From assembly GCA_965203095.1 (NCBI GenBank), contig OZ241877.1, positions 640,001 through 704,000 on the forward strand: a stretch of 64,000 bases of DNA, written 5' to 3'. Position numbers and translations under genes: made by a program. Shown here one piece after another: positions 1 to 64,000 of the stretch (positions are counted from its first letter, which is position 1; every line of letters starts with the position of its first letter). Source of the DNA: Bdellovibrionales bacterium (lineage in GTDB: Bacteria > Bdellovibrionota > Bdellovibrionia > Bdellovibrionales > UBA1609). Below the pieces are notes generated by a model. That model saw only the letters and a list, made by a program, of their open reading frames with translations, ran no database searches and was not told the DNA's origin.

Positions 1-12
1 GGTGGATCATCA

Positions 13-861
13 TCAAATAATTTTTACAGGGATTTGCATTCTTTTTGAAACAATACGGATAATCTCCCCTGCTATCTCTTCTAAGGCAATATCGGTCACA
101 TCTAAGATCGGCCATTTTTGTTTATGAAACAAAGTCTTTATAGCTGAAACCTCTTTATAAACTTGCTCCTTACTGGCGTAATCCCCACCAGCGGGATCAT
201 ATCCAAACTTTTCTAAACGATTCTTCCTGATTTTTAAAAGATAATCGGGGTGAATAGTTAGTGCCACTATTTTTTTTTGATCCACTGTGAAAAGATTTTC
301 TGGAGGAGGAATATTATAAACTAAAGGGACATTCGCCACCTTCCAACCCTTATTACTTAAAAAGAGAGATAGTGGAGTTTTGCTGGTCCGGCTCACCCCT
401 ACAAGAATAATATCTGCCAGATCTAAATCTTTAGACCGTTGCCCATCATCGTGCTTTAGAAAAAAATCCATAGCTTCAATCCGCTTAAAATAATCCTCAT
501 TAACTACCCTTAAAATTCCCGCCTGCTTTTTTTTACTTTTTAAAGAACGATCAAAAATACCTATCAGATCTGCTAAAAGATCCACCCTTTGCACATTGTA
601 TTTTTCACACAGCCGACCAATGATTTCCCTACTTTCAGATAAAATTAAAGTGTAAACTACTAAAACATCTTCATCTTCATTCCTACTGAGTTTTTTAAAA
701 ATGGCCTCTATTTGTTCTTTGGTGCGAATATTCCTATGCCTGGATATACGAACTCGCTCTTCATGCTCATACTGAACCAAAACCGCCTTTAAAACCGCAA
801 GGGCTGTCTCCCCAGTGCCATCAGATAAAATTTGAATGTTAAGCTGATTGTGGAATTTCAT
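13..861 (-). CDS. PPDK/PEP synthase regulatory protein (kinase/pyrophosphorylase, DUF299)
   Basis: Motifs SDGTGETA, YFKRIEAMDF..KHDDG, GVSRTSKTP, KVANVP. Start moved to MKFHNQ (861), which follows an AAGGAGG RBS. Confidence 0.9.
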   Translation of the reverse strand: MKFHNQLNIQILSDGTGETALAVLKAVLVQYEHEERVRISRHRNIRTKEQIEAIFKKLSRNEDEDVLVVYTLILSESREIIGRLCEKYNVQRVDLLADLIGIFDRSLKSKKKQAGILRVVNEDYFKRIEAMDFFLKHDDGQRSKDLDLADIILVGVSRTSKTPLSLFLSNKGWKVANVPLVYNIPPPENLFTVDQKKIVALTIHPDYLLKIRKNRLEKFGYDPAGGDYASKEQVYKEVSAIKTLFHKQKWPILDVTDIALEEIAGEIIRIVSKRMQIPVKII

Positions 862-862
862 T

Positions 863-1234
863 TCAATCCTCCTTATAATATGATAAGTGAGACCCAACAG
901 ATGAGGGAAAAATAGAATTGAGTCTTCCCTCATCACAACCTGAAGGCACAAACACCCGCAAAGAGGGCTTGCCCAATTGCTTCCAACATTTGTGAGCATC
1001 TATAAACCAAGATTTTTTTTGCAAGGGGAGGCACACTAAAGAACTCACAGGAAAAGCATTTTGAGAACCCGTTAAAATGGGCTGAGAAAGAGATTTTTTG
1101 CCCTTAAGACCATGTAAAAGAAAACCCATTCGCCAGTTGATCTGTTTAAATAAATCCCTTTCCGGTTCGAAAAAAATGAGCCAAAGCTGGGCACCGGGAT
1201 AAAATTTTTGAGACGAGCTGACAAGCTCCAACAC
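863..1234 (-). CDS. hypothetical protein
   Basis: 123-aa ORF packed between nusB and the PPDK regulator with 1-2 nt gaps. Confidence 0.6.
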   Translation of the reverse strand: MLELVSSSQKFYPGAQLWLIFFEPERDLFKQINWRMGFLLHGLKGKKSLSQPILTGSQNAFPVSSLVCLPLQKKSWFIDAHKCWKQLGKPSLRVFVPSGCDEGRLNSIFPSSVGSHLSYYKED

Positions 1235-1236
1235 AG

Positions 1237-1641
1237 CTAAATCTCCTGTTTGCTTTTTAAAACTTGATTCAGTATACCGTTAATAAAAGGCACAGAGTTT
1301 TCCCCCCCTAACTCTTTAGCCAGCTCCAAAGCCTCGTTGAGGGCCGCTTTATCGGGAATATCTGCACAAAACAAAATCTCAAAAACCGCCAATCTCATAA
1401 TGTTCAGATCCACTAAAGAGATTCTTTCCAACTTCCAGTTTTGAGAATATTTTTTTATAATCTGATCGATAGACGACTTATGAGCCTGAATGTTTTTTAA
1501 AATATCTAAAGCAAAACAGCGATCCCTTTGGTTGAGATTTTTATAAAAAAAATCATTATCCTCTTTTTTGTTAACACTTTGATGAAACTCATCCCGATAG
1601 AGGTTTTGCACTACGGCTTGCCTGGAACTTCTTCTCGACAC
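1237..1641 (-). CDS. nusB: transcription antitermination factor NusB
   Basis: N-terminal RRSSRQA, WKLERISLVDLNIMRLAVFEI, NEALELAK, FINGIL. Confidence 0.95.
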   Translation of the reverse strand: MSRRSSRQAVVQNLYRDEFHQSVNKKEDNDFFYKNLNQRDRCFALDILKNIQAHKSSIDQIIKKYSQNWKLERISLVDLNIMRLAVFEILFCADIPDKAALNEALELAKELGGENSVPFINGILNQVLKSKQEI

Positions 1642-1691
1642 AACAGATCTACCTCAATTTACTTAGTCGCTCGTGAGAAAACTCTATAATT

Positions 1692-2303
1692 TTAAAAGCC
1701 AAAAGTAATACCCAAATGGCCAAAAGTTTCAAGATAAATTTCCAACTCGCTTAAAGGATAATGCATTCTCAAGTTAAACTCTGTGAAAAAACCCAAATTA
1801 TAGTAAAAATCAATAAAACGCAAACCCATAAAAAACTGACTGTTGAAAGACATAGCAGAAATTTTGCGAACAATATATCGAGGGTGAAAGCCCATACCTG
1901 CCCCACACCCCACATAAAGGGGAAAAGCGGATTGAACTTCGGGAAAAGATATACGAGGGCTTATTTCTAAAAGAGCGGATTTTTGCCGGGCCATGTGAGT
2001 GGAAAACAATGAGACCTGCAAACTAATATCAGCACCCCATTGAGGCAGTTCTTCTATCCTTTGGTTAAAACCCAGCACAAAAGAGGAAAAAGGATTAAAG
2101 GGGATTTTGGCACTTTCCCTGTAAAAAGATATTCCGCTAAAAAGGGAAAATCTTTTAGAATATTCTGTTCTGTTTTTTTTGGAAAAATACTTCTCAATTA
2201 TATATCCGTAGCCCGACTCTGAGGTGCTATCCTGAACAACATCCTCACCAAAAGAAGTGAGGGGGAAGAGAATGCAAAAAATAAAAACTATTGTTTTAAA
2301 CAT
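1692..2303 (-). CDS. exported, probable small outer-membrane beta-barrel protein
   Basis: Signal peptide from MFKTIV, amphipathic beta-strand pattern, C-terminal Phe (LGITFGF). Confidence 0.55.
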   Translation of the reverse strand: MFKTIVFIFCILFPLTSFGEDVVQDSTSESGYGYIIEKYFSKKNRTEYSKRFSLFSGISFYRESAKIPFNPFSSFVLGFNQRIEELPQWGADISLQVSLFSTHMARQKSALLEISPRISFPEVQSAFPLYVGCGAGMGFHPRYIVRKISAMSFNSQFFMGLRFIDFYYNLGFFTEFNLRMHYPLSELEIYLETFGHLGITFGF

Positions 2304-2313
2304 ATATTCCCTA

Positions 2314-3657
2314 TTAAACATCATCAAACTGAATAGGACAACCCGAAGGCTCGCCCAAAGTCTCACCTTCAGCTATTACTTTTTTCCCATAGAGAAATAC
2401 AAACAGAGGCCAGCCCCGGACAGACCAACCTTCAAAAGGTGACCAGCCACACTTGCTGGCCAGCCATTGGGCCTCAATCCGCTTTTTGGCTTTTAAATCC
2501 ACAAGGGTAAGGTGAGCCTTGTATCCTTCCTTAATTTTCCCCTGATCCTTTATTTTAAACCTTTGTGCGGGGTTATGGGCCAAAAGCCGAACCAACAATT
2601 TTAAATCCAAACGACCTTCGTTAATGTGATTGAGCATAAGAGGGAGCAAAGTTTGTGTCCCCGGCATACCGGAAGGCGATTGGGGGTAAGGTTTTTGCTT
2701 TTCCTCCATAGTGTGAGGTGCGTGATCAGAGCCTATCATATCCACAAGCCCTGATTGCAAGGCTTTCCAAAGGCCCTCCTGATGATTTTTATCCCTAATG
2801 GGAGGGTTCATTTGAACAAGAGAACCATACTCCTCATAACAGTCAGGGGCATGAAGGCTCAAATGCTGAGGAGTCACCTCTACAGAGGCAATGTCCTTAT
2901 GATGAGCTAAAAAAGCCATTTCCTCTTTTGTGCTGACATGCAGGATATGCACTGGGGCTTTATGTTTTTGAGCTAAGCTAATTATTCTTTTAGTGGAAAT
3001 CAGGCCAGTTTTCGCGTCTCGCCACAAAGGATGGTTTCGCGGATGAGGGGGATGGCTCAAAGCGAGAGCCTGCCTTGCTGACAGCCGGGAGTTGTCCTCT
3101 GAATGAATGGCAGTCACTTTTTGACGGTGGGAAAGGGCGGTATTAAGGGAGTCTTCATCCTCTAAAACCAAGCCTCCTGTGGAATGGCCTAAAAAAATTT
3201 TCACTCCAGGGCAGGCTGGGCTTTTTTCTATCTCATTTAAAAAGCTTTTATTTTTACCTGTTCCGGCCAAATAAAAAGCAAAATCACACCAACTGCTTTG
3301 TTTTGCCCTTTGGATTTTATCCTCTAAATCCTGAACTGTGGCTGTGGGAGGAGAAGTGTTAGGCATTTCAAAAAAAGCAGTTATTCCCCCTTTTAGGGCA
3401 CTGAGACTTCCATGGTAAATGTCTTCCTTATGTTCCATCCCGGGCTCTCTAAAATGCACTTGGGTATCAATAAGTCCAGGAAGAACATACAAACCACTGG
3501 CAGAAAACTCTTTAGCCGACTGAGCTTTAGATAAGGAGCCAATCTGTTTTATTCGCCCTTTTTGGATTCCAATATCTACTTCCTCCTCCTTCAACTCATC
3601 AAGCTTTTGAGGATGAGGCAAAAGGCAAATTCCTTTTCTTATAATTAAGTCAAACAT
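2314..3657 (-). CDS. pyrC: dihydroorotase
   Basis: PGLIDTQVHFREPG, EMPNT, EVTPQHL, MNPPIR, GSDHAPH, SKCGWSPFEG. Confidence 0.92.
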   Translation of the reverse strand: MFDLIIRKGICLLPHPQKLDELKEEEVDIGIQKGRIKQIGSLSKAQSAKEFSASGLYVLPGLIDTQVHFREPGMEHKEDIYHGSLSALKGGITAFFEMPNTSPPTATVQDLEDKIQRAKQSSWCDFAFYLAGTGKNKSFLNEIEKSPACPGVKIFLGHSTGGLVLEDEDSLNTALSHRQKVTAIHSEDNSRLSARQALALSHPPHPRNHPLWRDAKTGLISTKRIISLAQKHKAPVHILHVSTKEEMAFLAHHKDIASVEVTPQHLSLHAPDCYEEYGSLVQMNPPIRDKNHQEGLWKALQSGLVDMIGSDHAPHTMEEKQKPYPQSPSGMPGTQTLLPLMLNHINEGRLDLKLLVRLLAHNPAQRFKIKDQGKIKEGYKAHLTLVDLKAKKRIEAQWLASKCGWSPFEGWSVRGWPLFVFLYGKKVIAEGETLGEPSGCPIQFDDV

Positions 3658-3735
3658 GCGTTTTATTTCCTATTCTCTTTCAAAAATATCTCAAGCTTTA
3701 TGAAAATACCAAGTTTTTCCTTTTTTTCAAATTAT

Positions 3736-3770
3736 AAAAAAAGCCTGTGAGGGAACTCACAGGCTTTTTA
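3736..3770. terminator. intrinsic terminator downstream of the porin gene (possibly bidirectional)
   Basis: Perfect stem AAGCCTGTGAG-ggaa-CTCACAGGCTT flanked by A and T tracts. Confidence 0.85.
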
Positions 3771-3792
3771 AAAAATCGATATTGCAAAATTA

Positions 3793-4950
3793 TTAGAAGT
3801 GAAAAGTCAACTCGCCATGAAGGCTGTTGGCTTCATCAGAGTCCACTCCATCAGTTAAGTTGTGGGCAAACTTGGCAACAAAATTAGTGTTGTCCCAAGG
3901 GTTATATTGTGCCCGAACAGCAATGCCTTTACCAGCACCTGTGAAGTAATCTCTGTTAAGTAAATCAGTGTTAAAATGATTGCCATCAATTTCATGGTAG
4001 CTTACAGCCAAACCAAAGTCGTTAGCTGACCCTGGAGACGCTTTGCCAGCCTCTCCAGCATAAACTCCACCGGTAAAATTAAGACCTTCGCCTAACTGAT
4101 CAACATTTGTCATATAAGCACCAAACACACCAACGGGAATACCCATATCCGCACTCACATGAACACCCACTTTAGCTAAAGTGACATCATTAGTGCTTTC
4201 TGTAGTAGCAGGTTCTTCTTCAGCTCCTGCTTCATCTGCTGTTTCGTCCGCAGTGTCTACTGTGGCAGTGCTTTCGACAGTTTTGTTAAAAAGACCGCCG
4301 TAATCAGCAGATACATAAACACCCGCTTTTACACCTTCAGCAAATTCAAACTTAGCACCCACTTTTCCAAATAAAATACCCCCTTCAGAAAAAGGGCCTT
4401 TGTAAGCTGTATCCAACTCATAAACACCCACTTTGCCGTAAAAACTGGCAGGGTCCTCATCTTCTCCATGACGATATTTAACCCAAGCCCCCGCAGGGTA
4501 AAGGTCTTCATCGTAAAGAACTCCCACTTTGTGAAAGCTGGGTTTAAAGGATTTTTTACCCGCTAATACAGAGAAGTTTTCCACTGGTGAATAAGAGACA
4601 TAAGCTTGTTCTAAAGCTATTGGAGTCACACCAGGGCCACCAAATACGGAATTGACTATACTCTTACCACTCATATCCCCTGAACTGCTACTAACACCCA
4701 CAGCCCATTTAACGGATTCATTCACATTACCTTGCCAACCCAATCTGGCTCTGTAAGAAGCCTCCCTTTCTTGTAAAACATCCCCATATTTTAGCTCAAC
4801 AGAACCTGTAAAGCCACTTTCTTCCTCCTCCATAGAACCGGTATCGCTTATCATATCAGACATGTGATCCACTTCTGTATGCGAATGCATTTCCGCAACA
4901 GAACTGAAACCAAATACAGCTGATATAATAAAAATAGATTTTTTAAACAT
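3793..4950 (-). CDS. putative porin
   Basis: Signal peptide after a GGAGG RBS, YRARLG and LEQAYVSY porin-like strands, C-terminal LTFHF, strong terminator. Confidence 0.7.
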   Translation of the reverse strand: MFKKSIFIISAVFGFSSVAEMHSHTEVDHMSDMISDTGSMEEEESGFTGSVELKYGDVLQEREASYRARLGWQGNVNESVKWAVGVSSSSGDMSGKSIVNSVFGGPGVTPIALEQAYVSYSPVENFSVLAGKKSFKPSFHKVGVLYDEDLYPAGAWVKYRHGEDEDPASFYGKVGVYELDTAYKGPFSEGGILFGKVGAKFEFAEGVKAGVYVSADYGGLFNKTVESTATVDTADETADEAGAEEEPATTESTNDVTLAKVGVHVSADMGIPVGVFGAYMTNVDQLGEGLNFTGGVYAGEAGKASPGSANDFGLAVSYHEIDGNHFNTDLLNRDYFTGAGKGIAVRAQYNPWDNTNFVAKFAHNLTDGVDSDEANSLHGELTFHF

Positions 4951-5438
4951 ATCTACCTCCTTAAGGTTATTTCTCATTTAGGGATAGTTAATACAAGTCA
5001 CGGTGACTTGTCAAATGCTGGCCTGCTTTTTTTAGGACTATGGATAAAAAAGCTATCTTCAGGGCAAAAAAAGAGAAAAAGCCTATAAAATAGGCTTTTT
5101 AGGGCCTATTTTTTGTTTTTATCAGCACCTTTTTTACATTCTGCAACATTTTTTTTAAAAAAAATATAAGATTTTTTCGTTTTTTTCTCAAAAAAAGACT
5201 GTTTTTGGCTATTTTCCCAAAAAAAACCTTTTTATTGGCTTTAAACTGCCCCACAGTGGGCTTTTTTATAAATCCAGCAGGAAAAATTCAGCCAAGATCG
5301 GATTTTAAAAAAGAGACGAATGGGGAAATACCAACCGATTATATACTTTACAAATGGTTTACTGAAAAGACAGCCGGCTTAAATTGAAGATGGCAAAAAC
5401 AAATCCCAGAGGGATTGGCCGGATAAGCAGGGAATAAA

Positions 5439-5595
5439 TAGTCGTCCGTGAAAAAGCTGGACAAAAAACCTCGTCCTCTTTTTCCTGCTTTTGTCCAAAG
5501 GCCATTCCATGAGTGTCCAAGGTATTGCCGTCCCGAAATGGAATGGTCCTTTAGACAAAAAAAGTTAAAAAACAAAGGTTTTTCACGGACAACTA
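5439..5595. mobile_element. MITE-like element with 17-bp terminal inverted repeats
   Basis: TAGTCGTCCGTGAAAAA (5439) versus TTTTTCACGGACAACTA (5579-5595): 16/17 complementary, TA at both outer ends. Confidence 0.6.
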
Positions 5596-6110
5596 AATAG
5601 ATTATTGCTTGGCTAAAAGCTTATCCAACAAAGGGGCTGAGCCGTGCATTTAAAAAGCAAAAGCTCCCTTAAGGAGCTGATGCTTGGATTTCAATAAACT
5701 AAAACCATTAAAGGATTTATCATTTATTATTATCATCCAAAGTGGCAAAAAAGTAAAGTAAAAATTTTAAAAAAATCAAAAGCCTTATTCTATGCGGGTT
5801 CTGGGGAAACTGTGGCCAGAGGGAAAGCACAAAAAAAGACCTTTCAGGGAAGGTCTAAACTACCACAGCACTTTAAGGAAAATCCTTTTGGCTGGTTTTT
5901 ATTTTTGAGTCTACAAGTGCCCCTTCAAAGTTTGCTCTGTATGTGTTCGCTATTTCGCTGACAAAATTTGCCTAAAAAACCGCTGGGCCTTTAGGCAAAC
6001 CTGGCTGAGCTTTTTCACAAGACCCTATTTAATAATGTCAAAAAGATTTAAAAATAAACTATCTGAACCTTGAAAAGACAGGCAAACAAAGGTATATCCT
6101 TTAATAATGT

Positions 6111-6187
6111 GGGGTGGTAGTTAAGTTGGTTATAACGCCGGCCTGTCACGTCGGAGGCCGCGGGTTCAAGTCCCGTCCACCCCGCCA
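6111..6187 (+). tRNA. tRNA-Asp (GTC)
   Basis: Acceptor GGGGTGG/CCACCCC, anticodon loop CT-GTC-AC, GGTTCAAGTCC T-arm, CCA end. Confidence 0.97.
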
Positions 6188-6333
6188 TTTAACCTCATAG
6201 CCAGCTCCCAGTATTTTACTAAGTGTCCCATAAAGAGCAAAAACCTTTTAAAAGAAACATTATTTTGAAAGGCTATAAATTGCCACTAAAATTTATTGCT
6301 TTAAGGCAAAAAAACATAAATACTTAATGTATC

Positions 6334-9183
6334 ATGGCAATCAACCAGAAAGAACATCAAGAGAAAATTAAAGCTTTTTTAGCTTGGTTCAAAAACTGTA
6401 AAGGTTCTGAAAAGGGAGAAGGTCAAATATTTTTTGACCGTCTTCTTAAAGCTTTTGGTAATACAGGCGTTATAGGAGCTGGAGCTGTTTGTGAACCACC
6501 AGTCAAAAAACAAAAAGGGAAAGGTGTTATTTTTCCCGATCTTGTTTGGAAGCCCAGAGTAATTATTGAATTAAAGAAGAGAGGCACCGCCCTTCAAAAG
6601 CACTATGATCAAGCTTTTGATTACTGGATTACTTTAGTCCCTAATCGTCCGAAATATATGATTTTATGTAATTTTGATGAATTTTGGATATATGATTTAA
6701 ACAGTCAATTACATGATCCTGTCCATAAACTAAATACAAAAGACCTCCAAACAAACTGGGGAGCTTTAAAGTTTCTTTTACCAATAGAAGAAGAACCTTT
6801 ATTTGACAATCATAATGTGGCTATCACAGAACAAGTTGCAAAGACTGTCGGTGCAATTTATCTATCTATGGTTAAAAGAGACATATCAAAGGATAAAGCT
6901 CAGAGATTCGTTTTGCAATTAGTTATAGCTTTGTTTTCAGAAGATGTTGGGTTAATGCCTCAATACACATTACATGAGATTTTAAAAAAATGTCTTACTG
7001 ATCTTCCAGCTCAAAAAGAACTATCTCTTTTATTTAAAGCTATGGCAAACAAAAATAAATTTGATAAACCTAAAAAATATAAACACATTGAATATTTTAA
7101 TGGAGGGATTTTTAAGAAAACTAACGCAGTGGAACTATCTTATAAAGAGGTAGAATTATTACATGATGCCTCAAAGCAAAATTGGGAAAAAGTTAGGCCC
7201 TCTATATTCGGTTCTCTTTTTGAGGGAAGTATGGATCCAAAAAGAAGGCACGGTCATGGTATTCACTATACTCATGAATTGGATATATATAAAATTGTTG
7301 GACCTTCTATTGTCAGGCCATTTCAAGAAAAAATAAACAAAGCAAAAACAAAAAGAGCAAAAAGAAAACTGTTGAAAGAAATACAGGAATTTAAAGTCTT
7401 AGATCCTGCTTGTGGTAGTGGGAACTTTCTTTATATTGCTTTCAGGGAGTTAAGAAAACTGGAAATGGAAATTTTAGAAGATTTAGGAGAGGGTAGACAA
7501 ATTCGTGCCTCAGAGCTGGGCTTGCTTGTTTCCCCAAGAAACTTTTATGGCATTGACACAAACAAATTTGGTTTAGAGTTAGCAAAAGTGGCTTTATCTA
7601 TTGGTCGAAAACTTTTGGCCGATGAGTTTAATATCCAAGATCCCTCTTTGCCTCTTGATGATTTAGACAATAATTTTTTATCTAAAGATGCTTTATTTAC
7701 TGAGTGGCCTAAAGTAGATGCAATTATTGGCAATCCTCCTTACCAATCCAAAAATAAAATCCAACAGGAAATGGGAGTAAGTTATATAAATAAATTGCGA
7801 AAAACGGAACCGCTTGTTCCGGGAAGAGCAGATTATTGTGTTTATTGGTTTAAAAAAGCTCATGATCATCTATCAAAAAAAGGTATGGCTGGATTGGTCG
7901 GAACAAACACAATAAGAGAAAACTATTCCAGAGAAGGAGGTTTGGATTATATCGTCCAAAATGGTGGCATCATTACAGAAGCTGTGTCCAGCCAAAAGTG
8001 GTCTGGTTCAGCGGCGGTTTATGTGTCCATAGTAAATTGGACAAAAGATGAATTTTATAGGCAAAAAATAAAAAAGCTTTTTATAAACCAGGGTAATGAA
8101 CCAAATTTTAAAGTCTATAAACGAAAAAAAATAAATTCTGCTTTATCTGTTGATATAGATGTCTCTCAGGCTAAAGTGTTAAATGTTAATAAAAAATCTA
8201 AAACGGCTTATCAAGGCCAAACCCATGGACATTCAGCTTTTTTAATACATAAAAAAGAGGCTGAAAAAATGATTTTCAAAAAACCAATTCTGAAGGATGT
8301 TTTAAAGCCTTTTTTAACAGCTCATAATTTTATAGCTGGAAAAACCTCTTTGCCTCAAAGATATGTCATAGATTTTTCAGATAAAACCCTAATACAGTCT
8401 CAAAAATATAAAGAATTATATAAAATTATAGAAAAAGCGGTTTTGCCAAAAAGAAGAGAAGAAGCAGAAAAGGAAAAGGCCAGAAACAAAACATTATTAA
8501 AAATAGATCCTAAAGCTAAAGTGAATAGACATCATAAAAATTTTTTAAAAACATGGTGGCGGTTATCTTATCCAAGAACAGACTTAATGAAGAAAATCAG
8601 AAAAATAAAAAGGTATTGTGTTTGTGGTCGTGTCACACAAAGAGGCATCTTTGATTTTGTCCATTCAGATATAAATCCAAATGATGCTTTGGTTGCTTTT
8701 GCTTTTGATGATGATTATTCTTTTGGCATTTTACAGTCCAGTATGCATTGGACTTGGTTTATTCATAGGTGCTCCACTTTGGGAACAGGTCCTCGTTACA
8801 CGATTAACACAGTATACGACACTTTTCCCTGGCCACAAAAACCTACTCTAACTCACATAAAGGCAGTGGCTAAAAAGGCTAAAGAATTAAGGAAAGCAAG
8901 AACAGAGATTTTAAAACAGGAAGAGGTAAGTTATCGCGACCTGTATCGCTCTATGGAATTGCCTGGAGATCACAAACTGCGAAAATATCATAAGGCTTTG
9001 GATAAAGCTGTTTATTCTGTTTACGGCTGTAAAAAAACTCAAGATGAGCTTGATTTTCTTTTGAAGTTGAATTTAGATTTATCTAAAAGAGAGGCCAGAG
9101 GAGAAAAGATCACAGGGCCAGGTTTGTCGCATATTGTCAAAAGCCCAACGGAGTTAATTACAAGGGATTGTATTTCTTTATAG
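6334..9183 (+). CDS. MmeI-like type IIL restriction-modification enzyme (fused endonuclease, N6A methyltransferase and TRD)
   Basis: PD..IIELK nuclease motif, QAFDYW, CNFDEF, YFNGGIF, IFGSLFE, DPACGSGNF, GNPPY, FGILQSSMHWTW..TFPWP. Confidence 0.88.
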   Translation: MAINQKEHQEKIKAFLAWFKNCKGSEKGEGQIFFDRLLKAFGNTGVIGAGAVCEPPVKKQKGKGVIFPDLVWKPRVIIELKKRGTALQKHYDQAFDYWITLVPNRPKYMILCNFDEFWIYDLNSQLHDPVHKLNTKDLQTNWGALKFLLPIEEEPLFDNHNVAITEQVAKTVGAIYLSMVKRDISKDKAQRFVLQLVIALFSEDVGLMPQYTLHEILKKCLTDLPAQKELSLLFKAMANKNKFDKPKKYKHIEYFNGGIFKKTNAVELSYKEVELLHDASKQNWEKVRPSIFGSLFEGSMDPKRRHGHGIHYTHELDIYKIVGPSIVRPFQEKINKAKTKRAKRKLLKEIQEFKVLDPACGSGNFLYIAFRELRKLEMEILEDLGEGRQIRASELGLLVSPRNFYGIDTNKFGLELAKVALSIGRKLLADEFNIQDPSLPLDDLDNNFLSKDALFTEWPKVDAIIGNPPYQSKNKIQQEMGVSYINKLRKTEPLVPGRADYCVYWFKKAHDHLSKKGMAGLVGTNTIRENYSREGGLDYIVQNGGIITEAVSSQKWSGSAAVYVSIVNWTKDEFYRQKIKKLFINQGNEPNFKVYKRKKINSALSVDIDVSQAKVLNVNKKSKTAYQGQTHGHSAFLIHKKEAEKMIFKKPILKDVLKPFLTAHNFIAGKTSLPQRYVIDFSDKTLIQSQKYKELYKIIEKAVLPKRREEAEKEKARNKTLLKIDPKAKVNRHHKNFLKTWWRLSYPRTDLMKKIRKIKRYCVCGRVTQRGIFDFVHSDINPNDALVAFAFDDDYSFGILQSSMHWTWFIHRCSTLGTGPRYTINTVYDTFPWPQKPTLTHIKAVAKKAKELRKARTEILKQEEVSYRDLYRSMELPGDHKLRKYHKALDKAVYSVYGCKKTQDELDFLLKLNLDLSKREARGEKITGPGLSHIVKSPTELITRDCISL

Positions 9184-9260
9184 CCTGTATGGAACATTTT
9201 TTGCTTTATAATCGTATGGTTTTGTGATTAATAAAGAGTAAAGATATAGGAGCAAGTCAA

Positions 9261-9533
9261 ATGTATGAAAAGATATTAGAAGTCAAAGGGCCAGCAAAAG
9301 GGGCTATTCGGCGAGTAATGCCAGATATTGGCTTTGGTGCTATTTGGGATAAAAAGAATAAGCAGGATGTATATTTTTCGACTGTAACAAAATTCATCAA
9401 TACTTCTTATGAGGAGCTTAACGAAGGTGATATAGTAGAAGTCTTGGTTGTCAGAACAGCCAGGGGTCTATTTGCCAAAAATCTTTCTTTAAAAACAGCT
9501 CGCCCTCCTCAAGAAGTTAGTCCAAATCTATAA
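9261..9533 (+). CDS. cold-shock (OB-fold) domain protein
   Basis: RNP1/RNP2-like GFGAI...DVYF, LNEGDIVEV..RGLFAKN; AGGAG RBS. Confidence 0.7.
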   Translation: MYEKILEVKGPAKGAIRRVMPDIGFGAIWDKKNKQDVYFSTVTKFINTSYEELNEGDIVEVLVVRTARGLFAKNLSLKTARPPQEVSPNL

Positions 9534-9555
9534 AATGGTTTATCTTTTTTGTTGC

Positions 9556-9606
9556 TTAAAAATGTTGAGGAAAAGGTCCTTTAAATACCCATGAACCAAA
9601 AATAAT
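9556..9606 (+). repeat. left bipartite inverted repeat of the four-gene cassette
   Basis: TTAAAAATGTTGAGGAAAA...ATGAACCAAAAAT; inverted match at 14250-14286 and direct match at 58522-58565. Confidence 0.75.
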
Positions 9607-9639
9607 GTTGAAACCCTAAATTATTAAGGAAAAAATACT

Positions 9640-10926
9640 GTGAAAATATCAAATTTAAAAATTAAAAACATTAAGTGCTTTAAAGAAATTGAAATTCCAT
9701 TTGAGGATAATGGAGAAATAAAAAAATGGTCTCTTGTTGTGGGAAACAACGGAGACGGCAAAACTACTATTCTAAGGTGTCTTGCACTTGGATTGTGTGA
9801 TGAATCTGGAGCCTCAGCCCTTTTAGCAGAATTATATGGCTTTTTACGAGAACATGAAGAAAAAGGCTCTATTGAAGTTATTTTAAAGGATGAAAATGAA
9901 AACAAAAAATACCAAATAAATACAGAGATAACTCTAAAAGGAAACAACGAATCTGTTTCTCAAAAGATATATCCCTTAAATTCTAAAAATGAACGAGATA
10001 AAGAAATAACTGCAACAGAATTAAATGATCTCAGGGATAAAATTTTTGCTATTGCTTACGGATCAGGTAGAAGCATCACCGGCACAGAATCGTATGAAGA
10101 ATATGCAGTTGTTGATTCTGTATATTACCTTTTTAATTATAAACATCCTTTACAAAATGCAGAACTTGGAGCACGGAGAATAGAATCTAAATCTAAAAAA
10201 CAACTCAATGAATTAACAAATTGTCTAAAAAAAATATTAATGTTAAAAGATAACGATGAGATTATACTGAACCCAAAAGGTTTGTTTATGAAAACGAACC
10301 AATGGGGGCTTAGGTCTTTTAATTCCTTAAGTGATGGTTATCAATCACTTACAACTGTGATCATAGATTTTTTAAGCTGGAGGCTTTTGTATGACAGCAA
10401 AAGTTTTGATTTAAGCAAAACTTCAGGCATTTTTATTATTGATGAAGTGGAGCAACACTTGCACCCTAAGTGGCAAAGAAACATTATAAACATTCTTGCC
10501 CAACAGTTTCGGAATATACAATTTATAGGTGGCACACATACTCCTATTTGTGCTTTAGGACTTAATGACTTAGAATGCAAATCACAACTTATTAAAACCT
10601 CTTATGTGAATAATCACAGTGAGGTGGAGAGTTTGGATATGAAGGAAACCTATAAAGGCTACAGAGTGGATCAAATATTGACCTCCGATATTTTTGAATT
10701 AACAAGTGCAAGAAGTAAAAAAATGCAAAAAACCCTTGAAGATTATCAGAATATTTATTTAAAAAGAGAGAATGAAAGAACCACACAAGAGATAGAAAGG
10801 ATGAAGCAAATAGAAAAAGAGCTTAAAGATCTTCCAATGTGGGATACCCTGCGGGATAAAAGGATAAGAGAGCAACTGTCTCACTTGCTTGAACAAAATC
10901 AAGGCACTAAACATGATAAAGATTGA
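9640..10926 (+). CDS. ABC/AAA_21-type ATPase (PtuA/Septu-like)
   Basis: Walker A GNNGDGKT, signature LSDGYQ, Walker B IIDEVEQHLHPKWQ, THTP; GTG start. Confidence 0.85.
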   Translation: MKISNLKIKNIKCFKEIEIPFEDNGEIKKWSLVVGNNGDGKTTILRCLALGLCDESGASALLAELYGFLREHEEKGSIEVILKDENENKKYQINTEITLKGNNESVSQKIYPLNSKNERDKEITATELNDLRDKIFAIAYGSGRSITGTESYEEYAVVDSVYYLFNYKHPLQNAELGARRIESKSKKQLNELTNCLKKILMLKDNDEIILNPKGLFMKTNQWGLRSFNSLSDGYQSLTTVIIDFLSWRLLYDSKSFDLSKTSGIFIIDEVEQHLHPKWQRNIINILAQQFRNIQFIGGTHTPICALGLNDLECKSQLIKTSYVNNHSEVESLDMKETYKGYRVDQILTSDIFELTSARSKKMQKTLEDYQNIYLKRENERTTQEIERMKQIEKELKDLPMWDTLRDKRIREQLSHLLEQNQGTKHDKD

Positions 10927-11689
10927 ACGCAATAAAGTGCCTCAAAACACCAGCATGGATCAGAAGAAAGCTACAGAGCTTGAAAAGATCAAAAAAGCCA
11001 TTGATAAGAAAAGCAAACCACAATTTGTGCCTTTATGGACAAGAGACAGGAAAGTAAAAGAATATCTTGGTAAGTCTCAATATGGAAAATGTTGTTATTG
11101 TGAGCAAAAAAGGAATCTGGCGGAATCTGATGTGGAGCATTTCCGGCCTAAAGCTGAATTAAAGGAAAACAAGAAGCACCCGGGCTATTGGTGGCTGGCA
11201 TATAGTTGGGATAATTTACTTATATCATGTAAAAAATGCAATAATCGTAAAGGGACAAATTTCCCTCTCAAAGATGAAAGTAAAAGAGTTTTCTCTGAGA
11301 AAGATGACCTACAAAAAGAAGAACCCTTTTTAATTAACCCTTTAACTGAAAACCCGGAAAAATTTATAAAATATGATATTCCTGAGAATAACACAAAGCC
11401 ACCGATGATAAAAGCCATTGGAAAATGTGAAAGAGGGGATAAAACAGTAAATGAGCTGACAGGAATAAACTCTGAAAATGTTCCTTTAAGGAGGGCGGAA
11501 AAGTTTGAGCATTATTTATATTTATGCAAGTATCTTGCCTTACTTAAAAAAGATAATTCAAACAATTGTGCTGAAATAGAGCAAGTTAAAAAAGATATGA
11601 GAAAAATGCAAGATTCATCCAGTGAATTTGCAGGTCTGGCCAGAGATTATTTTATTCGAGTTCTAGGCTTAAGAGGCTTAAATGATTGA
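10913..11689 (+). CDS. HNH endonuclease (PtuB-like)
   Basis: GKCCYCE, DVEHFRPK, YWWLAYSWDNLLISCKKCNNRKG..FP, LINP. The ATG at 10913 overlaps the end of the ATPase gene. Confidence 0.85.
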   Translation: MIKIERNKVPQNTSMDQKKATELEKIKKAIDKKSKPQFVPLWTRDRKVKEYLGKSQYGKCCYCEQKRNLAESDVEHFRPKAELKENKKHPGYWWLAYSWDNLLISCKKCNNRKGTNFPLKDESKRVFSEKDDLQKEEPFLINPLTENPEKFIKYDIPENNTKPPMIKAIGKCERGDKTVNELTGINSENVPLRRAEKFEHYLYLCKYLALLKKDNSNNCAEIEQVKKDMRKMQDSSSEFAGLARDYFIRVLGLRGLND

Positions 11690-12845
11690 GAAACTTCCAT
11701 ATAAAAACAATTTGCCACCAAACACACCGTATTTTCTTTTTGATAAAGAGAATTTAAGAGAGAGATTATTCTTACATAAAACAATAGAGAGAAAATCAAA
11801 TATTAAATTAGTTTATTCTATTAAATCTCTCTCGCATATAGAAATTCTTAAAGAAATTGCAAAACATATTAAAGGTTTTTCTGTCAGTTCCCTTTTTGAA
11901 TCAAATTTAGTTAAATGTATAACTAATAAACAACATACAATTCATTTTATAAGTCCCGGGATTAAAGCTGGCCAATGGGATATGATCTCTAAAACAGCTC
12001 ATTTTGTGACATTCAATTCTGTAGAACAGTTTATGAGGTTTAAAAACAAGCTAAAATCTAAAACAAGTTATGGGATTCGTTTAAATCCTGAAATATCTTT
12101 CATTTCCGATTCTCGTTATAATCCTTGCAGAAAATCTTCTAAATTAGGAGTGCCTCTATCAGATATATTAAAATTTTTAGAAAAATCAAGATATGCCAAA
12201 CAATTAAAAGGGCTACATTTTCATAATAACTGCGATAGTCATAATTTATCTGAACTCACAAAAACTTTTAAACAAATTGAATTTTATTTAGGGAAATATC
12301 TAAATAAATTTGAATGGATTAACCTTGGAGGAGGATACTTATTCAATAACTCAAATGATATAAATACCTTCTATTATTTAATACAATATATTAAACAAAA
12401 ATATAAATTCAAGAATATCATTATAGAACCTGGAAGTTCTTTAGTGCGAGATACTGCTTATCTTGTTTCCTCAGTTATTGACATATTCAAAAGAGAGGGA
12501 AAAAACATAGCCATTTTAGATACAACAACTAATCATTTGCCAGAAGTTTTTGAGTATCAATATACCCCCAATATAGTAGAATCTAACACTTCAGGTCCTT
12601 ATGAGTATATGTTAGCAGGTTGCAGTTGCTTGGCAGGAGATATTTTTGGAACATATTTTTTTAAAAAAAAGCTTAAAATAGGTTCAAAGATAACATTTAA
12701 TAAAGTAGGAAGTTATTCTCTTGTAAAAGCTAATATGTTTAACGGAATTAATTTACCTGATATTTATTATTTAGAAAATAACATGCGGTTAAAAAATATA
12801 AAAAATTATACTTTTAATGATTATATGAACTATTGCGGAGGATAA
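11682..12845 (+). CDS. PLP-dependent carboxynorspermidine decarboxylase-like enzyme (Orn/DAP/Arg decarboxylase family)
   Basis: TPYF, YSIKS (PLP Lys), RLNPE..YNPC..SKLG, GLHFH, NLGGG, IEPG, AGCSCLAGD, GSY..FNGINLP. Confidence 0.85.
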   Translation: MIEKLPYKNNLPPNTPYFLFDKENLRERLFLHKTIERKSNIKLVYSIKSLSHIEILKEIAKHIKGFSVSSLFESNLVKCITNKQHTIHFISPGIKAGQWDMISKTAHFVTFNSVEQFMRFKNKLKSKTSYGIRLNPEISFISDSRYNPCRKSSKLGVPLSDILKFLEKSRYAKQLKGLHFHNNCDSHNLSELTKTFKQIEFYLGKYLNKFEWINLGGGYLFNNSNDINTFYYLIQYIKQKYKFKNIIIEPGSSLVRDTAYLVSSVIDIFKREGKNIAILDTTTNHLPEVFEYQYTPNIVESNTSGPYEYMLAGCSCLAGDIFGTYFFKKKLKIGSKITFNKVGSYSLVKANMFNGINLPDIYYLENNMRLKNIKNYTFNDYMNYCGG

Positions 12846-12848
12846 AGT

Positions 12849-14249
12849 TTGATGAATTTTTTTGAAAAAGAAATTTTAATATCAAAAGTTAAAAATAATA
12901 AAAAATTGCTTTTTTATCTTAAAGAAAAAATTTCCTCCATATTAGGTAAAGAAGGGCTATTTCCTATTAGATTCATTATTACAAATAGTTCCAATCAAGA
13001 ATATAAATGTGAAGTTAGTGTTTTAGATACAAAAAATATGAGTGGGTTTAAAGAAGCAGAATATTTATTTGAATTTCAAAAACGCCAGTTTGAAAACACA
13101 AAAACTTTTAATGTCGTTTTTATAGTTCCTACAGGAATAGGAGCTGAAATAGGAGGCCATGCAGGGGATGCTACTCCAATCGCAAGGCTAATAGCCTCTG
13201 CTTGTGACACTTTAATTACTCATCCCAATGTTTGTAATGCATCAGATATCAACGAAATGCCAGAGAACAGTATGTATGTTGAAGGGAGCACTATCTGTCG
13301 TGTGATGATGGGCACAATTGGCTTACAACCAGTAAGATCAAATAGAATTTTAGCTGTTATAGATAATAATGAACATAAAATTTTTGAGAATACTGCCATA
13401 AACTCTATAAATGCGGCAAGAGCTACTTTAGGTATTAACTGCTCAAAAATTATAAAATTATTACCGCCTATTTCAATGACATCAAAATATTCATCTTCTA
13501 AAAGAGCTGTTGGAAATATCAAAGATATAAATAATCTATTTTCTATTATAAAACAACATCAAGGAGATCATGACGCTGTTGCTATTTCATCTATAATTAA
13601 AGTTCCTAAAAATTATCATAAGGATTATTTTCTTAGTAAAGGAGACATGATTAATCCTTGGGGAGGAGTAGAGGCTATGCTAACTCATGCTCTTTCATAT
13701 AAATTTAATATACCTTCCGCACACTCTCCAATGTTTGAAACTCCTGAAATTGCTAATATGGATCCTGGAATCGTAGATGTTAGAATGTCTGCCGAAGCTG
13801 TTTCTGCCTCTTTTTTCCATTGTGTTCTTAAAGGCTTGCACAAGAGTCCAAAAATTATAACTGAGAAAGATGCATTCTACTCCGACGGTATTATATCAGC
13901 AAAAGATATTTCTTGTTTAGTAATACCCGATGGTTGTTTAGGACTTCCAACTCTTTCAGCTTTAGAGCAAGGAATTAAAGTTATTGCTGTAAAAGAAAAC
14001 AAGAATTTAATGTGTAATGACTTATCTACTTTACCATGGAGTAAAGGGCAGTTTTTCCAAGTTGAAAATTATTTAGAGGCTGTTGGTATATTAAATGCAA
14101 TAAAAAATGGCATCAATCCAAAATCTGTAAGGCGTCCATTTCAAACATTATCAAGTGAATGTGAAATAAACCAAGCATTGACAAAACAAAATAAACAAAA
14201 CAAGCATACAATATTATCTGTATTTCCTAAACTATGGCAAAAGCATTAA
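12849..14249 (+). CDS. DUF3326 family protein (function unknown) with ~85-aa N-terminal extension
   Basis: IVPTGIGAEIGGHAGDATP, LITHPNVCNAS, YVEGS, GGVEAMLTH, IPSAHSP, VENYLEAVG match my recollection of DUF3326. Confidence 0.75.
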   Translation: MMNFFEKEILISKVKNNKKLLFYLKEKISSILGKEGLFPIRFIITNSSNQEYKCEVSVLDTKNMSGFKEAEYLFEFQKRQFENTKTFNVVFIVPTGIGAEIGGHAGDATPIARLIASACDTLITHPNVCNASDINEMPENSMYVEGSTICRVMMGTIGLQPVRSNRILAVIDNNEHKIFENTAINSINAARATLGINCSKIIKLLPPISMTSKYSSSKRAVGNIKDINNLFSIIKQHQGDHDAVAISSIIKVPKNYHKDYFLSKGDMINPWGGVEAMLTHALSYKFNIPSAHSPMFETPEIANMDPGIVDVRMSAEAVSASFFHCVLKGLHKSPKIITEKDAFYSDGIISAKDISCLVIPDGCLGLPTLSALEQGIKVIAVKENKNLMCNDLSTLPWSKGQFFQVENYLEAVGILNAIKNGINPKSVRRPFQTLSSECEINQALTKQNKQNKHTILSVFPKLWQKH

Positions 14250-14286
14250 ATTATTGGTTCATAAATATTTTTCTCAACATTTTTAA
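14250..14286 (-). repeat. right bipartite inverted repeat of the four-gene cassette
   Basis: Reverse complement reads TTAAAAATGTTGAGAAAAA-tattt-ATGAACCAATAAT; 18/19 and 12/13 identity to the two blocks of the left repeat. Confidence 0.75.
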
Positions 14287-14533
14287 TATAAAAAATCTAC
14301 TACATCTTCCTGAAAGGATTGGGCTTGTTTTCTCAAACATATTTCCAAAAAAGAACCTCGCACTAAATCAACTTGATCTCTTAGAGAGTCTGAAAATTCT
14401 TTAGCTCCTTTTGCCTTAAAAAACTTTATAAGTTTTTTGTAGTATTCCTAAAACTTGCAAGATAAAATGAACTATTATATTTTTTTTCACTCTGCCATTT
14501 TTCTCTTGCAAGTATAAGCCAATATCAACCTGC

Positions 14534-15868
14534 TCAGTAACGGTAGTTTTGTGATTTGAATGGCCCTTCCTGAGGCACATTCAAGTATTCTGCCTGTGAC
14601 TTACTCAGTTTTGTAAGTTGAGCCGATAGTTTCCCTAAGTGCAAACGAGCCACCTTTTCATCTAAAATTTTAGGCAGAACATGAACACCAACAGGATAGT
14701 CTCTATGGTTTTGCCAAAGCTCTATTTGAGCCAAAACCTGATTGGTAAAAGAAGTGCTCATTACAAAAGAAGAATGCCCTGTCCCGCAAGCCAAATTAAC
14801 TAAACGGCCCTCTGCCAAAACAATAATTTCCCTCCCATTAGAGAGGCGATGGATTTGGACCTGATCTTTAACCCGCCGGGACTGGCTGTTTGCCTTAAGC
14901 CACTTCATATCCACTTCCACATCAAAATGGCCAATGTTGCAAACAATAGCTCCTGATTTCATTTTTTCAAAATGCTCTTTTTGAATGACCCCCTTGCAAC
15001 CAGTAGCTGTGACGAAAATATCCATCTCATCAGCCACATCCTGTAGCCGAACCACCTCATACCCCTCCATACGAGCCTGAAGGGCACATATCGGATCAAT
15101 TTCTGAAACAAAAACCCTGGCACCAAAAGAACGCAAACTTTGGGCAGAACCTTTGCCCACATCTCCATAACCAGCCACCAAAGCCTTTTTTCCGGCTATC
15201 ATAATATCTGTTGCTCTTTTTAAACCATCAGCTAAAGACTCCCGGCAACCATAAAGATTATCAAATTTAGATTTTGTCACAGAGTCATTCACATTGATAG
15301 CTGGAACTTTTAAACGGCCTTTTTGGTTCAATTTTTTTAAGTATTGAACTCCTGTAGTGGTTTCTTCTGAAAGCCCCCGGACATTTTTCATCAAACTCGC
15401 CTGCCCGTCTTCATGCATAAATTTTGTAAGGTCCCCTCCGTCATCAATGATCAAATCAAAACCCTTCCCGCCCCAACCATAAACAGACTGCTCGATACAC
15501 CAATGATACTCTTCTTCTGTCTCCCCCTTCCAAGAAAAAACGGGAACTCCGGCCTGAGCTAAAGCCACCGCGGAATGATCTTGTGTGGAGTAAATGTTAC
15601 AGGAAGACCACCTCAGCTCAGCTCCTAATTTGAGCAAAGTCTCTATCAAAACGGCGGTCTGAATAGTGACATGAAGGCAACCTGTGATTTTAGCCCCTTT
15701 TAGAGGGGCGAGAGGCCCATACTCCTCTCTTAAAGCCATAAGCCCAGGCATTTCCACTTCAGCTAAGCGAATCTCCTCCCGCCCCCATCGAGCCAGCTCT
15801 TCAAACTGCTTTTTGTTCCCCATAGAGGCGACCTTATAATCAGAAAAAATATTTTTAGCAGGGATCAT
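14534..15868 (-). CDS. ahcY: adenosylhomocysteinase
   Basis: [51 protein letters not shown]. Confidence 0.97.
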
Positions 15869-16028
15869 TTTATTTTTATAATGTCTTTGTAAAGATATGT
15901 CTACAAAATCCTTTGGCTTTTTGGAGTTTTCTCACAGAAAATCATAAAAGCACTAAACAGTGGCCCGTGAAAAACCTCTATAATTCAAAGGGGATTTTTC
16001 AGTTTCTTTGCCTAAAGGCCGTCTTTCC

Positions 16029-16787
16029 TTATTGCTGAGAGAGGTTTTTTATTATTCTCCAGCTCTCATCCTTTGAACATTGTAAAGCTATATAACATTC
16101 CAAACAAAAATTATCCTGCTCAGCGATCTTCAAAGGGAGATTATCAAAAATGTCGTCAATACAAAGTTGAGCTGAATCATAGTTTTCCGCATTCACAACA
16201 ATTCCTTTTTCCTCATTAGTAATTCTATAAGAGGAATGGCTAACAAGCTCCATAAGCATAGTTTCCACTTCTTCTGGATAATTCCAACGAATATAGTCCC
16301 AAGGGCTGGCCCCATATACATCCAATATATCTAAATCCGCTCCGGCCTCCACTAACATTGTAATAATTGAGACATCCACCTCAAACATTAAAGCTTTGTG
16401 CAAAGGGCTTTCACCGTCTTTATTCAAAACATTTACACTTGCCCCTGCATCCAATAAAAGTTGAGTCATCTTAAAGCTGTTATGGCTAAAAACAGATAAA
16501 TGCAAAGGAGTATCACCTTTACTATTCTGAGCGTTCACATTCGCACCTTCTGACAGCAAAAATTGAGCCACATTGGGATCAATATTGAATCTAACTGCCC
16601 CGTGCAAAGCGGTCCCTATGTCACCTCTGAAGTTTATGTCAGCACCTTCAGCCAATACCTCTTGCACCTCCTCTACAGTCCCCAACTGAGATAAATTCAG
16701 AAGAGCTGTTCCCAACTCGTTGGGAGTCCTATCGGAAAAAGCCATAAAAGGACCTGCAAATAACACAATAGCTAATAAAATCCTCAT
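16029..16787 (-). CDS. secreted ankyrin-repeat protein
   Basis: GTALH, GDTPLH, GESPLH repeats. Signal peptide from MRILLAIV after an AAGGAGG RBS; the upstream MDSRFHGND comes from a palindromic repeat. Confidence 0.85.
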   Translation of the reverse strand: MRILLAIVLFAGPFMAFSDRTPNELGTALLNLSQLGTVEEVQEVLAEGADINFRGDIGTALHGAVRFNIDPNVAQFLLSEGANVNAQNSKGDTPLHLSVFSHNSFKMTQLLLDAGASVNVLNKDGESPLHKALMFEVDVSIITMLVEAGADLDILDVYGASPWDYIRWNYPEEVETMLMELVSHSSYRITNEEKGIVVNAENYDSAQLCIDDIFDNLPLKIAEQDNFCLECYIALQCSKDESWRIIKNLSQQ

Positions 16788-16799
16788 AACAACCTCCTT

Positions 16800-16826
16800 A
16801 TCATTCCCGTGAAAACGGGAATCCAA
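16800..16826. repeat. palindromic repeat (ATTCCC-N8-GGGAAT family)
   Basis: TCATTCCCGTGAAAACGGGAATCCA, identical to cores at ~39702 and ~44431. Confidence 0.8.
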
Positions 16827-16915
16827 AATTATTTGTCTGTTTTATAACTTACATTTCCTTAAAAATCAATTTTTTTTCTAAAAAGTGAAAATTTTACAAA
16901 AGACAAAGAATATAA

Positions 16916-17005
16916 TGGCGGAGAGGGAGGGATTCGAACCCCCGAGACCTGTGAAGGTCTGCCGATTTTCAAGACCGGTGCAATCAACCGCTCTGCCACC
17001 TCTCC
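16916..17005 (-). tRNA. tRNA-Ser (TGA)
   Basis: GGAGAGG acceptor, anticodon loop CT-TGA-AA, long variable arm, GGTTCGAATCC, CCA end. Confidence 0.97.
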
Positions 17006-17093
17006 AAAAAAAATCTTTTTTATTAACTTCCTGCTTTTAAACTCAAAATAAACTTTGTCCTACCACTTCTCAAAAAAAAATTCTGTTAAAAAT

Positions 17094-17351
17094 TTAAGCC
17101 ATAACTATTACCGTATAAAATTTCAGAGAGACAAGCAAAAAAGCTAAACATATATCTAAAACTAAAAGGCGGGGCCACTTCCAACCCTTTACAAACTGCA
17201 AAAAAGCCCAACTGATAGAAATCATCAAAAAAACAAAAGAAAACAAGCCAAAAGCCAAAAACTCCTGCCCGATAAGAGTCAAAATATAAGCGACACAAAG
17301 GGCAGAGCCAAGCTTAAGTATCGATAAAGCTATTTTTTTTATAGACTTCAA
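17094..17351 (-). CDS. small membrane protein
   Basis: 85 aa with three hydrophobic segments; abuts the TPR gene. Confidence 0.6.
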   Translation of the reverse strand: MKSIKKIALSILKLGSALCVAYILTLIGQEFLAFGLFSFVFLMISISWAFLQFVKGWKWPRLLVLDICLAFLLVSLKFYTVIVMA

Positions 17352-20306
17352 TCACTCCCCCTTCCCTGTATTGGACAAGTTTCGCTTTTCCTTAATCAAC
17401 CGTTCTATCCGGCTCTCAATTTCTTTTCTATCATCAGCTCCTGGCCGAAGATTAAAATATTCAGAATAGTAAGACCTCGCTTTGTAATATTGATCTTTGA
17501 TTTCATAAATAATACCTATTTCCTTATAAAGTTCCGGATGGCCGGAAAGTTCCTCTGTCCGAACCAACTGCTCTGCCAGTTGTAAAGCCGAATCCAAATC
17601 CCCTGCACCTTTATAACACTCAATAAGCCCAATGGAAATATCAATATTATTTCTAAAATATTTTGCGGCTTTTTGATACTCCTTTACACAAAGTTTATAA
17701 ATGGCCTGTTTTTCGACAAGATCACTAAAAGCTCCTTTGGATTTTAACCTGTAAATATCACCGGCCAGTTGATAGGGGAGAAAATTATTAGGAGTTTTAG
17801 CCGACTGAACTTTAGCAAACTTTAAAGCTTTTTTTAAATTATCTGCACCTTGTTGATGAAAATTAGCCAAACCTATATAATAATGAATGAGCGGATAATT
17901 GGAGTTGATTTGTAAAATTTTTTCAAATTCAGCTTCTGCCTGTTTATAATTCTCATGTTGCAGGTGAGCTTGTCCAACATAAAACACAGGCTCAGGATCT
18001 GATATATCCAATAAAGAAGCCTCTAAAAAATATCTTAAAGCTTGTTGATACTTCTCCCCTTGTTTTCCTTCTTTATAGGCTAAATAATCGTAAATTCTTC
18101 CCAAATAAATATAGGCCGGTTTGAACTTAGGATCTTTTTCAATAATACCAGAAAATTGATCCAAAGCCATATCATACATTCCTTTTTCAAAATAATATTC
18201 TCCTAAAGCTTGAGGATATTCCATCATCATCTCAAAACCATCAATTAATTTTTTAAACTGTTTTATTGCATGGCTGGAACCAAAAGCCAAATCCAAAGCA
18301 TACGCATAAGCTATTTGTGCTGAAATACTGTTCATATCATTTTGCACAGCCTTTTCCGCATAGCTAAAGGATTTATGAGCCTGCCCCAAAACACGATAAG
18401 CCCGGCTCAACAAAACATAAAGATCTATGTCTGAAGTGTAAAACTTCAAAGCCCTTTCAGCATAAGCAACAGCTGATGAGTATTCTTTTTTATGAAAATA
18501 CAAAAAAGCATAAGCTTTAAAAAGATCATAATTGCTGGGTTTTTGGCTTTTAACAGCTTTTAAAATTTCTTTAGCATTTTCAAAGTCATACAGTTCAGCA
18601 AGATATCTGGAGAGCAAAAAATAAGCCTCTAAAAACTGACCGTCAACATTGATGGCTCGTTTAAGCCAACGAATGGCCTGACCAAAAGCTCCGGCCAGCC
18701 AATAGCATTGAGCCAACTTAAAAGCGGCTTGAGCATTCTTTTTCCCGCCAACATTATAAGCTTTTTTAAAGTATTTTTTAGCTGAAGAGCAGTCCCCCTG
18801 ATCAACAAGCATATCCCCTTTATAAATTAAACTTGTGGGGTTAAGCTCTTCTTCAATAGAATCACTCTTTTCCCCAAGTTGGGATTTTAAAAGGTTAACA
18901 TTGGAATTTTCAGGATCCAAAGTGTAAGCCAAATTGGCATATTTTAAAGCCTCTACCTTATTAGCCCGTTTGATATAAATGTTAGCTAAAGCAAGATAAG
19001 CCTCTATTAAAATATCTGGCGGGACAAAATAATTTAAACGAACTAATAAAGACCTAAGTCTCTTTTCACTATTTCCAAATTTTTTAAGGATTTTGTATTC
19101 CAAGATTCCCATTCTCAAATTGGCCATATCATGACCTGGGAAAATATCCAGAACTTTTTGGTATGATTTTATAGCTAAATCATATTTACGATGTTCATAA
19201 AATATTTTCCCGGACAATAAATAAGGAGCTGTCCATTTTGGTTTTGTTTTATTTATACTTCGAATAAACCCTCCCGCCGGTGCTGTTTTGTTAAGAGCCT
19301 TAAGTGCCTGAGCCTTCATATAATAAAAATAAAAATAAAAAGGAGGAGGTTTATCCCCCATGGGGTTTAAAATACTATCAGTGATCATTAAAGACTGTGC
19401 CGGAGCTTTATTTATAAAAGCTTGAACCGATCGGCATATTGCCGAAAAAAAACCTCCTGAATCATATTCATTGGCCATTTCAATAGTCTTTTTAATAGCG
19501 TTCTTATCCCTCCTATCCTGATGTGAAAAAGGCCAAAGCTCTAAATAAGTAAGACAAAGGTAAAGATAAATTCCTTTCTCTTCTGGATGACTTTCCAACA
19601 ATCTAATATAATGTGTCTGAGATTTTAGATAGTTGGGAACGCCCCCTTTTAAAAACAAAGCCAAAGCTGTTTTTAGCTTGGCCTTTTTCTCAGACGGCGA
19701 CAAAGGCTCTCTTATTTGATCAACAGAAAATAAATGAACGGGGCCTTTTTCTGGCTGATGTTGTGTGTCCTGAACAAAAAAAATCACAGCACATACTACT
19801 AAAAAGAGAGTTAAGAAAGCCAAAAGAGGGACTTTAAAAGATTGTTTAAGTTTATCAAAAAAACCTTCCTGAATATCCTCCATTTCAATAATCTCACTGA
19901 CTCCCTCTTCTTCTAAAACGCTTTTTTTAAATTCTTTAGATAACTTTATTTTGATTTTTTTATCCTGAAAGTTTTTAGAAGATTCACTGCCTGATTGGGT
20001 ATTGATAACGCGAGTAGGCTCTATCAGCTCTTCTTTAGAGATGGACTCATCTAAGGACTCTTGTCCGCTTGTTGATTTTTTAGAAGAAGAGTGGCCAGAA
20101 TCACTTTTACTATGAAGAGAAGATAAAATCTTTTTATAAAAAACAGGATGAGTGGATAAAGGCTTCCATCTCCCAGAGGGATAAGAGGAAAAAAACTCTT
20201 CCCCTTTAAACTCTTTTTCCTCAATATAAAAACAAACTTCCCCTTCAGTATAAGGGCCAAAAATTCTGCCTTTTTTATCTTTTATTAACCAAAGCTTATC
20301 TTCCAT
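17352..20306 (-). CDS. membrane-anchored TPR protein with N-terminal GYF_2-like domain
   Basis: WLIKDKKGRIFGPY...GRWKPL, one TM helix, many TPR repeats. Start MEDKLW follows a GGAGG RBS. Confidence 0.8.
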   Translation of the reverse strand: MEDKLWLIKDKKGRIFGPYTEGEVCFYIEEKEFKGEEFFSSYPSGRWKPLSTHPVFYKKILSSLHSKSDSGHSSSKKSTSGQESLDESISKEELIEPTRVINTQSGSESSKNFQDKKIKIKLSKEFKKSVLEEEGVSEIIEMEDIQEGFFDKLKQSFKVPLLAFLTLFLVVCAVIFFVQDTQHQPEKGPVHLFSVDQIREPLSPSEKKAKLKTALALFLKGGVPNYLKSQTHYIRLLESHPEEKGIYLYLCLTYLELWPFSHQDRRDKNAIKKTIEMANEYDSGGFFSAICRSVQAFINKAPAQSLMITDSILNPMGDKPPPFYFYFYYMKAQALKALNKTAPAGGFIRSINKTKPKWTAPYLLSGKIFYEHRKYDLAIKSYQKVLDIFPGHDMANLRMGILEYKILKKFGNSEKRLRSLLVRLNYFVPPDILIEAYLALANIYIKRANKVEALKYANLAYTLDPENSNVNLLKSQLGEKSDSIEEELNPTSLIYKGDMLVDQGDCSSAKKYFKKAYNVGGKKNAQAAFKLAQCYWLAGAFGQAIRWLKRAINVDGQFLEAYFLLSRYLAELYDFENAKEILKAVKSQKPSNYDLFKAYAFLYFHKKEYSSAVAYAERALKFYTSDIDLYVLLSRAYRVLGQAHKSFSYAEKAVQNDMNSISAQIAYAYALDLAFGSSHAIKQFKKLIDGFEMMMEYPQALGEYYFEKGMYDMALDQFSGIIEKDPKFKPAYIYLGRIYDYLAYKEGKQGEKYQQALRYFLEASLLDISDPEPVFYVGQAHLQHENYKQAEAEFEKILQINSNYPLIHYYIGLANFHQQGADNLKKALKFAKVQSAKTPNNFLPYQLAGDIYRLKSKGAFSDLVEKQAIYKLCVKEYQKAAKYFRNNIDISIGLIECYKGAGDLDSALQLAEQLVRTEELSGHPELYKEIGIIYEIKDQYYKARSYYSEYFNLRPGADDRKEIESRIERLIKEKRNLSNTGKGE

Positions 20307-20422
20307 AACACTAACCTCCTGCCCATCGCACAAAAGGCTCTCTTAAGAAAAGTGTCCCAATTATTTAAAATCGCAGGGACAAAAGTATTTTAATCACAAA
20401 AAGCCATAATGAAAAGGTCTTT

Positions 20423-21718
20423 TTAAAAACCATTGCCTCCATCATAAAGCTCAACATTTGCAGAAAGGGATTTGAGCTTTAAATAAAAGCTTTCATAGCC
20501 TCTTTCAATATGATGAAGACCTGAGATCCGGCTTTCCCCCTCAGCCAACAGGCCAGCTAAGGCCAAGCCGGCTCCAGCTCTTAGATCTGTGGCCCTCATA
20601 TCATGCCCTTTCAAAACCACTGGCCCCTGGACAAAAGCCTTGCGACCTTTAACTGAAATACAACTTCCTAAAAGATTAAGTTGCTCCACATAACGGAATC
20701 GGTTTTCAAAAACAGTTTCCTCTAAAGAGGAAACTCCCTTAAGCTGAGTCATTAAAGCCATAAGTTGAGACTGCAAATCTGTTGGAAAGTCAGGATAAAC
20801 CCCTGTTTGAACACTCATAGCCGGATGATTTCTTCCATTTTTTTTTAAAAATATCTCTGAAGGGCTTGTTTTTATGACAAATCCCACAGCTTTTAATTTT
20901 TCCAAAAGAGAGGTCATAAGCTCTGGCCGGCAAGACTTTATTAAAAGCTCTCCCTTTGTGCAGGCTCCGGCAATCAACCAAGTGCCAGCCTCAATGCGAT
21001 CGGGCACAATTTTATAAGGCCGACCACAAGATTTTAACTCAGGAGTGCCGGTGATTTTTAATTCCCTCAAAGCTTTTTTTTCAATTTGAGCACCCAGGCT
21101 TTTTAGATAATTTATAAGCTCTAAAATTTCCGGCTCACAGGCTATGTTTTTAAGATAGCTTGTCCCTTCAGCTAAGGTGCTGGCCATGATCAAATTTTCT
21201 GTCGCTCCCACACTGGGGAATTTAAGTTTTATTTCACCAGCTTTTAACTTTTTAGGAGCTGAGGCATGAATTATCCCTTCTTCCACTACAATTTTTGCCC
21301 CCATAAGCCTTAGCCCTCGCAAGTGAATATCTATAGGTCGAGAACCAATATCACAACCTCCAGGGAGAGGGAGTTTCACTTGGCCAAACCTTGCCAACAA
21401 AGGTCCTAAACACAAAATGCCAGCACGAAAAGATTGAGCACTTTCCGGACAAGGGCTTTCCCCCACATAGCCTTCATTTTTAAGTCTCACTTTGCCGGAA
21501 CTGCTTTCATAAACTAAACCCAAAGAGGAGAGCATTTTTAAAGCTGATTGAACATCTTTTAATTTAGGGACATTGTGAAACTCATGCTCTCCATTAGCTA
21601 AAAGGCTGGCAAATAAAAGAGGGAGGGCAGAATTTTTTGCACCTGAGACACAAACCTCTCCTTGGAGAGGCAAGCCTCCGCGAATTTTGAGATAATGTTG
21701 TGGGCGATGGGTTTTCAC
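20423..21718 (-). CDS. murA: UDP-N-acetylglucosamine 1-carboxyvinyltransferase
   Basis: SGAKNSALP, LPGGCDIGSRPIDIH, SVGATEN, PDRIEAGT, FPTDLQ, ATDLRAG. Confidence 0.97.
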   Translation of the reverse strand: MKTHRPQHYLKIRGGLPLQGEVCVSGAKNSALPLLFASLLANGEHEFHNVPKLKDVQSALKMLSSLGLVYESSSGKVRLKNEGYVGESPCPESAQSFRAGILCLGPLLARFGQVKLPLPGGCDIGSRPIDIHLRGLRLMGAKIVVEEGIIHASAPKKLKAGEIKLKFPSVGATENLIMASTLAEGTSYLKNIACEPEILELINYLKSLGAQIEKKALRELKITGTPELKSCGRPYKIVPDRIEAGTWLIAGACTKGELLIKSCRPELMTSLLEKLKAVGFVIKTSPSEIFLKKNGRNHPAMSVQTGVYPDFPTDLQSQLMALMTQLKGVSSLEETVFENRFRYVEQLNLLGSCISVKGRKAFVQGPVVLKGHDMRATDLRAGAGLALAGLLAEGESRISGLHHIERGYESFYLKLKSLSANVELYDGGNGF

Positions 21719-22584
21719 TATGTGTTTCCCTTTTTAAAAGTAATAGCTATGCGAGGACGGCCTAACATATCTTTATGTATTTTATAAAAGCTCAGCTGTT
21801 TTTCCCGGCTCAAAAATTTTTTTACTGGCTCTAACTGATTCCCTCCCAATTCAAAAATATAAATCCCTCCGGGAGTCAAAAGCTGAATAGCTTTTTTAAA
21901 CCAAGAGATAATATGCCCCATCCCTCCTTGGTCAGAAAAGATCGCCAAAGGAGGATCAAAAAAAAACACTTCATCACTCAAACTCTTATCCTGGGGATCA
22001 ACATAAGGGGGATTGGCCACTATAAGAGAGGGGGCTTGCCCTAAAAAGGCAATTAAATCTTTTTTTTGTAAACAAGAAACATCTTTTTTCAAAATTTTTA
22101 ACCTCTGATGGAGTTTCATGGTTTGGCTGTTTTTTTTCAAGCAGAAGATCGCCTTAGAGCTTATCTCCACTGCTACAAATTGGCTATTGGCTAAGCTGGA
22201 CAAAATGGACAAGCACAAAGTGCCAGAACCTGCCCCTAAGTCCACCGCTTTTAAATTGTTATCTGAAATATTGTTTAAAACCCATTTTACAAGAGTCTCT
22301 GTCTCTTGACGCGGGATAAACACTCCCGGCTCAACAAAAAATTTCTGATTTAAAAAAAACTTTTCCTGCAAAATATGCTCTAAAGGTTCTTTTTGTTTCC
22401 TCCTTTGAATTTTATCCCAAAAAAAAGTTTCATTATTTTTTGTCACCTCATCAGTTTTAAGATATATCTCAGTGGCAGAACATTGTAAAACCTCGGAAAG
22501 TATCCAAAGGCTTTCCTGATAAGGATTAACTGCAACCTCTTGAAGTTGCTTTCGAGCTTTTTGAAGGAGATCTAAAGTTTTCAT
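21718..22584 (-). CDS. prmC: release factor glutamine methyltransferase
   Basis: FIPRQETE, DLGAGSG, ANPPY; directly downstream of prfA. Confidence 0.92.
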   Translation of the reverse strand: MKTLDLLQKARKQLQEVAVNPYQESLWILSEVLQCSATEIYLKTDEVTKNNETFFWDKIQRRKQKEPLEHILQEKFFLNQKFFVEPGVFIPRQETETLVKWVLNNISDNNLKAVDLGAGSGTLCLSILSSLANSQFVAVEISSKAIFCLKKNSQTMKLHQRLKILKKDVSCLQKKDLIAFLGQAPSLIVANPPYVDPQDKSLSDEVFFFDPPLAIFSDQGGMGHIISWFKKAIQLLTPGGIYIFELGGNQLEPVKKFLSREKQLSFYKIHKDMLGRPRIAITFKKGNT

Positions 22585-23639
22585 TTTAACTCTAAGCTTT
22601 GATAATACTGCCTTAAGGCAGAAAACAGATCAGACAGATCCCCCCCCATAATAGCAGAAAGATTCTTTTTCGTAAAAGGAATGCGATGATCTGTCAGGCG
22701 AGATTGAGGGAAGTTGTAAGTTCGTATCCTTTGGGATCTGTCTCCTGTCCCTATTTGGCTTTGCCGTTTTTGGGATTCCTCTTTTTTCTTTTTTTCTGTT
22801 TGCAAGTCTAACAATCGGGCGTAAAGTATTTTCATGGCCTTTTCTTTATTGGCATGTTGAGATTTTTCCTGCTGGCAATACACCGTGATTTTTGTTGGAA
22901 GATGAACCACCCGAATAGCCGAGTCAGTGGTGTTGACATGTTGCCCGCCAGAACCACTGGATTTACAAGAGTCTATCCGCAAGTCTGAAGGATTGATTTG
23001 AACATGAATAGGGTCGGCCTCTGGCAAAACAACCACTGTGACTGTGGAAGTGTGGAGTCGCCCTTGGGATTCTGTTTTAGGCACCCTTTGCACCCGGTGA
23101 ACTCCTGATTCATATTTTAAAACACTATAAACTTCGTTCCCGATAATGTGGGCGATAACCTCCTTATAACCTCCAAGATTGCCTTCAGAGATAGAGATAA
23201 TGTCTATTTTCCAAGACTGAGACTCCGCATAAGAGCTGTAAGCCGAAAAAAGCTCTTGAGCAAAAAGGCTGGCTTCATCCCCACCGGCACCGGCACGAAT
23301 TTCTAAAATAATGTTTTTTTTATCATTAGGGTCTTTTGGCAAAAGATGAATTTTAATCTCCTCTTCCTTTTCTGCCAATTTTTGAGAAAGATTTTGAATC
23401 TCCTGTTTAGCCAGTGATAAAAGCTCAGGATCTTTTTCCTTTTTTAAAATAGATTTGCTGGCTTGTATTTGCCTCTCTATATTCTCGCATTGGCAAATCA
23501 ACTGGTAAACTTTCTCTCTACCGCTTAACTCCCGGCCCCAATCAGACAGAATTTTAGGATTTTTCGCGTTTTTTGGATCATTGAGCTTTTCTTTGATTTG
23601 TAAATACTCTTGTTTGAGTTGTGCAAAATGTTTTTTCAT
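22581..23639 (-). CDS. prfA: peptide chain release factor 1
   Basis: EIRAGAGGDEA, GVHRVQRVPKTE (PxT), GGQHVN, RIRTYNFPQ. Confidence 0.97.
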   Translation of the reverse strand: MKKHFAQLKQEYLQIKEKLNDPKNAKNPKILSDWGRELSGREKVYQLICQCENIERQIQASKSILKKEKDPELLSLAKQEIQNLSQKLAEKEEEIKIHLLPKDPNDKKNIILEIRAGAGGDEASLFAQELFSAYSSYAESQSWKIDIISISEGNLGGYKEVIAHIIGNEVYSVLKYESGVHRVQRVPKTESQGRLHTSTVTVVVLPEADPIHVQINPSDLRIDSCKSSGSGGQHVNTTDSAIRVVHLPTKITVYCQQEKSQHANKEKAMKILYARLLDLQTEKKKKEESQKRQSQIGTGDRSQRIRTYNFPQSRLTDHRIPFTKKNLSAIMGGDLSDLFSALRQYYQSLELK

Positions 23640-23711
23640 AAAAACCTCTGTTCATCTTAAGGACAAGGCCCCAGTGCAGGAAATAAAATTAAGAAAAAGA
23701 TTTTAAAGAGG

Positions 23712-25166
23712 CTAACTGCTCATGTTGTCAAGAAAAGCTTGATTCGTTTTGGATGCCTTGAGCTTGTCAAGTAAAAACTCTAAACTGTCAACTACTCCCA
23801 TTGGAGCCAAAACTTTTCTTAAAACAAATAGACGATCCATCTCTTTTTTAGCGGTTAGCAGTTCTTCTTTCCGTGTTCCGGATTTGTTGATGTCCATACA
23901 AGGGTAAATTCGCTTTTCCATAGGTTTTCTGTCCAAATGGATTTCAGAGTTCCCCGTCCCTTTAAACTCCTCAAAAATCACTTCATCCATACGGGAGCCA
24001 GTATCTACTAAAGCTGTAGCCACAATGGTCAAACTGCCCCCTTCCTCAATGTTCCGGGCGGCACCAAAAAATCTTTTAGGCTTATGTAAGGCATTGGAGT
24101 CCACCCCTCCAGAAAGGATTTTTCCCGATGGGGGGATGACAGTATTATAAGCTCTGGCCAAACGGGTAATGGAATCTAAAAGCACCACCACATCGTATTT
24201 ATTTTCCACCAACCTTTTAGCCTTTTCAATCACCATTTCGGCCACTTGAACATGCCTTTGTGGAGGCTCGTCAAAGGTAGAAGATACCACTTCCCCCTTA
24301 ACATGCCGGGACATATCGGTCACTTCCTCCGGCCGTTCATCAATAAGCAAAACAATTAAAACCACTTCGGGATGATTTGCGGAAATGGCATTGGCAATAC
24401 TTTGCAAAAGCATGGTTTTCCCTGTGCGAGGCGGAGCCACAATTAAAGCCCTTTGCCCTTTGCCTAATGGAGCCATTAGATCCACCACTCGAGTAGTTAA
24501 CTCTTTAGGCTGAAATTCTAAACGAAAACGATCTTGAGGATATAAGGGAGTTAAATTGTCAAAAAGATTTTTATCTCGGCTCTTTTCTGGTGGATTAAAA
24601 TTTAACTGCTCAATTTTTAAAAGAGCAAAATACCTCTCCCCTTCTTTAGGAGAGCGAATGGTCCCACTAATGCTGTCTCCACTTTTTAAGCCCCATCTCC
24701 TGATTTGAGAAGGACTAACATAAATATCATCCACAGAGGGCAAATAATTGTAATCCGGAGAGCGAAGGAAGCCATAGCCCTCAGATAAAACCTCTAAAAC
24801 CCCGTTGCCTAAAATATCCCCTAACTGGCCGGCCCTTTTTAAAATTTCAAAAACCATGTCCTGCCGTTTCATCCCGCCGGGACTTTCTATTTTTAGTTTG
24901 TGGGCCAATTTTGTAAGGGAATGAATGTCTTTTGATTTGAGGTTTTTTAGATCTAACTCCTTTTTTTCCTCCTCTGTCAATTTAATACTGGACAGATCCA
25001 CAGGGGGAGAAGGCTCTCGGTAAGCGGATTCCCCTCCGGGGCCATTTCGTGTATTGCCACGAAGACCATACCGTGCTCTTTTCCCGCCATTCCGGCTATA
25101 GGAATGAGGTTTTTCACGGCTCGGAGCAGGTGCTCCAGAAGGAAAAGGAGGTTTGTCTTTTTCCAT
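23712..25166 (-). CDS. rho: transcription termination factor Rho
   Basis: [42 protein letters not shown]. Confidence 0.98.
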
Positions 25167-25301
25167 AATAGATAGACGCTTCTGAAATAAAATTGGTGGT
25201 TTTACCTTTGAAGACTACCCAACAACTTAATTAAAAAAATTGACTTTGTCAAATAAAAAAATCAATAAAATAAATTTTTTTATATTTGACGAAAATATTA
25301 C

Positions 25302-26546
25302 TTATACCTCAATATTTGTTGCCGTATAATCAAAATCCCTCTGCCTTCGTTTTTTAAGAATTAAGCGGATAATCAAAATCAGCACAACAACTATGCCGAT
25401 CAAGGCCACAAGCAACTCTTTTTGACCTAAAATAGCTTGAAAAAGCCCAGGTTTTTTGTCTTTTTCCGGAGAAACTAACTTATCACCGGGGGGCAAAGGG
25501 GGGAAATCGTCTTTCAATTCAGGAGAAGGAGGCTCTAAATTTTCCAAATTTTCATCCGTTCCGGCTGGAGGCAAAGAAGAAACTGATTTTTCCTCCTCCA
25601 CTGCGGTTTCTTTTTTATCCTCCACAGGGGGGGCTTTAGCCACCGTTTCCTTTGGCCAATATATAATATTTACACTTTCTGTAATGTCCCCCTTGGATTT
25701 CAGGTTGGGATTGGTCGCCCAAATCTCTTTCCAGCTGTTAGGATGGCCTAAAAGCTGAGCAGACACTTTTCGAATATTATCCCCAGGAGAGAGGCTATGG
25801 ACAGAGCTGGAGGCATTGATATCTTGATAGTAAAACAACAACTGCGAGCGATCCTGTGCCCGTGTAGGAGAGTTGTAATAGATTTTATCCCCCACTTTCA
25901 CCGATCGAGATTTCAGCTGAGGGTTGATTTTAGACAAGCTATCTAATTGTGAAGAACCATAGATTTTTTGGCTGATAGACTCTAAAGTGTCATTAGGACG
26001 AGCAATGTAAACCGCATTGACTAAATATCCTGCCTTTTCATACGGAGCTGTAGCTATCTTTTTCAAAGGGATAACAGAGGGTTTAGGAGGTGCTGGAGTT
26101 GAGGGCTGAACAGTAGGGGGGCTTTCTTCCGGTGGGGCTAAAGGGCTTATTTCCTCAGAGGACTCCTCTGATTCTTCTGAAGAAAATTCCTCCTCTTCAG
26201 CATAATCTTCCTCCTCTCCAGTTTCTACAACAAAACCATTATCGCTATCCTCTTCACCATCGAGAGGAAATTCCTCTTCATCTTCATCTGAAGAACTAAA
26301 AATACGGCTAAAAAAGCCTATTAAGCCACCCGATTCCTCTTCTTCTCCTTCAGAAAAATCCTCCTCATCTTCCTCCTCTTCCACAAGCAGTTCTTCTTCA
26401 TCCTCTACAAGCTCTGGATCCTCATCCATTTCCTCTTCGTCATAAAGATCCTCTTGTGCCGAATCCTCTTTTCCCCCAAGAAAAGCACATGAGGATAAAG
26501 AGACAGAAAGCAATGATAAAAAAAAGAAAAAAATAAGCTGTTTCAC
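25302..26546 (-). CDS. LysM-domain lipoprotein with acidic linker and C-terminal TM helix
   Basis: Lipobox-like LSSC, long E/D-rich tract, YIARPNDTLESIS and PGDNIRKVS..WKEIWATNP LysM-like repeats; GTG start. Confidence 0.7.
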   Translation of the reverse strand: MKQLIFFFFLSLLSVSLSSCAFLGGKEDSAQEDLYDEEEMDEDPELVEDEEELLVEEEEDEEDFSEGEEEESGGLIGFFSRIFSSSDEDEEEFPLDGEEDSDNGFVVETGEEEDYAEEEEFSSEESEESSEEISPLAPPEESPPTVQPSTPAPPKPSVIPLKKIATAPYEKAGYLVNAVYIARPNDTLESISQKIYGSSQLDSLSKINPQLKSRSVKVGDKIYYNSPTRAQDRSQLLFYYQDINASSSVHSLSPGDNIRKVSAQLLGHPNSWKEIWATNPNLKSKGDITESVNIIYWPKETVAKAPPVEDKKETAVEEEKSVSSLPPAGTDENLENLEPPSPELKDDFPPLPPGDKLVSPEKDKKPGLFQAILGQKELLVALIGIVVVLILIIRLILKKRRQRDFDYTATNIEV

Positions 26547-26726
26547 AGCAAAACTTCCCTGTTGATTCCAATCTAAATCAAAAACAAGACTGAAGGGAAG
26601 TGGAAAGAATCTATATTCAGACCATAGTCCTAATTTTAATTTGAAAATTTTTTGTTTGAATCAATAAATAGTCAATCCTGAAAGACAAAGTATTCTCCCG
26701 CTTAAGGCAAGAACCAAAAAATTGTC

Positions 26727-29700
26727 TTAAACCAGGTGAGCTGAAATATCCTTAGCCTTCATATCTACAGACACAATTTGAGAAACCCCCGGCCTCTCCA
26801 TTGTGACGCCATAAAGCTTCCCGCAAGCCTGCATACTGTGTTTGTTATGGGTAATTACAATCACCTGGCTGGCCCTTGACATTTCTTTAAGAATGGAGAG
26901 GAACCGGATCACATTGGAATCATCTAAAGGGGCATCGGCCTCATCAATTACACAAAAAGGCGATGGCCTAACTAAAAATAGAGAATAAACAAGACAAATT
27001 CCTGCCAAAGCCTTTTCCCCTCTGGAAAGCAAGCTCACACTTTGGTTTTTTTTGCCCGGAGGCTGTATCAAAATATCCACGCCCGGCTCTTCCTGACTTT
27101 CCGAATCTTCTTTTAAAATGAGTTGTGCTTTGGCCTGCTCTCCGGGAAAAATCACAGAGAAAACCTGTGAAAATCGCTTATTGATCTCCTCCAACATATC
27201 GTTAAATCGGGCACTGCAAATTTTATCAACATGAGCAATCACTTTCATAATTTCTTTTTTAGAGTTAAGCATATCCTCTTTTTGCCCATTTAAAAAGAAA
27301 TTCTCTTTAGATAGCTTTTCATATTCCTCTAAGGCCAAAAAATTGACTTCCCTGATCCGGCTCAGCTGTTTTTCATAATGATCCCTTTCTGCTTTGAGTT
27401 TCTCTAAAGGGATCTTTTCTGGTGAAGGGCTGTAGTCCTCAATACGGGACTGACAATTTTCTAAAAATTGAGCTTTAATATGTGTTTTTTCCAGCTCCTT
27501 TTTTTCCTCCTCGGATTGTAAATTGTTAATTTCCAATTTGATTTGAAAAACTGTAGACTCCATCTCCTTTATAGATTTTTCCTGATTTTCCTTAAGCTCC
27601 CGGCTTTGCTGATAATCATCCTGACAAAAAATAAGCTGTCTTTCTAATTCTTTCTTTTTTTTCTGAATGAACTGCAACTCTTGCTGGCCATTTCCATCAG
27701 CTTTTCCATCGGAGTTATCCTGTGGAGCTGACTTTTCACGACCTTCTATATGATCCATTAAACCCAGTAAAAGGGATATTTCCCGTTCTCTGTTTTTTTG
27801 CTGGCTTTGATTATCTAATAACTCCTGTTCTTTTTGGATCTTAATAACATTTTGAGCCTTAAACGCTCTTACTTCCTCTAACTGCTTTTTCCACTGAGTT
27901 TCTTTAAGAGAAAGGTTGGCCCCTACTTTTTGAATTTCCTTATGGCCAGCAGACTTCTTTAAAATCAGGTTTTGTTTCTCTTTTTCAAAATGAATTATTT
28001 TTTGCTCATTCTTTTTACGACTTTCCGAAAGTTTTAAAATATCTCTCTCTTTATGTTCTAAATCCTTTTGAGCTGAGATCAAGCTTTCAAAATTTTGGTT
28101 AAATGCCTCCGCCCAACTTTGCTTTTCACTTTGCATGTGGCTCAACTGCTTATCAAGAGCTTCTAAGTTCATCCTTTTGACTTTAAGTGCGGTTTTTTGA
28201 TCCATTAGCTTTTCTGAAAGCTCCTCAATTTGAGAGTGAATCTCGATCAAACCCGCTCCTTGTTTAACAGATCCGGCATAAACAAAAGAATCCCTGGCCA
28301 CAAAATCCCCGTCCTGCGTGACGAACTGAAAAGCCGGAAATTGCCTTTTCAGATCAAAAGCGGAGGGCAGGTCAGAGACAACAGCTGTTTGTTCTAACAG
28401 AGCTTTAAGAGGCTCTGTGTGAATATTCCATTTTACTTTTTCATCTAAAAAACAAATGAAGGCAGGATAATCACGCAATTTTTTTCGAGAATCGGCTGAA
28501 ATCGGCATAAAAGGAAGAGAGCTTAAAAAACAAGCCTTCCCTTTATTGCCCGTTTTCAATCTTCTAACAGCGGGAATAATATCTGTCTCCTCTTTAGGAA
28601 TGAGAGCTTGAGCTGAAGGCCCTAAAACAGCTCCTAAGGCAGAAATATACTGAGGGTCTATCTTTAAATTTTGAAATAGAGGCTCAAACTCCCCCGGCTT
28701 CCATTTATTTAAATCCCCTGCCCCTTCACTAATTGATTCAAAATGACTTATGAGCTTTTTCATCTCCTCTATTTTACTCTGTAAGGCAGAAATGCTTTGG
28801 TTCATGTTGTTGGCCTCTGTTTCCATATTCTGTTTTTTATCTAAGAGGTTTTGCTTTTTCTCCTCTATAAGGCATAGGCTTTGCTCTAAATCCCAACGAG
28901 CATTTTCCCGCTTTTTTAAAAGACCCCTCAGTTGATCTTTTTCACCAATGCTCTCTTGGATTTGTGTTTGAAGACTGCCTTTTTCCTCCAATAATTTCCC
29001 GATCTCTCTTTCAATAAAATCCAATTGTGCCCGCAAACTCTCAATGTCAGCCATAGCGGATTTTTTGGTTTGAAGAGCCTCATCTATTTGATGTCGGATC
29101 CGCCCAAGGGAATCCTCTAAATCCTCAATATCCGGCTTGTTTTTAAAAAAAGATTGGATTTCCTTCAGTTGGGATTGAAGGGCCTTTTCCCGATCCTTTA
29201 AATCCTTTTGTTTGCCTCTTATGCTTTCCACTAACTCAGAGGCTTTAAGCCGACGAGTTTTTAACTGCTCTCGGCTTTCCTTTTTCATATTTTCAATTAA
29301 CTCTAAAGCCCCCACTCGATCCCGCAAGCGAGTCTCCTCTAAAGTCTGATTCATAATGTCCTGTTTGATAGCAGAGATTTTGGAATTTCCCTCTTCTATT
29401 TGATTTTTTGTTGTTTGGATCTGGGCTTGCTTCTCCTTAATTTTTTCCTCCAAATCCCTCGCCTTTTGTGTTTTTTCTAACTTGTCTGCTTTTAAAAAAA
29501 CCTGCTCCCTTTTTAATTTTTGATAAGTGCGAAAAATATTCTCTCTCTCATTTTGTTTGATTTTTTGTTCCCGAATTTCAATTTCTTTTTTGAGTTTTCT
29601 ATATTTTTCCGCTGTTTTGGCTTGGTTAGATAACTGGCCCAGTTGAGTCTCCTGAAGTTTTAAAACATCTTTAAGCCTTTGCAAATTTTGGCTGACCAAA

Positions 29701-30257
29701 TTCAATTTTCTAACCGATTCTGATTTTCTGTTTTTAAATTTTGAAATACCTGCGGACTCCTCAATAATGACTCGCCTTTGGTTTGGCTGAGCGGTGATGA
29801 GTCTCTCTATAGCCGTTTGTTCTATCAAACTAAAACCTCTACAGCCCACTCCTGTATTCATAAAAAATTCCTTAATGTCTCTTAAAAGGCAATCCTCCTG
29901 ATTGATAAAATATTCACTTCTCCCATCACGAAAAGCCCGCCGACTGATCCTTATTTCAGAAAATTTTTTATAGTTTTCCGGAAAGCCACTCCGGCCCGGT
30001 CTTAAAGTGAGATGAACTTCTGCTAAATTTCCAGAAGGCTCAGGCCCTGCACCAGCAAAAATCACATCAGAAAATGACTCCCCCCGGAGTTGTTTTGGAG
30101 AACTTTCCCCCATCACCCACAAAAGTGCATCCACTACATTAGACTTGCCACAACCGTTAGGCCCTACAATTCCAGTAATCTCATGATTTTCAAACTCCAA
30201 AACCGTTTTGTTTTTGAAGGATTTGAAACCAAAAATTTCCATTTGTTTTATGAACAT
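26727..30257 (-). CDS. smc: chromosome segregation protein SMC
   Basis: GFKSF, GPNGCGKSN, long coiled coils and hinge, PPGKK..LSRGE, DEADAPLDD, ITHN. Confidence 0.93.
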   Translation of the reverse strand: MFIKQMEIFGFKSFKNKTVLEFENHEITGIVGPNGCGKSNVVDALLWVMGESSPKQLRGESFSDVIFAGAGPEPSGNLAEVHLTLRPGRSGFPENYKKFSEIRISRRAFRDGRSEYFINQEDCLLRDIKEFFMNTGVGCRGFSLIEQTAIERLITAQPNQRRVIIEESAGISKFKNRKSESVRKLNLVSQNLQRLKDVLKLQETQLGQLSNQAKTAEKYRKLKKEIEIREQKIKQNERENIFRTYQKLKREQVFLKADKLEKTQKARDLEEKIKEKQAQIQTTKNQIEEGNSKISAIKQDIMNQTLEETRLRDRVGALELIENMKKESREQLKTRRLKASELVESIRGKQKDLKDREKALQSQLKEIQSFFKNKPDIEDLEDSLGRIRHQIDEALQTKKSAMADIESLRAQLDFIEREIGKLLEEKGSLQTQIQESIGEKDQLRGLLKKRENARWDLEQSLCLIEEKKQNLLDKKQNMETEANNMNQSISALQSKIEEMKKLISHFESISEGAGDLNKWKPGEFEPLFQNLKIDPQYISALGAVLGPSAQALIPKEETDIIPAVRRLKTGNKGKACFLSSLPFMPISADSRKKLRDYPAFICFLDEKVKWNIHTEPLKALLEQTAVVSDLPSAFDLKRQFPAFQFVTQDGDFVARDSFVYAGSVKQGAGLIEIHSQIEELSEKLMDQKTALKVKRMNLEALDKQLSHMQSEKQSWAEAFNQNFESLISAQKDLEHKERDILKLSESRKKNEQKIIHFEKEKQNLILKKSAGHKEIQKVGANLSLKETQWKKQLEEVRAFKAQNVIKIQKEQELLDNQSQQKNREREISLLLGLMDHIEGREKSAPQDNSDGKADGNGQQELQFIQKKKKELERQLIFCQDDYQQSRELKENQEKSIKEMESTVFQIKLEINNLQSEEEKKELEKTHIKAQFLENCQSRIEDYSPSPEKIPLEKLKAERDHYEKQLSRIREVNFLALEEYEKLSKENFFLNGQKEDMLNSKKEIMKVIAHVDKICSARFNDMLEEINKRFSQVFSVIFPGEQAKAQLILKEDSESQEEPGVDILIQPPGKKNQSVSLLSRGEKALAGICLVYSLFLVRPSPFCVIDEADAPLDDSNVIRFLSILKEMSRASQVIVITHNKHSMQACGKLYGVTMERPGVSQIVSVDMKAKDISAHLV

Positions 30258-30300
30258 AAAAACTCACTCCGTCAGGGTTTATTTAATATTTTGTAGTTTT

Positions 30301-33075
30301 TCATTTTTCTTGGTTCTTTTTTATAGCACATTGAGCCGCTGACAGGCGGGCAATGGGCACTCTATAAGGCGAACAACTCACATAATCTAAACCTATCTCA
30401 TTAAAGAAAAATAAACTTTGAGGATCACCGCCATGCTCTCCACAAACACCAATCTTTATATCTTTTTTTGTTTGTCTTGCTTTTTGAACAGCTATCTTCA
30501 TTAAAGCCCCCACACCCTGAATATCAATTTGTGAGAAAGGGTCTTGATCTAAAATTTCTTTCTGAATGTAAGAGGGTAAAAATTTCCCGCAGTCATCTCT
30601 GGAAAAACCAAACACAGTTTGAGTGAGGTCATTAGTTCCAAAACTAAAAAAATCCCCTAACTCTGCCAGATGATCTGCCTCCAAACAAGCTCTGGGAAGT
30701 TCAATCATTGTCCCTATGGATAAGGGGAGTTGGATTTTAAAATCCTGTTCCGCCCTTTGGATTTCAGATTGAGCCATATTTTTTAAAAGCTCTAACTCCT
30801 TTTTAGAGCAAATTAAAGGGATCATAATCTCTGCCTGTATTTTTTTGTTTTTCTGGATAAAATGAGCCACAGCAGAACTTAAAGCTTTCACCTGCACCAA
30901 GTAAATTTCCGGAAAAGTAATGGCCAAACGGCAACCTCGATGGCCTAACATGGGATTGCTCTCTGATAGATTTTTGATTTTAAAAGCCAACTCTTCCTCG
31001 TTGAGATCCATTTGAAGAGCCAACTGTGCTATCTCTTTTTGGCTTTGAGGCAAAAACTCATGAAGGGGGGGGTCCAACAACCGGACAGTCAGAGGGTAGG
31101 GGGATATAATATCTAAAATTTCAACAAAATCAGCTTGTTGGGCTTTAAAGAGATCTTTTAGGGCTTGCTCTTTGTCGTCTACGCTTTCTGACAAAATCAT
31201 TTTCCGCATAATATGTATGCGATCCGGACCAAAAAACATGTGCTCTGTCCGGCAAAGCCCTATTCCTTGGGCTCCAAATTTTTTAGCTTTTTTAACATCT
31301 TCCGGTGTTTCTGCATTGGCCAAAACTTTCAACCGGGCATATTTGTCAGTCAAATCCATAAGCTTAAAAAAATTTTTATCTAAAACGGGGGCTTTTGTCT
31401 TCACTTTTCCCAAAAAAATCTCTCCTGTAGAACCATTCAAACTGATTTCATCTCCCTCTTTTAAAACATGATCTTTAAAATAAAGCTCCTTTTTACCTTC
31501 ATCAATCCGGGCTGTCTCACAACCCACAATGCAGGCTTTGCCCATACTTCTCGCCACCACAGCGGCATGAGAGGTCATCCCCCCACGGGCAGTAAGAATG
31601 CCTACGGAGTGAATCATCCCGTTTATGTCCTCTGGTGAGGTTTCTGTCCGGACCAAAATCACAGACAAGCCCCTTTTGCCCAATTCTTCTGCCCTCTCAC
31701 TGTCAAACACAATTTTTCCTCTTCCAGCACCAGGGCTGGCGGGAAGGGCTTTAGCCAAAATTGTTTTCTCATCTGAGCTGTCAATAGACGGATGCAAAAG
31801 GACAGTCAAAGAGGAAGGATCCACTTGGGATAAAATATCTTTATCTGTTAAAAGTCCTTCTTGTTTTAAATCAAAAAGAATTTTTAACTGTGCCCTGGGG
31901 TTGCATTTGGCATTTCGGGTTTGCAAAAGCCACAGTTGGCCCTTTTCCACAGTCCATTCAATATCCTGAACAAAATGATAATGCTGTTCCAGCTTTTCAC
32001 AAAGTTGGGCTAATTGTTGAAAAACTTTTGGCATAAGGGATTTGAGATCTTTTTGGCCTTGTTCTGCCCTGTTCAAAATATTGAGTGGTGTCCGGATCCC
32101 TGCCACTACATCCTCCCCTTGGGCATTGATTAAAAATTCGCCAAACAGAGCCTTTTCCCCAGTAGATGGGTTTCTGGTAAAAACCACTCCAGTAGCACTA
32201 TCAGCCCCCCGATTGCCAAAAACCATGACCTGAATGTTTACAGCTGTTCCCCACACAGAGGAAAGCTGGCTCTTGTCACGGTAAATTAAAGCCCTGGGGT
32301 TGTTCCAACTTTTGAACACGGCCTCTATGGCTGTCCAAAGTTGTTCCCAAGGGTCTTCAGGAAAAAGGCGACCACTGTCCTGCAAAATTCGTTCTTTAAA
32401 GTGCCGGACAATGCCTCTCCACTCATCGGCCTGAATTTCTGAATCTTCAGAATAATTTTTTTGATTTTTATAGTCCTCTAAATAAACTTCTAAAAGGGAG
32501 GAGTTCATTTGCAAGACAACTGAGGAATACATTTGCACAAAACGGCGGTAAGTATCCCAAGCAAATCTTTCATCCTGACAGAGCTGTCCTAAGGCTTTAA
32601 CCGACTTTTCATTCAGCCCTAAGTTTAAAATGCTGTCCATCATACCGGGCATGCTCACTACAGCACCGGAACGAACACTTAAAAGTAAAGGCTTTTGAGA
32701 GCAACCCAACCGTTTTCCCGTCTCTTGTTCTAACTTGAGAACTGCGGATCGGATTTCCTCTTTGATTTCATTAAGTAAACGGCCCTTTTTAAGAAATAGG
32801 GTGCAAAGCTCTGTGCTTAAAGTAAAACCGGGGGGGACGGGAAGGCCCAGTCGCGACATTTCCGCTAAGTTGGCCCCTTTATTGCCTAAAATCTGCTTGT
32901 TTTTAGCTGAACCGTCTATCTGACCAGGGCCAAAATGGTAAATATATTTTTTTCCAGCAGGTTGGGCTGGGCTGGTTTGAGGCTTTGTTCTCATTGAAGG
33001 TTTTAAAATCTTCCCCATTATAGAGAGGTTTAAAGCTTGTTTTTGCCTGCCGACTTCAGTTTGTGCTTTACCCAT
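30301..33075 (-). CDS. ppdK: pyruvate, phosphate dikinase (true start probably 32994 or 33018)
   Basis: GNKGANLAEM, SVRSGA..SMPGMMD, GGMTSHAAVVAR, CRTEHMF, SFGTNDLTQ, CGEHGGDP. Confidence 0.97.
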   Translation of the reverse strand: MGKAQTEVGRQKQALNLSIMGKILKPSMRTKPQTSPAQPAGKKYIYHFGPGQIDGSAKNKQILGNKGANLAEMSRLGLPVPPGFTLSTELCTLFLKKGRLLNEIKEEIRSAVLKLEQETGKRLGCSQKPLLLSVRSGAVVSMPGMMDSILNLGLNEKSVKALGQLCQDERFAWDTYRRFVQMYSSVVLQMNSSLLEVYLEDYKNQKNYSEDSEIQADEWRGIVRHFKERILQDSGRLFPEDPWEQLWTAIEAVFKSWNNPRALIYRDKSQLSSVWGTAVNIQVMVFGNRGADSATGVVFTRNPSTGEKALFGEFLINAQGEDVVAGIRTPLNILNRAEQGQKDLKSLMPKVFQQLAQLCEKLEQHYHFVQDIEWTVEKGQLWLLQTRNAKCNPRAQLKILFDLKQEGLLTDKDILSQVDPSSLTVLLHPSIDSSDEKTILAKALPASPGAGRGKIVFDSERAEELGKRGLSVILVRTETSPEDINGMIHSVGILTARGGMTSHAAVVARSMGKACIVGCETARIDEGKKELYFKDHVLKEGDEISLNGSTGEIFLGKVKTKAPVLDKNFFKLMDLTDKYARLKVLANAETPEDVKKAKKFGAQGIGLCRTEHMFFGPDRIHIMRKMILSESVDDKEQALKDLFKAQQADFVEILDIISPYPLTVRLLDPPLHEFLPQSQKEIAQLALQMDLNEEELAFKIKNLSESNPMLGHRGCRLAITFPEIYLVQVKALSSAVAHFIQKNKKIQAEIMIPLICSKKELELLKNMAQSEIQRAEQDFKIQLPLSIGTMIELPRACLEADHLAELGDFFSFGTNDLTQTVFGFSRDDCGKFLPSYIQKEILDQDPFSQIDIQGVGALMKIAVQKARQTKKDIKIGVCGEHGGDPQSLFFFNEIGLDYVSCSPYRVPIARLSAAQCAIKKNQEK

Positions 33076-33262
33076 AACTCAGCCTTTTTAATCCAGGATC
33101 TCTTTACTATCAAGGGATAAAATTGTCTAATAGAATTATACTGATTTTGTTTAAAAATTCCTACCTTTTCTACTCTGCTTTGACCGGAAAATTCAACTGT
33201 GCTCAAGAGTATAAGTCCTCTTAGTCAAAAAACTCAATAAAAGACATTCTGACAGTGTCAAA

Positions 33263-33661
33263 CTAATCGTCTTTTAGTAGGTGGGCTATTGAAAAGTGAG
33301 ATTCTTGTATAGCCAGATCTAAAGGAGTCTGGCCATCTTTATCTTCTGCCTCTATGTCAGCTCCCGCAGATAATAAAGCACGAACAGCCTCTAAATTCCC
33401 CCAAAAACTGGCATAATGTAGAGCCGTCTGGCGATTTTCACCTCTTTCCTCTATGTTCACTCCCTTTTCTAAAACAGCCTGAACAGCCTCTAAGTCCCCT
33501 ACCTCAATGGCAGAAAACAAAGCCCCCTTTGGGCATACTTCTATACATTGGGTTGAGCTAAGAGCTGACTCGCTAAAAGACATACCAACAAAAACACTAA
33601 TATATAAGATAATCTTCATAGTTTTTCCCTCGACTGAGATAGATAACCAAAATATGAACAA
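33263..33661 (-). CDS. small secreted ankyrin-repeat protein (start probably MKIILY)
   Basis: QTALHYA, GADIEAEDKDGQTPLDLA; hydrophobic N-terminus. Confidence 0.8.
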   Translation of the reverse strand: MFIFWLSISVEGKTMKIILYISVFVGMSFSESALSSTQCIEVCPKGALFSAIEVGDLEAVQAVLEKGVNIEERGENRQTALHYASFWGNLEAVRALLSAGADIEAEDKDGQTPLDLAIQESHFSIAHLLKDD

Positions 33662-33720
33662 GCAAAAATAAAAGCACCAATTAAAATATTCATAAATCTT
33701 GTCAAAAAAGCAACTTTTTT

Positions 33721-34692
33721 TTAACTTTTTTTATCCAACCCCTTTTTGTCCAACCTTTGGGTCACCCATGGGAAGTCCAATACTTGAGATAAAACAGCAC
33801 TTCGAACATACAAACTATTGGACACCTGAGCACTAATGCGACTCCGTTTATCTTTAAAAACCTCCATACTCATCTCTACACCAAAAATACAAGGTCCGGG
33901 GTGCAATATAACAGCTGATTTTTTTAAAATCTCCAACTGCCGAGAGCCCATGTGATACTGATCCCTGTATTCAGCAATAGAAAGACCTATACTCATATCG
34001 TGCCTCTCCTGCTGTATCCGCAAGCACATAACGGCATCCGCCCATTTCACCCCCTCATCTATATTTTTAAAACACTTAACATCTTTCCAAAAATCATCTT
34101 TAGGGAATAAACTTGTAGGAGAGCAAAAAGCCACTTCCGCACCCATTCTTTTTAGGAGCTTTAAATTGGAATTGCTCACCCGGGAATGTAAAATATCCCC
34201 AAGGATTAAAACCTTTTCCCCTTTAATTTTCCCTCTGGCCTCCTTAATAGTGAAAGCATCTATAAGGGCTTGAGTGGGATGCTCATAAGATCCAAAACCT
34301 CCGCTAATGATGGGGACCTCGCCGTCCAATTTAAAGGAAGAACCTTTGTAGCGAAGCACAATTAAAGATGGGTTAAAACTTTTTAAAGTTCTTAAAGTCT
34401 CTTCCAAGCTTTCTCCTTTAACAATGCTGGAAGCTTGAATGTCTGACAAAACCACAGGATGAATGCCCAAGCTATTACAAGCCATCTGAAAACTTACACG
34501 AGTCCTTGTGCTGGGCTCGGCAAATACCAAAAAAGCGTTAATTTCCCTATCATCTTTAAAGGCAAAGATTTTTTTAAGGGATTTTTTTTGAGAACTCAGT
34601 TTTTTGATCTGGGCCGATCTCTCAAAAATGACCTCTATATCCTCATCACTCAGGTCATTTACACTGATAAAAGACTTGTTTTTAATGGACAT
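33721..34692 (-). CDS. pyrB: aspartate carbamoyltransferase catalytic subunit
   Basis: EPSTRTR.SF, KGESLEET, EHPTQAL.D, GDILHSRV, LRIQQER, HPGP. Confidence 0.93.
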   Translation of the reverse strand: MSIKNKSFISVNDLSDEDIEVIFERSAQIKKLSSQKKSLKKIFAFKDDREINAFLVFAEPSTRTRVSFQMACNSLGIHPVVLSDIQASSIVKGESLEETLRTLKSFNPSLIVLRYKGSSFKLDGEVPIISGGFGSYEHPTQALIDAFTIKEARGKIKGEKVLILGDILHSRVSNSNLKLLKRMGAEVAFCSPTSLFPKDDFWKDVKCFKNIDEGVKWADAVMCLRIQQERHDMSIGLSIAEYRDQYHMGSRQLEILKKSAVILHPGPCIFGVEMSMEVFKDKRSRISAQVSNSLYVRSAVLSQVLDFPWVTQRLDKKGLDKKS

Positions 34693-34827
34693 TATGAAAA
34701 AGATTGTAAAATGGATAGGTTCTGTTGTCAAATTATTTATTTAAAATGCTGAAAAGTGGGGATTTGGGGCGGATATTTTGTTCAATAAAGGGGCCTGGCA
34801 TCCCTTTTTAACAGCGAGGCTATAAAG

Positions 34828-35808
34828 ATGCGTAAAAAAAAGACCGATAAGTTAAGTATGACAGGTTCAAAGCGGATTTTAAAGGATTTACTCCGCCTTT
34901 TCTTCCATTTTGTGTTTTACACAAAAAAGATCTCACCACATAGCTTAAGGGCTTATAAAAGTGATCTCTGCTCTTTTTTTGGTTTTGAAAAAGCCGATGA
35001 GCAGGGCCTTTCTAAAGCCCTGCCATCTGTCTTTGTTAAAAACAAAACACAATTGGAAAGCGATATTAAGCTTTTAATAGAAAGGGGAGCCAACCAAAAC
35101 TCTAAACTGGCCCCCTCCAGCCGGAATCGCAAAATGGCAGTGGTGAGAAGTTTTATAAAATGGCTGGCCGAGCAAGAATATATCAAAGAGGATTTTAGAT
35201 ATTTGTATCCAACGGGGAAGTCAGTTTTTCGCGTTCCCTCTTTTTTGTCTGTAGATGAGGTTTTTGTTATATTGAAAATGTTTAAAAAAGAGAAAAAAGG
35301 GCCTCGTGCCAATAGGAATCAGGCTTTGTTTTTCCTTCTCTACGGAGGGGGGTTGAGGGTTAGTGAGGCTTCTGTCTTAAAAAACAAAGATGTGGATTGG
35401 CAGGGGCGAACTCTTAGAGTTAAAGGGAAAGGGGGGAAAGAGAGGCTTGTTTCTCTCCCTAAAAAAGCTTTTGAGAAGATAAAAGCTTTAAAATCCCATC
35501 AAATTTATTTATTTGGCCATAAACCTCTTCCTGTAAGAACAGCTTATGGCATTATCCGAGCCATTGGGCAAAAAGCAGGACTTTTAAAACCTCTTCGCCC
35601 TCACGATTTAAGGCATAGCTTTGCCACTCATTTACTTGTAGGTGGCTCAGATCTTCGTGTTTTGCAAGAGTTGTTAGGGCACAAATCGTTGGCCACTACT
35701 CAAAAATACACTCATTTAGATTTAGCCCATCTGTCCCGTGCTTTAGAGAAATATCACCCTTTGTTAAAACAGCCCCTGTTTGATCCACAAAAAAGATCTC
35801 ATTCCTGA
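34828..35808 (+). CDS. xerC: tyrosine recombinase XerC/XerD family
   Basis: LYGGGLRVSE, GKGGKER, PHDLRHSFATHLL.GGSDLR.LQELLGH..LATTQKYTH. The xerC versus xerD assignment is uncertain. Confidence 0.8.
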   Translation: MRKKKTDKLSMTGSKRILKDLLRLFFHFVFYTKKISPHSLRAYKSDLCSFFGFEKADEQGLSKALPSVFVKNKTQLESDIKLLIERGANQNSKLAPSSRNRKMAVVRSFIKWLAEQEYIKEDFRYLYPTGKSVFRVPSFLSVDEVFVILKMFKKEKKGPRANRNQALFFLLYGGGLRVSEASVLKNKDVDWQGRTLRVKGKGGKERLVSLPKKAFEKIKALKSHQIYLFGHKPLPVRTAYGIIRAIGQKAGLLKPLRPHDLRHSFATHLLVGGSDLRVLQELLGHKSLATTQKYTHLDLAHLSRALEKYHPLLKQPLFDPQKRSHS

Positions 35809-35809
35809 G

Positions 35810-35838
35810 TTGACAGTTGATAAAGCTTTTTATACAAT
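35810..35838 (+). promoter_or_regulatory. sigma70 promoter of bfr
   Basis: TTGACA-17 bp-TACAAT upstream of a GGAGG RBS. Confidence 0.75.
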
Positions 35839-35860
35839 CCAGCCCAAAAAGGAGGTAGAT

Positions 35861-36328
35861 ATGAAAGGCCAGCCAGAAGTGATCTCTTCTTTAAAAGGGA
35901 TTTTGACCAATGAATTGACTGCTGTTAATCAATACTTTTTACATGCTCGCATGTGTAAAAACTGGGGCTATCAAAAAATAGGGGAGCATTTTTACAAAGA
36001 ATCTATAGATGAGATGAAACATGCCCGAAGCATTATCGATCGCATCTTGTTTTTAGAAGGGGTTCCCAATGTTCAAAAATTGCACCCTTTAAAAGTGGGT
36101 CATAATGTTAAAACCCAGTTAGAAAATGATCTTCAGTTGGAAACTCAAGCCATTTCTGACTTAAAAAAAGCTATTGAAATTTGCATAAAAGCAGAGGATT
36201 TTGCCTCAAAAGATCTGTTGGAAAATATTTTAATTGGTGAAGAGGAGCACACTGACTGGATAGAAAGCCAGCTAAATTTAATTAAAGAACTTGGTTTGGA
36301 AATTTATTTAAGCCAACAGCTCAATTAG
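35861..36328 (+). CDS. bfr: bacterioferritin
   Basis: MKG..., ELTAVNQYFLHARM, ESIDEMKHA, RILFLEG.PN, EEEHTDW. Confidence 0.96.
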   Translation: MKGQPEVISSLKGILTNELTAVNQYFLHARMCKNWGYQKIGEHFYKESIDEMKHARSIIDRILFLEGVPNVQKLHPLKVGHNVKTQLENDLQLETQAISDLKKAIEICIKAEDFASKDLLENILIGEEEHTDWIESQLNLIKELGLEIYLSQQLN

Positions 36329-36713
36329 CCTCGGATTGAACGGCAATCACTTCCACTTCCACTTTGGCCTTCAGAGGCAAAGCAGAAACCTCAATACAGG
36401 ATCGGGCGGGCTTGTGGTTTCTAAAGTAAGATTCATATACTTGATTGAACTTAGGGAAATCCTCCATGTTTGTTAAAAACACCATGCTTTTGACAACATT
36501 TTTAAAATCCATATTTTCTGCGGATAAAACAGCTTTTATATTTTTAAAAACTTGTCGGGACTGAGCCTCTATACCAGAGTCAACTATTTTTAAGCTGGGG
36601 GCTTGAAGAGGGATTTGTCCAGAGCAAAAAAGCCATGGCCCCGCTTTAAAAGCTTGGGAATAAGGGCCTACAGGTTGAGGGGCTTTAGCTGTCACAACAG
36701 GTTTGAGTAGCAT
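36321..36713 (-). CDS. ridA: RidA/YjgF family reactive intermediate deaminase
   Basis: APQPVGPYSQA, SGQIPL, FNQVYESYF, PARSCIEVSALP. Confidence 0.9.
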   Translation of the reverse strand: MLLKPVVTAKAPQPVGPYSQAFKAGPWLFCSGQIPLQAPSLKIVDSGIEAQSRQVFKNIKAVLSAENMDFKNVVKSMVFLTNMEDFPKFNQVYESYFRNHKPARSCIEVSALPLKAKVEVEVIAVQSEAN

Positions 36714-36746
36714 GTTGAGTTTTTTACATAAAAAATCAGGCTTTGT

Positions 36747-36959
36747 CTACTTTTTTTCGCTTTCGTTTTTCAGCTTGTTTATCTCCTCTTCGGAAAGCCC
36801 CGTCACTTCAGAGATAAAGGCAATATCTGTTTGTTTTCTCAGCATATTTAAAATGACCTGTTGCATACCCTGTTGCATACCCTGTTGCATACCTTCTTGC
36901 CGGCCCTCTTGCAAGCCCTCTTGTCGGGCTGACTTTCTGATATATTCTTTTATGTTCAT
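36747..36959 (-). CDS. predicted intragenic small protein (RpnS-like antitoxin), in frame with Rpn
   Basis: Internal AAGGAGG-ttat-ATG precedes MNIKEYIRK; a 70-aa product covering the repeat/HTH tail. Confidence 0.6.
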   Translation of the reverse strand: MNIKEYIRKSARQEGLQEGRQEGMQQGMQQGMQQVILNMLRKQTDIAFISEVTGLSEEEINKLKNESEKK

Positions 36960-37733
36960 ATAACCTCCTTGTGAAAAAATACCCTTCCTGATAGCCTCCC
37001 GTTCTAAATCCTCCCATAACTCCTGTGTCATACCCGGAATAGCAGACCAAAAATAATTCCCTACATTCAGTGTTAAATCCTCTTTGTCTCCCGGCCAGTT
37101 GTCAAATAAAGAAACGGCCTTTTTCAAACCTCTTTCTTCTGCTTTTAAAGTCCAAATTCGTTTCAAAACCCATAGAAATCCACGGCTTTTAACACTCTTG
37201 TCAGCAATCGCTTTTTCCACTCTTGGATCATGAATATCAATCAACCTTATACCATAATCTAACATATCTTTTGCCAAAGAGGAAGGAATTTTTGGCAAAA
37301 ACCACCCCCAAAGCCCTTTTTTAAAGGATTTCGGCCATTTCCAAGGCTCCTTTCCATGGTAAAACACAACAGCGATTACAGGGCCATTGGCCTTCAACTC
37401 CTCCAAACTTTTGCCTATAATGAAAGTCTTGTATTTCAAAATCTGATGATAAATCCTGTAGCTAAAATGGGACTTATGTTCTAAAAGCAAACAAAAATTG
37501 ACCCGCCGATCCCTTTCATTTTTAAGCGGGACAGAAAAAATCAAATCCGCCCTTATGTCCTGAAAACTGTCCTTTTCCGCCCGAAGGCCATCCCAGTCAA
37601 AAACAATCATCTCCTTTTTTGAAAAGACCAGCTGAAACAGCTCTTTAGCAAAGCACGGGTCGGAATAACAGGCCTTAAAAAATAGGTCGTGATGGGTGGT
37701 TTTCTTTTTTTCTTTTTCTGAATCTTGTGTCAT
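36747..37733 (-). CDS. Rpn family recombination-promoting nuclease / YhgA-like protein
   Basis: HDLFFK, RADLIFSV, LLEHKS, VVFYHG..PW, C-terminal QEG/QQG repeats and VTGLSEEEI HTH. Start MTQDSE follows a GGAGG RBS. Confidence 0.9.
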   Translation of the reverse strand: MTQDSEKEKKKTTHHDLFFKACYSDPCFAKELFQLVFSKKEMIVFDWDGLRAEKDSFQDIRADLIFSVPLKNERDRRVNFCLLLEHKSHFSYRIYHQILKYKTFIIGKSLEELKANGPVIAVVFYHGKEPWKWPKSFKKGLWGWFLPKIPSSLAKDMLDYGIRLIDIHDPRVEKAIADKSVKSRGFLWVLKRIWTLKAEERGLKKAVSLFDNWPGDKEDLTLNVGNYFWSAIPGMTQELWEDLEREAIRKGIFSQGGYMNIKEYIRKSARQEGLQEGRQEGMQQGMQQGMQQVILNMLRKQTDIAFISEVTGLSEEEINKLKNESEKK

Positions 37734-37782
37734 GATGACTTCTTTACCTCCAAAAAACACACAAAGAATAGAGGATAACATA

Positions 37783-40700
37783 ATGAGAGAAGAACAAGCA
37801 AGAAAAATAGTTGAAAAAACTTTTGAGCAAGTTTTCGATAAGGGGCGGTTTGTTTATTTCATAAAAAATCTTCTCAACTTCTTTGAGGAAAAAACTTTTA
37901 TTTATAAAGGAAACACTATTCCCAAAGCCTTTCAAGACTCTGTTAGAACTCTTGAGCGGGTAGGGCAATATAAAGATCCGGAAGGGAAAATCATTGATAT
38001 TCTGATCGTCCTTATGAAAAAGGAAAGAGCTTTGCAGTCAGCTCGCTCCCAACAGAGAAACTTTATCTCTTGGTATTTAAAAAGTCGAGGGGACATTTTA
38101 AAAGACGGTGCACTTGTCGCTTTTGTCGCTCCTAATGGGGAGGATTGGCGGTTTTCCTTTGTAAAAATGGAATATAAATTTGATAAGCAAGCAAAAATCA
38201 AAGAGGAATGGACCCCTGCCCGCCGTTATTCTTTTCTTGTGGGAAAAAACGAAGTAAGCCACACGGCCCAAAGTTCTTTTATTTCACTTTTGCAAAATGA
38301 TGAGGAGAATCCCTCTCTTGAGGAGTTAGAACAAGCTTTCTCTGTGGAAAGAGTGACGAAGGAGTTTTTTGAAAAATACCGAGAGCTTTTTCATAAACTA
38401 AAAGACTCTTTAGATAAAGTTATTGAAGGGGACAAAAAAATCAAAACAGATTTTTCGAGCAAGGGGATCCAGTCTGCTGATTTTGCTAAAAAACTTTTAG
38501 GCCAAATTGTGTTTTTGTATTTTCTTCAGAAAAAAGGTTGGTTTGGTGTGGAGAGAGGGAAGGAGTGGGGCACTGGCTCAAAACATTTTTTGCGGGAACT
38601 TTTTAATGCACGATCTCAGTCTTCCCTCAGTCCTTCCTCCGCGAAAGCAGGGATAAAAAATTCAACCTCCAGTCCTTCCCGCGAGAAAGCGAAGGGGGCG
38701 GGAACAGAAACCCAACAATTCTTTAACAACATTTTGGAACCTCTTTTTTACGAAGCCTTAGGCCGGGAGCATGAACAAGATTATTACAGCCGATTTGATT
38801 GCCGGATCCCTTTTTTAAACGGAGGCTTGTTTGAGCCAATCAATGGCTATGATTGGATAGGGACAGACATCTTTTTGCCGGACAGTTTGTTTTCCAACCA
38901 AACCAAAACCAAAGAGGGGGATATTGGGGATGGCATCTTAGATATTTTTGACCGATACAATTTCACAGTGCGGGAAGATGAGCCTTTGGAAAAAGAAGTC
39001 GCCATTGACCCGGAAATGTTAGGCAAAGTATTCGAGAATCTTTTGGAAGTAAGGGACCGTAAATCCAAAGGGACATATTACACCCCAAGGGAGATTGTTC
39101 ATTACATGTGTCAGCAAAGTTTAATCAATTATCTCTTTTCCTCCCTATCCGAAAAGCCTTTCGGCTTGCCCCCGTCAAATTTGCCAGAAAGCCCCCCGGA
39201 CTTTCTGGCTCCCGTGCAAACGAGAATCCAAAAATCCGATATTGAAATTTTTATTAAGATCAGCGACTCTTCTGTTCCGCATGATACCATTTACCAAAAG
39301 CAAAAACTGGAAAAAATACCAAAAGAAAAAAACAAAAACTACAAAGGCAGGTATTCTAAGTCCAAAATGCCAAAAGTGATTGTTGAAAACGCCTCTTTAA
39401 TAGATCAAAAATTAGCAAGTATAAAGATATGCGATCCGGCAGTAGGCTCCGGTGCTTTCCCCGTGGGGATGATGAATGAAGTTGTCCGTGCCCGAACTGC
39501 CCTCACTCCTTTTATAAAAAACCCCTCTGAGTCTGCCCCTCCCGAAAAGCCTTTCGGCTTGCCCCCGGCAAGCCTCAATCCCGCCGAGTTTGCCAAAAAG
39601 TCCCCCAGACTTTCAAGCTCCCGAAAAGCCCGTCTTTCCCGCGAAAGCGGGAACCCAGAATCCAGTCGTTCCCTCCGAGCCAGTCATTCCCTCCGACTCA
39701 GTCATTCCCGTGAAAACGGGAATCCATACCTCCTTGATAAGGGGGGCCAGGGGGGTTCAAGAAGTTCTTACCACTTCAAACGCCATGCGATTGAGCACTC
39801 CTTATATGGTGTGGATATTGATCCAAGTGCTATAGAGATCGCCAAACTCCGGCTTTGGCTTTCCCTCGTAGTGGATGAAGAGGATCGGGAAACAGTCCAA
39901 CCTCTTCCTAACTTAGATTACAAAATGCTTTGTGGCCATTCACTCTTAGGGGTGGAAAAAGAAGATTTTTCTGGCACTCCTGACATGTTTTATAAAAAAG
40001 ATATGGAAGAATTTAAACAAAAGAAAAGTCTTTATTTTAACGAAACCCGTCATAAACAAAAACAACAATACAAACAGGAAATTGAGCAGTTTATAGATAA
40101 GATCACAAAGGGCAAAAAAATCTTTGATTTTGAAGTCTACTTCTCTGAAGTTTTTCATGAAAAAGGGGGCTTTGATGTCGTCATCGCCAACCCTCCTTAT
40201 ATTGAGCACAAAAAACTCAAAGGGATCAGCAATCAACTAAAATCTTATCAAACATATTCAGGCACTGCTGATTTGTATGTTTATTTTTATGAAATCGCAT
40301 TAAATATCTTAAGAAAAAATGGAGTTCTAACTTATATATCATCAAATAAATTTATTAAGGCAAGATATGGGGTTAATTTAAGGTCATTGCTTTCTAAACA
40401 TAGGATATATAATATAGTTGATTTTACAAACATACATATTTTTAATGCTCTTGTAGCCAGTTGCATTTTGATTATTTCAAAGTCTAAAGCTAAAGAGGAT
40501 GTAGTTGCCTCGTTTCCAGATGAGACTTTTGTAGGTGATCTGTCAAAATTTATTTATGCACATAATATAAAAATTCCTGCTTCGACTTTAGGTGATGATA
40601 TTTGGCATCTTACAGATAAAACTCAAATAGAATTAAAAAATAAAATCAAAGAGAACACTAAAAAACTGGGAGCTATTTCAGGTGTAAAAATTTTTAGAGG

Positions 40701-41436
40701 GGTCACAACTGGCTATAATCCTGCATTTATTATTGATGAAGATACCAGAAAAAACCTTATCAAATTAGATAAATCTAACAAAGACATAATAAAGCCTCTT
40801 TTACAAGGACGAAACATAAAAGAATGGACATTTAAAAAAAGTGCATCCTACCTTTTGCTCACAGATTATGATATTGACATTTCAAAAAAATACCCTTTCA
40901 TTTTTCAACATCTTGAAAAGTTCAAAAAGTTTTTAATCAGAAGAGCTGATCAAGGAAGGAAATGGTGGAATTTACGGGCTTGTAAATATTATAATAAATT
41001 TGAACAGAAAAAAATTATATGGGGATTAACTGCCAATGAATGGGCTTTTACTTGGGACGAAAAAGGACATTTTTTGCCAAGCAATGGCTATATTTTAACT
41101 TCCGAAGAGCTTCATTTGAAATATATCTTGGCTCTAATGAATAGCAAACTAATGAAGTTTTATTTTTCATTTATAGGTATTATGACAGCTGGCGGAGCAT
41201 TCACTCTAAAACACGAAACTATTTATAATTTTCCTATAAAAATCGTTCAAAATAAAAACCAAAAACCATTGATTGATCTCGTGGATAAAATCCTCAATAT
41301 TACAAAAGCAAAGGATTATTTAAAAAACCCCACAAAGCAAGCCAAAGTCCAACAATACGAAAAACAAATTGACCAACTAATTTATAAACTTTACAATCTC
41401 ACTCCTTCCGAAATAAAAATTATAGAGGACTTTTAA
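37783..41436 (+). CDS. type IIG (Eco57I-like) restriction-modification enzyme carrying in-frame palindromic insertions
   Basis: FLYFLQKKGW, PFLNGGLFE, DPEMLGKVFENLL, GTYYTPREIV, DPAVGSGAF, NPPY, TaqI_C-like TRD. Start MREEQ. Confidence 0.88.
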   Translation: MREEQARKIVEKTFEQVFDKGRFVYFIKNLLNFFEEKTFIYKGNTIPKAFQDSVRTLERVGQYKDPEGKIIDILIVLMKKERALQSARSQQRNFISWYLKSRGDILKDGALVAFVAPNGEDWRFSFVKMEYKFDKQAKIKEEWTPARRYSFLVGKNEVSHTAQSSFISLLQNDEENPSLEELEQAFSVERVTKEFFEKYRELFHKLKDSLDKVIEGDKKIKTDFSSKGIQSADFAKKLLGQIVFLYFLQKKGWFGVERGKEWGTGSKHFLRELFNARSQSSLSPSSAKAGIKNSTSSPSREKAKGAGTETQQFFNNILEPLFYEALGREHEQDYYSRFDCRIPFLNGGLFEPINGYDWIGTDIFLPDSLFSNQTKTKEGDIGDGILDIFDRYNFTVREDEPLEKEVAIDPEMLGKVFENLLEVRDRKSKGTYYTPREIVHYMCQQSLINYLFSSLSEKPFGLPPSNLPESPPDFLAPVQTRIQKSDIEIFIKISDSSVPHDTIYQKQKLEKIPKEKNKNYKGRYSKSKMPKVIVENASLIDQKLASIKICDPAVGSGAFPVGMMNEVVRARTALTPFIKNPSESAPPEKPFGLPPASLNPAEFAKKSPRLSSSRKARLSRESGNPESSRSLRASHSLRLSHSRENGNPYLLDKGGQGGSRSSYHFKRHAIEHSLYGVDIDPSAIEIAKLRLWLSLVVDEEDRETVQPLPNLDYKMLCGHSLLGVEKEDFSGTPDMFYKKDMEEFKQKKSLYFNETRHKQKQQYKQEIEQFIDKITKGKKIFDFEVYFSEVFHEKGGFDVVIANPPYIEHKKLKGISNQLKSYQTYSGTADLYVYFYEIALNILRKNGVLTYISSNKFIKARYGVNLRSLLSKHRIYNIVDFTNIHIFNALVASCILIISKSKAKEDVVASFPDETFVGDLSKFIYAHNIKIPASTLGDDIWHLTDKTQIELKNKIKENTKKLGAISGVKIFRGVTTGYNPAFIIDEDTRKNLIKLDKSNKDIIKPLLQGRNIKEWTFKKSASYLLLTDYDIDISKKYPFIFQHLEKFKKFLIRRADQGRKWWNLRACKYYNKFEQKKIIWGLTANEWAFTWDEKGHFLPSNGYILTSEELHLKYILALMNSKLMKFYFSFIGIMTAGGAFTLKHETIYNFPIKIVQNKNQKPLIDLVDKILNITKAKDYLKNPTKQAKVQQYEKQIDQLIYKLYNLTPSEIKIIEDF

Positions 41437-42570
41437 ATGTTGGGAATTATTGATTTTCTTCAAGATCTTGTCACAATACTATCCCTTGTAGCTTCCATTG
41501 TTGCTCTTTTTGTAGCTTGGCTGGCTTATCAATTACAAAAAAAATCAGACAAAGATTTAAAGCGAATTGAAGACAATATCAATATTTTGAAAGCAGAAGG
41601 ACAAAAAATTCAAAAAAATGTTGAACAAATAAAAAAGACTTCTTCTGAAATGCAGGAATATGTTAAACAAATAAATAAGATTTCTTCTAAAATGCAGGAA
41701 AATGTTAACAAATCTTATTTTCAAATAGAAAGAACAACTGCACTCAATAAATATCCTTACGGGGAGGAATTTAAAAAAATTAACGACGCCTATCTGCCTT
41801 TTATATTTTCCTTATTTGATCCTTATGAAGAACCCATTATTGGCATACAAATCAATCCAGGCAATCCACAAGAGGATTTAAGATATAAGATAGAAGTAGT
41901 TAAAGATGAGATAAATATACCAAAAAAGAAAAGGGTTTTATATTCAAATTTTTATATTATTAAAATTTTAGCTCCTGCTTCCTCAGAATATTTGACAGAA
42001 GAGGATTTACAAAAATATAAAAACAGCCCGATAAAAGAAGGCGAATATTACGGTTGTAAATTTGATCAGATGCAATGTTCCTGGATTCTAAGTCAAAGAC
42101 TAACTATCGGCTCAAAAGAAAAAGACGGATTTTTCAAATTTTATCCCTTTGGTTCTATATCCGAGTTTGAAGTTATCCAATCCGCAAATGAGATTATGGG
42201 CTACAATCAAAACGAATATCCTGATAGTGAATATACTCTCATTAATCAGTTTATAGTAGATGAGACTGGAAGTTTTTTTAGATTATTTAAAAAAGAGAAT
42301 CAGGTTTTCTTTACTATCCATGATTCCCCTTTAAAAGAGATCTATATTCTTAAAACTTGGATTCGTGCTCAAAGTAAATATTTTCTTGTTTTTGAAAATC
42401 TAAGAGGATATATAAAAAATAAGAACTTTGTAGAAAATCTAAAAAACACAGTCCTTAAAATAATAGAATCAGATAAACTCCTTAAGCCTATGGATATATC
42501 AAGCTATAGAAAAAATTATCACATAAAAATTCCATTAGAGAATCATAAAAACCAACCTAAGCCCCCTTGA
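41437..42570 (+). CDS. hypothetical protein with N-terminal TM helix and coiled coil (paralog of 53226-54443)
   Basis: 377-aa ORF abutting the R-M stop codon; long near-identical stretches shared with the second copy. Confidence 0.75.
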   Translation: MLGIIDFLQDLVTILSLVASIVALFVAWLAYQLQKKSDKDLKRIEDNINILKAEGQKIQKNVEQIKKTSSEMQEYVKQINKISSKMQENVNKSYFQIERTTALNKYPYGEEFKKINDAYLPFIFSLFDPYEEPIIGIQINPGNPQEDLRYKIEVVKDEINIPKKKRVLYSNFYIIKILAPASSEYLTEEDLQKYKNSPIKEGEYYGCKFDQMQCSWILSQRLTIGSKEKDGFFKFYPFGSISEFEVIQSANEIMGYNQNEYPDSEYTLINQFIVDETGSFFRLFKKENQVFFTIHDSPLKEIYILKTWIRAQSKYFLVFENLRGYIKNKNFVENLKNTVLKIIESDKLLKPMDISSYRKNYHIKIPLENHKNQPKPP

Positions 42571-42596
42571 ACAAAAATAATCATGTAGATTTTTTA

Positions 42597-43541
42597 TTAA
42601 AACTTTTTTGAATATTTTGATATTCTTTTTAAAATTTTCTCAAAAGGAATCTGCCCTTTATAATATAAACTTTTTTGTTTTATATATCCTCTTTCAAATA
42701 GTTCTTTTTCTTTTGTATTTTTTAGAGAAAAGGCAAGATGACTTTTGACAACAGCACTTAAGCTTTTCATTCTTTCTTTTTTGTAAGATTCATAAGGTTT
42801 TGTCCCTATAAAATTTTGAATTTTTATCTCTCCAAGAAGACAGTATAAATCGTAATAATGTCTTAGAAAATTCTCTGAAATTTTATTTGTATCCCGATAT
42901 TTTTTATACTTTCGAACAACTGCATCTAACTTTTCAATAAATGTATATTCAGGATTATAACAAACAATCCTCTTAGCTCTATTATCTTTTATAGATTTTA
43001 AACTGACCCGATCAAATATCCATGAGGAAATATCCTTATTTGTGTTAGGAGTGATTTTATCAAATCCAAGCTCTAATAAAATACCTTCTTTTATGTCGGA
43101 CAATGGGGAAAACAGGCTTTTATAATATAGTCGGATTCCCGCATTTTTATACTTAGAATCATCAAAATCTGTATCTCTTTTTACTTCTTCAATTCCATTG
43201 ATTTTTCCTTCCAGTTGATCTCGTATCCAGTCAAAATACTTTTTTCTGGATTCTATATGCTTATCTTTATTATGATTTTTTCCAAAATAAACTTGAAATT
43301 TTAATTGGCCAGCAGGAGGGATTATTTGCAGATCAATATCTTCAGAAAATCTGTCAATTATTTTAAATCCTTTGGATAAGGAAGTTCCTCCTTTCATTTG
43401 AAATTCAAACAAATTATTCAAATGGTATAATGTATTCATAATCCAGTAGTCTTTTTCAACCAATGAAACATTTATTCCTAAGTCATCGGAGACGCCTTCT
43501 GTTATATCTCTAAAATGAGGATGGTTATGTAAATAAGTCAA
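42597..43541 (-). CDS. AbiEii family nucleotidyltransferase toxin (type IV TA)
   Basis: VEKDYW, KGGTSLSKGF.IIDRFSEDIDL, TFIEKL, RHYYDLY. Confidence 0.9.
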   Translation of the reverse strand: MTYLHNHPHFRDITEGVSDDLGINVSLVEKDYWIMNTLYHLNNLFEFQMKGGTSLSKGFKIIDRFSEDIDLQIIPPAGQLKFQVYFGKNHNKDKHIESRKKYFDWIRDQLEGKINGIEEVKRDTDFDDSKYKNAGIRLYYKSLFSPLSDIKEGILLELGFDKITPNTNKDISSWIFDRVSLKSIKDNRAKRIVCYNPEYTFIEKLDAVVRKYKKYRDTNKISENFLRHYYDLYCLLGEIKIQNFIGTKPYESYKKERMKSLSAVVKSHLAFSLKNTKEKELFERGYIKQKSLYYKGQIPFEKILKRISKYSKKF

Positions 43542-43551
43542 TGTAAAATAG

Positions 43552-44127
43552 TCATCCTGTTAAAATGATTTGAAGTTTCTTTTTTGTTGATTCTTTGCCA
43601 TAATTATTGACGGTCTGAAGGAGTTTTTTTTGGTTTAATTTTTTGAGCTGTTTTTTTAGTAAATTCATATTCTTTAGCTTGTCCTCTGCCAAACGATCAA
43701 ATCGGTTTAAAAATTCAACATATAAAAATTCTTTTGAGAGTTTTTTTGGTGCTGATCTCCACCTGTAAAAATGATAAAGCCTTCCTTTAAATTGAAAAAC
43801 ACCATGTCTTTTTCGGTTAAAAACAACTCTCTTGTTATGGAGTTGTGTCAGCCCTAATCCCAACCCATTAAACAAGCTTAAATCATAAACTACAAATTTA
43901 TCATCTTTTAAAAAAGTTCTAAGCAGTTGGTTCTCTTCAGGAAAAGCTGTTCCCAAAGGAGTTTTCTCAGGACACATATAAAGGCCATTTTGTATTTTTA
44001 CCAGTGCTTTTTGAGAAACCAGTTTTTTTAAATAACGATCGGCATTAGAGGATAATCGCGTAAAATCACCTCTCCGATAAACAAACCGTGGTTTCAGCTT
44101 TTTTTTCATTTGCTTAAGAACAGTCAT
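43552..44127 (-). CDS. AbiEi-like antitoxin / transcriptional regulator
   Basis: wHTH-like VYRR...LVKIQNGLY, NGLGLGLTQL; immediately upstream of AbiEii. Confidence 0.75.
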   Translation of the reverse strand: MTVLKQMKKKLKPRFVYRRGDFTRLSSNADRYLKKLVSQKALVKIQNGLYMCPEKTPLGTAFPEENQLLRTFLKDDKFVVYDLSLFNGLGLGLTQLHNKRVVFNRKRHGVFQFKGRLYHFYRWRSAPKKLSKEFLYVEFLNRFDRLAEDKLKNMNLLKKQLKKLNQKKLLQTVNNYGKESTKKKLQIILTG

Positions 44128-44204
44128 ATTTTATATATTGGCTTTTCTCTCTTAAATTGTCAACTATTTTATTAAAAATCTATGTAATTTTTTAAACAAC
44201 CAAT

Positions 44205-44318
44205 AAAAAACTCTGCCAAACAAGCTAAAATCCGAGAATACAAAAAACAAATTGACAAGCTGGTTTATAAACTTTACAATCTCACCCCCTACTGAAATAA
44301 AAATCATAGAAAAGTCTA
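44205..44318 (+). pseudogene. degenerate copy of the 3' end of the type IIG R-M gene
   Basis: Translates KNSAKQAKIREYKKQIDKLVYKLYNLTP(+1 frameshift)TEIKIIE versus KNPTKQAKVQQYEKQIDQLIYKLYNLTPSEIKIIE at 41323-41436. Confidence 0.8.
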
Positions 44319-44335
44319 AAAATAAAAAATCTATG

Positions 44336-44490
44336 CAATCGCTCGTGAAAAAGCAATTTTTTCTGTTCAGCTTGGCTACCGCGAACCTTGCCAGAAAGCC
44401 CCCCGGCTTTCTGGCTCCCGCGAAAGCCCGTCATTCCCGTGAAAACGGGAATCCAGAAAAGTTTGTCCTTCCGCAAAGCTTATTAAAAAC
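44336..44490. repeat. composite palindromic repeat element
   Basis: GCCAGAAAGCC..GGCTTTCTGGC hairpin plus GTCATTCCCGTGAAAACGGGAATCCA core; same parts as the insertions in the R-M gene. Confidence 0.75.
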
Positions 44491-44551
44491 CTAATAATAT
44501 TTTAAAAGAAAGGCTTGACATAGCTTGCATGGTGGCTTTAAACTGCTTTTA

Positions 44552-45686
44552 TACTGGTCTTGTTTGAATTTTCAGGTTTCGATGACATGAAAATTATCAG
44601 TAATAAGCATGGACAATTCAGCCCTGTATTTTCTAACACCTCTTAAAAACAGCATCAACTCTTTACGAAAAGTTTTAAGATCTGAAAAATACACATTAGC
44701 CATTGTCTTCTTCTTTACAAATTTCCAAAACCTCTCAATAGGATTCAAATTAGGAGAAAATGGAGGCAAATACAGCAAAGTAATATCCAAACTTTTCGCT
44801 AAATCCCTCACCTGAAAGGCCCTGTTATATGGTGCATTGTCTAAAACCAAATACAACCTTTTATCCCTCATAGGCTGTCTCGCCCTCACAGCTCGCAATA
44901 ACTCCTGCATTGAATTTTTATTAACCCTCTCACAGCTTCTACTGACAAAATCTAAACTATTTATCTCTATCGCACCATTTATATTCACCCGCTCACGACC
45001 TGAATTAGTTTTAACCTTAAACTCCACCCCCTTCTTAATCCAACCCGATGATATTACAGGATTGAGCATAGGATGAGTTGAATCCGCAAAATACACTAAA
45101 TCACCTCTCTTTTTTATCCTGCGATATCTTTGAATAAACACCTTCTGCTTCTCAATATCAGCCTTCCCAGGCACACCCTTTGGCTTCTTATATGAAAAAT
45201 CTAACTTGTGAAGTAAAGCCGTCATTCCATTCACAGTATAAACAACCCCAAATGTCTTTTGAACATATAAAACAACTGCCTTTGTTGTGGGATATACCTT
45301 TGACTCCAACTCCAAAACCAGTTTCTTCCGTTGTTCCTCAGATAAATACGACATGCGACCTCTATGATCGTCATAAACCAACCTCGACAAACCTCCTTCT
45401 TCATAACGCCTTTTGCAGTTTCTGATAGTTCCTTCATCAAAAAATAAAAATCTCGCAATATCGGTGACAGACTCTCCACTATCCAGCAACAAAATAACCC
45501 GGATACGATCCGCTCGCCTACGATTCCTTTCCAAACGAAGAAAAGTTAAAAGCTCTGCTTTTTGCTTGCCAGTTAAAAATGAGTTCATAGAAACATATTA
45601 TAGAACATCCAAAAGATTTGGAAAACTCATAATGCCAAAAACTAAACCTTTATCAAAAAAACTTGATTTTTTAAATCAAACCAGTA
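44552..45686 (-). mobile_element. IS630 family insertion sequence
   Basis: Ends TA|TACTGGTCTTG and CAAACCAGTA|TA are inverted repeats with flanking TA duplication; encodes an intact transposase. Confidence 0.9.
44572..45588 (-). CDS. IS630 family DDE transposase
   Basis: HTH and winged HTH, YFADS, LVLDNAPYN, YLPPFSPNLNPIERFW. Confidence 0.95.
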   Translation of the reverse strand: MNSFLTGKQKAELLTFLRLERNRRRADRIRVILLLDSGESVTDIARFLFFDEGTIRNCKRRYEEGGLSRLVYDDHRGRMSYLSEEQRKKLVLELESKVYPTTKAVVLYVQKTFGVVYTVNGMTALLHKLDFSYKKPKGVPGKADIEKQKVFIQRYRRIKKRGDLVYFADSTHPMLNPVISSGWIKKGVEFKVKTNSGRERVNINGAIEINSLDFVSRSCERVNKNSMQELLRAVRARQPMRDKRLYLVLDNAPYNRAFQVRDLAKSLDITLLYLPPFSPNLNPIERFWKFVKKKTMANVYFSDLKTFRKELMLFLRGVRKYRAELSMLITDNFHVIET

Positions 45687-45690
45687 TAAT
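45663..45690 (+). promoter_or_regulatory. hybrid outward sigma70 promoter at the IS630 end
   Basis: TTGATT-16 bp-TATAAT; the -10 box spans the IS end/TA junction; AGGAGG RBS at 45701. Confidence 0.55.
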
Positions 45691-45713
45691 TTTCACTTTT
45701 AGGAGGTCAATCC

Positions 45714-46697
45714 ATGATTAAAGCTCAAATCGATCAGTTTGGAGGCTCAACAAGCTTTAAAAAATCAAATCAGAGTAGACAAATGAACAATATAGAAACC
45801 AAAAATAAGAATATAGAAGCTTTAAACTTATCAAGTGAAATTTTAAAGAATATCGAGCTATCAGAGATTTCTCTTGAAAAAATATGTTTAAAGTGCATTA
45901 GCCTGGCGAGATTATGTGGAGATAGTGATCATGAACTGGCTTTTAAACTGGAAGTTTTAGGTTATGGAAATGTCACTAATGGCATTCCTCCTCACATATT
46001 TAAAATTGCAGAAATAGCCAATCGAGTGACAGAGGATGATAAAGGTCAAAAAAGTTGTTTTACACTTTCAATATCTAAGCTTGAAATTATACAAAAAGCA
46101 GGACACAAAGAATTAGAAAAAATTGTTGATCCAAATTCTACAACACCTAACAGCATATTGGAAAGCAATGTTTTTTCAAAAGAGATTATAAAAATGAGCA
46201 ATTGGCTTCCACAGAGAGTAGAGTTTATATATTCTTATGTGAGTGAAAAATTTTATAAATTAAGTTTTGAAAAAGAGCTGTATTTTGTTTTAGGCAATTT
46301 AGCTGAATCTATTAAAAACACTGTCTCTGACATAATTCCAGAAGGTAGCAAAAAAATAATATCCGTTCTTGAAAACTTAAAAAGCAACAATTCTCAAGAT
46401 TGGAAAAATGTTTTAGTGACTTGCAGAAATCTATTAAAGGAAACAGCAGAAACTTTAAAACCAAAATCCAACAATAAGAAATACTATGATACCCTCAAAA
46501 GTATTGTAAAAGACAGTTCCTTATCACAAACAGATAAATCCCTTTTAGAGCAAGATATAACAGTTCTGATAGACCCATTGAATGAGGGAGCACATGATCG
46601 CCCTGTATCCAGGAAAAACGCTGAAGAGTTATTTATTCGTGTTTGCTTGTTTTTATCTAAGATAATTGAACTCAATCAGAAAAAACAAGAAAGGTAA
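45714..46697 (+). CDS. AbiTii-like N-terminal domain plus HEPN-like C-terminal domain protein
   Basis: ICLKCISLARLCGD...KLEVLGY (AbiTii-like); TCRNLLKE...NEGAH...AEELF (HEPN/Abi_C-like). Confidence 0.55.
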   Translation: MIKAQIDQFGGSTSFKKSNQSRQMNNIETKNKNIEALNLSSEILKNIELSEISLEKICLKCISLARLCGDSDHELAFKLEVLGYGNVTNGIPPHIFKIAEIANRVTEDDKGQKSCFTLSISKLEIIQKAGHKELEKIVDPNSTTPNSILESNVFSKEIIKMSNWLPQRVEFIYSYVSEKFYKLSFEKELYFVLGNLAESIKNTVSDIIPEGSKKIISVLENLKSNNSQDWKNVLVTCRNLLKETAETLKPKSNNKKYYDTLKSIVKDSSLSQTDKSLLEQDITVLIDPLNEGAHDRPVSRKNAEELFIRVCLFLSKIIELNQKKQER

Positions 46698-46709
46698 AAA
46701 AATGCCACT

Positions 46710-49700
46710 ATGAATACAAAGATTAAAAATAAAGGATCAGAATGGAATATATGGGATCTGCATATACATACACCAGCTTCTTTTCACTGGAAGGGTGGAT
46801 CTAAGTTTCAAAAAATGAGTGATGAAAACATAAGATCATCTTGTTTGGAAATTATCAAAAAGATAAATTCATCAGAACCAATTGCTTATGCAGTCGTAGA
46901 TTATTTTACTTTTGACGGAATACTGAAAATCAGAGAATTTTCAGAAGAAAATCCTTTGAAAAAAACAATATTCCCTGGTATTGAATTAAGGATTGAAGCT
47001 CCCACAAATTTTAGACCTAATATTCAAGTTCTTTTTTCAGAAAATATCACAGATCAAGAGCTGAGAGACTTTAAAAGTGAATTAAAAATATTTGGAACAG
47101 AAAGACCACTCTCTGAAGAAGCAATAATAAAAGTTGCAAAAACTTTAACCTCAGACAAAGCTAAAGAACATATTGGAAATCAAGAATATAAAACAAATGA
47201 TGATATAGCTTATCAGCTTGGATGCAAAACTATTGCAATAACCAGAAATTCTTTTGAGGAGGCTGTCAAAAACTTAGGAAAAGATAAATGTCTTGTTATA
47301 CTTCCTTATGAGACTTTTAATGGTATTAGCCAATTAAATTGGCAGAAACACCCAATAGAAGATATGTATTACCTTGGCATGGCTGATTTTTTTGAATCCA
47401 GAAAATCAGAATATATAGATCTTTTTTTAGGGAGAGAAACAGAAAAAAATGAAAAATTTTTTGACAATTTTCAACAAGCTATAGGTGGCAGGCCAAAGCC
47501 TGTTTTGTCTGGTTCAGATGCACATAAGATAGAAGATTATGGGAAATTCCCACATGACAAAAAAACATGGTTAAAAGCTGAGCCAACTTTTAAGGGATTG
47601 CGTCAAGTTATTGCAGAACCTAAAGAAAGATGTTTTATTGGAGAAAAACCTGAAAAATTAAAAATTATCAAATCTAAGGCCACAAAATTTATATCAAAAA
47701 TAAAAATTGAAAAAAAGCAGGGAAATGATTTTCCTGAAAAATGGTTTAACAATGAAGTATATTTCAATCCTGAATTGATAGCAGTCATTGGAAATAAAGG
47801 TTCCGGAAAAAGTGCATTGACTGACATTTTAGGACTTCTTGGTGGTTCAAAGCAATATGCCTCATTTTCTTTTTTGAATAAGAAAAAATTTTTAAGTAAA
47901 AATGGAGAAAAAGCCAAACATTTCCAAGCTACTCTATATTGGGAAAATCAAGAGAGCAATCAAAAAAATTTAAACGATGCAGTTAGTTCAACTGAAATAG
48001 AAAAGATAAAATATATACCACAGTCCTATTTGGAAAATTTATGTAATGAAATTAACTCACAAAACAATTTATTTGATAGAGAATTAAAAAATGTAATTTT
48101 TTCTCACATATCTTATGAGAAAAAGTTAGGATATGATAACCTTGATTCTTTATTGAAATTTAAAACAGAGGAAATAAATCAGGAAATATCTAATTTCAGA
48201 ATGGAATTAAAAAGTATAACAAAAAATATTTTAGATAACAGAAGAAAAATAACTGAAGAATATAAAACAAACCTTGCAAATAGGTTGTCCGCAAAACAAA
48301 AGGAGCTTGAGGCTGTTAAAAGCTCAAAACCTGAAGAAGTTTTAAAGCCAGAAATTGATAACATCGATCCTGCTACAAAAGAAAAAATTAAAAAATTAGA
48401 ACAATTAAAATTAGAGGAAAAAGAAATAGAAAATGAAATTAAATCATTAGAGACTGAGATTGGTTCTCTTAGAAAAAAGAAAGCCACCTTAGATAAAGCG
48501 ATTGCTCAAATTAAACTTTTAGAACAAGATGTTATAAAAAAATCGCACGAAGTGAGAAAATTATTAGAGAGCGTGGGCTGTAATGAGCCTAATATCATTA
48601 CATTTGATTCAAAAATTATAGATTTAGAGAAATTGTCTAATAAGTGGGGTCAGAAGTTAAAAGCAAAGTCAGAATTAGTTGATGTTTTTTCAAGCCATGA
48701 AGAAAACAGTTTATGGTTTAAAAGACAGAATATTCAAGATAAGATAAAAAAGATTTCTGAAGAAATTGATGAACCAAATAAAAAATTCCACAAATACTTA
48801 TCAGACTTTGAAAATTGGAAACAAAAAGTTCAACTTATCCAAGGAGATGAAAATAAACCTGATACAGTGAGCTACTTAAATACAGAATTGAGCAAAATCA
48901 ATAGCATTCCAACGAAAATAACTGATCTTGAAAAGCAAAGAAACGATTTAGTGAAGAAAATTTATGGTAAAATAAGTGAGTTATCTCAAATTTATAGAGA
49001 GTTTTATGATCCTGTTCAAAAGTTTATTTCAGCAAAACCTTTTGAAGAGGATATATTTAAAATTTCTTTTAAGGTGGAAATTATAGATAAAAGTTTCAAA
49101 ACTGATTTTTTTAACTTGATCAACAGAAACAAATCAGGAACTTTTTATGGAAATGAAAACAGTGAAAAAAGAATAAATCGTTTGCTTGATTCCTTTGATT
49201 TTAATAAGTTAGAGGATGTAATACAATTTGTCGATACTGTCTTTAATCAATTAGAAAATGATTATAGAGAAACTGAACCAAAGAAAACCAGATTTGAACT
49301 TCAGGCAAGAGATCCAAAGCACCCAGAGAACCTTTATAACATGATTTTTGGATTGGAATATCTTGAGCCAAAATATTCCCTACAACTGAATGACAAAAAC
49401 ATTGCTCAATTATCACCTGGAGAGAGAGGAACATTATTATTGATTTTCTATTTAATGATTGATAAAGATGATAAACCTTTAATTTTAGATCAACCTGAAG
49501 AGAATCTTGATAATCAAACGATATTTAAAGTTTTGGTCCCTTGTATTAAAAAAGCGAAAAAAAGCAGACAAGTATTTTTGGTCACACATAACCCAAACTT
49601 AGCTGTGGTATGTGATGCCAAACAGATAATTGTGGCTTCAATCGATAAAACAAACAATAATGCTGTTCATTATCATTCTGGAGCGATTGAAAATCCTGAG

Positions 49701-49793
49701 ACAAATAAAAAAGTTTTAGATATATTGGAAGGCACAAAACCTGCATTTGAAAACAGAGAAAACAAATATCAAAATTTAAAACCTTCATCTTGA
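46710..49793 (+). CDS. PHP phosphoesterase fused to coiled-coil ABC ATPase (TrlF/Ppl-like defence protein)
   Basis: WDLHIHTPAS, GIE, GSDAH (PHP); GNKGSGKS, LSPGERG, LDQPEENLDN, VTHN (ABC ATPase). Confidence 0.85.
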   Translation: MNTKIKNKGSEWNIWDLHIHTPASFHWKGGSKFQKMSDENIRSSCLEIIKKINSSEPIAYAVVDYFTFDGILKIREFSEENPLKKTIFPGIELRIEAPTNFRPNIQVLFSENITDQELRDFKSELKIFGTERPLSEEAIIKVAKTLTSDKAKEHIGNQEYKTNDDIAYQLGCKTIAITRNSFEEAVKNLGKDKCLVILPYETFNGISQLNWQKHPIEDMYYLGMADFFESRKSEYIDLFLGRETEKNEKFFDNFQQAIGGRPKPVLSGSDAHKIEDYGKFPHDKKTWLKAEPTFKGLRQVIAEPKERCFIGEKPEKLKIIKSKATKFISKIKIEKKQGNDFPEKWFNNEVYFNPELIAVIGNKGSGKSALTDILGLLGGSKQYASFSFLNKKKFLSKNGEKAKHFQATLYWENQESNQKNLNDAVSSTEIEKIKYIPQSYLENLCNEINSQNNLFDRELKNVIFSHISYEKKLGYDNLDSLLKFKTEEINQEISNFRMELKSITKNILDNRRKITEEYKTNLANRLSAKQKELEAVKSSKPEEVLKPEIDNIDPATKEKIKKLEQLKLEEKEIENEIKSLETEIGSLRKKKATLDKAIAQIKLLEQDVIKKSHEVRKLLESVGCNEPNIITFDSKIIDLEKLSNKWGQKLKAKSELVDVFSSHEENSLWFKRQNIQDKIKKISEEIDEPNKKFHKYLSDFENWKQKVQLIQGDENKPDTVSYLNTELSKINSIPTKITDLEKQRNDLVKKIYGKISELSQIYREFYDPVQKFISAKPFEEDIFKISFKVEIIDKSFKTDFFNLINRNKSGTFYGNENSEKRINRLLDSFDFNKLEDVIQFVDTVFNQLENDYRETEPKKTRFELQARDPKHPENLYNMIFGLEYLEPKYSLQLNDKNIAQLSPGERGTLLLIFYLMIDKDDKPLILDQPEENLDNQTIFKVLVPCIKKAKKSRQVFLVTHNPNLAVVCDAKQIIVASIDKTNNNAVHYHSGAIENPETNKKVLDILEGTKPAFENRENKYQNLKPSS

Positions 49794-49835
49794 TTCTTTT
49801 ATGGATGTGAAGATAAAGAAAAATCAAGGATAGGT

Positions 49836-50543
49836 ATGGCAGGCTTATCGAGTATTGAATGGACAGAGGCGACTTGGAATCCTCTAACAGGCTGTAATAC
49901 AATCAGTCCGGGTTGTAAAAACTGCTATGCAGAAAGGTTGTCGTATCGTCTTCAAAAAATGGGGCAATCCAATTATAGAAACGGCTTTGAGCTGACTTTA
50001 CATGAATCCAGTTTGCAAATCCCTGCACAGTGGAACAAACCACGAATGATTTTTGTCAATTCTATGAGTGATCTTTTTCATAAAGCTGTTCCTCTCTCTT
50101 TTATTAAAAAAGTTTTTGAGGTTATGAATGATTTGCCTCAACATAAATTTCAAGTTCTAACTAAAAGAGCAGATCGTTTAGAGCAAATAGCCCATAAACT
50201 GAATTGGACTTCCAATATATGGATGGGTGTTAGTGTGGAAAGTGCAAAATACAAATTTCGTATCCAGCATCTTTTAAGAACACCGGCCAAAATCAAATTT
50301 TTATCGCTGGAGCCTCTTTTAGAGCCTTTGTCTCGTCTTAAACTTAAAGGCATTGATTGGGTGATAGTAGGAGGAGAGTCCGGGCCAAAAGCCAGACCTA
50401 TGAAAAAGGAATGGGTGCTTTCCCTTCGCGACCAATGCATTAGGAAAAAAACTCCGTTCTTTTTTAAACAATGGGGAGGAGTGCGAAAGCACAAAACCGG
50501 ACGACTGCTTGAAGGCAGAACTTGGGATGAAATGCCCTTCTAA
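49836..50543 (+). CDS. DUF5131 / phage Gp37-Gp68 family protein (radical-SAM-like)
   Basis: [56 protein letters not shown]. Confidence 0.9.
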
Positions 50544-50544
50544 T

Positions 50545-50642
50545 CGCCTGCCAGAAAGCCCTGTCCTTCCTCACAAAGCAAGATTTCTGGATTCCCGTTT
50601 GCACGGGGGAGCCAAAAAGCTTGGGGAGCTTTTTGGCAAAAT
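50545..50642. repeat. composite palindromic repeat, inverted orientation
   Basis: TGGATTCCCGTTTGCACGGGG plus GCCAAAAAGCT..AGCTTTTTGGC hairpin. Confidence 0.7.
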
Positions 50643-50923
50643 GAGACTTTTTCAAAAGGGACTAATGTAGTTATTAAAAAGGAGGGATAACTTTTTATCC
50701 GTTTCCTTATGCAAAAACAGGCATTTTGACGCCGTTTGTTAATCTCTGGAAAAATATATAAAATAAAGGATTTTATGAAAACTGGGTTTTGGGCTGGTTA
50801 TAGACGGGTCATGGCCCAGTCACTATGAACCTTTTTTAGCTAAAAACAAAGAGCTTTAAACAAATTTGTTGTTTTTCTTTTGGATTGAGATATAATACCA
50901 TAAGCAGAAAAGCAGGGTTATCC

Positions 50924-51114
50924 TGCTCAAAGGCAAACATTTTCTTGTTTTTGAAAATTTAAGAGGATATGTAAAAAACGAGAACTTTGTAGAAAATCTG
51001 AAAAACATAGTTCTTAAAACAATAGAATTGGATAAACTACCTGAGCGAGATGTAGATACATTAAAATATAGGAAAAACCATCATCATATAAAAATTCCAT
51101 TAAAAAATAATTAG
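50924..51114 (+). pseudogene. 3' fragment (third copy) of the 41437/53226 hypothetical gene
   Basis: Translates KHFLVFENLRGYVKNENFVENLKNIVLK...HIKIPLKNN*, matching the C-terminus of both paralogs. Confidence 0.8.
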
Positions 51115-51140
51115 TTTAAAAAAACACAAGGAGGTGTTTT

Positions 51141-51560
51141 GTGAAACATAATCAAAGAGATTTATTACTTAGTATTCATTTTGAATACGCAATAAAAATA
51201 GTGAATGGTTTAAAAACTATAGAACTTAGAAGAAAATTTCCACTTTTTAAAGAAGAGGACGAAAAGAAAATTTTTGTTTATGCTTGCTCCCCAATTTCAC
51301 AAATTATAGGAGAATGTGAATTAAAAGAAGTGAAAAAATTTTCATTAAAGAGGCTTTGGAATGAAACAAAAGATTCTGCTATGATAGATCAATATTCGTT
51401 TAAAAAATATTTTAAAAATTGTATTTTTGGCTTTGCTTTATATCTTAATAATCCAGTAAAATATGATCAATTTATAGGATTAAAACAGATTTTTGGACAA
51501 AATAACAGCCCTCCTCAATCCTATAGATATATGGCTAAATCTGTAATAGTAACGGCTTGA
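51141..51560 (+). CDS. ASCH/PUA-like domain protein
   Basis: LLSIH.EYA.KIVNGLKTIELRR, VYACSP..IIGE, PPQSYRY; GTG start after AGGAGG. Confidence 0.85.
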   Translation: MKHNQRDLLLSIHFEYAIKIVNGLKTIELRRKFPLFKEEDEKKIFVYACSPISQIIGECELKEVKKFSLKRLWNETKDSAMIDQYSFKKYFKNCIFGFALYLNNPVKYDQFIGLKQIFGQNNSPPQSYRYMAKSVIVTA

Positions 51561-51579
51561 TTCCTAAGGTGGTTTTATA

Positions 51580-53109
51580 GTGGATAAAATTTATTTTCTT
51601 ATAGATACAAATATTTTTATACAACTGGAAGATAATCAAATTGTAAAGGAATCATTTGCAAAGTTTCATAATCTCTGTAATAAACATTCTGTTGTAATCT
51701 TCACTCATCCTTTATCAAGAGAGGAAATAGAAAAAGATAAAAATAAACAAAGAAGAGATGAAACTTTAAGTAAAATTGATAAATATACACAGATTGAGGA
51801 TCCTCCATCAATAGATAAAACTCAATTAGAATCCCGATTTGGAGCAATTAAAAAATCCAATGATGAAATCGACTGCCAAATGCTTTACACCTTAATAAAA
51901 AACGCTGTTTCTTTTTTGGTGACAGAAGATATAGGCATTCATCAAAGGGCTAAACTTGCATCTATTAAAAATAAAGTCTTGACTGTTAATCAAGCTAACA
52001 ATATGTTAGAGCGATTATTTCCAAAACCAATAGAATTTTCTTTGCCAGAAATTAAAAATACTTATATTCGCAATGTAAATCATGATGATATAATTTTTGA
52101 CAGCTTAAATAGTGATTATGACAATTTTGCTGATTGGATAAAAAAGTGTTCCATAGAACAGGTTAAGGCATGGATTATTAAAAATTCAGAAGATAAGTTG
52201 GAATCTATCTGTATCTATAAAGAAGCTAAAAATGAAGATTATACCTTATATGACCTTCCAAAAAAATCATTAAAACTTGCAACATTTAAAGTTGCAGAAT
52301 CTCATAGAGGAAAAAAATTAGGGGAATTGATGCTAAAACAAGCGTTTCTTTATTCTGTAAAAAATAATTTTAAATCTTGTTGGATGACAGTATTTTCAAG
52401 ATATGAAATTTTAATTGGTTTTATAAAAGATTTTGGTTTTTTTGAAATTGGAAAAACAAAATTGATAGACAAAAAAACAAATAAACCAGAATTAGTTTTT
52501 AAAAAAGATTTTACTAAACCAAAAAAAAGTGAATTGAAAGGTTTAGATTTTCATATAAAACACTTTCCTTTTTATGATGATAGCAATGATATAGGAAAAT
52601 ACATCATTCCCATAAAGAAAAAATACCATAAAACACTTTTTCCGGAGTATGAGGAGCTTTTTTCTCCTCCTTTAGTAGACAATCAGTATTTTTTTCCAGG
52701 AATGGATAGAATAACAAATAATATTCCAGGGCATACAATAAAAAAAGTATATCTTTGTCATTCTCCAACAACGCAGTTAAAGTTAAGTGATTTATTACTT
52801 TTTTATATTTCTTCCCCAAAACAAGCTATTTGTTCAATGGGCATCATTGAGTCGGTTTTTCGCTCAGATAAACTCAGTAAAATAGTTTCTCATATAGGAA
52901 AAAGATCTGTTTATTCTTTTTCAGAAATACAAGAGATGACAAAAAGAGAAACACTGGTAATAGCTTTTAGGCTCATAAAACATTTTAAAAAAGAAGTTTC
53001 ATTTAATACTTTAAAAAAAGAACAAATAATAAAAGGCCCACCTCAGTCAATCCAAAAATTAAAAAATGAATCCTATGATAAATTTAACAAACTTGTTGAA
53101 ACAAATTGA
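51580..53109 (+). CDS. PIN - GNAT acetyltransferase - EVE/ASCH-like multidomain protein
   Basis: LIDTNIFI..LVTED (PIN), KLATFKV...RGKKLGELML (GNAT), IKKVYLC..LLFY.S..GPPQSI (PUA-like). Confidence 0.8.
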   Translation: MDKIYFLIDTNIFIQLEDNQIVKESFAKFHNLCNKHSVVIFTHPLSREEIEKDKNKQRRDETLSKIDKYTQIEDPPSIDKTQLESRFGAIKKSNDEIDCQMLYTLIKNAVSFLVTEDIGIHQRAKLASIKNKVLTVNQANNMLERLFPKPIEFSLPEIKNTYIRNVNHDDIIFDSLNSDYDNFADWIKKCSIEQVKAWIIKNSEDKLESICIYKEAKNEDYTLYDLPKKSLKLATFKVAESHRGKKLGELMLKQAFLYSVKNNFKSCWMTVFSRYEILIGFIKDFGFFEIGKTKLIDKKTNKPELVFKKDFTKPKKSELKGLDFHIKHFPFYDDSNDIGKYIIPIKKKYHKTLFPEYEELFSPPLVDNQYFFPGMDRITNNIPGHTIKKVYLCHSPTTQLKLSDLLLFYISSPKQAICSMGIIESVFRSDKLSKIVSHIGKRSVYSFSEIQEMTKRETLVIAFRLIKHFKKEVSFNTLKKEQIIKGPPQSIQKLKNESYDKFNKLVETN

Positions 53110-53179
53110 CCAACAGGTTTATAAACTTTACAATCTCACTTCAAAAGATATTGAGATTATTGAAAAAAATAAAAGATAA
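53099..53179 (+). pseudogene. third copy of the type IIG R-M 3' tail
   Basis: Translates KQIDQQVYKLYNLTSKDIEIIEKNKR*; overlaps the stop codon of the PIN-GNAT gene. Confidence 0.75.
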
Positions 53180-53225
53180 CTTAAAAAGGTATTTTGGAAT
53201 TTTCAACAACTATAAAGAAAAAACG

Positions 53226-54443
53226 ATGACAAAAGATCAAAAAAAATCAAAACTCTCTCTCATTTTAAAATGGATACCTTTTCAGTTTAAATATAAAAAG
53301 CAAATATTATATTTTGTATTTCCAGTTTGTTTGTTAGTGTTATTTTTAGGTGATTCGTTTGCATCAAAGCTATCCCTTGTAGCTTCCATTGTTGCTCTTA
53401 TTGTGGCTTGGCGGGCCTATCGATTACAAAAAAAATCAGAAAAAGATTTAAAGCAAATTGAAGAGAATATCTATATTTTGAAAGCGGAAGGACAAAAAAT
53501 TCAAAAAAATGTTGAACAAATAAAAAACACTTCTTCTAAAATGCAGGAATATGTCAACAAGTCTTATTTTCAAGTAGAGAGAACAACTGCACTCAACAAA
53601 TATCCCGACAGGGAGGAATTTAAAAAAATTAACGAAGCCTATCTGCCTTTTATATTTGCCTTATTTGATCCTTATGATAAACCCATTATTGGCATACAAA
53701 TCCATCCAGACAATTCAGAAGAGGATTTAAGATATGATATAGAAGTAGTTAAAAATGAGATAAATATACCAAAAAAAGAGAGGTTTTTATATTCAAATTT
53801 TTACATTATTAAAATTTTAGCTCCGGCCTTTTCAGGAGGTTTGACAGAAGAGGATTTACAGAAATATAAACACAGCCCGATAAAAGAAGGCGAATATTAT
53901 GCTTGTAGATTTGATCAGATGCAATGTTCCTGGATTCTAAGTCAAAGACTAACTATCGGCTCAAAAGAAAAACCCGGATTTTTCAAATTTTATCCCTCTG
54001 GTTCTATATCTGAAGCTGAGATTGTTCCCTCCGCAAATGAGGTTATGGGATACAATCAAAACAAATATCCTGGCAGTGAATATACTCTCCTTGGTCGGTT
54101 TATAGTAGATGAGACTGGCAATTTTCCTGCAAGAGCTGGAGATTTTTTTAAGTTATTTAAAAAAGAGAATCAGGTTTTCTTTACTATCAATGATTCTCCT
54201 TTAAAAGAGATATATATTCTTAAAACTTGGATCCATGCTCAAAGCAAATATTTTCTTGTTTTTGAAAACCTAAGAGGATATATAAAAAATCAAAATTTTG
54301 TAGAAAATCTAAAAAACAGAATCTTTGAGAAAATTAACTGGAATGATTTGCTTGAAAAAAGTATGGATGAAATCAAATATGAAAAAAACCATCATATAAA
54401 AATCCCATTAGAGAATCATAAAAACCAGCTTAAGCCCTCCTGA
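53226..54443 (+). CDS. hypothetical membrane-anchored protein (paralog of 41437-42570)
   Basis: Shares LSLVASIVAL...IPLENHKNQ with the first copy; has an extra N-terminal TM segment. Confidence 0.75.
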   Translation: MTKDQKKSKLSLILKWIPFQFKYKKQILYFVFPVCLLVLFLGDSFASKLSLVASIVALIVAWRAYRLQKKSEKDLKQIEENIYILKAEGQKIQKNVEQIKNTSSKMQEYVNKSYFQVERTTALNKYPDREEFKKINEAYLPFIFALFDPYDKPIIGIQIHPDNSEEDLRYDIEVVKNEINIPKKERFLYSNFYIIKILAPAFSGGLTEEDLQKYKHSPIKEGEYYACRFDQMQCSWILSQRLTIGSKEKPGFFKFYPSGSISEAEIVPSANEVMGYNQNKYPGSEYTLLGRFIVDETGNFPARAGDFFKLFKKENQVFFTINDSPLKEIYILKTWIHAQSKYFLVFENLRGYIKNQNFVENLKNRIFEKINWNDLLEKSMDEIKYEKNHHIKIPLENHKNQLKPS

Positions 54444-54510
54444 ACCTAGGATAATATTAAAACTACAATACTCAATTTACTTCTTCTATCTTAGAAAATT
54501 TTAAAAGATA

Positions 54511-55047
54511 TTAATTTTTCTCACCTAAATTATACAGTTTTTCAAGATGATTAAAAACAGTAAAAATGTCAGAGAAATTATCAAAAAATAGCTTTTTGTC
54601 TGATAATACATAATTTCCAGAAAACATTTTTCCTATGAGAGTATTTGAGTCAATCAATTCTTCTTCTTGATTTGTTGCATGCTTCTTATTATATGGATCA
54701 TATTTATAGCATCTTGCTATAGGTCTATTAGAATCATCTAAATTCATTAAATCTTGTATAGATTGGATTTCAAGAGAATTCAACATTTCACAAACTTCAA
54801 AGTCTTTAACTATAGTTTCTAACTCCGGTTTATATTTTGTAGCTTCTCTTATCCAATCAATTAACTCAGAGATAGCAATTCCAGATAAAAATGAAAGTGT
54901 TCCTGTTAAAATATTCGATCCAACACATTCATCGATTGTTTTGCCTTCAGAAAAAGAAGGAGAACATATAAATAAACTTGTTATGAAGATAAATTTTTTA
55001 ATTTTAGATTTCCACATTTTTTCCTCCTTAGTGATATTGATTTTCAC
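54511..55047 (-). CDS. hypothetical exported protein (start probably MWKSK)
   Basis: Signal-peptide-like N-terminus after an AGGAG RBS; third gene of a small operon. Confidence 0.55.
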   Translation of the reverse strand: MKINITKEEKMWKSKIKKFIFITSLFICSPSFSEGKTIDECVGSNILTGTLSFLSGIAISELIDWIREATKYKPELETIVKDFEVCEMLNSLEIQSIQDLMNLDDSNRPIARCYKYDPYNKKHATNQEEELIDSNTLIGKMFSGNYVLSDKKLFFDNFSDIFTVFNHLEKLYNLGEKN

Positions 55048-55288
55048 ATTCTACAACAGCCCCTTTTATACATTCATTAAATTCACTCTGACACTCTTCA
55101 TTGCTTTTTTTATCATACAATTTGCAGATTTCTTTTTTACTATTACAGTTTTTTGTTTCTCTTGATTTACATCTTTCAATTCTATTTTTAAATAATTTGC
55201 TTTTAAACGATTTTTTTTGAATAGAATGACAACTAAAAAGTGGAATACATATAATTAGAAGACTACAACATTTAAACATTTGATACAC
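55028..55288 (-). CDS. small Cys-rich putative lipoprotein
   Basis: Lipobox-like LFSC; six-Cys domain shared with the neighbouring gene. Confidence 0.6.
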   Translation of the reverse strand: MYQMFKCCSLLIICIPLFSCHSIQKKSFKSKLFKNRIERCKSRETKNCNSKKEICKLYDKKSNEECQSEFNECIKGAVVECENQYH

Positions 55289-55301
55289 TCCTGGTTATTA
55301 T

Positions 55302-55574
55302 TTAGGTTTCGTCTTCACATTTTAAAGCAGATTCTTTTTTACATTTATTAAATTCACTTTGACACTCTTCATTGCTTTTTTTATCGTATAATTTGCAGAC
55401 TTTCCTTTTACTATTACAGTTGTTTGTTTCTCTTGATTTACATCTTTCAATTCTATTTTTCTCTATTTTGGTTTTAAATGTTTTTTTTTGAAAATAAGGT
55501 TTTCCAAATAAATATGTAAATATAAGAACAATGGCTACTATAAGGATTATTGATAAGGTTTTTAAAAAATTCAT
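55302..55574 (-). CDS. small Cys-rich membrane-anchored protein (tandem paralog)
   Basis: N-terminal TM helix; NRIERCKSRET.NCNSK..CKLYDKKSNEECQSEFN.C domain. Confidence 0.6.
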   Translation of the reverse strand: MNFLKTLSIILIVAIVLIFTYLFGKPYFQKKTFKTKIEKNRIERCKSRETNNCNSKRKVCKLYDKKSNEECQSEFNKCKKESALKCEDET

Positions 55575-55912
55575 TATTTGCTCTCCATAAATTTAAATTC
55601 AACAATAATAAAACCGGTTAGGCCATACTTAGGAAGCTACCCTCCATTTTGAAAAGCAAAGGGTAAGGGCAACTTTTTTTATTATATATCAAGGCTTTTT
55701 TATTTGTAAATAATTTTACATAATGCGTCAAATCTATAAGTCAATTTTGCTCTTCTAAAACTTGGTATTAGAGGGATTTCTGATTCATGAAGTGCTTTTA
55801 TTGAAACAATAATTATTCAAAAAAACTGAATTGACATCTTGACTTCATCAATAAGGATCAGTTATGGATATTTTCTTATCGGGCAAAGAAAGAAATAAAA
55901 AAGGAGGCATCC

Positions 55913-56329
55913 ATGCGTGATTACAATATATTTATCAGCCATTCATGGTCTTATTCTGATAAATATGACAAGCTTATTGAAATGTTGAAAACAGCATCAT
56001 ATTTTTCTTTCAGAGATTTTTCTGTGCCAAAAGATGATCCCATCCATAATGCTTCTACATCTCAAGATTTATATAACGCCATAAAACAACAAATATCCCC
56101 AGTAAGTGTTGTTTTGATTCTTGCAGGAGTTTACGCAAGTTACAGTAAATGGATTGATAAAGAAATTCATATTGCTCAATCCGGGTTTTCTTTTCCAAAA
56201 AAAATTTTGGCTGTTGAGCCTTGGGGCAGTGAAAAAACCTCTAAGCTTGTAAAAAATAATGCTGACAAAATTGTTGGTTGGAATGGTCAAAGCATAGCAG
56301 ATGCCATAAAAGAGCTGGTTAATGAATGA
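55913..56329 (+). CDS. TIR domain protein (MTH538/DUF1863, ThsB-like)
   Basis: IFISHSW, DFSVPKDDP, SKWIDKEI (catalytic Glu position), KILAVEPWG, IVGWN; AGGAGG RBS. Confidence 0.88.
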   Translation: MRDYNIFISHSWSYSDKYDKLIEMLKTASYFSFRDFSVPKDDPIHNASTSQDLYNAIKQQISPVSVVLILAGVYASYSKWIDKEIHIAQSGFSFPKKILAVEPWGSEKTSKLVKNNADKIVGWNGQSIADAIKELVNE

Positions 56330-56771
56330 GAAGGATAAGCCGGATAAATACATCTTGCTTGAGCAGTATAAGTTATATGTGGAAATGGCAGACAGGATTA
56401 GCCAGAGGAGACAATCTGCTAATAGTTATTTTATCAGTATCAATGTATTCCTGATTTCTTTTTCTTCCTACATGAACCATATAAAATCCTCCAGCGTGGG
56501 GGTTTTTATTATATTTCTGTCTGGAATCTTAGTTTGTGTTATATGGTATAAACTTATCAAATCTTATAAAGGAATGAATAGTGGAAAATTTAAAGTCATC
56601 CATGACATGGAGAAACTGCTTGATTATCAGCCTTATGACATAGAGTGGAAAAAGCTGAAGCATGGAAAAGATAAAAAACTTTATCATCCATTTACAAAAA
56701 TTGAATTATGTATTCCCTGGCTCTTTGGTGCTTTGTATGGAATTTTTATTCTGATCTTGTTTACTCCTTAG
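56322..56771 (+). CDS. small multi-TM protein, RipA-like membrane effector family
   Basis: EQYKLYVEMADRISQRRQSANSYF, two TM helices, W..LIKSYK.MNSGKFKVIHDME, C-terminal TM helix; overlaps the TIR stop. Confidence 0.7.
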   Translation: MNEKDKPDKYILLEQYKLYVEMADRISQRRQSANSYFISINVFLISFSSYMNHIKSSSVGVFIIFLSGILVCVIWYKLIKSYKGMNSGKFKVIHDMEKLLDYQPYDIEWKKLKHGKDKKLYHPFTKIELCIPWLFGALYGIFILILFTP

Positions 56772-57141
56772 GGCTTGAAATAACAGTATTGGTTTATTTA
56801 ATTTGATTCTCCATGTTTTTAATATTAGGTTCAGGAGCATTTTAAGGGCCTTTTTTCAATAGTTTAATAAGCTGAGTGACTGCTTCGATTTGTCAATATC
56901 CAAATAAAAGTTTTTTTGATCTTATTTTTTGCAAAGACGATCTATTTCAGTTGTATAATGAGGATAAGAAACTAAGCCAATGCCTTTAATATTCCCTTTA
57001 ATGTTTCTGAAAAAAGGCTTAAGCATATTGAAATATATATCATTTTTTCTTTAATAATAAAACCACCCCATACCATATATTTTGGTTCATTAGGATTTCC
57101 ACCCCATTTACTGTCATCTAAGTAAAGGGTATATAGACTCA

Positions 57142-57516
57142 CTAAGGTATCATCAAAGTTGAAGGATTTTTATCAGCCCATTCTTTTTTAAAATTTGGCC
57201 GAGAGAAAAATTTTTTTTGAGATACAGGCTTTAATGGAGGTGTTGGCAATTCAACAAATCTTTTAGGTATTTTTATTGAAGGAAAAACAGGATGACATTT
57301 TCCGTTTGTGCTTTTCATAAAACCAACACATTTTCCGTTCAAATCTCTTAAAATTCCGTCATCAAACCATCCCCTTTGAGTGCCATTAAAATCATGCACT
57401 CTATCTTTTTCTATATATCCTGCATAGATATTATGCCTACAGCTTGCAAGATAGCCTCTTTTTACAACCCTTAAGGAAGGTGTGCCTTTTCGGTCAAAAA
57501 TTACATTTTTCATCAT
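57142..57516 (-). CDS. hypothetical protein, resembles 4-fold beta-flower domain
   Basis: Repeated beta hairpins GYIEKDRVHDFNGTQRGWFDDGILRDLNGKCVGF followed by a Pro-rich tail. Confidence 0.55.
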   Translation of the reverse strand: MMKNVIFDRKGTPSLRVVKRGYLASCRHNIYAGYIEKDRVHDFNGTQRGWFDDGILRDLNGKCVGFMKSTNGKCHPVFPSIKIPKRFVELPTPPLKPVSQKKFFSRPNFKKEWADKNPSTLMIP

Positions 57517-57887
57517 TTATTATAATAATGGTTTTTTTAGTCAAAGTCAAGCAAGTCGGGAGAAAGTAGCTGGTAGGGGCTGAAGACAAGTCGTGGCGAA
57601 AGGCTTAAACCAAAAATAAAAAAAATCCCATAGAATCAAGCCTATACCGCCACAGCTTGGGCCTTGTGCTTCCCGCGTTTCCCGCTCTATCCCGGAAATT
57701 CACCTCCAAATCACCTCCAAAATGTTTAAAAAACAGGAACTAAAATCAGCCAATGAAAAAAATAGACAGCCTCTCAAAAGAATTGAAGGAACTAAAAGAC
57801 AGCAAAACTTTTTAAATTCTGGTCCTTTGGTGGAAATTTTTACAAAAGGCTTTATTTTTCCGGACGATCATTCTATAAGACGACACA

Positions 57888-58355
57888 ATGAAATTGTTAG
57901 TTAGCCTTATTCTTTTAATAAACTTGCCGGCTTTTGCTAACTGCTATGATGTTTTTGCCCCTGATAAAAAAGCACTGATTGAAAAAATTAGACAAGGGGA
58001 AAAAGACTTGGCGGGTGCAGACTTGTCAGAAGCCGACTTGTCAAGGGTAGACTTGTCTTTAGCAAACTTGAGAAAAGCGAACTTAACAAGGGCGAATTTG
58101 AGAGGGGCAAACCTGTCATGGGCAACTCTGTATAATGCTGACTTAAGACTTGCGAACTTGAGGGGGGCGGACCTATCAAGGGGGACCTTGTATAAGGCCG
58201 ACCTATCAGGTGCCGACTTGTCAGAAGCCGACTTATCAGGGGCAAACCTTTATATGATGGTCTTGGTGGGTGCGACTATAGACTCAGAAATTCGTCTGCA
58301 AATAGAGGCATGGCAATGGAAAAACAAAAATAACTATTGGCAGAACAAGCCCTAA
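57888..58355 (+). CDS. secreted pentapeptide-repeat protein
   Basis: Signal peptide followed by many A(D/N)L(S/R)X repeats. Confidence 0.88.
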   Translation: MKLLVSLILLINLPAFANCYDVFAPDKKALIEKIRQGEKDLAGADLSEADLSRVDLSLANLRKANLTRANLRGANLSWATLYNADLRLANLRGADLSRGTLYKADLSGADLSEADLSGANLYMMVLVGATIDSEIRLQIEAWQWKNKNNYWQNKP

Positions 58356-58521
58356 AACCCTCTATTTTTTCTTTAATCTTTATCTATGTCCCCCTATAAG
58401 TCCTTAGAGGGAAAATAATACTCAAAAACGGTTATTTTAAAGACTTTTTTCATTATTTTCCTTCTTTTTTGGACAATTCAACTTTTATAATAATGATTAT
58501 TTTTCAGTTAAGCTCCTAATC

Positions 58522-58578
58522 TAAAAAATATTGAGAAAAAGCCCTTTAAATACCCATGAACCAAATCTTGGTTCATGG
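58522..58578 (+). repeat. apparent empty copy of the cassette-flanking element, with central palindrome
   Basis: Near-identical to 9556-9600, then CCATGAACCAA-atc-TTGGTTCATGG. Confidence 0.7.
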
Positions 58579-58798
58579 TGGTCCCTTGTATAATTGTATC
58601 TATTTTTAGGCCAGCAGACTATGTTTTGAACATTTTTTCACTTTTCTTGCAAGTTTTAAATGCTTAATGTATAAAGTATAAAATGTTTATAACCAGCAAG
58701 TTATTTTTTAATCTGATAAGATTATAGATTATTTGCTGTCATTGGAAGTTTGAGTTCAATAGGGGTTTGAGCTTAAATTAAACAAAAAGGAGAGAAAT

Positions 58799-59092
58799 AT
58801 GAAAACTTTTAATATAACACTAAAAACATTTATGGTGGTCTTTTGTTTATTCTGTCTAAAATTTACTTTAGCCAGCCCATCGGAAGATTTGTTTCACGGA
58901 ATTTACCGGGGAAACATAGATATGGTGAATCAGGCTCTTAAACAAGGAGCAAACCCTGATTTTAAAGATTCTGGTAGCATAGCATTACTGGAAGCGACAA
59001 AACGAGACTATTACCCTTACGATATTGTCAACGCTTTACTTTCAGCAGAAAAGGCCAACCCAATTAAGACGTTGTCTATCCTTGTTTTATAG
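58799..59092 (+). pseudogene. truncated secreted ankyrin-repeat protein
   Basis: Signal peptide, ALKQGANPD, ALLEA..IVNALL...ANP; the repeat pattern then breaks off. Confidence 0.5.
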
Positions 59093-59549
59093 ATTCCGCT
59101 GAGTTGGGTATCAAGGAAAACAATATAGCTGTCCCTGATCTGGCTTTTGCTGAATTGAAATCTCACAGAGATTTAAGATTACATGATAAAATCACTATGG
59201 CAAGAAATCATGGAACAGGGTTTAGAGTTAAGGAAAATAAACTCATAAATTTGTTTTCAAATATATCAGAAATAGAATTATAAATAAGGAATAAATTATG
59301 TAGTAATATTGATTTTTGGTTTTCTAAAAGAACTATCAAAGATTTATCTGTTATTAGAAATTCTATATGAAAGAAAGTTGACAAAAAAAATACCAATCTT
59401 TATTCTGGCTGGCTTTTTCTGAAACAGTAAGATTTGTTTCCTATACGAGAAAATTTGAACCTTATATTCGGGCAATTCGCCTAAAAAAACCATTTTTTTA
59501 TAGCTTTTTAAAAAATTTTCAGTATAATGATAGCTAAAAGGAGGAATAA

Positions 59550-60416
59550 ATGAGCAAAATAAGTAATAAATCCACTATTCCTGAGTTAGAAGAGGTTTGG
59601 AAGCTTGTCCGAGAGACACAAAAAAACTTAAAAGACATCTCCACCAGTCAAAAGGAGTTCCAAGTTAGTCAAAAAGAGTGGCAAGCTCAACAAAAAGCTC
59701 AACAAAAAGCTCAACAAAAAGCTCAACAAAAAGAGCGAGAAGCTCAACAAAAAGAGCGAGAAGCTCAACAAAAAGAGCGAGAAGCTCAACAAAAAGAGCG
59801 AGAAGCCCAACAAAAAGAGTGGCAAGCTCAGCAAAAAGCTCAACAAAAAGAGCGAGAAGCCCAACAAAAAGAGTGGCAAGCTCGCCAAAAGGTGTCAGAA
59901 AAGGAAATGCTGGAACTGAAAGAGAGACAAGAGAGATTTCAAGTCCAACAGGAAAAAACAGAGCGTATGATACAAAAAGTGGGCGGGGGGTTCAATAAAC
60001 GATGGGGTCACTTAGTGGAATCCTTAGTTAAGGGAAAGTTGGTTCCTCTATTAAAGAGTAGAGGGATCAAGGTGGAACGGCTTTTTACTAATGCAGAAAC
60101 GGGGAATAAAAATGGGGCTCTTCCCAATACAGAGTTTGATATTGTTGCTGTCAATGGCACAGAGGTAGTGGTTGTAGAAGTGAAAACAACTTTAGCTCCA
60201 AGAGACCTTCGTGATTTTTTATCTCACTTGAGCAATTTTAAGACTTATTTCCCAGAATATAAGAACAAAGCTTTATACGGAGCTATGGCTTATTTAAAGA
60301 GTGAGGGCAAAGCAGAAGTTTTGTCGGAAAAAGAAGGTTTATTTGTAATAAAAGCCGTAGGAGATAGTGCCAGTTTGATCAATAAACCAGACTTTAAACC
60401 CAAAGCTTTTGCTTAA
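59550..60416 (+). CDS. coiled-coil repeat protein with C-terminal PD-(D/E)XK-like domain (DUF3782-like)
   Basis: WGHLVESLV, EFDIVAVNG..VVVVEVKT, F..YFPEY, YGAMA, GLFVI; GAGGA RBS. Confidence 0.75.
   Translation: MSKISNKSTIPELEEVWKLVRETQKNLKDISTSQKEFQVSQKEWQAQQKAQQKAQQKAQQKEREAQQKEREAQQKEREAQQKEREAQQKEWQAQQKAQQKEREAQQKEWQARQKVSEKEMLELKERQERFQVQQEKTERMIQKVGGGFNKRWGHLVESLVKGKLVPLLKSRGIKVERLFTNAETGNKNGALPNTEFDIVAVNGTEVVVVEVKTTLAPRDLRDFLSHLSNFKTYFPEYKNKALYGAMAYLKSEGKAEVLSEKEGLFVIKAVGDSASLINKPDFKPKAFA
59668..59890 (+). repeat. in-frame 21-bp and 12-bp tandem repeats
   Basis: CAACAAAAAGAGCGAGAAGCT (QQKEREA) and CAACAAAAAGCT (QQKA) arrays. Confidence 0.9.
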
Positions 60417-60419
60417 AAA

Positions 60420-60540
60420 GTCCGTTTTTCCCGTGCAAACGGGAATCCATAAAAGTTTATTCTTCTGTAAAAGCTTGTTAAAAAGTCTCCGAGCTGTTCT
60501 GGATTCCCGCTCAAGCCGAAAAAGTCAGTGGGAATGAATG
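60420..60540. repeat. palindromic repeat cluster
   Basis: TTCCCGTGCAAACGGGAATCCA with the same 3' tail as the 44431 copy, plus an inverted GGATTCCC...GGGAATGA copy. Confidence 0.75.
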
Positions 60541-60579
60541 GCTTTTTTACAGAGAATTAAGTAGGATATAGGCAAAACT

Positions 60580-61191
60580 ATGGATGAACTCCCTTTAAAG
60601 CTTTTAAAACCAATTCACAATTACTTTACTCAATCTAATCAAAGCCTCTGTGTTGTGGAAAGTTGCACAGGAGGTCTGCTTAGCTTTTGGCTCACTCACT
60701 CGCCAGGGGCAAGTCAGTATTTTAAAGGGGCCTTAGTGGCCTACAAAACAGAAGTCAAAATCCAGTTATTAGGGCTTTGTCCCCAAAAAATAAAAAAAGA
60801 TGGACTTTGCACAGTAGATTGTGCTCTATCTATGGCACAAGGTGTTAAAAAGCTCTTAAAGGCCGATTGGGCTGTGGCTGTCACAGGGGTCGCGGGGCCA
60901 TCAAAGGGAGAAAAAGGAGAACCTGTGGGCAAAGTGGCCTTTTCTGTCCTCTCTCATCAAGTGCAAAAAAGCCTTGTTAAGCAATTTGTGGACTCCCGTT
61001 TTCAAGGGAACCCGAAAGCCCGGGGAGCTTTCAGGCAAATCCACAAGAATGATATGGCTGAAAATGAGCAAAAAAGATTGGATTCCCGCTATCAAAGGAA
61101 TGACGAGGCACAAAATAGCGAAAAAAGAAAAGACATACAGCGACAATCTGCTTTTTTTGCTTTAAATTTTCTCATTTCTGAGTTTAAATAG
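60580..61191 (+). CDS. cinA: CinA C-terminal domain / NMN deamidase PncC with in-frame repeat insertion
   Basis: [33 protein letters not shown]....PVG; directly upstream of recA. Confidence 0.85.
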
Positions 61192-61240
61192 CTTGTTCTA
61201 TCTTAATGATCACTTAAACATAAATTATCAAGGAGGGCTT

Positions 61241-62290
61241 ATGGCCACAATAGAAAATAAAGAAAAAACCAAAGCTTTGGATTTAGCCATTGCTTCAATA
61301 GAAAGGCAATTTGGCAAAGGCTCAATTATGAAGTTGGGTCAAGGCAAAAGCCTATTTGAGAATGTTCCAGTCTACAGCACAGGTTCCTTAATTTTGGATA
61401 AAGCCTTAGGAATTGGCGGTTTGCCCAAGGGAAGAGTTGTAGAAATTTATGGTCCAGAAAGCTCAGGGAAAACCACCATGGCCCTCAGCACTGCCGCTCA
61501 AGCTCAAAAAGCTGGCGGGGTAGTGGCCTTTGTGGATGCCGAACATGCCTTAGATGTCTCCTACGCCACAAAATTAGGGGTTAAGGTTTCTGATATGTTG
61601 ATTTCTCAGCCAGATACAGGGGAGCAAGCTTTAGAGATTACCGAAACTTTGGTCCGTTCCGGAGCTGTGGATGTTTTGATTGTGGACTCAGTGGCCGCTC
61701 TCACCCCAAAAGCGGAAATTGATGGAGATATGGGGGATTCCCACATGGGCTTGCAAGCACGACTTATGTCACAAGCTTTGCGAAAACTCACAGGCTCTAT
61801 CAACCGTAGTCAAACTTTGGTGATTTTCATCAATCAAATTCGCATGAAAATAGGAGTAATGTTTGGCAATCCAGAAACAACAACTGGAGGAAACGCCCTC
61901 AAATTTTACTCTTCTGTTCGTATGGATGTGCGAAAAATCGCCAGTCTTAAAAAAGGAGATGAGATCATAGGCAACCGCACTTTAGTTAAAGTTGTAAAAA
62001 ACAAAATGGCCCCTCCTTTTACCCGTGCAGAGTTTGATCTTCTTTATAATGAGGGAATCAGCTCTTCTGGGGAAATTTTGGATATGGCCTTAAAAGAGGG
62101 TATTATAGAAAAGTCCGGTGCATGGTTTAGCTTTGAGTCAAAAAAGTTAGGCCAAGGAAGAGAATCCGCTCGACTGGCTATTAAAGAGCGAGCCGATTTG
62201 AGGGCCAAATTACAAAAACTCTTAAGAGAAAAAGGCAAGCCAACAAGTTCTCCTCCTTTAAAAGCCAATTCCTCTGTGAAAAAGCATTGA
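61241..62290 (+). CDS. recA: recombinase RecA
   Basis: [58 protein letters not shown]. Confidence 0.99.
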
Positions 62291-62350
62291 GCTTTTCTGT
62301 ATAGGGAATGAGGTAAAAAACTCCTCCCTTCCCTTGGTTTTCAAAAAAGC

Positions 62351-63466
62351 ATGAGCGAGAAACTTTCTGATCGAGAGGCCATGAGGCTGGCTATCCTGTC
62401 AGCTGGCAAAGGGCAAGGCTTTGTCTCCCCTAATCCTCCTGTAGGTTGTGTGATATTAGATAAAAACCAACACCTCCTATCTACAGGCTTTTACTCTCAC
62501 TACGGAGGCATTCATGCAGAAATTTCTGCCTTAAATAAAATAAAAGACAAAAAAAGCCTAAAAGGAGGGAGGCTATTTGTGACTCTGGAGCCTTGTGCTC
62601 ACTTTGGGCAAAATCCGCCCTGTGCAGATCAACTAACAAAATACCCCTTAAGTGCCGTGATTTATGGGCAGGAAGACCCTAATCCCTTAACAAAATCCAA
62701 AGGGATAAAAAGACTCCGGCAAAAAAAAGGTCTTTTGGTTAAAAAATCCCCTTTTTTTCAAAAATCTATTCGCCGGCTTTATGAAGCCTTTACCCTCAAT
62801 ATGAAGGAAAACCGGACTTTTTTTGCTCTCAAAATGGCCAGCTCTTTAGATGGAGTGCTGTCCTTAACCCACGGAGAAAGCCAGTGGATCACCAATAAAA
62901 AATCCAGAGCCTTTGCCCTCAATATGAGAAAAAACTATACGGCTATCCTCATCGGGCTGAACACTTTTTTAGAGGATAACCCCCGCCTTAACTATAGAGG
63001 GAAAGGGCCAAAAAGGGCAAACAAAGTCTGCCTCCTCGACCCCTCTGGCAAATCCCTCAAGTTGATCCCTCAATCCCGCTTAGCCTCTGTCCGCTCACTA
63101 AAAGATATTTTTGTAATCACCAGCCCTTCGGCCCCTAAAAATAAAGGCCCTGTCAAAACAATTATAAGCCCTTTTCTGCCTAACCGCCGGCAGTTTGATT
63201 TAAAAGCTTTGAGCAAACAACTCTATAAAGAAAAAATCAGCTCTGTTTTAGTTGAGGGAGGAGGGCACACAATCTCCAGCTTTTTAGAGCAAAATGTGGC
63301 GAAAAGGCTCTATTATTTTATCAGCCCTTGCCTAATAGGCGGGAAAAAAGGGAAATATTGGACAGAAAACCTCTCCCTCCCATCTTTAAGCAAAAAAAAG
63401 CAGTTAAAATTTAAAGAAAACTTATTTTTTGATGAAGATATATTTATAACCGGCATTTTAGACTAA
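62351..63466 (+). CDS. ribD: riboflavin biosynthesis deaminase/reductase RibD
   Basis: SPNPPVGCVI, HAE, VTLEPCAH..PPC, ASSLDG, SQWIT, VLVEGG. Confidence 0.95.
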   Translation: MSEKLSDREAMRLAILSAGKGQGFVSPNPPVGCVILDKNQHLLSTGFYSHYGGIHAEISALNKIKDKKSLKGGRLFVTLEPCAHFGQNPPCADQLTKYPLSAVIYGQEDPNPLTKSKGIKRLRQKKGLLVKKSPFFQKSIRRLYEAFTLNMKENRTFFALKMASSLDGVLSLTHGESQWITNKKSRAFALNMRKNYTAILIGLNTFLEDNPRLNYRGKGPKRANKVCLLDPSGKSLKLIPQSRLASVRSLKDIFVITSPSAPKNKGPVKTIISPFLPNRRQFDLKALSKQLYKEKISSVLVEGGGHTISSFLEQNVAKRLYYFISPCLIGGKKGKYWTENLSLPSLSKKKQLKFKENLFFDEDIFITGILD

Positions 63467-63668
63467 CCAAAACAGGCTGAAAGCCCTGATTTTAAAGGCT
63501 TTGGAATGGAATAGATTTTTAAACCATTTTAACCATTGAGGGGGAGATCTCAAAAGTGCTTGCTTAAGGTATAATTTTTATTGACTTTTTATGGTTTGTA
63601 AAAAATATTAATCTTTGTTTTTGAAGTTTCCGATACTTACTATATAATAGTATATACTAAAGAGTATT

Positions 63669-63878
63669 ATGGAATCATTTGTTCAAAAAGTATCTTTAGA
63701 AGAATATCTTGAGTTAAGAAAAACTTTAGACCTTAATGGTGTTGACAGAATTGGTATGGATAATATATCATCAGGTCTTATAAAAATATATTATAAAACC
63801 CCTCAACCAATAAATTATAAAAAACAAGCTTATATGGTTAACAAATATAAACCAAAAAATATTTTTAGTAATGAGTGA
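63669..63878 (+). CDS. hypothetical protein
   Basis: 69-aa AT-rich ORF; no recognisable motif. Confidence 0.35.
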   Translation: MESFVQKVSLEEYLELRKTLDLNGVDRIGMDNISSGLIKIYYKTPQPINYKKQAYMVNKYKPKNIFSNE

Positions 63879-64000
63879 AATTACAAAAAAAGATAATAAT
63901 AAAAATAAAGAAGCCTTTTTATATGGCCGTTCTGAATCTCCTGAAATAACAAAACAAAAGCTAGATCTGGCAAAATTACAAGATGGAAGAGCTTTTGAAT

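Follow-up and report, generated by a model that had tools for sequence, protein, structure and literature searches.

Four genes, all on the forward strand, lie at positions 9640 to 14249 of the 64,000-nucleotide stretch of Bdellovibrionales DNA analyzed here (the window). ORF calling and profile searches identified them, in order, as ptuA, encoding the ABC-type ATPase of Septu (9640..10926; 428 aa, GTG start); ptuB, encoding the HNH nuclease of Septu (10913..11689; 258 aa); a gene for an NspC-like (CANSDC-family) PLP-dependent decarboxylase (11682..12845; 387 aa); and a gene for a DUF3326 protein of the long form (12849..14249; 466 aa from TTG 12849 or 465 aa from ATG 12852). The three junctions measure −14, −8, and +3 nt. 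The longest ptuB ORF begins at 10889, but the ATG at 10913 is favored as the start, and with it the 14-nt overlap with ptuA, because the PADLOC alignment begins at residue 9. The decarboxylase ATG at 11682 overlaps the ptuB TGA (11687 to 11689) by 8 nt, and its own TAA (12843 to 12845) is followed after 3 nt by the TTG of the DUF3326 gene. An earlier note on this DNA had described four tightly coupled genes forming one unit, and this description is confirmed; the tight arrangement recurs in other genomes and is therefore not a chance feature of the window.

The operon is also more AT-rich than the backbone, as had been claimed: GC content is 0.26 to 0.35 over 9.5 to 14 kb versus 0.38 to 0.44 in the flanks, and nowhere in the region is GC lower than in the four operon genes. 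The low-GC stretch is bounded on its left by a forward-strand tRNA-Asp(GTC) gene (6111..6187; ARAGORN; Rfam tRNA, 69.9 bits), of which no direct repeat was found further to the right. Between the tRNA and the operon lies a gene for an MmeI-type type IIG restriction-modification enzyme (6334..9183, forward strand; 949 aa), matching PDLC03599 at 1189.7 bits over residues 6 to 948 and carrying the Pfam MmeI_N, hel, Mtase, TRD, and C domains; both neighbors had been correctly recognized before. A 90-aa ORF of uncertain standing (9261..9533, forward strand), located between the restriction-modification gene and ptuA, resembles a cold-shock domain (CSD, 21.5 bits, under the cut-off; PADLOC CSD_V, 8.4e-4). 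It scored 20.3 bits with NF038236, the retron Se72 effector, for which the cut-off is 82, and it was absent beside PtuA from all related loci compared.

The Septu pair

PtuA matches the PADLOC profile PDLC00304 at 5.1e-61, with residues 3 to 418 of 428 aligned to profile positions 12 to 437 of 444. It contains the Pfam domains AAA_15, AAA_21, and SMC_N, a Walker A motif (GNNGDGKTT), and a Walker B motif (IFIIDEVE). PtuB matches PDLC00339 at 1.1e-54 over profile positions 1 to 254 of 261 and scores 54.4 bits with TIGR02646, over the cut-off of 52.15; its CxxC...DVEHFRPK...N...CxxC motif is intact. By the PADLOC profiles the two proteins form a complete Septu pair, with full profile coverage and without an extra domain, which bears out the earlier reading of a PtuAB-like ATPase and HNH nuclease. 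In sequence the pair is far removed from the solved E. coli Septu: the nearest solved chain to PtuA, Septu PtuA 8ee4, was matched at an E value of 1e-16 over residues 177 to 303 only (∼125 residues), and no solved structural relative of PtuB was found at an E value of 1e-3.

Septu is a defense system of wide occurrence. Once released, the PtuAB ATPase-nuclease brings about host arrest (PMC12819146). According to the same source, DNA nicking by stand-alone PtuAB drops with rising ATP, and how stand-alone Septu is silenced and triggered is debated, with the ATP level and a phage tail fiber both proposed. The pair described here resembles stand-alone type I Septu in that both proteins align end to end with the PADLOC profiles, the genes are co-oriented and overlapping with ptuA directly before ptuB, the Walker and HNH motifs are intact, and the context is that of a defense island. 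Unlike a two-gene, stand-alone system, however, the pair is followed by two adjoining enzyme genes, in the window as well as in 11 or more other genomes. Since the enzyme genes follow it, as they also do in 10 of 48 DUF3326 loci and in genome G017, we file the locus as a Septu variant rather than as a plain member.

Type I-A retrons (Ec78/Eco7 and Ec83) likewise carry a PtuAB effector in one operon with an extra module that may control it. Retrons have co-opted PtuAB through sequestration (PMC12819146), and they give a precedent for PtuAB coming under a new regulator. The locus is not itself a type I-A retron of the Ec78/Eco7 kind. The absence of a reverse transcriptase from the window, pointed out previously, extends to the whole 1.8-Mb genome (90% complete), in which a search with RVT_1 found none, and no retron RNA was matched in positions 5500 to 17500 at E ≤ 0.1. 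Scores with the retron equivalogs NF041760 (114.4 versus 500) and NF041761 (43.2 versus 150) were well short of the thresholds, and PtuA lacks the N-terminal extension of the retron chains (428 aa versus ∼550 aa). The earlier suggestion that the two enzymes replace the usual regulator is not supported, in that stand-alone Septu has no reverse transcriptase regulator to replace.

The decarboxylase and the DUF3326 protein

The decarboxylase carries both Orn/DAP/Arg decarboxylase domains (PF02784 and PF00278) and the motifs YSIKS, GGGY, EPGS, and CSCLAGD, which we take to be PLP-site motifs; by domains and motifs it belongs to the group IV PLP decarboxylases. Among solved chains it comes closest to carboxynorspermidine decarboxylases (3n29, 202 bits), with diaminopimelate decarboxylase at 91 bits. 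The match to TIGR01047 (nspC) has an E value of 2.1e-89, and its score of 299.6 bits is below the equivalog cut-off of 409.05, so that the protein is NspC-like rather than a strict NspC. In the pathway to (nor)spermidine, CANSDC/CASDC works with CANSDH/CASDH. The dehydrogenase had been reported missing from the window, and its family domain Sacchrp_dh_C (PF16653) was likewise not found in the 1.8-Mb, 90%-complete genome (G000); the gene in the partner's place encodes the DUF3326 protein. Two SpeE-like genes and two other group IV decarboxylase genes are present elsewhere in the genome.

Residues 89 to 427 of the DUF3326 protein match PF11805 at 1.2e-94 (317.5 bits against a gathering threshold of 25; profile positions 2 to 336 of 337), and the long form has an N-terminal domain of ∼85 aa. 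The family has more than 6,000 members in a protein search, and the protein in the window keeps every invariant column of a 54-sequence alignment. An AlphaFold2 model was obtained with a pLDDT of 84 and a pTM of 0.85; a structural search with this fold gave no informative match, only generic Rossmann-like similarities.

The earlier note knew of no function for DUF3326, but a genetic role in triamine formation is described in a 2026 preprint on pavettamine (bioRxiv 10.64898/2026.06.12.731819), where N-(5-aminopentyl)pentane-1,5-diamine depends genetically on both PavB, a DUF3326 protein, and PavA, which joins a Rieske domain to a carboxynorspermidine-decarboxylase-like part. Because both are needed for the triamine, by analogy DUF3326 probably fills the place of the partner that the NspC-like enzyme lacks and is not an orphan. 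The two pairs, compared by description, have in common a carboxynorspermidine-decarboxylase-like enzyme with a DUF3326 protein, which are adjacent here with a gap of 3 nt. They differ in the Rieske domain of PavA and in the JmjC-like PavC, neither domain being present in the window proteins, and the Pav cluster contains no PtuAB.

Recurrence of the four-gene layout

Among 48 DUF3326 loci in species-representative genomes, 10 (L011 to L016, L021, L023, L026, and L035) have the order PtuA-PtuB-decarboxylase-DUF3326, as do a further relative, G017, and the window. PADLOC confirmed PtuA and PtuB in nine of them (whole-protein E values of 1e-31 to 1e-65), PtuB alone having been submitted for L023. 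By record or tree, the genomes with the layout are labeled Bdellovibrionota, Thermodesulfobacteriota, Myxococcota/'Deltaproteobacteria', and Pseudomonadota. Of 11 related loci, 10 have a spacing of −8 to +56 nt between ptuB and the decarboxylase gene, and the exception has a transposase insertion. All four proteins retain their catalytic motifs. Neighbors at other copies include BrxL, a D12 methylase, an AbiEi-like protein, transposases, and TnsA-like genes. The earlier view of the four genes as one unit is thus supported, and they behave as a conserved one in defense or mobile contexts. A literature search for a system of PtuAB, decarboxylase, and DUF3326 found no description, nor did the note know of one, and the recurrence of the layout in distant bacteria suggests an undescribed variant of Septu.

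Both halves of the unit vary among these loci. Six of the 10 have an NspC-like third gene, and the other 4 have an AdoMet_dc gene (PF02675; E values of 1e-12 to 1e-15) there; the latter encodes a pyruvoyl enzyme unrelated to the NspC-like one. Two syntenic loci, L021 and L026, are 88% and 86% identical in their left and right flanks, 82% in the AdoMetDC-like protein, and 84% in DUF3326, with 40% identity in PtuA and 34% in PtuB. L023 resembles this pattern of PtuAB turnover. PtuAB is thus exchangeable beside the same enzymes, retaining its full ordinary architecture with no added domain, and for this reason we see no sign of co-adaptation between PtuAB and the enzymes.

The distribution of the genes was examined in wider samples. 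Of 401 genomes from the window's phylum, 4 have a PtuA match at E ≤ 1e-8, and the two with a strong match (G000 and G202) are those with DUF3326 adjacent. Among 401 genomes of a second phylum the PtuA profile matched in 18, strongly only in G421 (480 bits; the rest ≤89 bits), the one genome of the 18 in which DUF3326 is adjacent. Of the 53 DUF3326 cluster representatives nearest to ours (listed at ≥63% identity), at least 23 have a longest contig of exactly the length recorded for one of the 119 nearest PtuA representatives, which serves as a proxy for co-occurrence. In a quick tree of DUF3326, PtuAB-linked rows fall in at least three places, and 8 of the 9 rows of one clade are linked. PF11805 (DUF3326) was found in 5 of 41 close relatives, in 4 of the 401 genomes sampled in the window's phylum, and in 2 of the 401 in the second phylum; the enzyme pair is accessory, not core.

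The enzyme pair also occurs by itself. A decarboxylase gene adjoins DUF3326 in 35 of the 48 loci (24 NspC-like and 11 AdoMetDC-like), and in 25 of these 35 there is no PtuAB. Four phage-like contigs bear an AdoMetDC-DUF3326 pair; on a fifth, DUF3326 is present but no decarboxylase was seen next to it. Some of the PtuAB-free clusters look metabolic, with fatty-acid desaturase, amine oxidase, deoxyhypusine-synthase, or AMP-ligase neighbors, and in G011 the pair sits amid housekeeping genes. From its occurrence without PtuAB and on phage-like contigs, it follows that the pair is useful on its own. Where loci degrade, PtuAB decays first: PtuA is split by an insertion sequence in L013 and is also split in L012, and a transposase stands where PtuAB would be in L010, the enzymes being whole in all three. 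The linkage to ATPase-HNH genes on which the earlier note had staked its proposal is therefore upheld by the 10 loci with the full layout but not by the unlinked pairs or the phage-like contigs.

Relationship between Septu and the enzyme pair

The reading that we favor, tentatively and as something close to an even call, is that the four genes constitute one functional antiphage unit, a form of Septu whose function is linked to an amine-forming module. It is based on computed evidence: gene content, intact motifs, translational coupling, recurrence in distant genomes, a decarboxylase swapped for a nonhomologous type, and PtuAB pairs that turn over next to nearly unchanged enzymes. By analogy with PavA and PavB, the decarboxylase and DUF3326 probably make a polyamine-like amine. 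DUF3326 would carry out the condensing step that is done elsewhere by CANSDH/CASDH or homospermidine synthase, the decarboxylase would supply or finish the amine, and the product would be a spermidine- or homospermidine-like polycation. The two modules would be coupled by this product rather than by protein contact; a small-molecule link fits, since very different PtuAB pairs adjoin nearly identical enzyme pairs. The amine would most likely keep PtuAB, or its nucleic-acid substrate, inactive or protected, and infection would unleash the nuclease by stopping amine synthesis or by bringing in unprotected nucleic acid. We consider it somewhat unlikely, as a specific form of the proposal, that Septu is gated by a metabolite, with a dedicated noncanonical polyamine acting as the "antitoxin" or license of PtuAB and interrupted synthesis or unprotected incoming nucleic acid as the trigger; a gating metabolite was among the mechanisms proposed in the earlier note.

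If such gating is real, this would be the first ATPase-nuclease defense under a dedicated small-molecule pathway, and DUF3326 would acquire a specific enzymatic function, that of a third type of triamine synthase. Polyamines have so far figured in immunity as a general danger signal only, as far as PMC9992862 describes them; the unit would tie polyamine chemistry to dedicated immunity. A lineage of Septu with an amine-forming enzyme pair would also offer a handle on how Septu is silenced and triggered.

A real if lesser possibility is that two independent modules travel together, an ordinary Septu and a self-sufficient amine pair that share a promoter and a mobile islet, neither needing the other. 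The product of the pair could then be of use in its own right, including in a separate antiphage or pro-phage role. The PtuAB-free pairs, the phage-like contigs, the ordinary architecture of PtuAB, its replacement beside the same enzymes, and its decay while the enzymes persist are all consistent with such an arrangement. So is the report that AdoMetDC homologs, often ornithine or arginine decarboxylases, are phage encoded and horizontally spread (PMC10407285). The sister form of our cassette has an AdoMetDC-like gene just before DUF3326, but the partners of those SpeD-derived pyruvoyl enzymes are HSS, SpeY, SpeE, or CASDH, and a term search found no DUF3326 in that report. Septu embedded in Hma loci, also at a fixed position relative to another multigene unit, functions independently (bioRxiv 10.1101/2024.01.29.577857) and therefore gives a precedent for nonmechanistic co-location. 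There, however, it lies between genes of another defense system, whereas here it precedes two enzymes of metabolic type that match no PADLOC family. Against independence, the order and the tight or overlapping junctions are conserved in distant genomes with different flanks, and the layout outlasts changes of both decarboxylase type and PtuAB type. In none of the 48 loci was another defense family seen joined to the pair in so fixed a manner, and the strong matches to the PtuA lineage all adjoin DUF3326, although these number three in 802 genomes and two of the three are query centers. Even with independent modules, the decarboxylase-DUF3326 pair would be a strong candidate for a new polyamine route, one in which the decarboxylase is swapped for an unrelated type and which phage-like contigs also carry.

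It is quite unlikely that the enzymes instead install or remove an amine group on nucleic acid, whether to label self DNA or tRNA so that PtuB leaves it alone or to process amine-modified phage bases, the first and third options raised in the earlier note. The support is by analogy: Septu and retron-linked PtuAB are reported to act on DNA and tRNA-Tyr (PMC12819146; PMC13096335), and the restriction-modification neighbor is a modification-dependent type of enzyme. Both decarboxylase families would, from established enzymology, use 3-amino-3-carboxypropyl-type substrates. The sole experimental datum on a DUF3326-decarboxylase pair, however, is the free triamine of the pavettamine preprint, and the pair also clusters with small-molecule tailoring enzymes. 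A Pfam search found a nucleic-acid-binding domain in neither enzyme, and the fold search with DUF3326 yielded generic Rossmann-like similarities only.

Housekeeping polyamine biosynthesis with Septu inserted upstream by chance is highly improbable: the decarboxylase is closest to carboxynorspermidine decarboxylases and the G011 pair has housekeeping neighbors, but DUF3326 is sparse among close relatives and in both phyla, SpeE-like and other decarboxylase genes lie elsewhere in the genome, the four genes are the poorest in GC of their region, and chance does not account for 10 further loci in the same order.

A Septu pair followed by two enzyme genes

Four ORFs, all on the forward strand, fill positions 9640 to 14249 of the window; starts are given as longest-ORF calls. 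The first, ptuA, encodes 428 amino acids and is matched end to end by the PADLOC PtuA profiles (best, PDLC00304, 5.1e-61, residues 3 to 418 on profile positions 12 to 437 of 444), with the Walker A motif GNNGDGKTT and the Walker B motif IFIIDEVE. The second, ptuB, carries CxxC/HNH/CxxC motifs, and its best PADLOC PtuB profile is PDLC00339 (1.1e-54); the profile alignment begins at residue 9, which is ATG 10913, and taking this codon as the start gives a 14-nt overlap with ptuA. The third starts 8 nt ahead of the ptuB stop and encodes an NspC-like decarboxylase of 387 amino acids with the two-domain Orn/DAP/Arg decarboxylase fold. Its closest likeness is to carboxynorspermidine decarboxylase (CANSDC; TIGR01047, 2.1e-89), and among solved chains CANSDCs come closest, scoring 172 to 202 bits where no DAP decarboxylase exceeds 91 bits. 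The fourth begins 3 nt (TTG) or 6 nt (ATG) past the third and encodes a DUF3326 protein (PF11805, 317.5 bits) with an additional N-terminal domain of about 85 residues. The earlier note had described a tightly coupled four-gene unit here, and this was borne out in every detail of ORFs, junctions, and families; the low GC content that it reported is also seen, at 0.26 to 0.35 over the four genes against 0.38 to 0.44 in the flanks.

The cassette holds a bona fide PtuA-PtuB pair, and we class it as a variant of Septu, a known system, from which it differs in that the pair does not stand alone. It departs from retrons on every defining point, with no reverse transcriptase and no match to a retron RNA, and both scores of its proteins against the retron equivalogs are under the cut-off. 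The decarboxylase is a member of the CANSDC family, yet its TIGR01047 score of 299.6 bits lies under the equivalog cut-off of 409. The missing reverse transcriptase and dehydrogenase partner, remarked on previously for the window, are missing genome-wide: neither a reverse transcriptase nor Sacchrp_dh_C (CANSDH/CASDH family) was found in the host genome (1.8 Mb, 90% complete). Two more group-IV decarboxylases and two spermidine-synthase-like genes are encoded elsewhere in this genome; because the host has these genes of its own and no Sacchrp_dh_C, the cassette reads as a supplement to a standard polyamine repertoire. Neither the decarboxylase nor DUF3326 is covered by a PADLOC v2 model. A full-text literature search, covering mostly journals outside subscription, found nothing on DUF3326 in defence, on carboxynorspermidine decarboxylase in an anti-phage context, on Septu or PtuA with polyamines, or on a defense island with polyamine biosynthesis and HNH; the available text of 10.1101/2024.01.29.577857, which mentions Septu and a decarboxylase, is unrelated to this layout.

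Recurrence of the four-gene order and turnover of PtuAB

DUF3326 is rare: 5 of 41 close relatives have it, as do 4 of the 401 genomes that sample the window's phylum and 2 of 401 genomes of a second phylum. The closest DUF3326 loci come from Bdellovibrionales bacterium MAGs. The four genes recur in unchanged order in the relative G017, with TnsA-like and DDE transposase genes as neighbors. Among species-representative genomes, 48 DUF3326 loci were found and re-annotated from every ORF of at least 60 amino acids; since DUF3326 was the search key, the counts below hold for DUF3326 loci close to this query and not for Septu as a whole. A decarboxylase lies beside DUF3326 in 35 of the 48, NspC-like in 24 and AdoMetDC-like in 11 (the latter assigned by Pfam PF02675 and a local HMM); 11 loci are short-form genes, mostly from Planctomycetota, with no adjacent decarboxylase, and 2 stop at a contig edge. 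Linkage to an ATPase-HNH pair in other genomes, on which the earlier note had staked its proposal, held for part of this set: PtuA-PtuB lies immediately upstream of the enzyme pair in 10 of the 48 loci, whereas 25 of the 35 loci that bear a decarboxylase have the pair but no PtuAB.

Six of the PtuAB-linked loci have the NspC-like gene (L011 to L016) and four the AdoMetDC-like gene (L021, L023, L026, and L035). PADLOC confirmed PtuA and PtuB in nine loci checked (L023, PtuB only). In 10 of 11 related loci, ptuB and the decarboxylase gene are separated by -8 to +56 nt; the remaining one, L012, has a transposase inserted between them. The linked genomes are labeled Bdellovibrionota, Thermodesulfobacteriota, Myxococcota/'Deltaproteobacteria', and Pseudomonadota; protein database source names add Candidatus Dadabacteria (DUF3326 match P0018 and PtuA match P0164, each on a longest contig 246,304 bases in length). 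In a Thermodesulfobacteriota MAG (L015, 1288-5843; G420:C1, about 2033864-2037642), PtuA-PtuB occurs twice in tandem ahead of a single NspC-like gene and DUF3326.

Two observations, a decarboxylase swap and turnover of PtuAB, argue that the adjacency is under selection. The third gene is swapped for a non-homologous decarboxylase, a PLP enzyme versus a pyruvoyl enzyme, with the gene order kept. Loci L021 (3267-8763) and L026 (3814-9216) are syntenic, with 88% identity in the left flank, 86% in the right flank, 82% in AdoMetDC, and 84% in DUF3326, and their PtuA and PtuB are 40% and 34% identical; either the nuclease pair alone was exchanged in place or it is extremely diverged. In L023, where the flanks are different, the enzymes are 80 to 88% identical and PtuB just 35 to 41%. 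These identities mean that one slot before a near-constant enzyme pair holds different Septu pairs. In a DUF3326 tree of 53 proteins (a quick maximum-likelihood search with SH-aLRT support, its group labels from an earlier annotation than the 48-locus tallies), rows linked to PtuAB occupy at least three separate positions, and one clade of nine rows contains eight of them. The ninth is L010 (4478-5512), where a YhgA-like transposase stands in place of PtuAB. A DDE IS element splits ptuA in L013 (2422-4969), and L012 (2344-5313) has ptuA broken into two ORFs, with ptuB parted from the decarboxylase gene by a PD-(D/E)XK transposase. All three loci show decay of the nuclease half, while both enzyme genes are whole.

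The reverse question is whether this PtuA lineage occurs without the enzyme pair. Of 401 genomes from the window's phylum, four had PtuA matches at an E value of at most 1e-8; the two strong ones, in the window's own genome and in G202 (58% identity), are the two with an adjacent DUF3326, and the two weak ones (27 to 33% identity) are without it. In the second phylum, the PtuA-lineage profile matched in 18 of 401 genomes; G421 alone gave a strong match (480 bits; the rest, at most 89 bits) and is the one PtuA-matching genome with an adjacent DUF3326. With three strong matches, two of them in the starting genomes, the counts are consistent with linkage of the PtuA lineage to the pair, but thin. 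As a proxy, longest contigs of exactly equal length were sought among the 53 closest DUF3326 cluster representatives and the 119 closest PtuA representatives, the latter 53 to 72% identical to the PtuA of the window: 23 of the 53 have such a partner, a lower bound, as do 21 of the 41 on contigs of at least 8 kb. A metagenome scan with PtuA alone, too insensitive for this question, gave three PtuA-PtuB loci at 25% identity with DUF3326 absent. None of the 14 loci from a viral-contig scan with the PtuA alignment had DUF3326, at a best-segment identity to PtuA of at most 45% (at most 37% where more than 100 residues matched). Genome G742 has DUF3326 and no PtuA; its locus (L094, 4618-9470) has no adjacent decarboxylase and is preceded by a DruA-like/transposase fusion and an integrase fragment, a context that looks like a degraded mobile one.

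The enzyme pair and its relation to PtuAB

The sole experimental information that we found on DUF3326 is in the available part of 10.64898/2026.06.12.731819, in which PavA comprises a Rieske domain and a protein annotated as carboxynorspermidine decarboxylase, and PavB is a DUF3326 protein. Pavettamine requires both, and N-(5-aminopentyl)pentane-1,5-diamine is present in bacteria expressing PavA and PavB and lost on deletion of either. The accessible text of PMC10407285 describes AdoMetDC homologues that became ornithine or arginine decarboxylases, phage encoded and clustered with homospermidine synthases. From this triamine genetics and these AdoMetDC-derived amino acid decarboxylases, we infer that the decarboxylase and DUF3326 are a putative amine (triamine)-forming pair, in which DUF3326 would replace CANSDH/CASDH or homospermidine synthase. 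An AlphaFold2 model of DUF3326 (pLDDT 84) gave a best E value of 1e-3 and TM below 0.25 with Foldseek against the PDB, and VIA-align wide returned generic Rossmann-like matches only (best Z, 6.9), among them GT-B C-terminal domains, lumazine synthase, MCP/TM1055, and saccharopine reductase (Z, 5.3). A PDB profile search gave nothing under an E value of 0.05 and the ESM Atlas no usable match; poor matches overall are no proof of a new fold.

Away from PtuAB, the pair has varied company. Alphaproteobacterial MAGs (L036, L039, and L056, about 4865-9232; also L037 and L055) have a fatty-acid-desaturase-like gene, the NspC-like gene, DUF3326, and a CxxCxxCC protein, adjoined in L037 by a deoxyhypusine-synthase homologue; this cluster looks like a tailored-polyamine pathway. 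Other contexts include amine oxidase, deoxyhypusine-synthase homologue, or AMP-ligase neighbors. A protein of about 400 amino acids with just weak membrane-protein-like Pfam matches precedes AdoMetDC-DUF3326 in three unrelated genomes (L019, 5321-6541; L022, 5379-6578; L025, 5274-6476). In L017 (1281-5601), three consecutive proteins of 438, 514, and 476 amino acids precede NspC-like-DUF3326; they have no informative Pfam match (the second, a sub-threshold DUF6638) and no PADLOC match, and could represent a different partner module occupying the position of PtuAB. In two relatives, at L007 (5567-9589; genome G011) and L008 (6382-10907; genome G009), the NspC-like and DUF3326 genes face each other across two ORFs (182 and 251 amino acids; 279 and 253 amino acids) in housekeeping surroundings, with PtuAB absent. 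In the viral-contig collection, four of five DUF3326 matches have an AdoMetDC-like gene directly ahead and no PtuAB (L067, 234-2008; L068, 5292-7362; L069 and L070, 6474-8191); the AdoMetDC domain of L068 is the C-terminal half of a 252-amino-acid ORF, and two of these four contigs, of 173 and 241 kb, have identical DUF3326 proteins.

According to the accessible portion of PMC12819146, PtuAB is an ABC-ATPase/HNH pair whose DNA nicking, when stand-alone, drops with rising ATP, which retron Ec78 co-opted via RT-msDNA sequestration, and which arrests the host when released; on these grounds PtuAB appears to be an effector open to different controls. That PtuAB and the enzyme pair are functionally coupled in any way is our tentative reading, to which we give slightly less than an even chance. 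A metabolite-gated nuclease, the specific form of coupling that we propose, is in itself somewhat unlikely; an amine product, rather than protein contact, would supply control of PtuAB or self-protection. We propose a small-molecule link because it fits the exchangeability of PtuAB beside unchanged enzymes. A PtuA-DUF3326 complex prediction scored 0.00, which counts neither for nor against binding. The main rival, in which one mobile operon carries two modules that do not depend on each other, is a real possibility: the enzyme pair is found by itself, the PtuAB architecture is ordinary, PtuAB decays where the enzymes persist (L010, L012, and L013), and the available text of 10.1101/2024.01.29.577857 has Septu embedded in Hma loci. 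A nucleic-acid mark, which had also been suggested, is improbable, and a chance association of a housekeeping enzyme pair with Septu is very improbable indeed.

Flanks of the cassette

Left of the cassette lie a complete MmeI-type restriction-modification (IIG) gene (1189.7 bits) and tRNA-Asp, the neighbors previously claimed. Between the IIG gene and ptuA, a forward-strand ORF of 90 amino acids (9261-9533) resembles a cold-shock domain, with weak, sub-threshold likeness to PADLOC CSD_V and the retron Se72 effector. It was considered as a fifth component and rejected, as it adjoins PtuA in no related locus. The sole terminator-like hairpin of a promoter and terminator scan (9442-9465) sits within this ORF; promoter-like sites were at chance level (23 versus 24.9 expected), and no conserved sequence was found upstream of ptuA among seven cassettes.

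To the right, on the opposite strand, is an S-adenosylhomocysteine hydrolase gene common to same-genus genomes (76 to 80% identity), in which the window's other genes are absent from about 16 kb on the island side. Insertion of the low-GC stretch is putative, and what is demonstrated is the low GC alone, since the same-genus comparison gives no border and a search found no direct repeat of tRNA-Asp. Between the hydrolase gene and tRNA-Ser, the reverse strand encodes an ankyrin-repeat protein of 265 amino acids (16029-16826) that matches the PADLOC candidate family PDC-M72A (1.6e-17).
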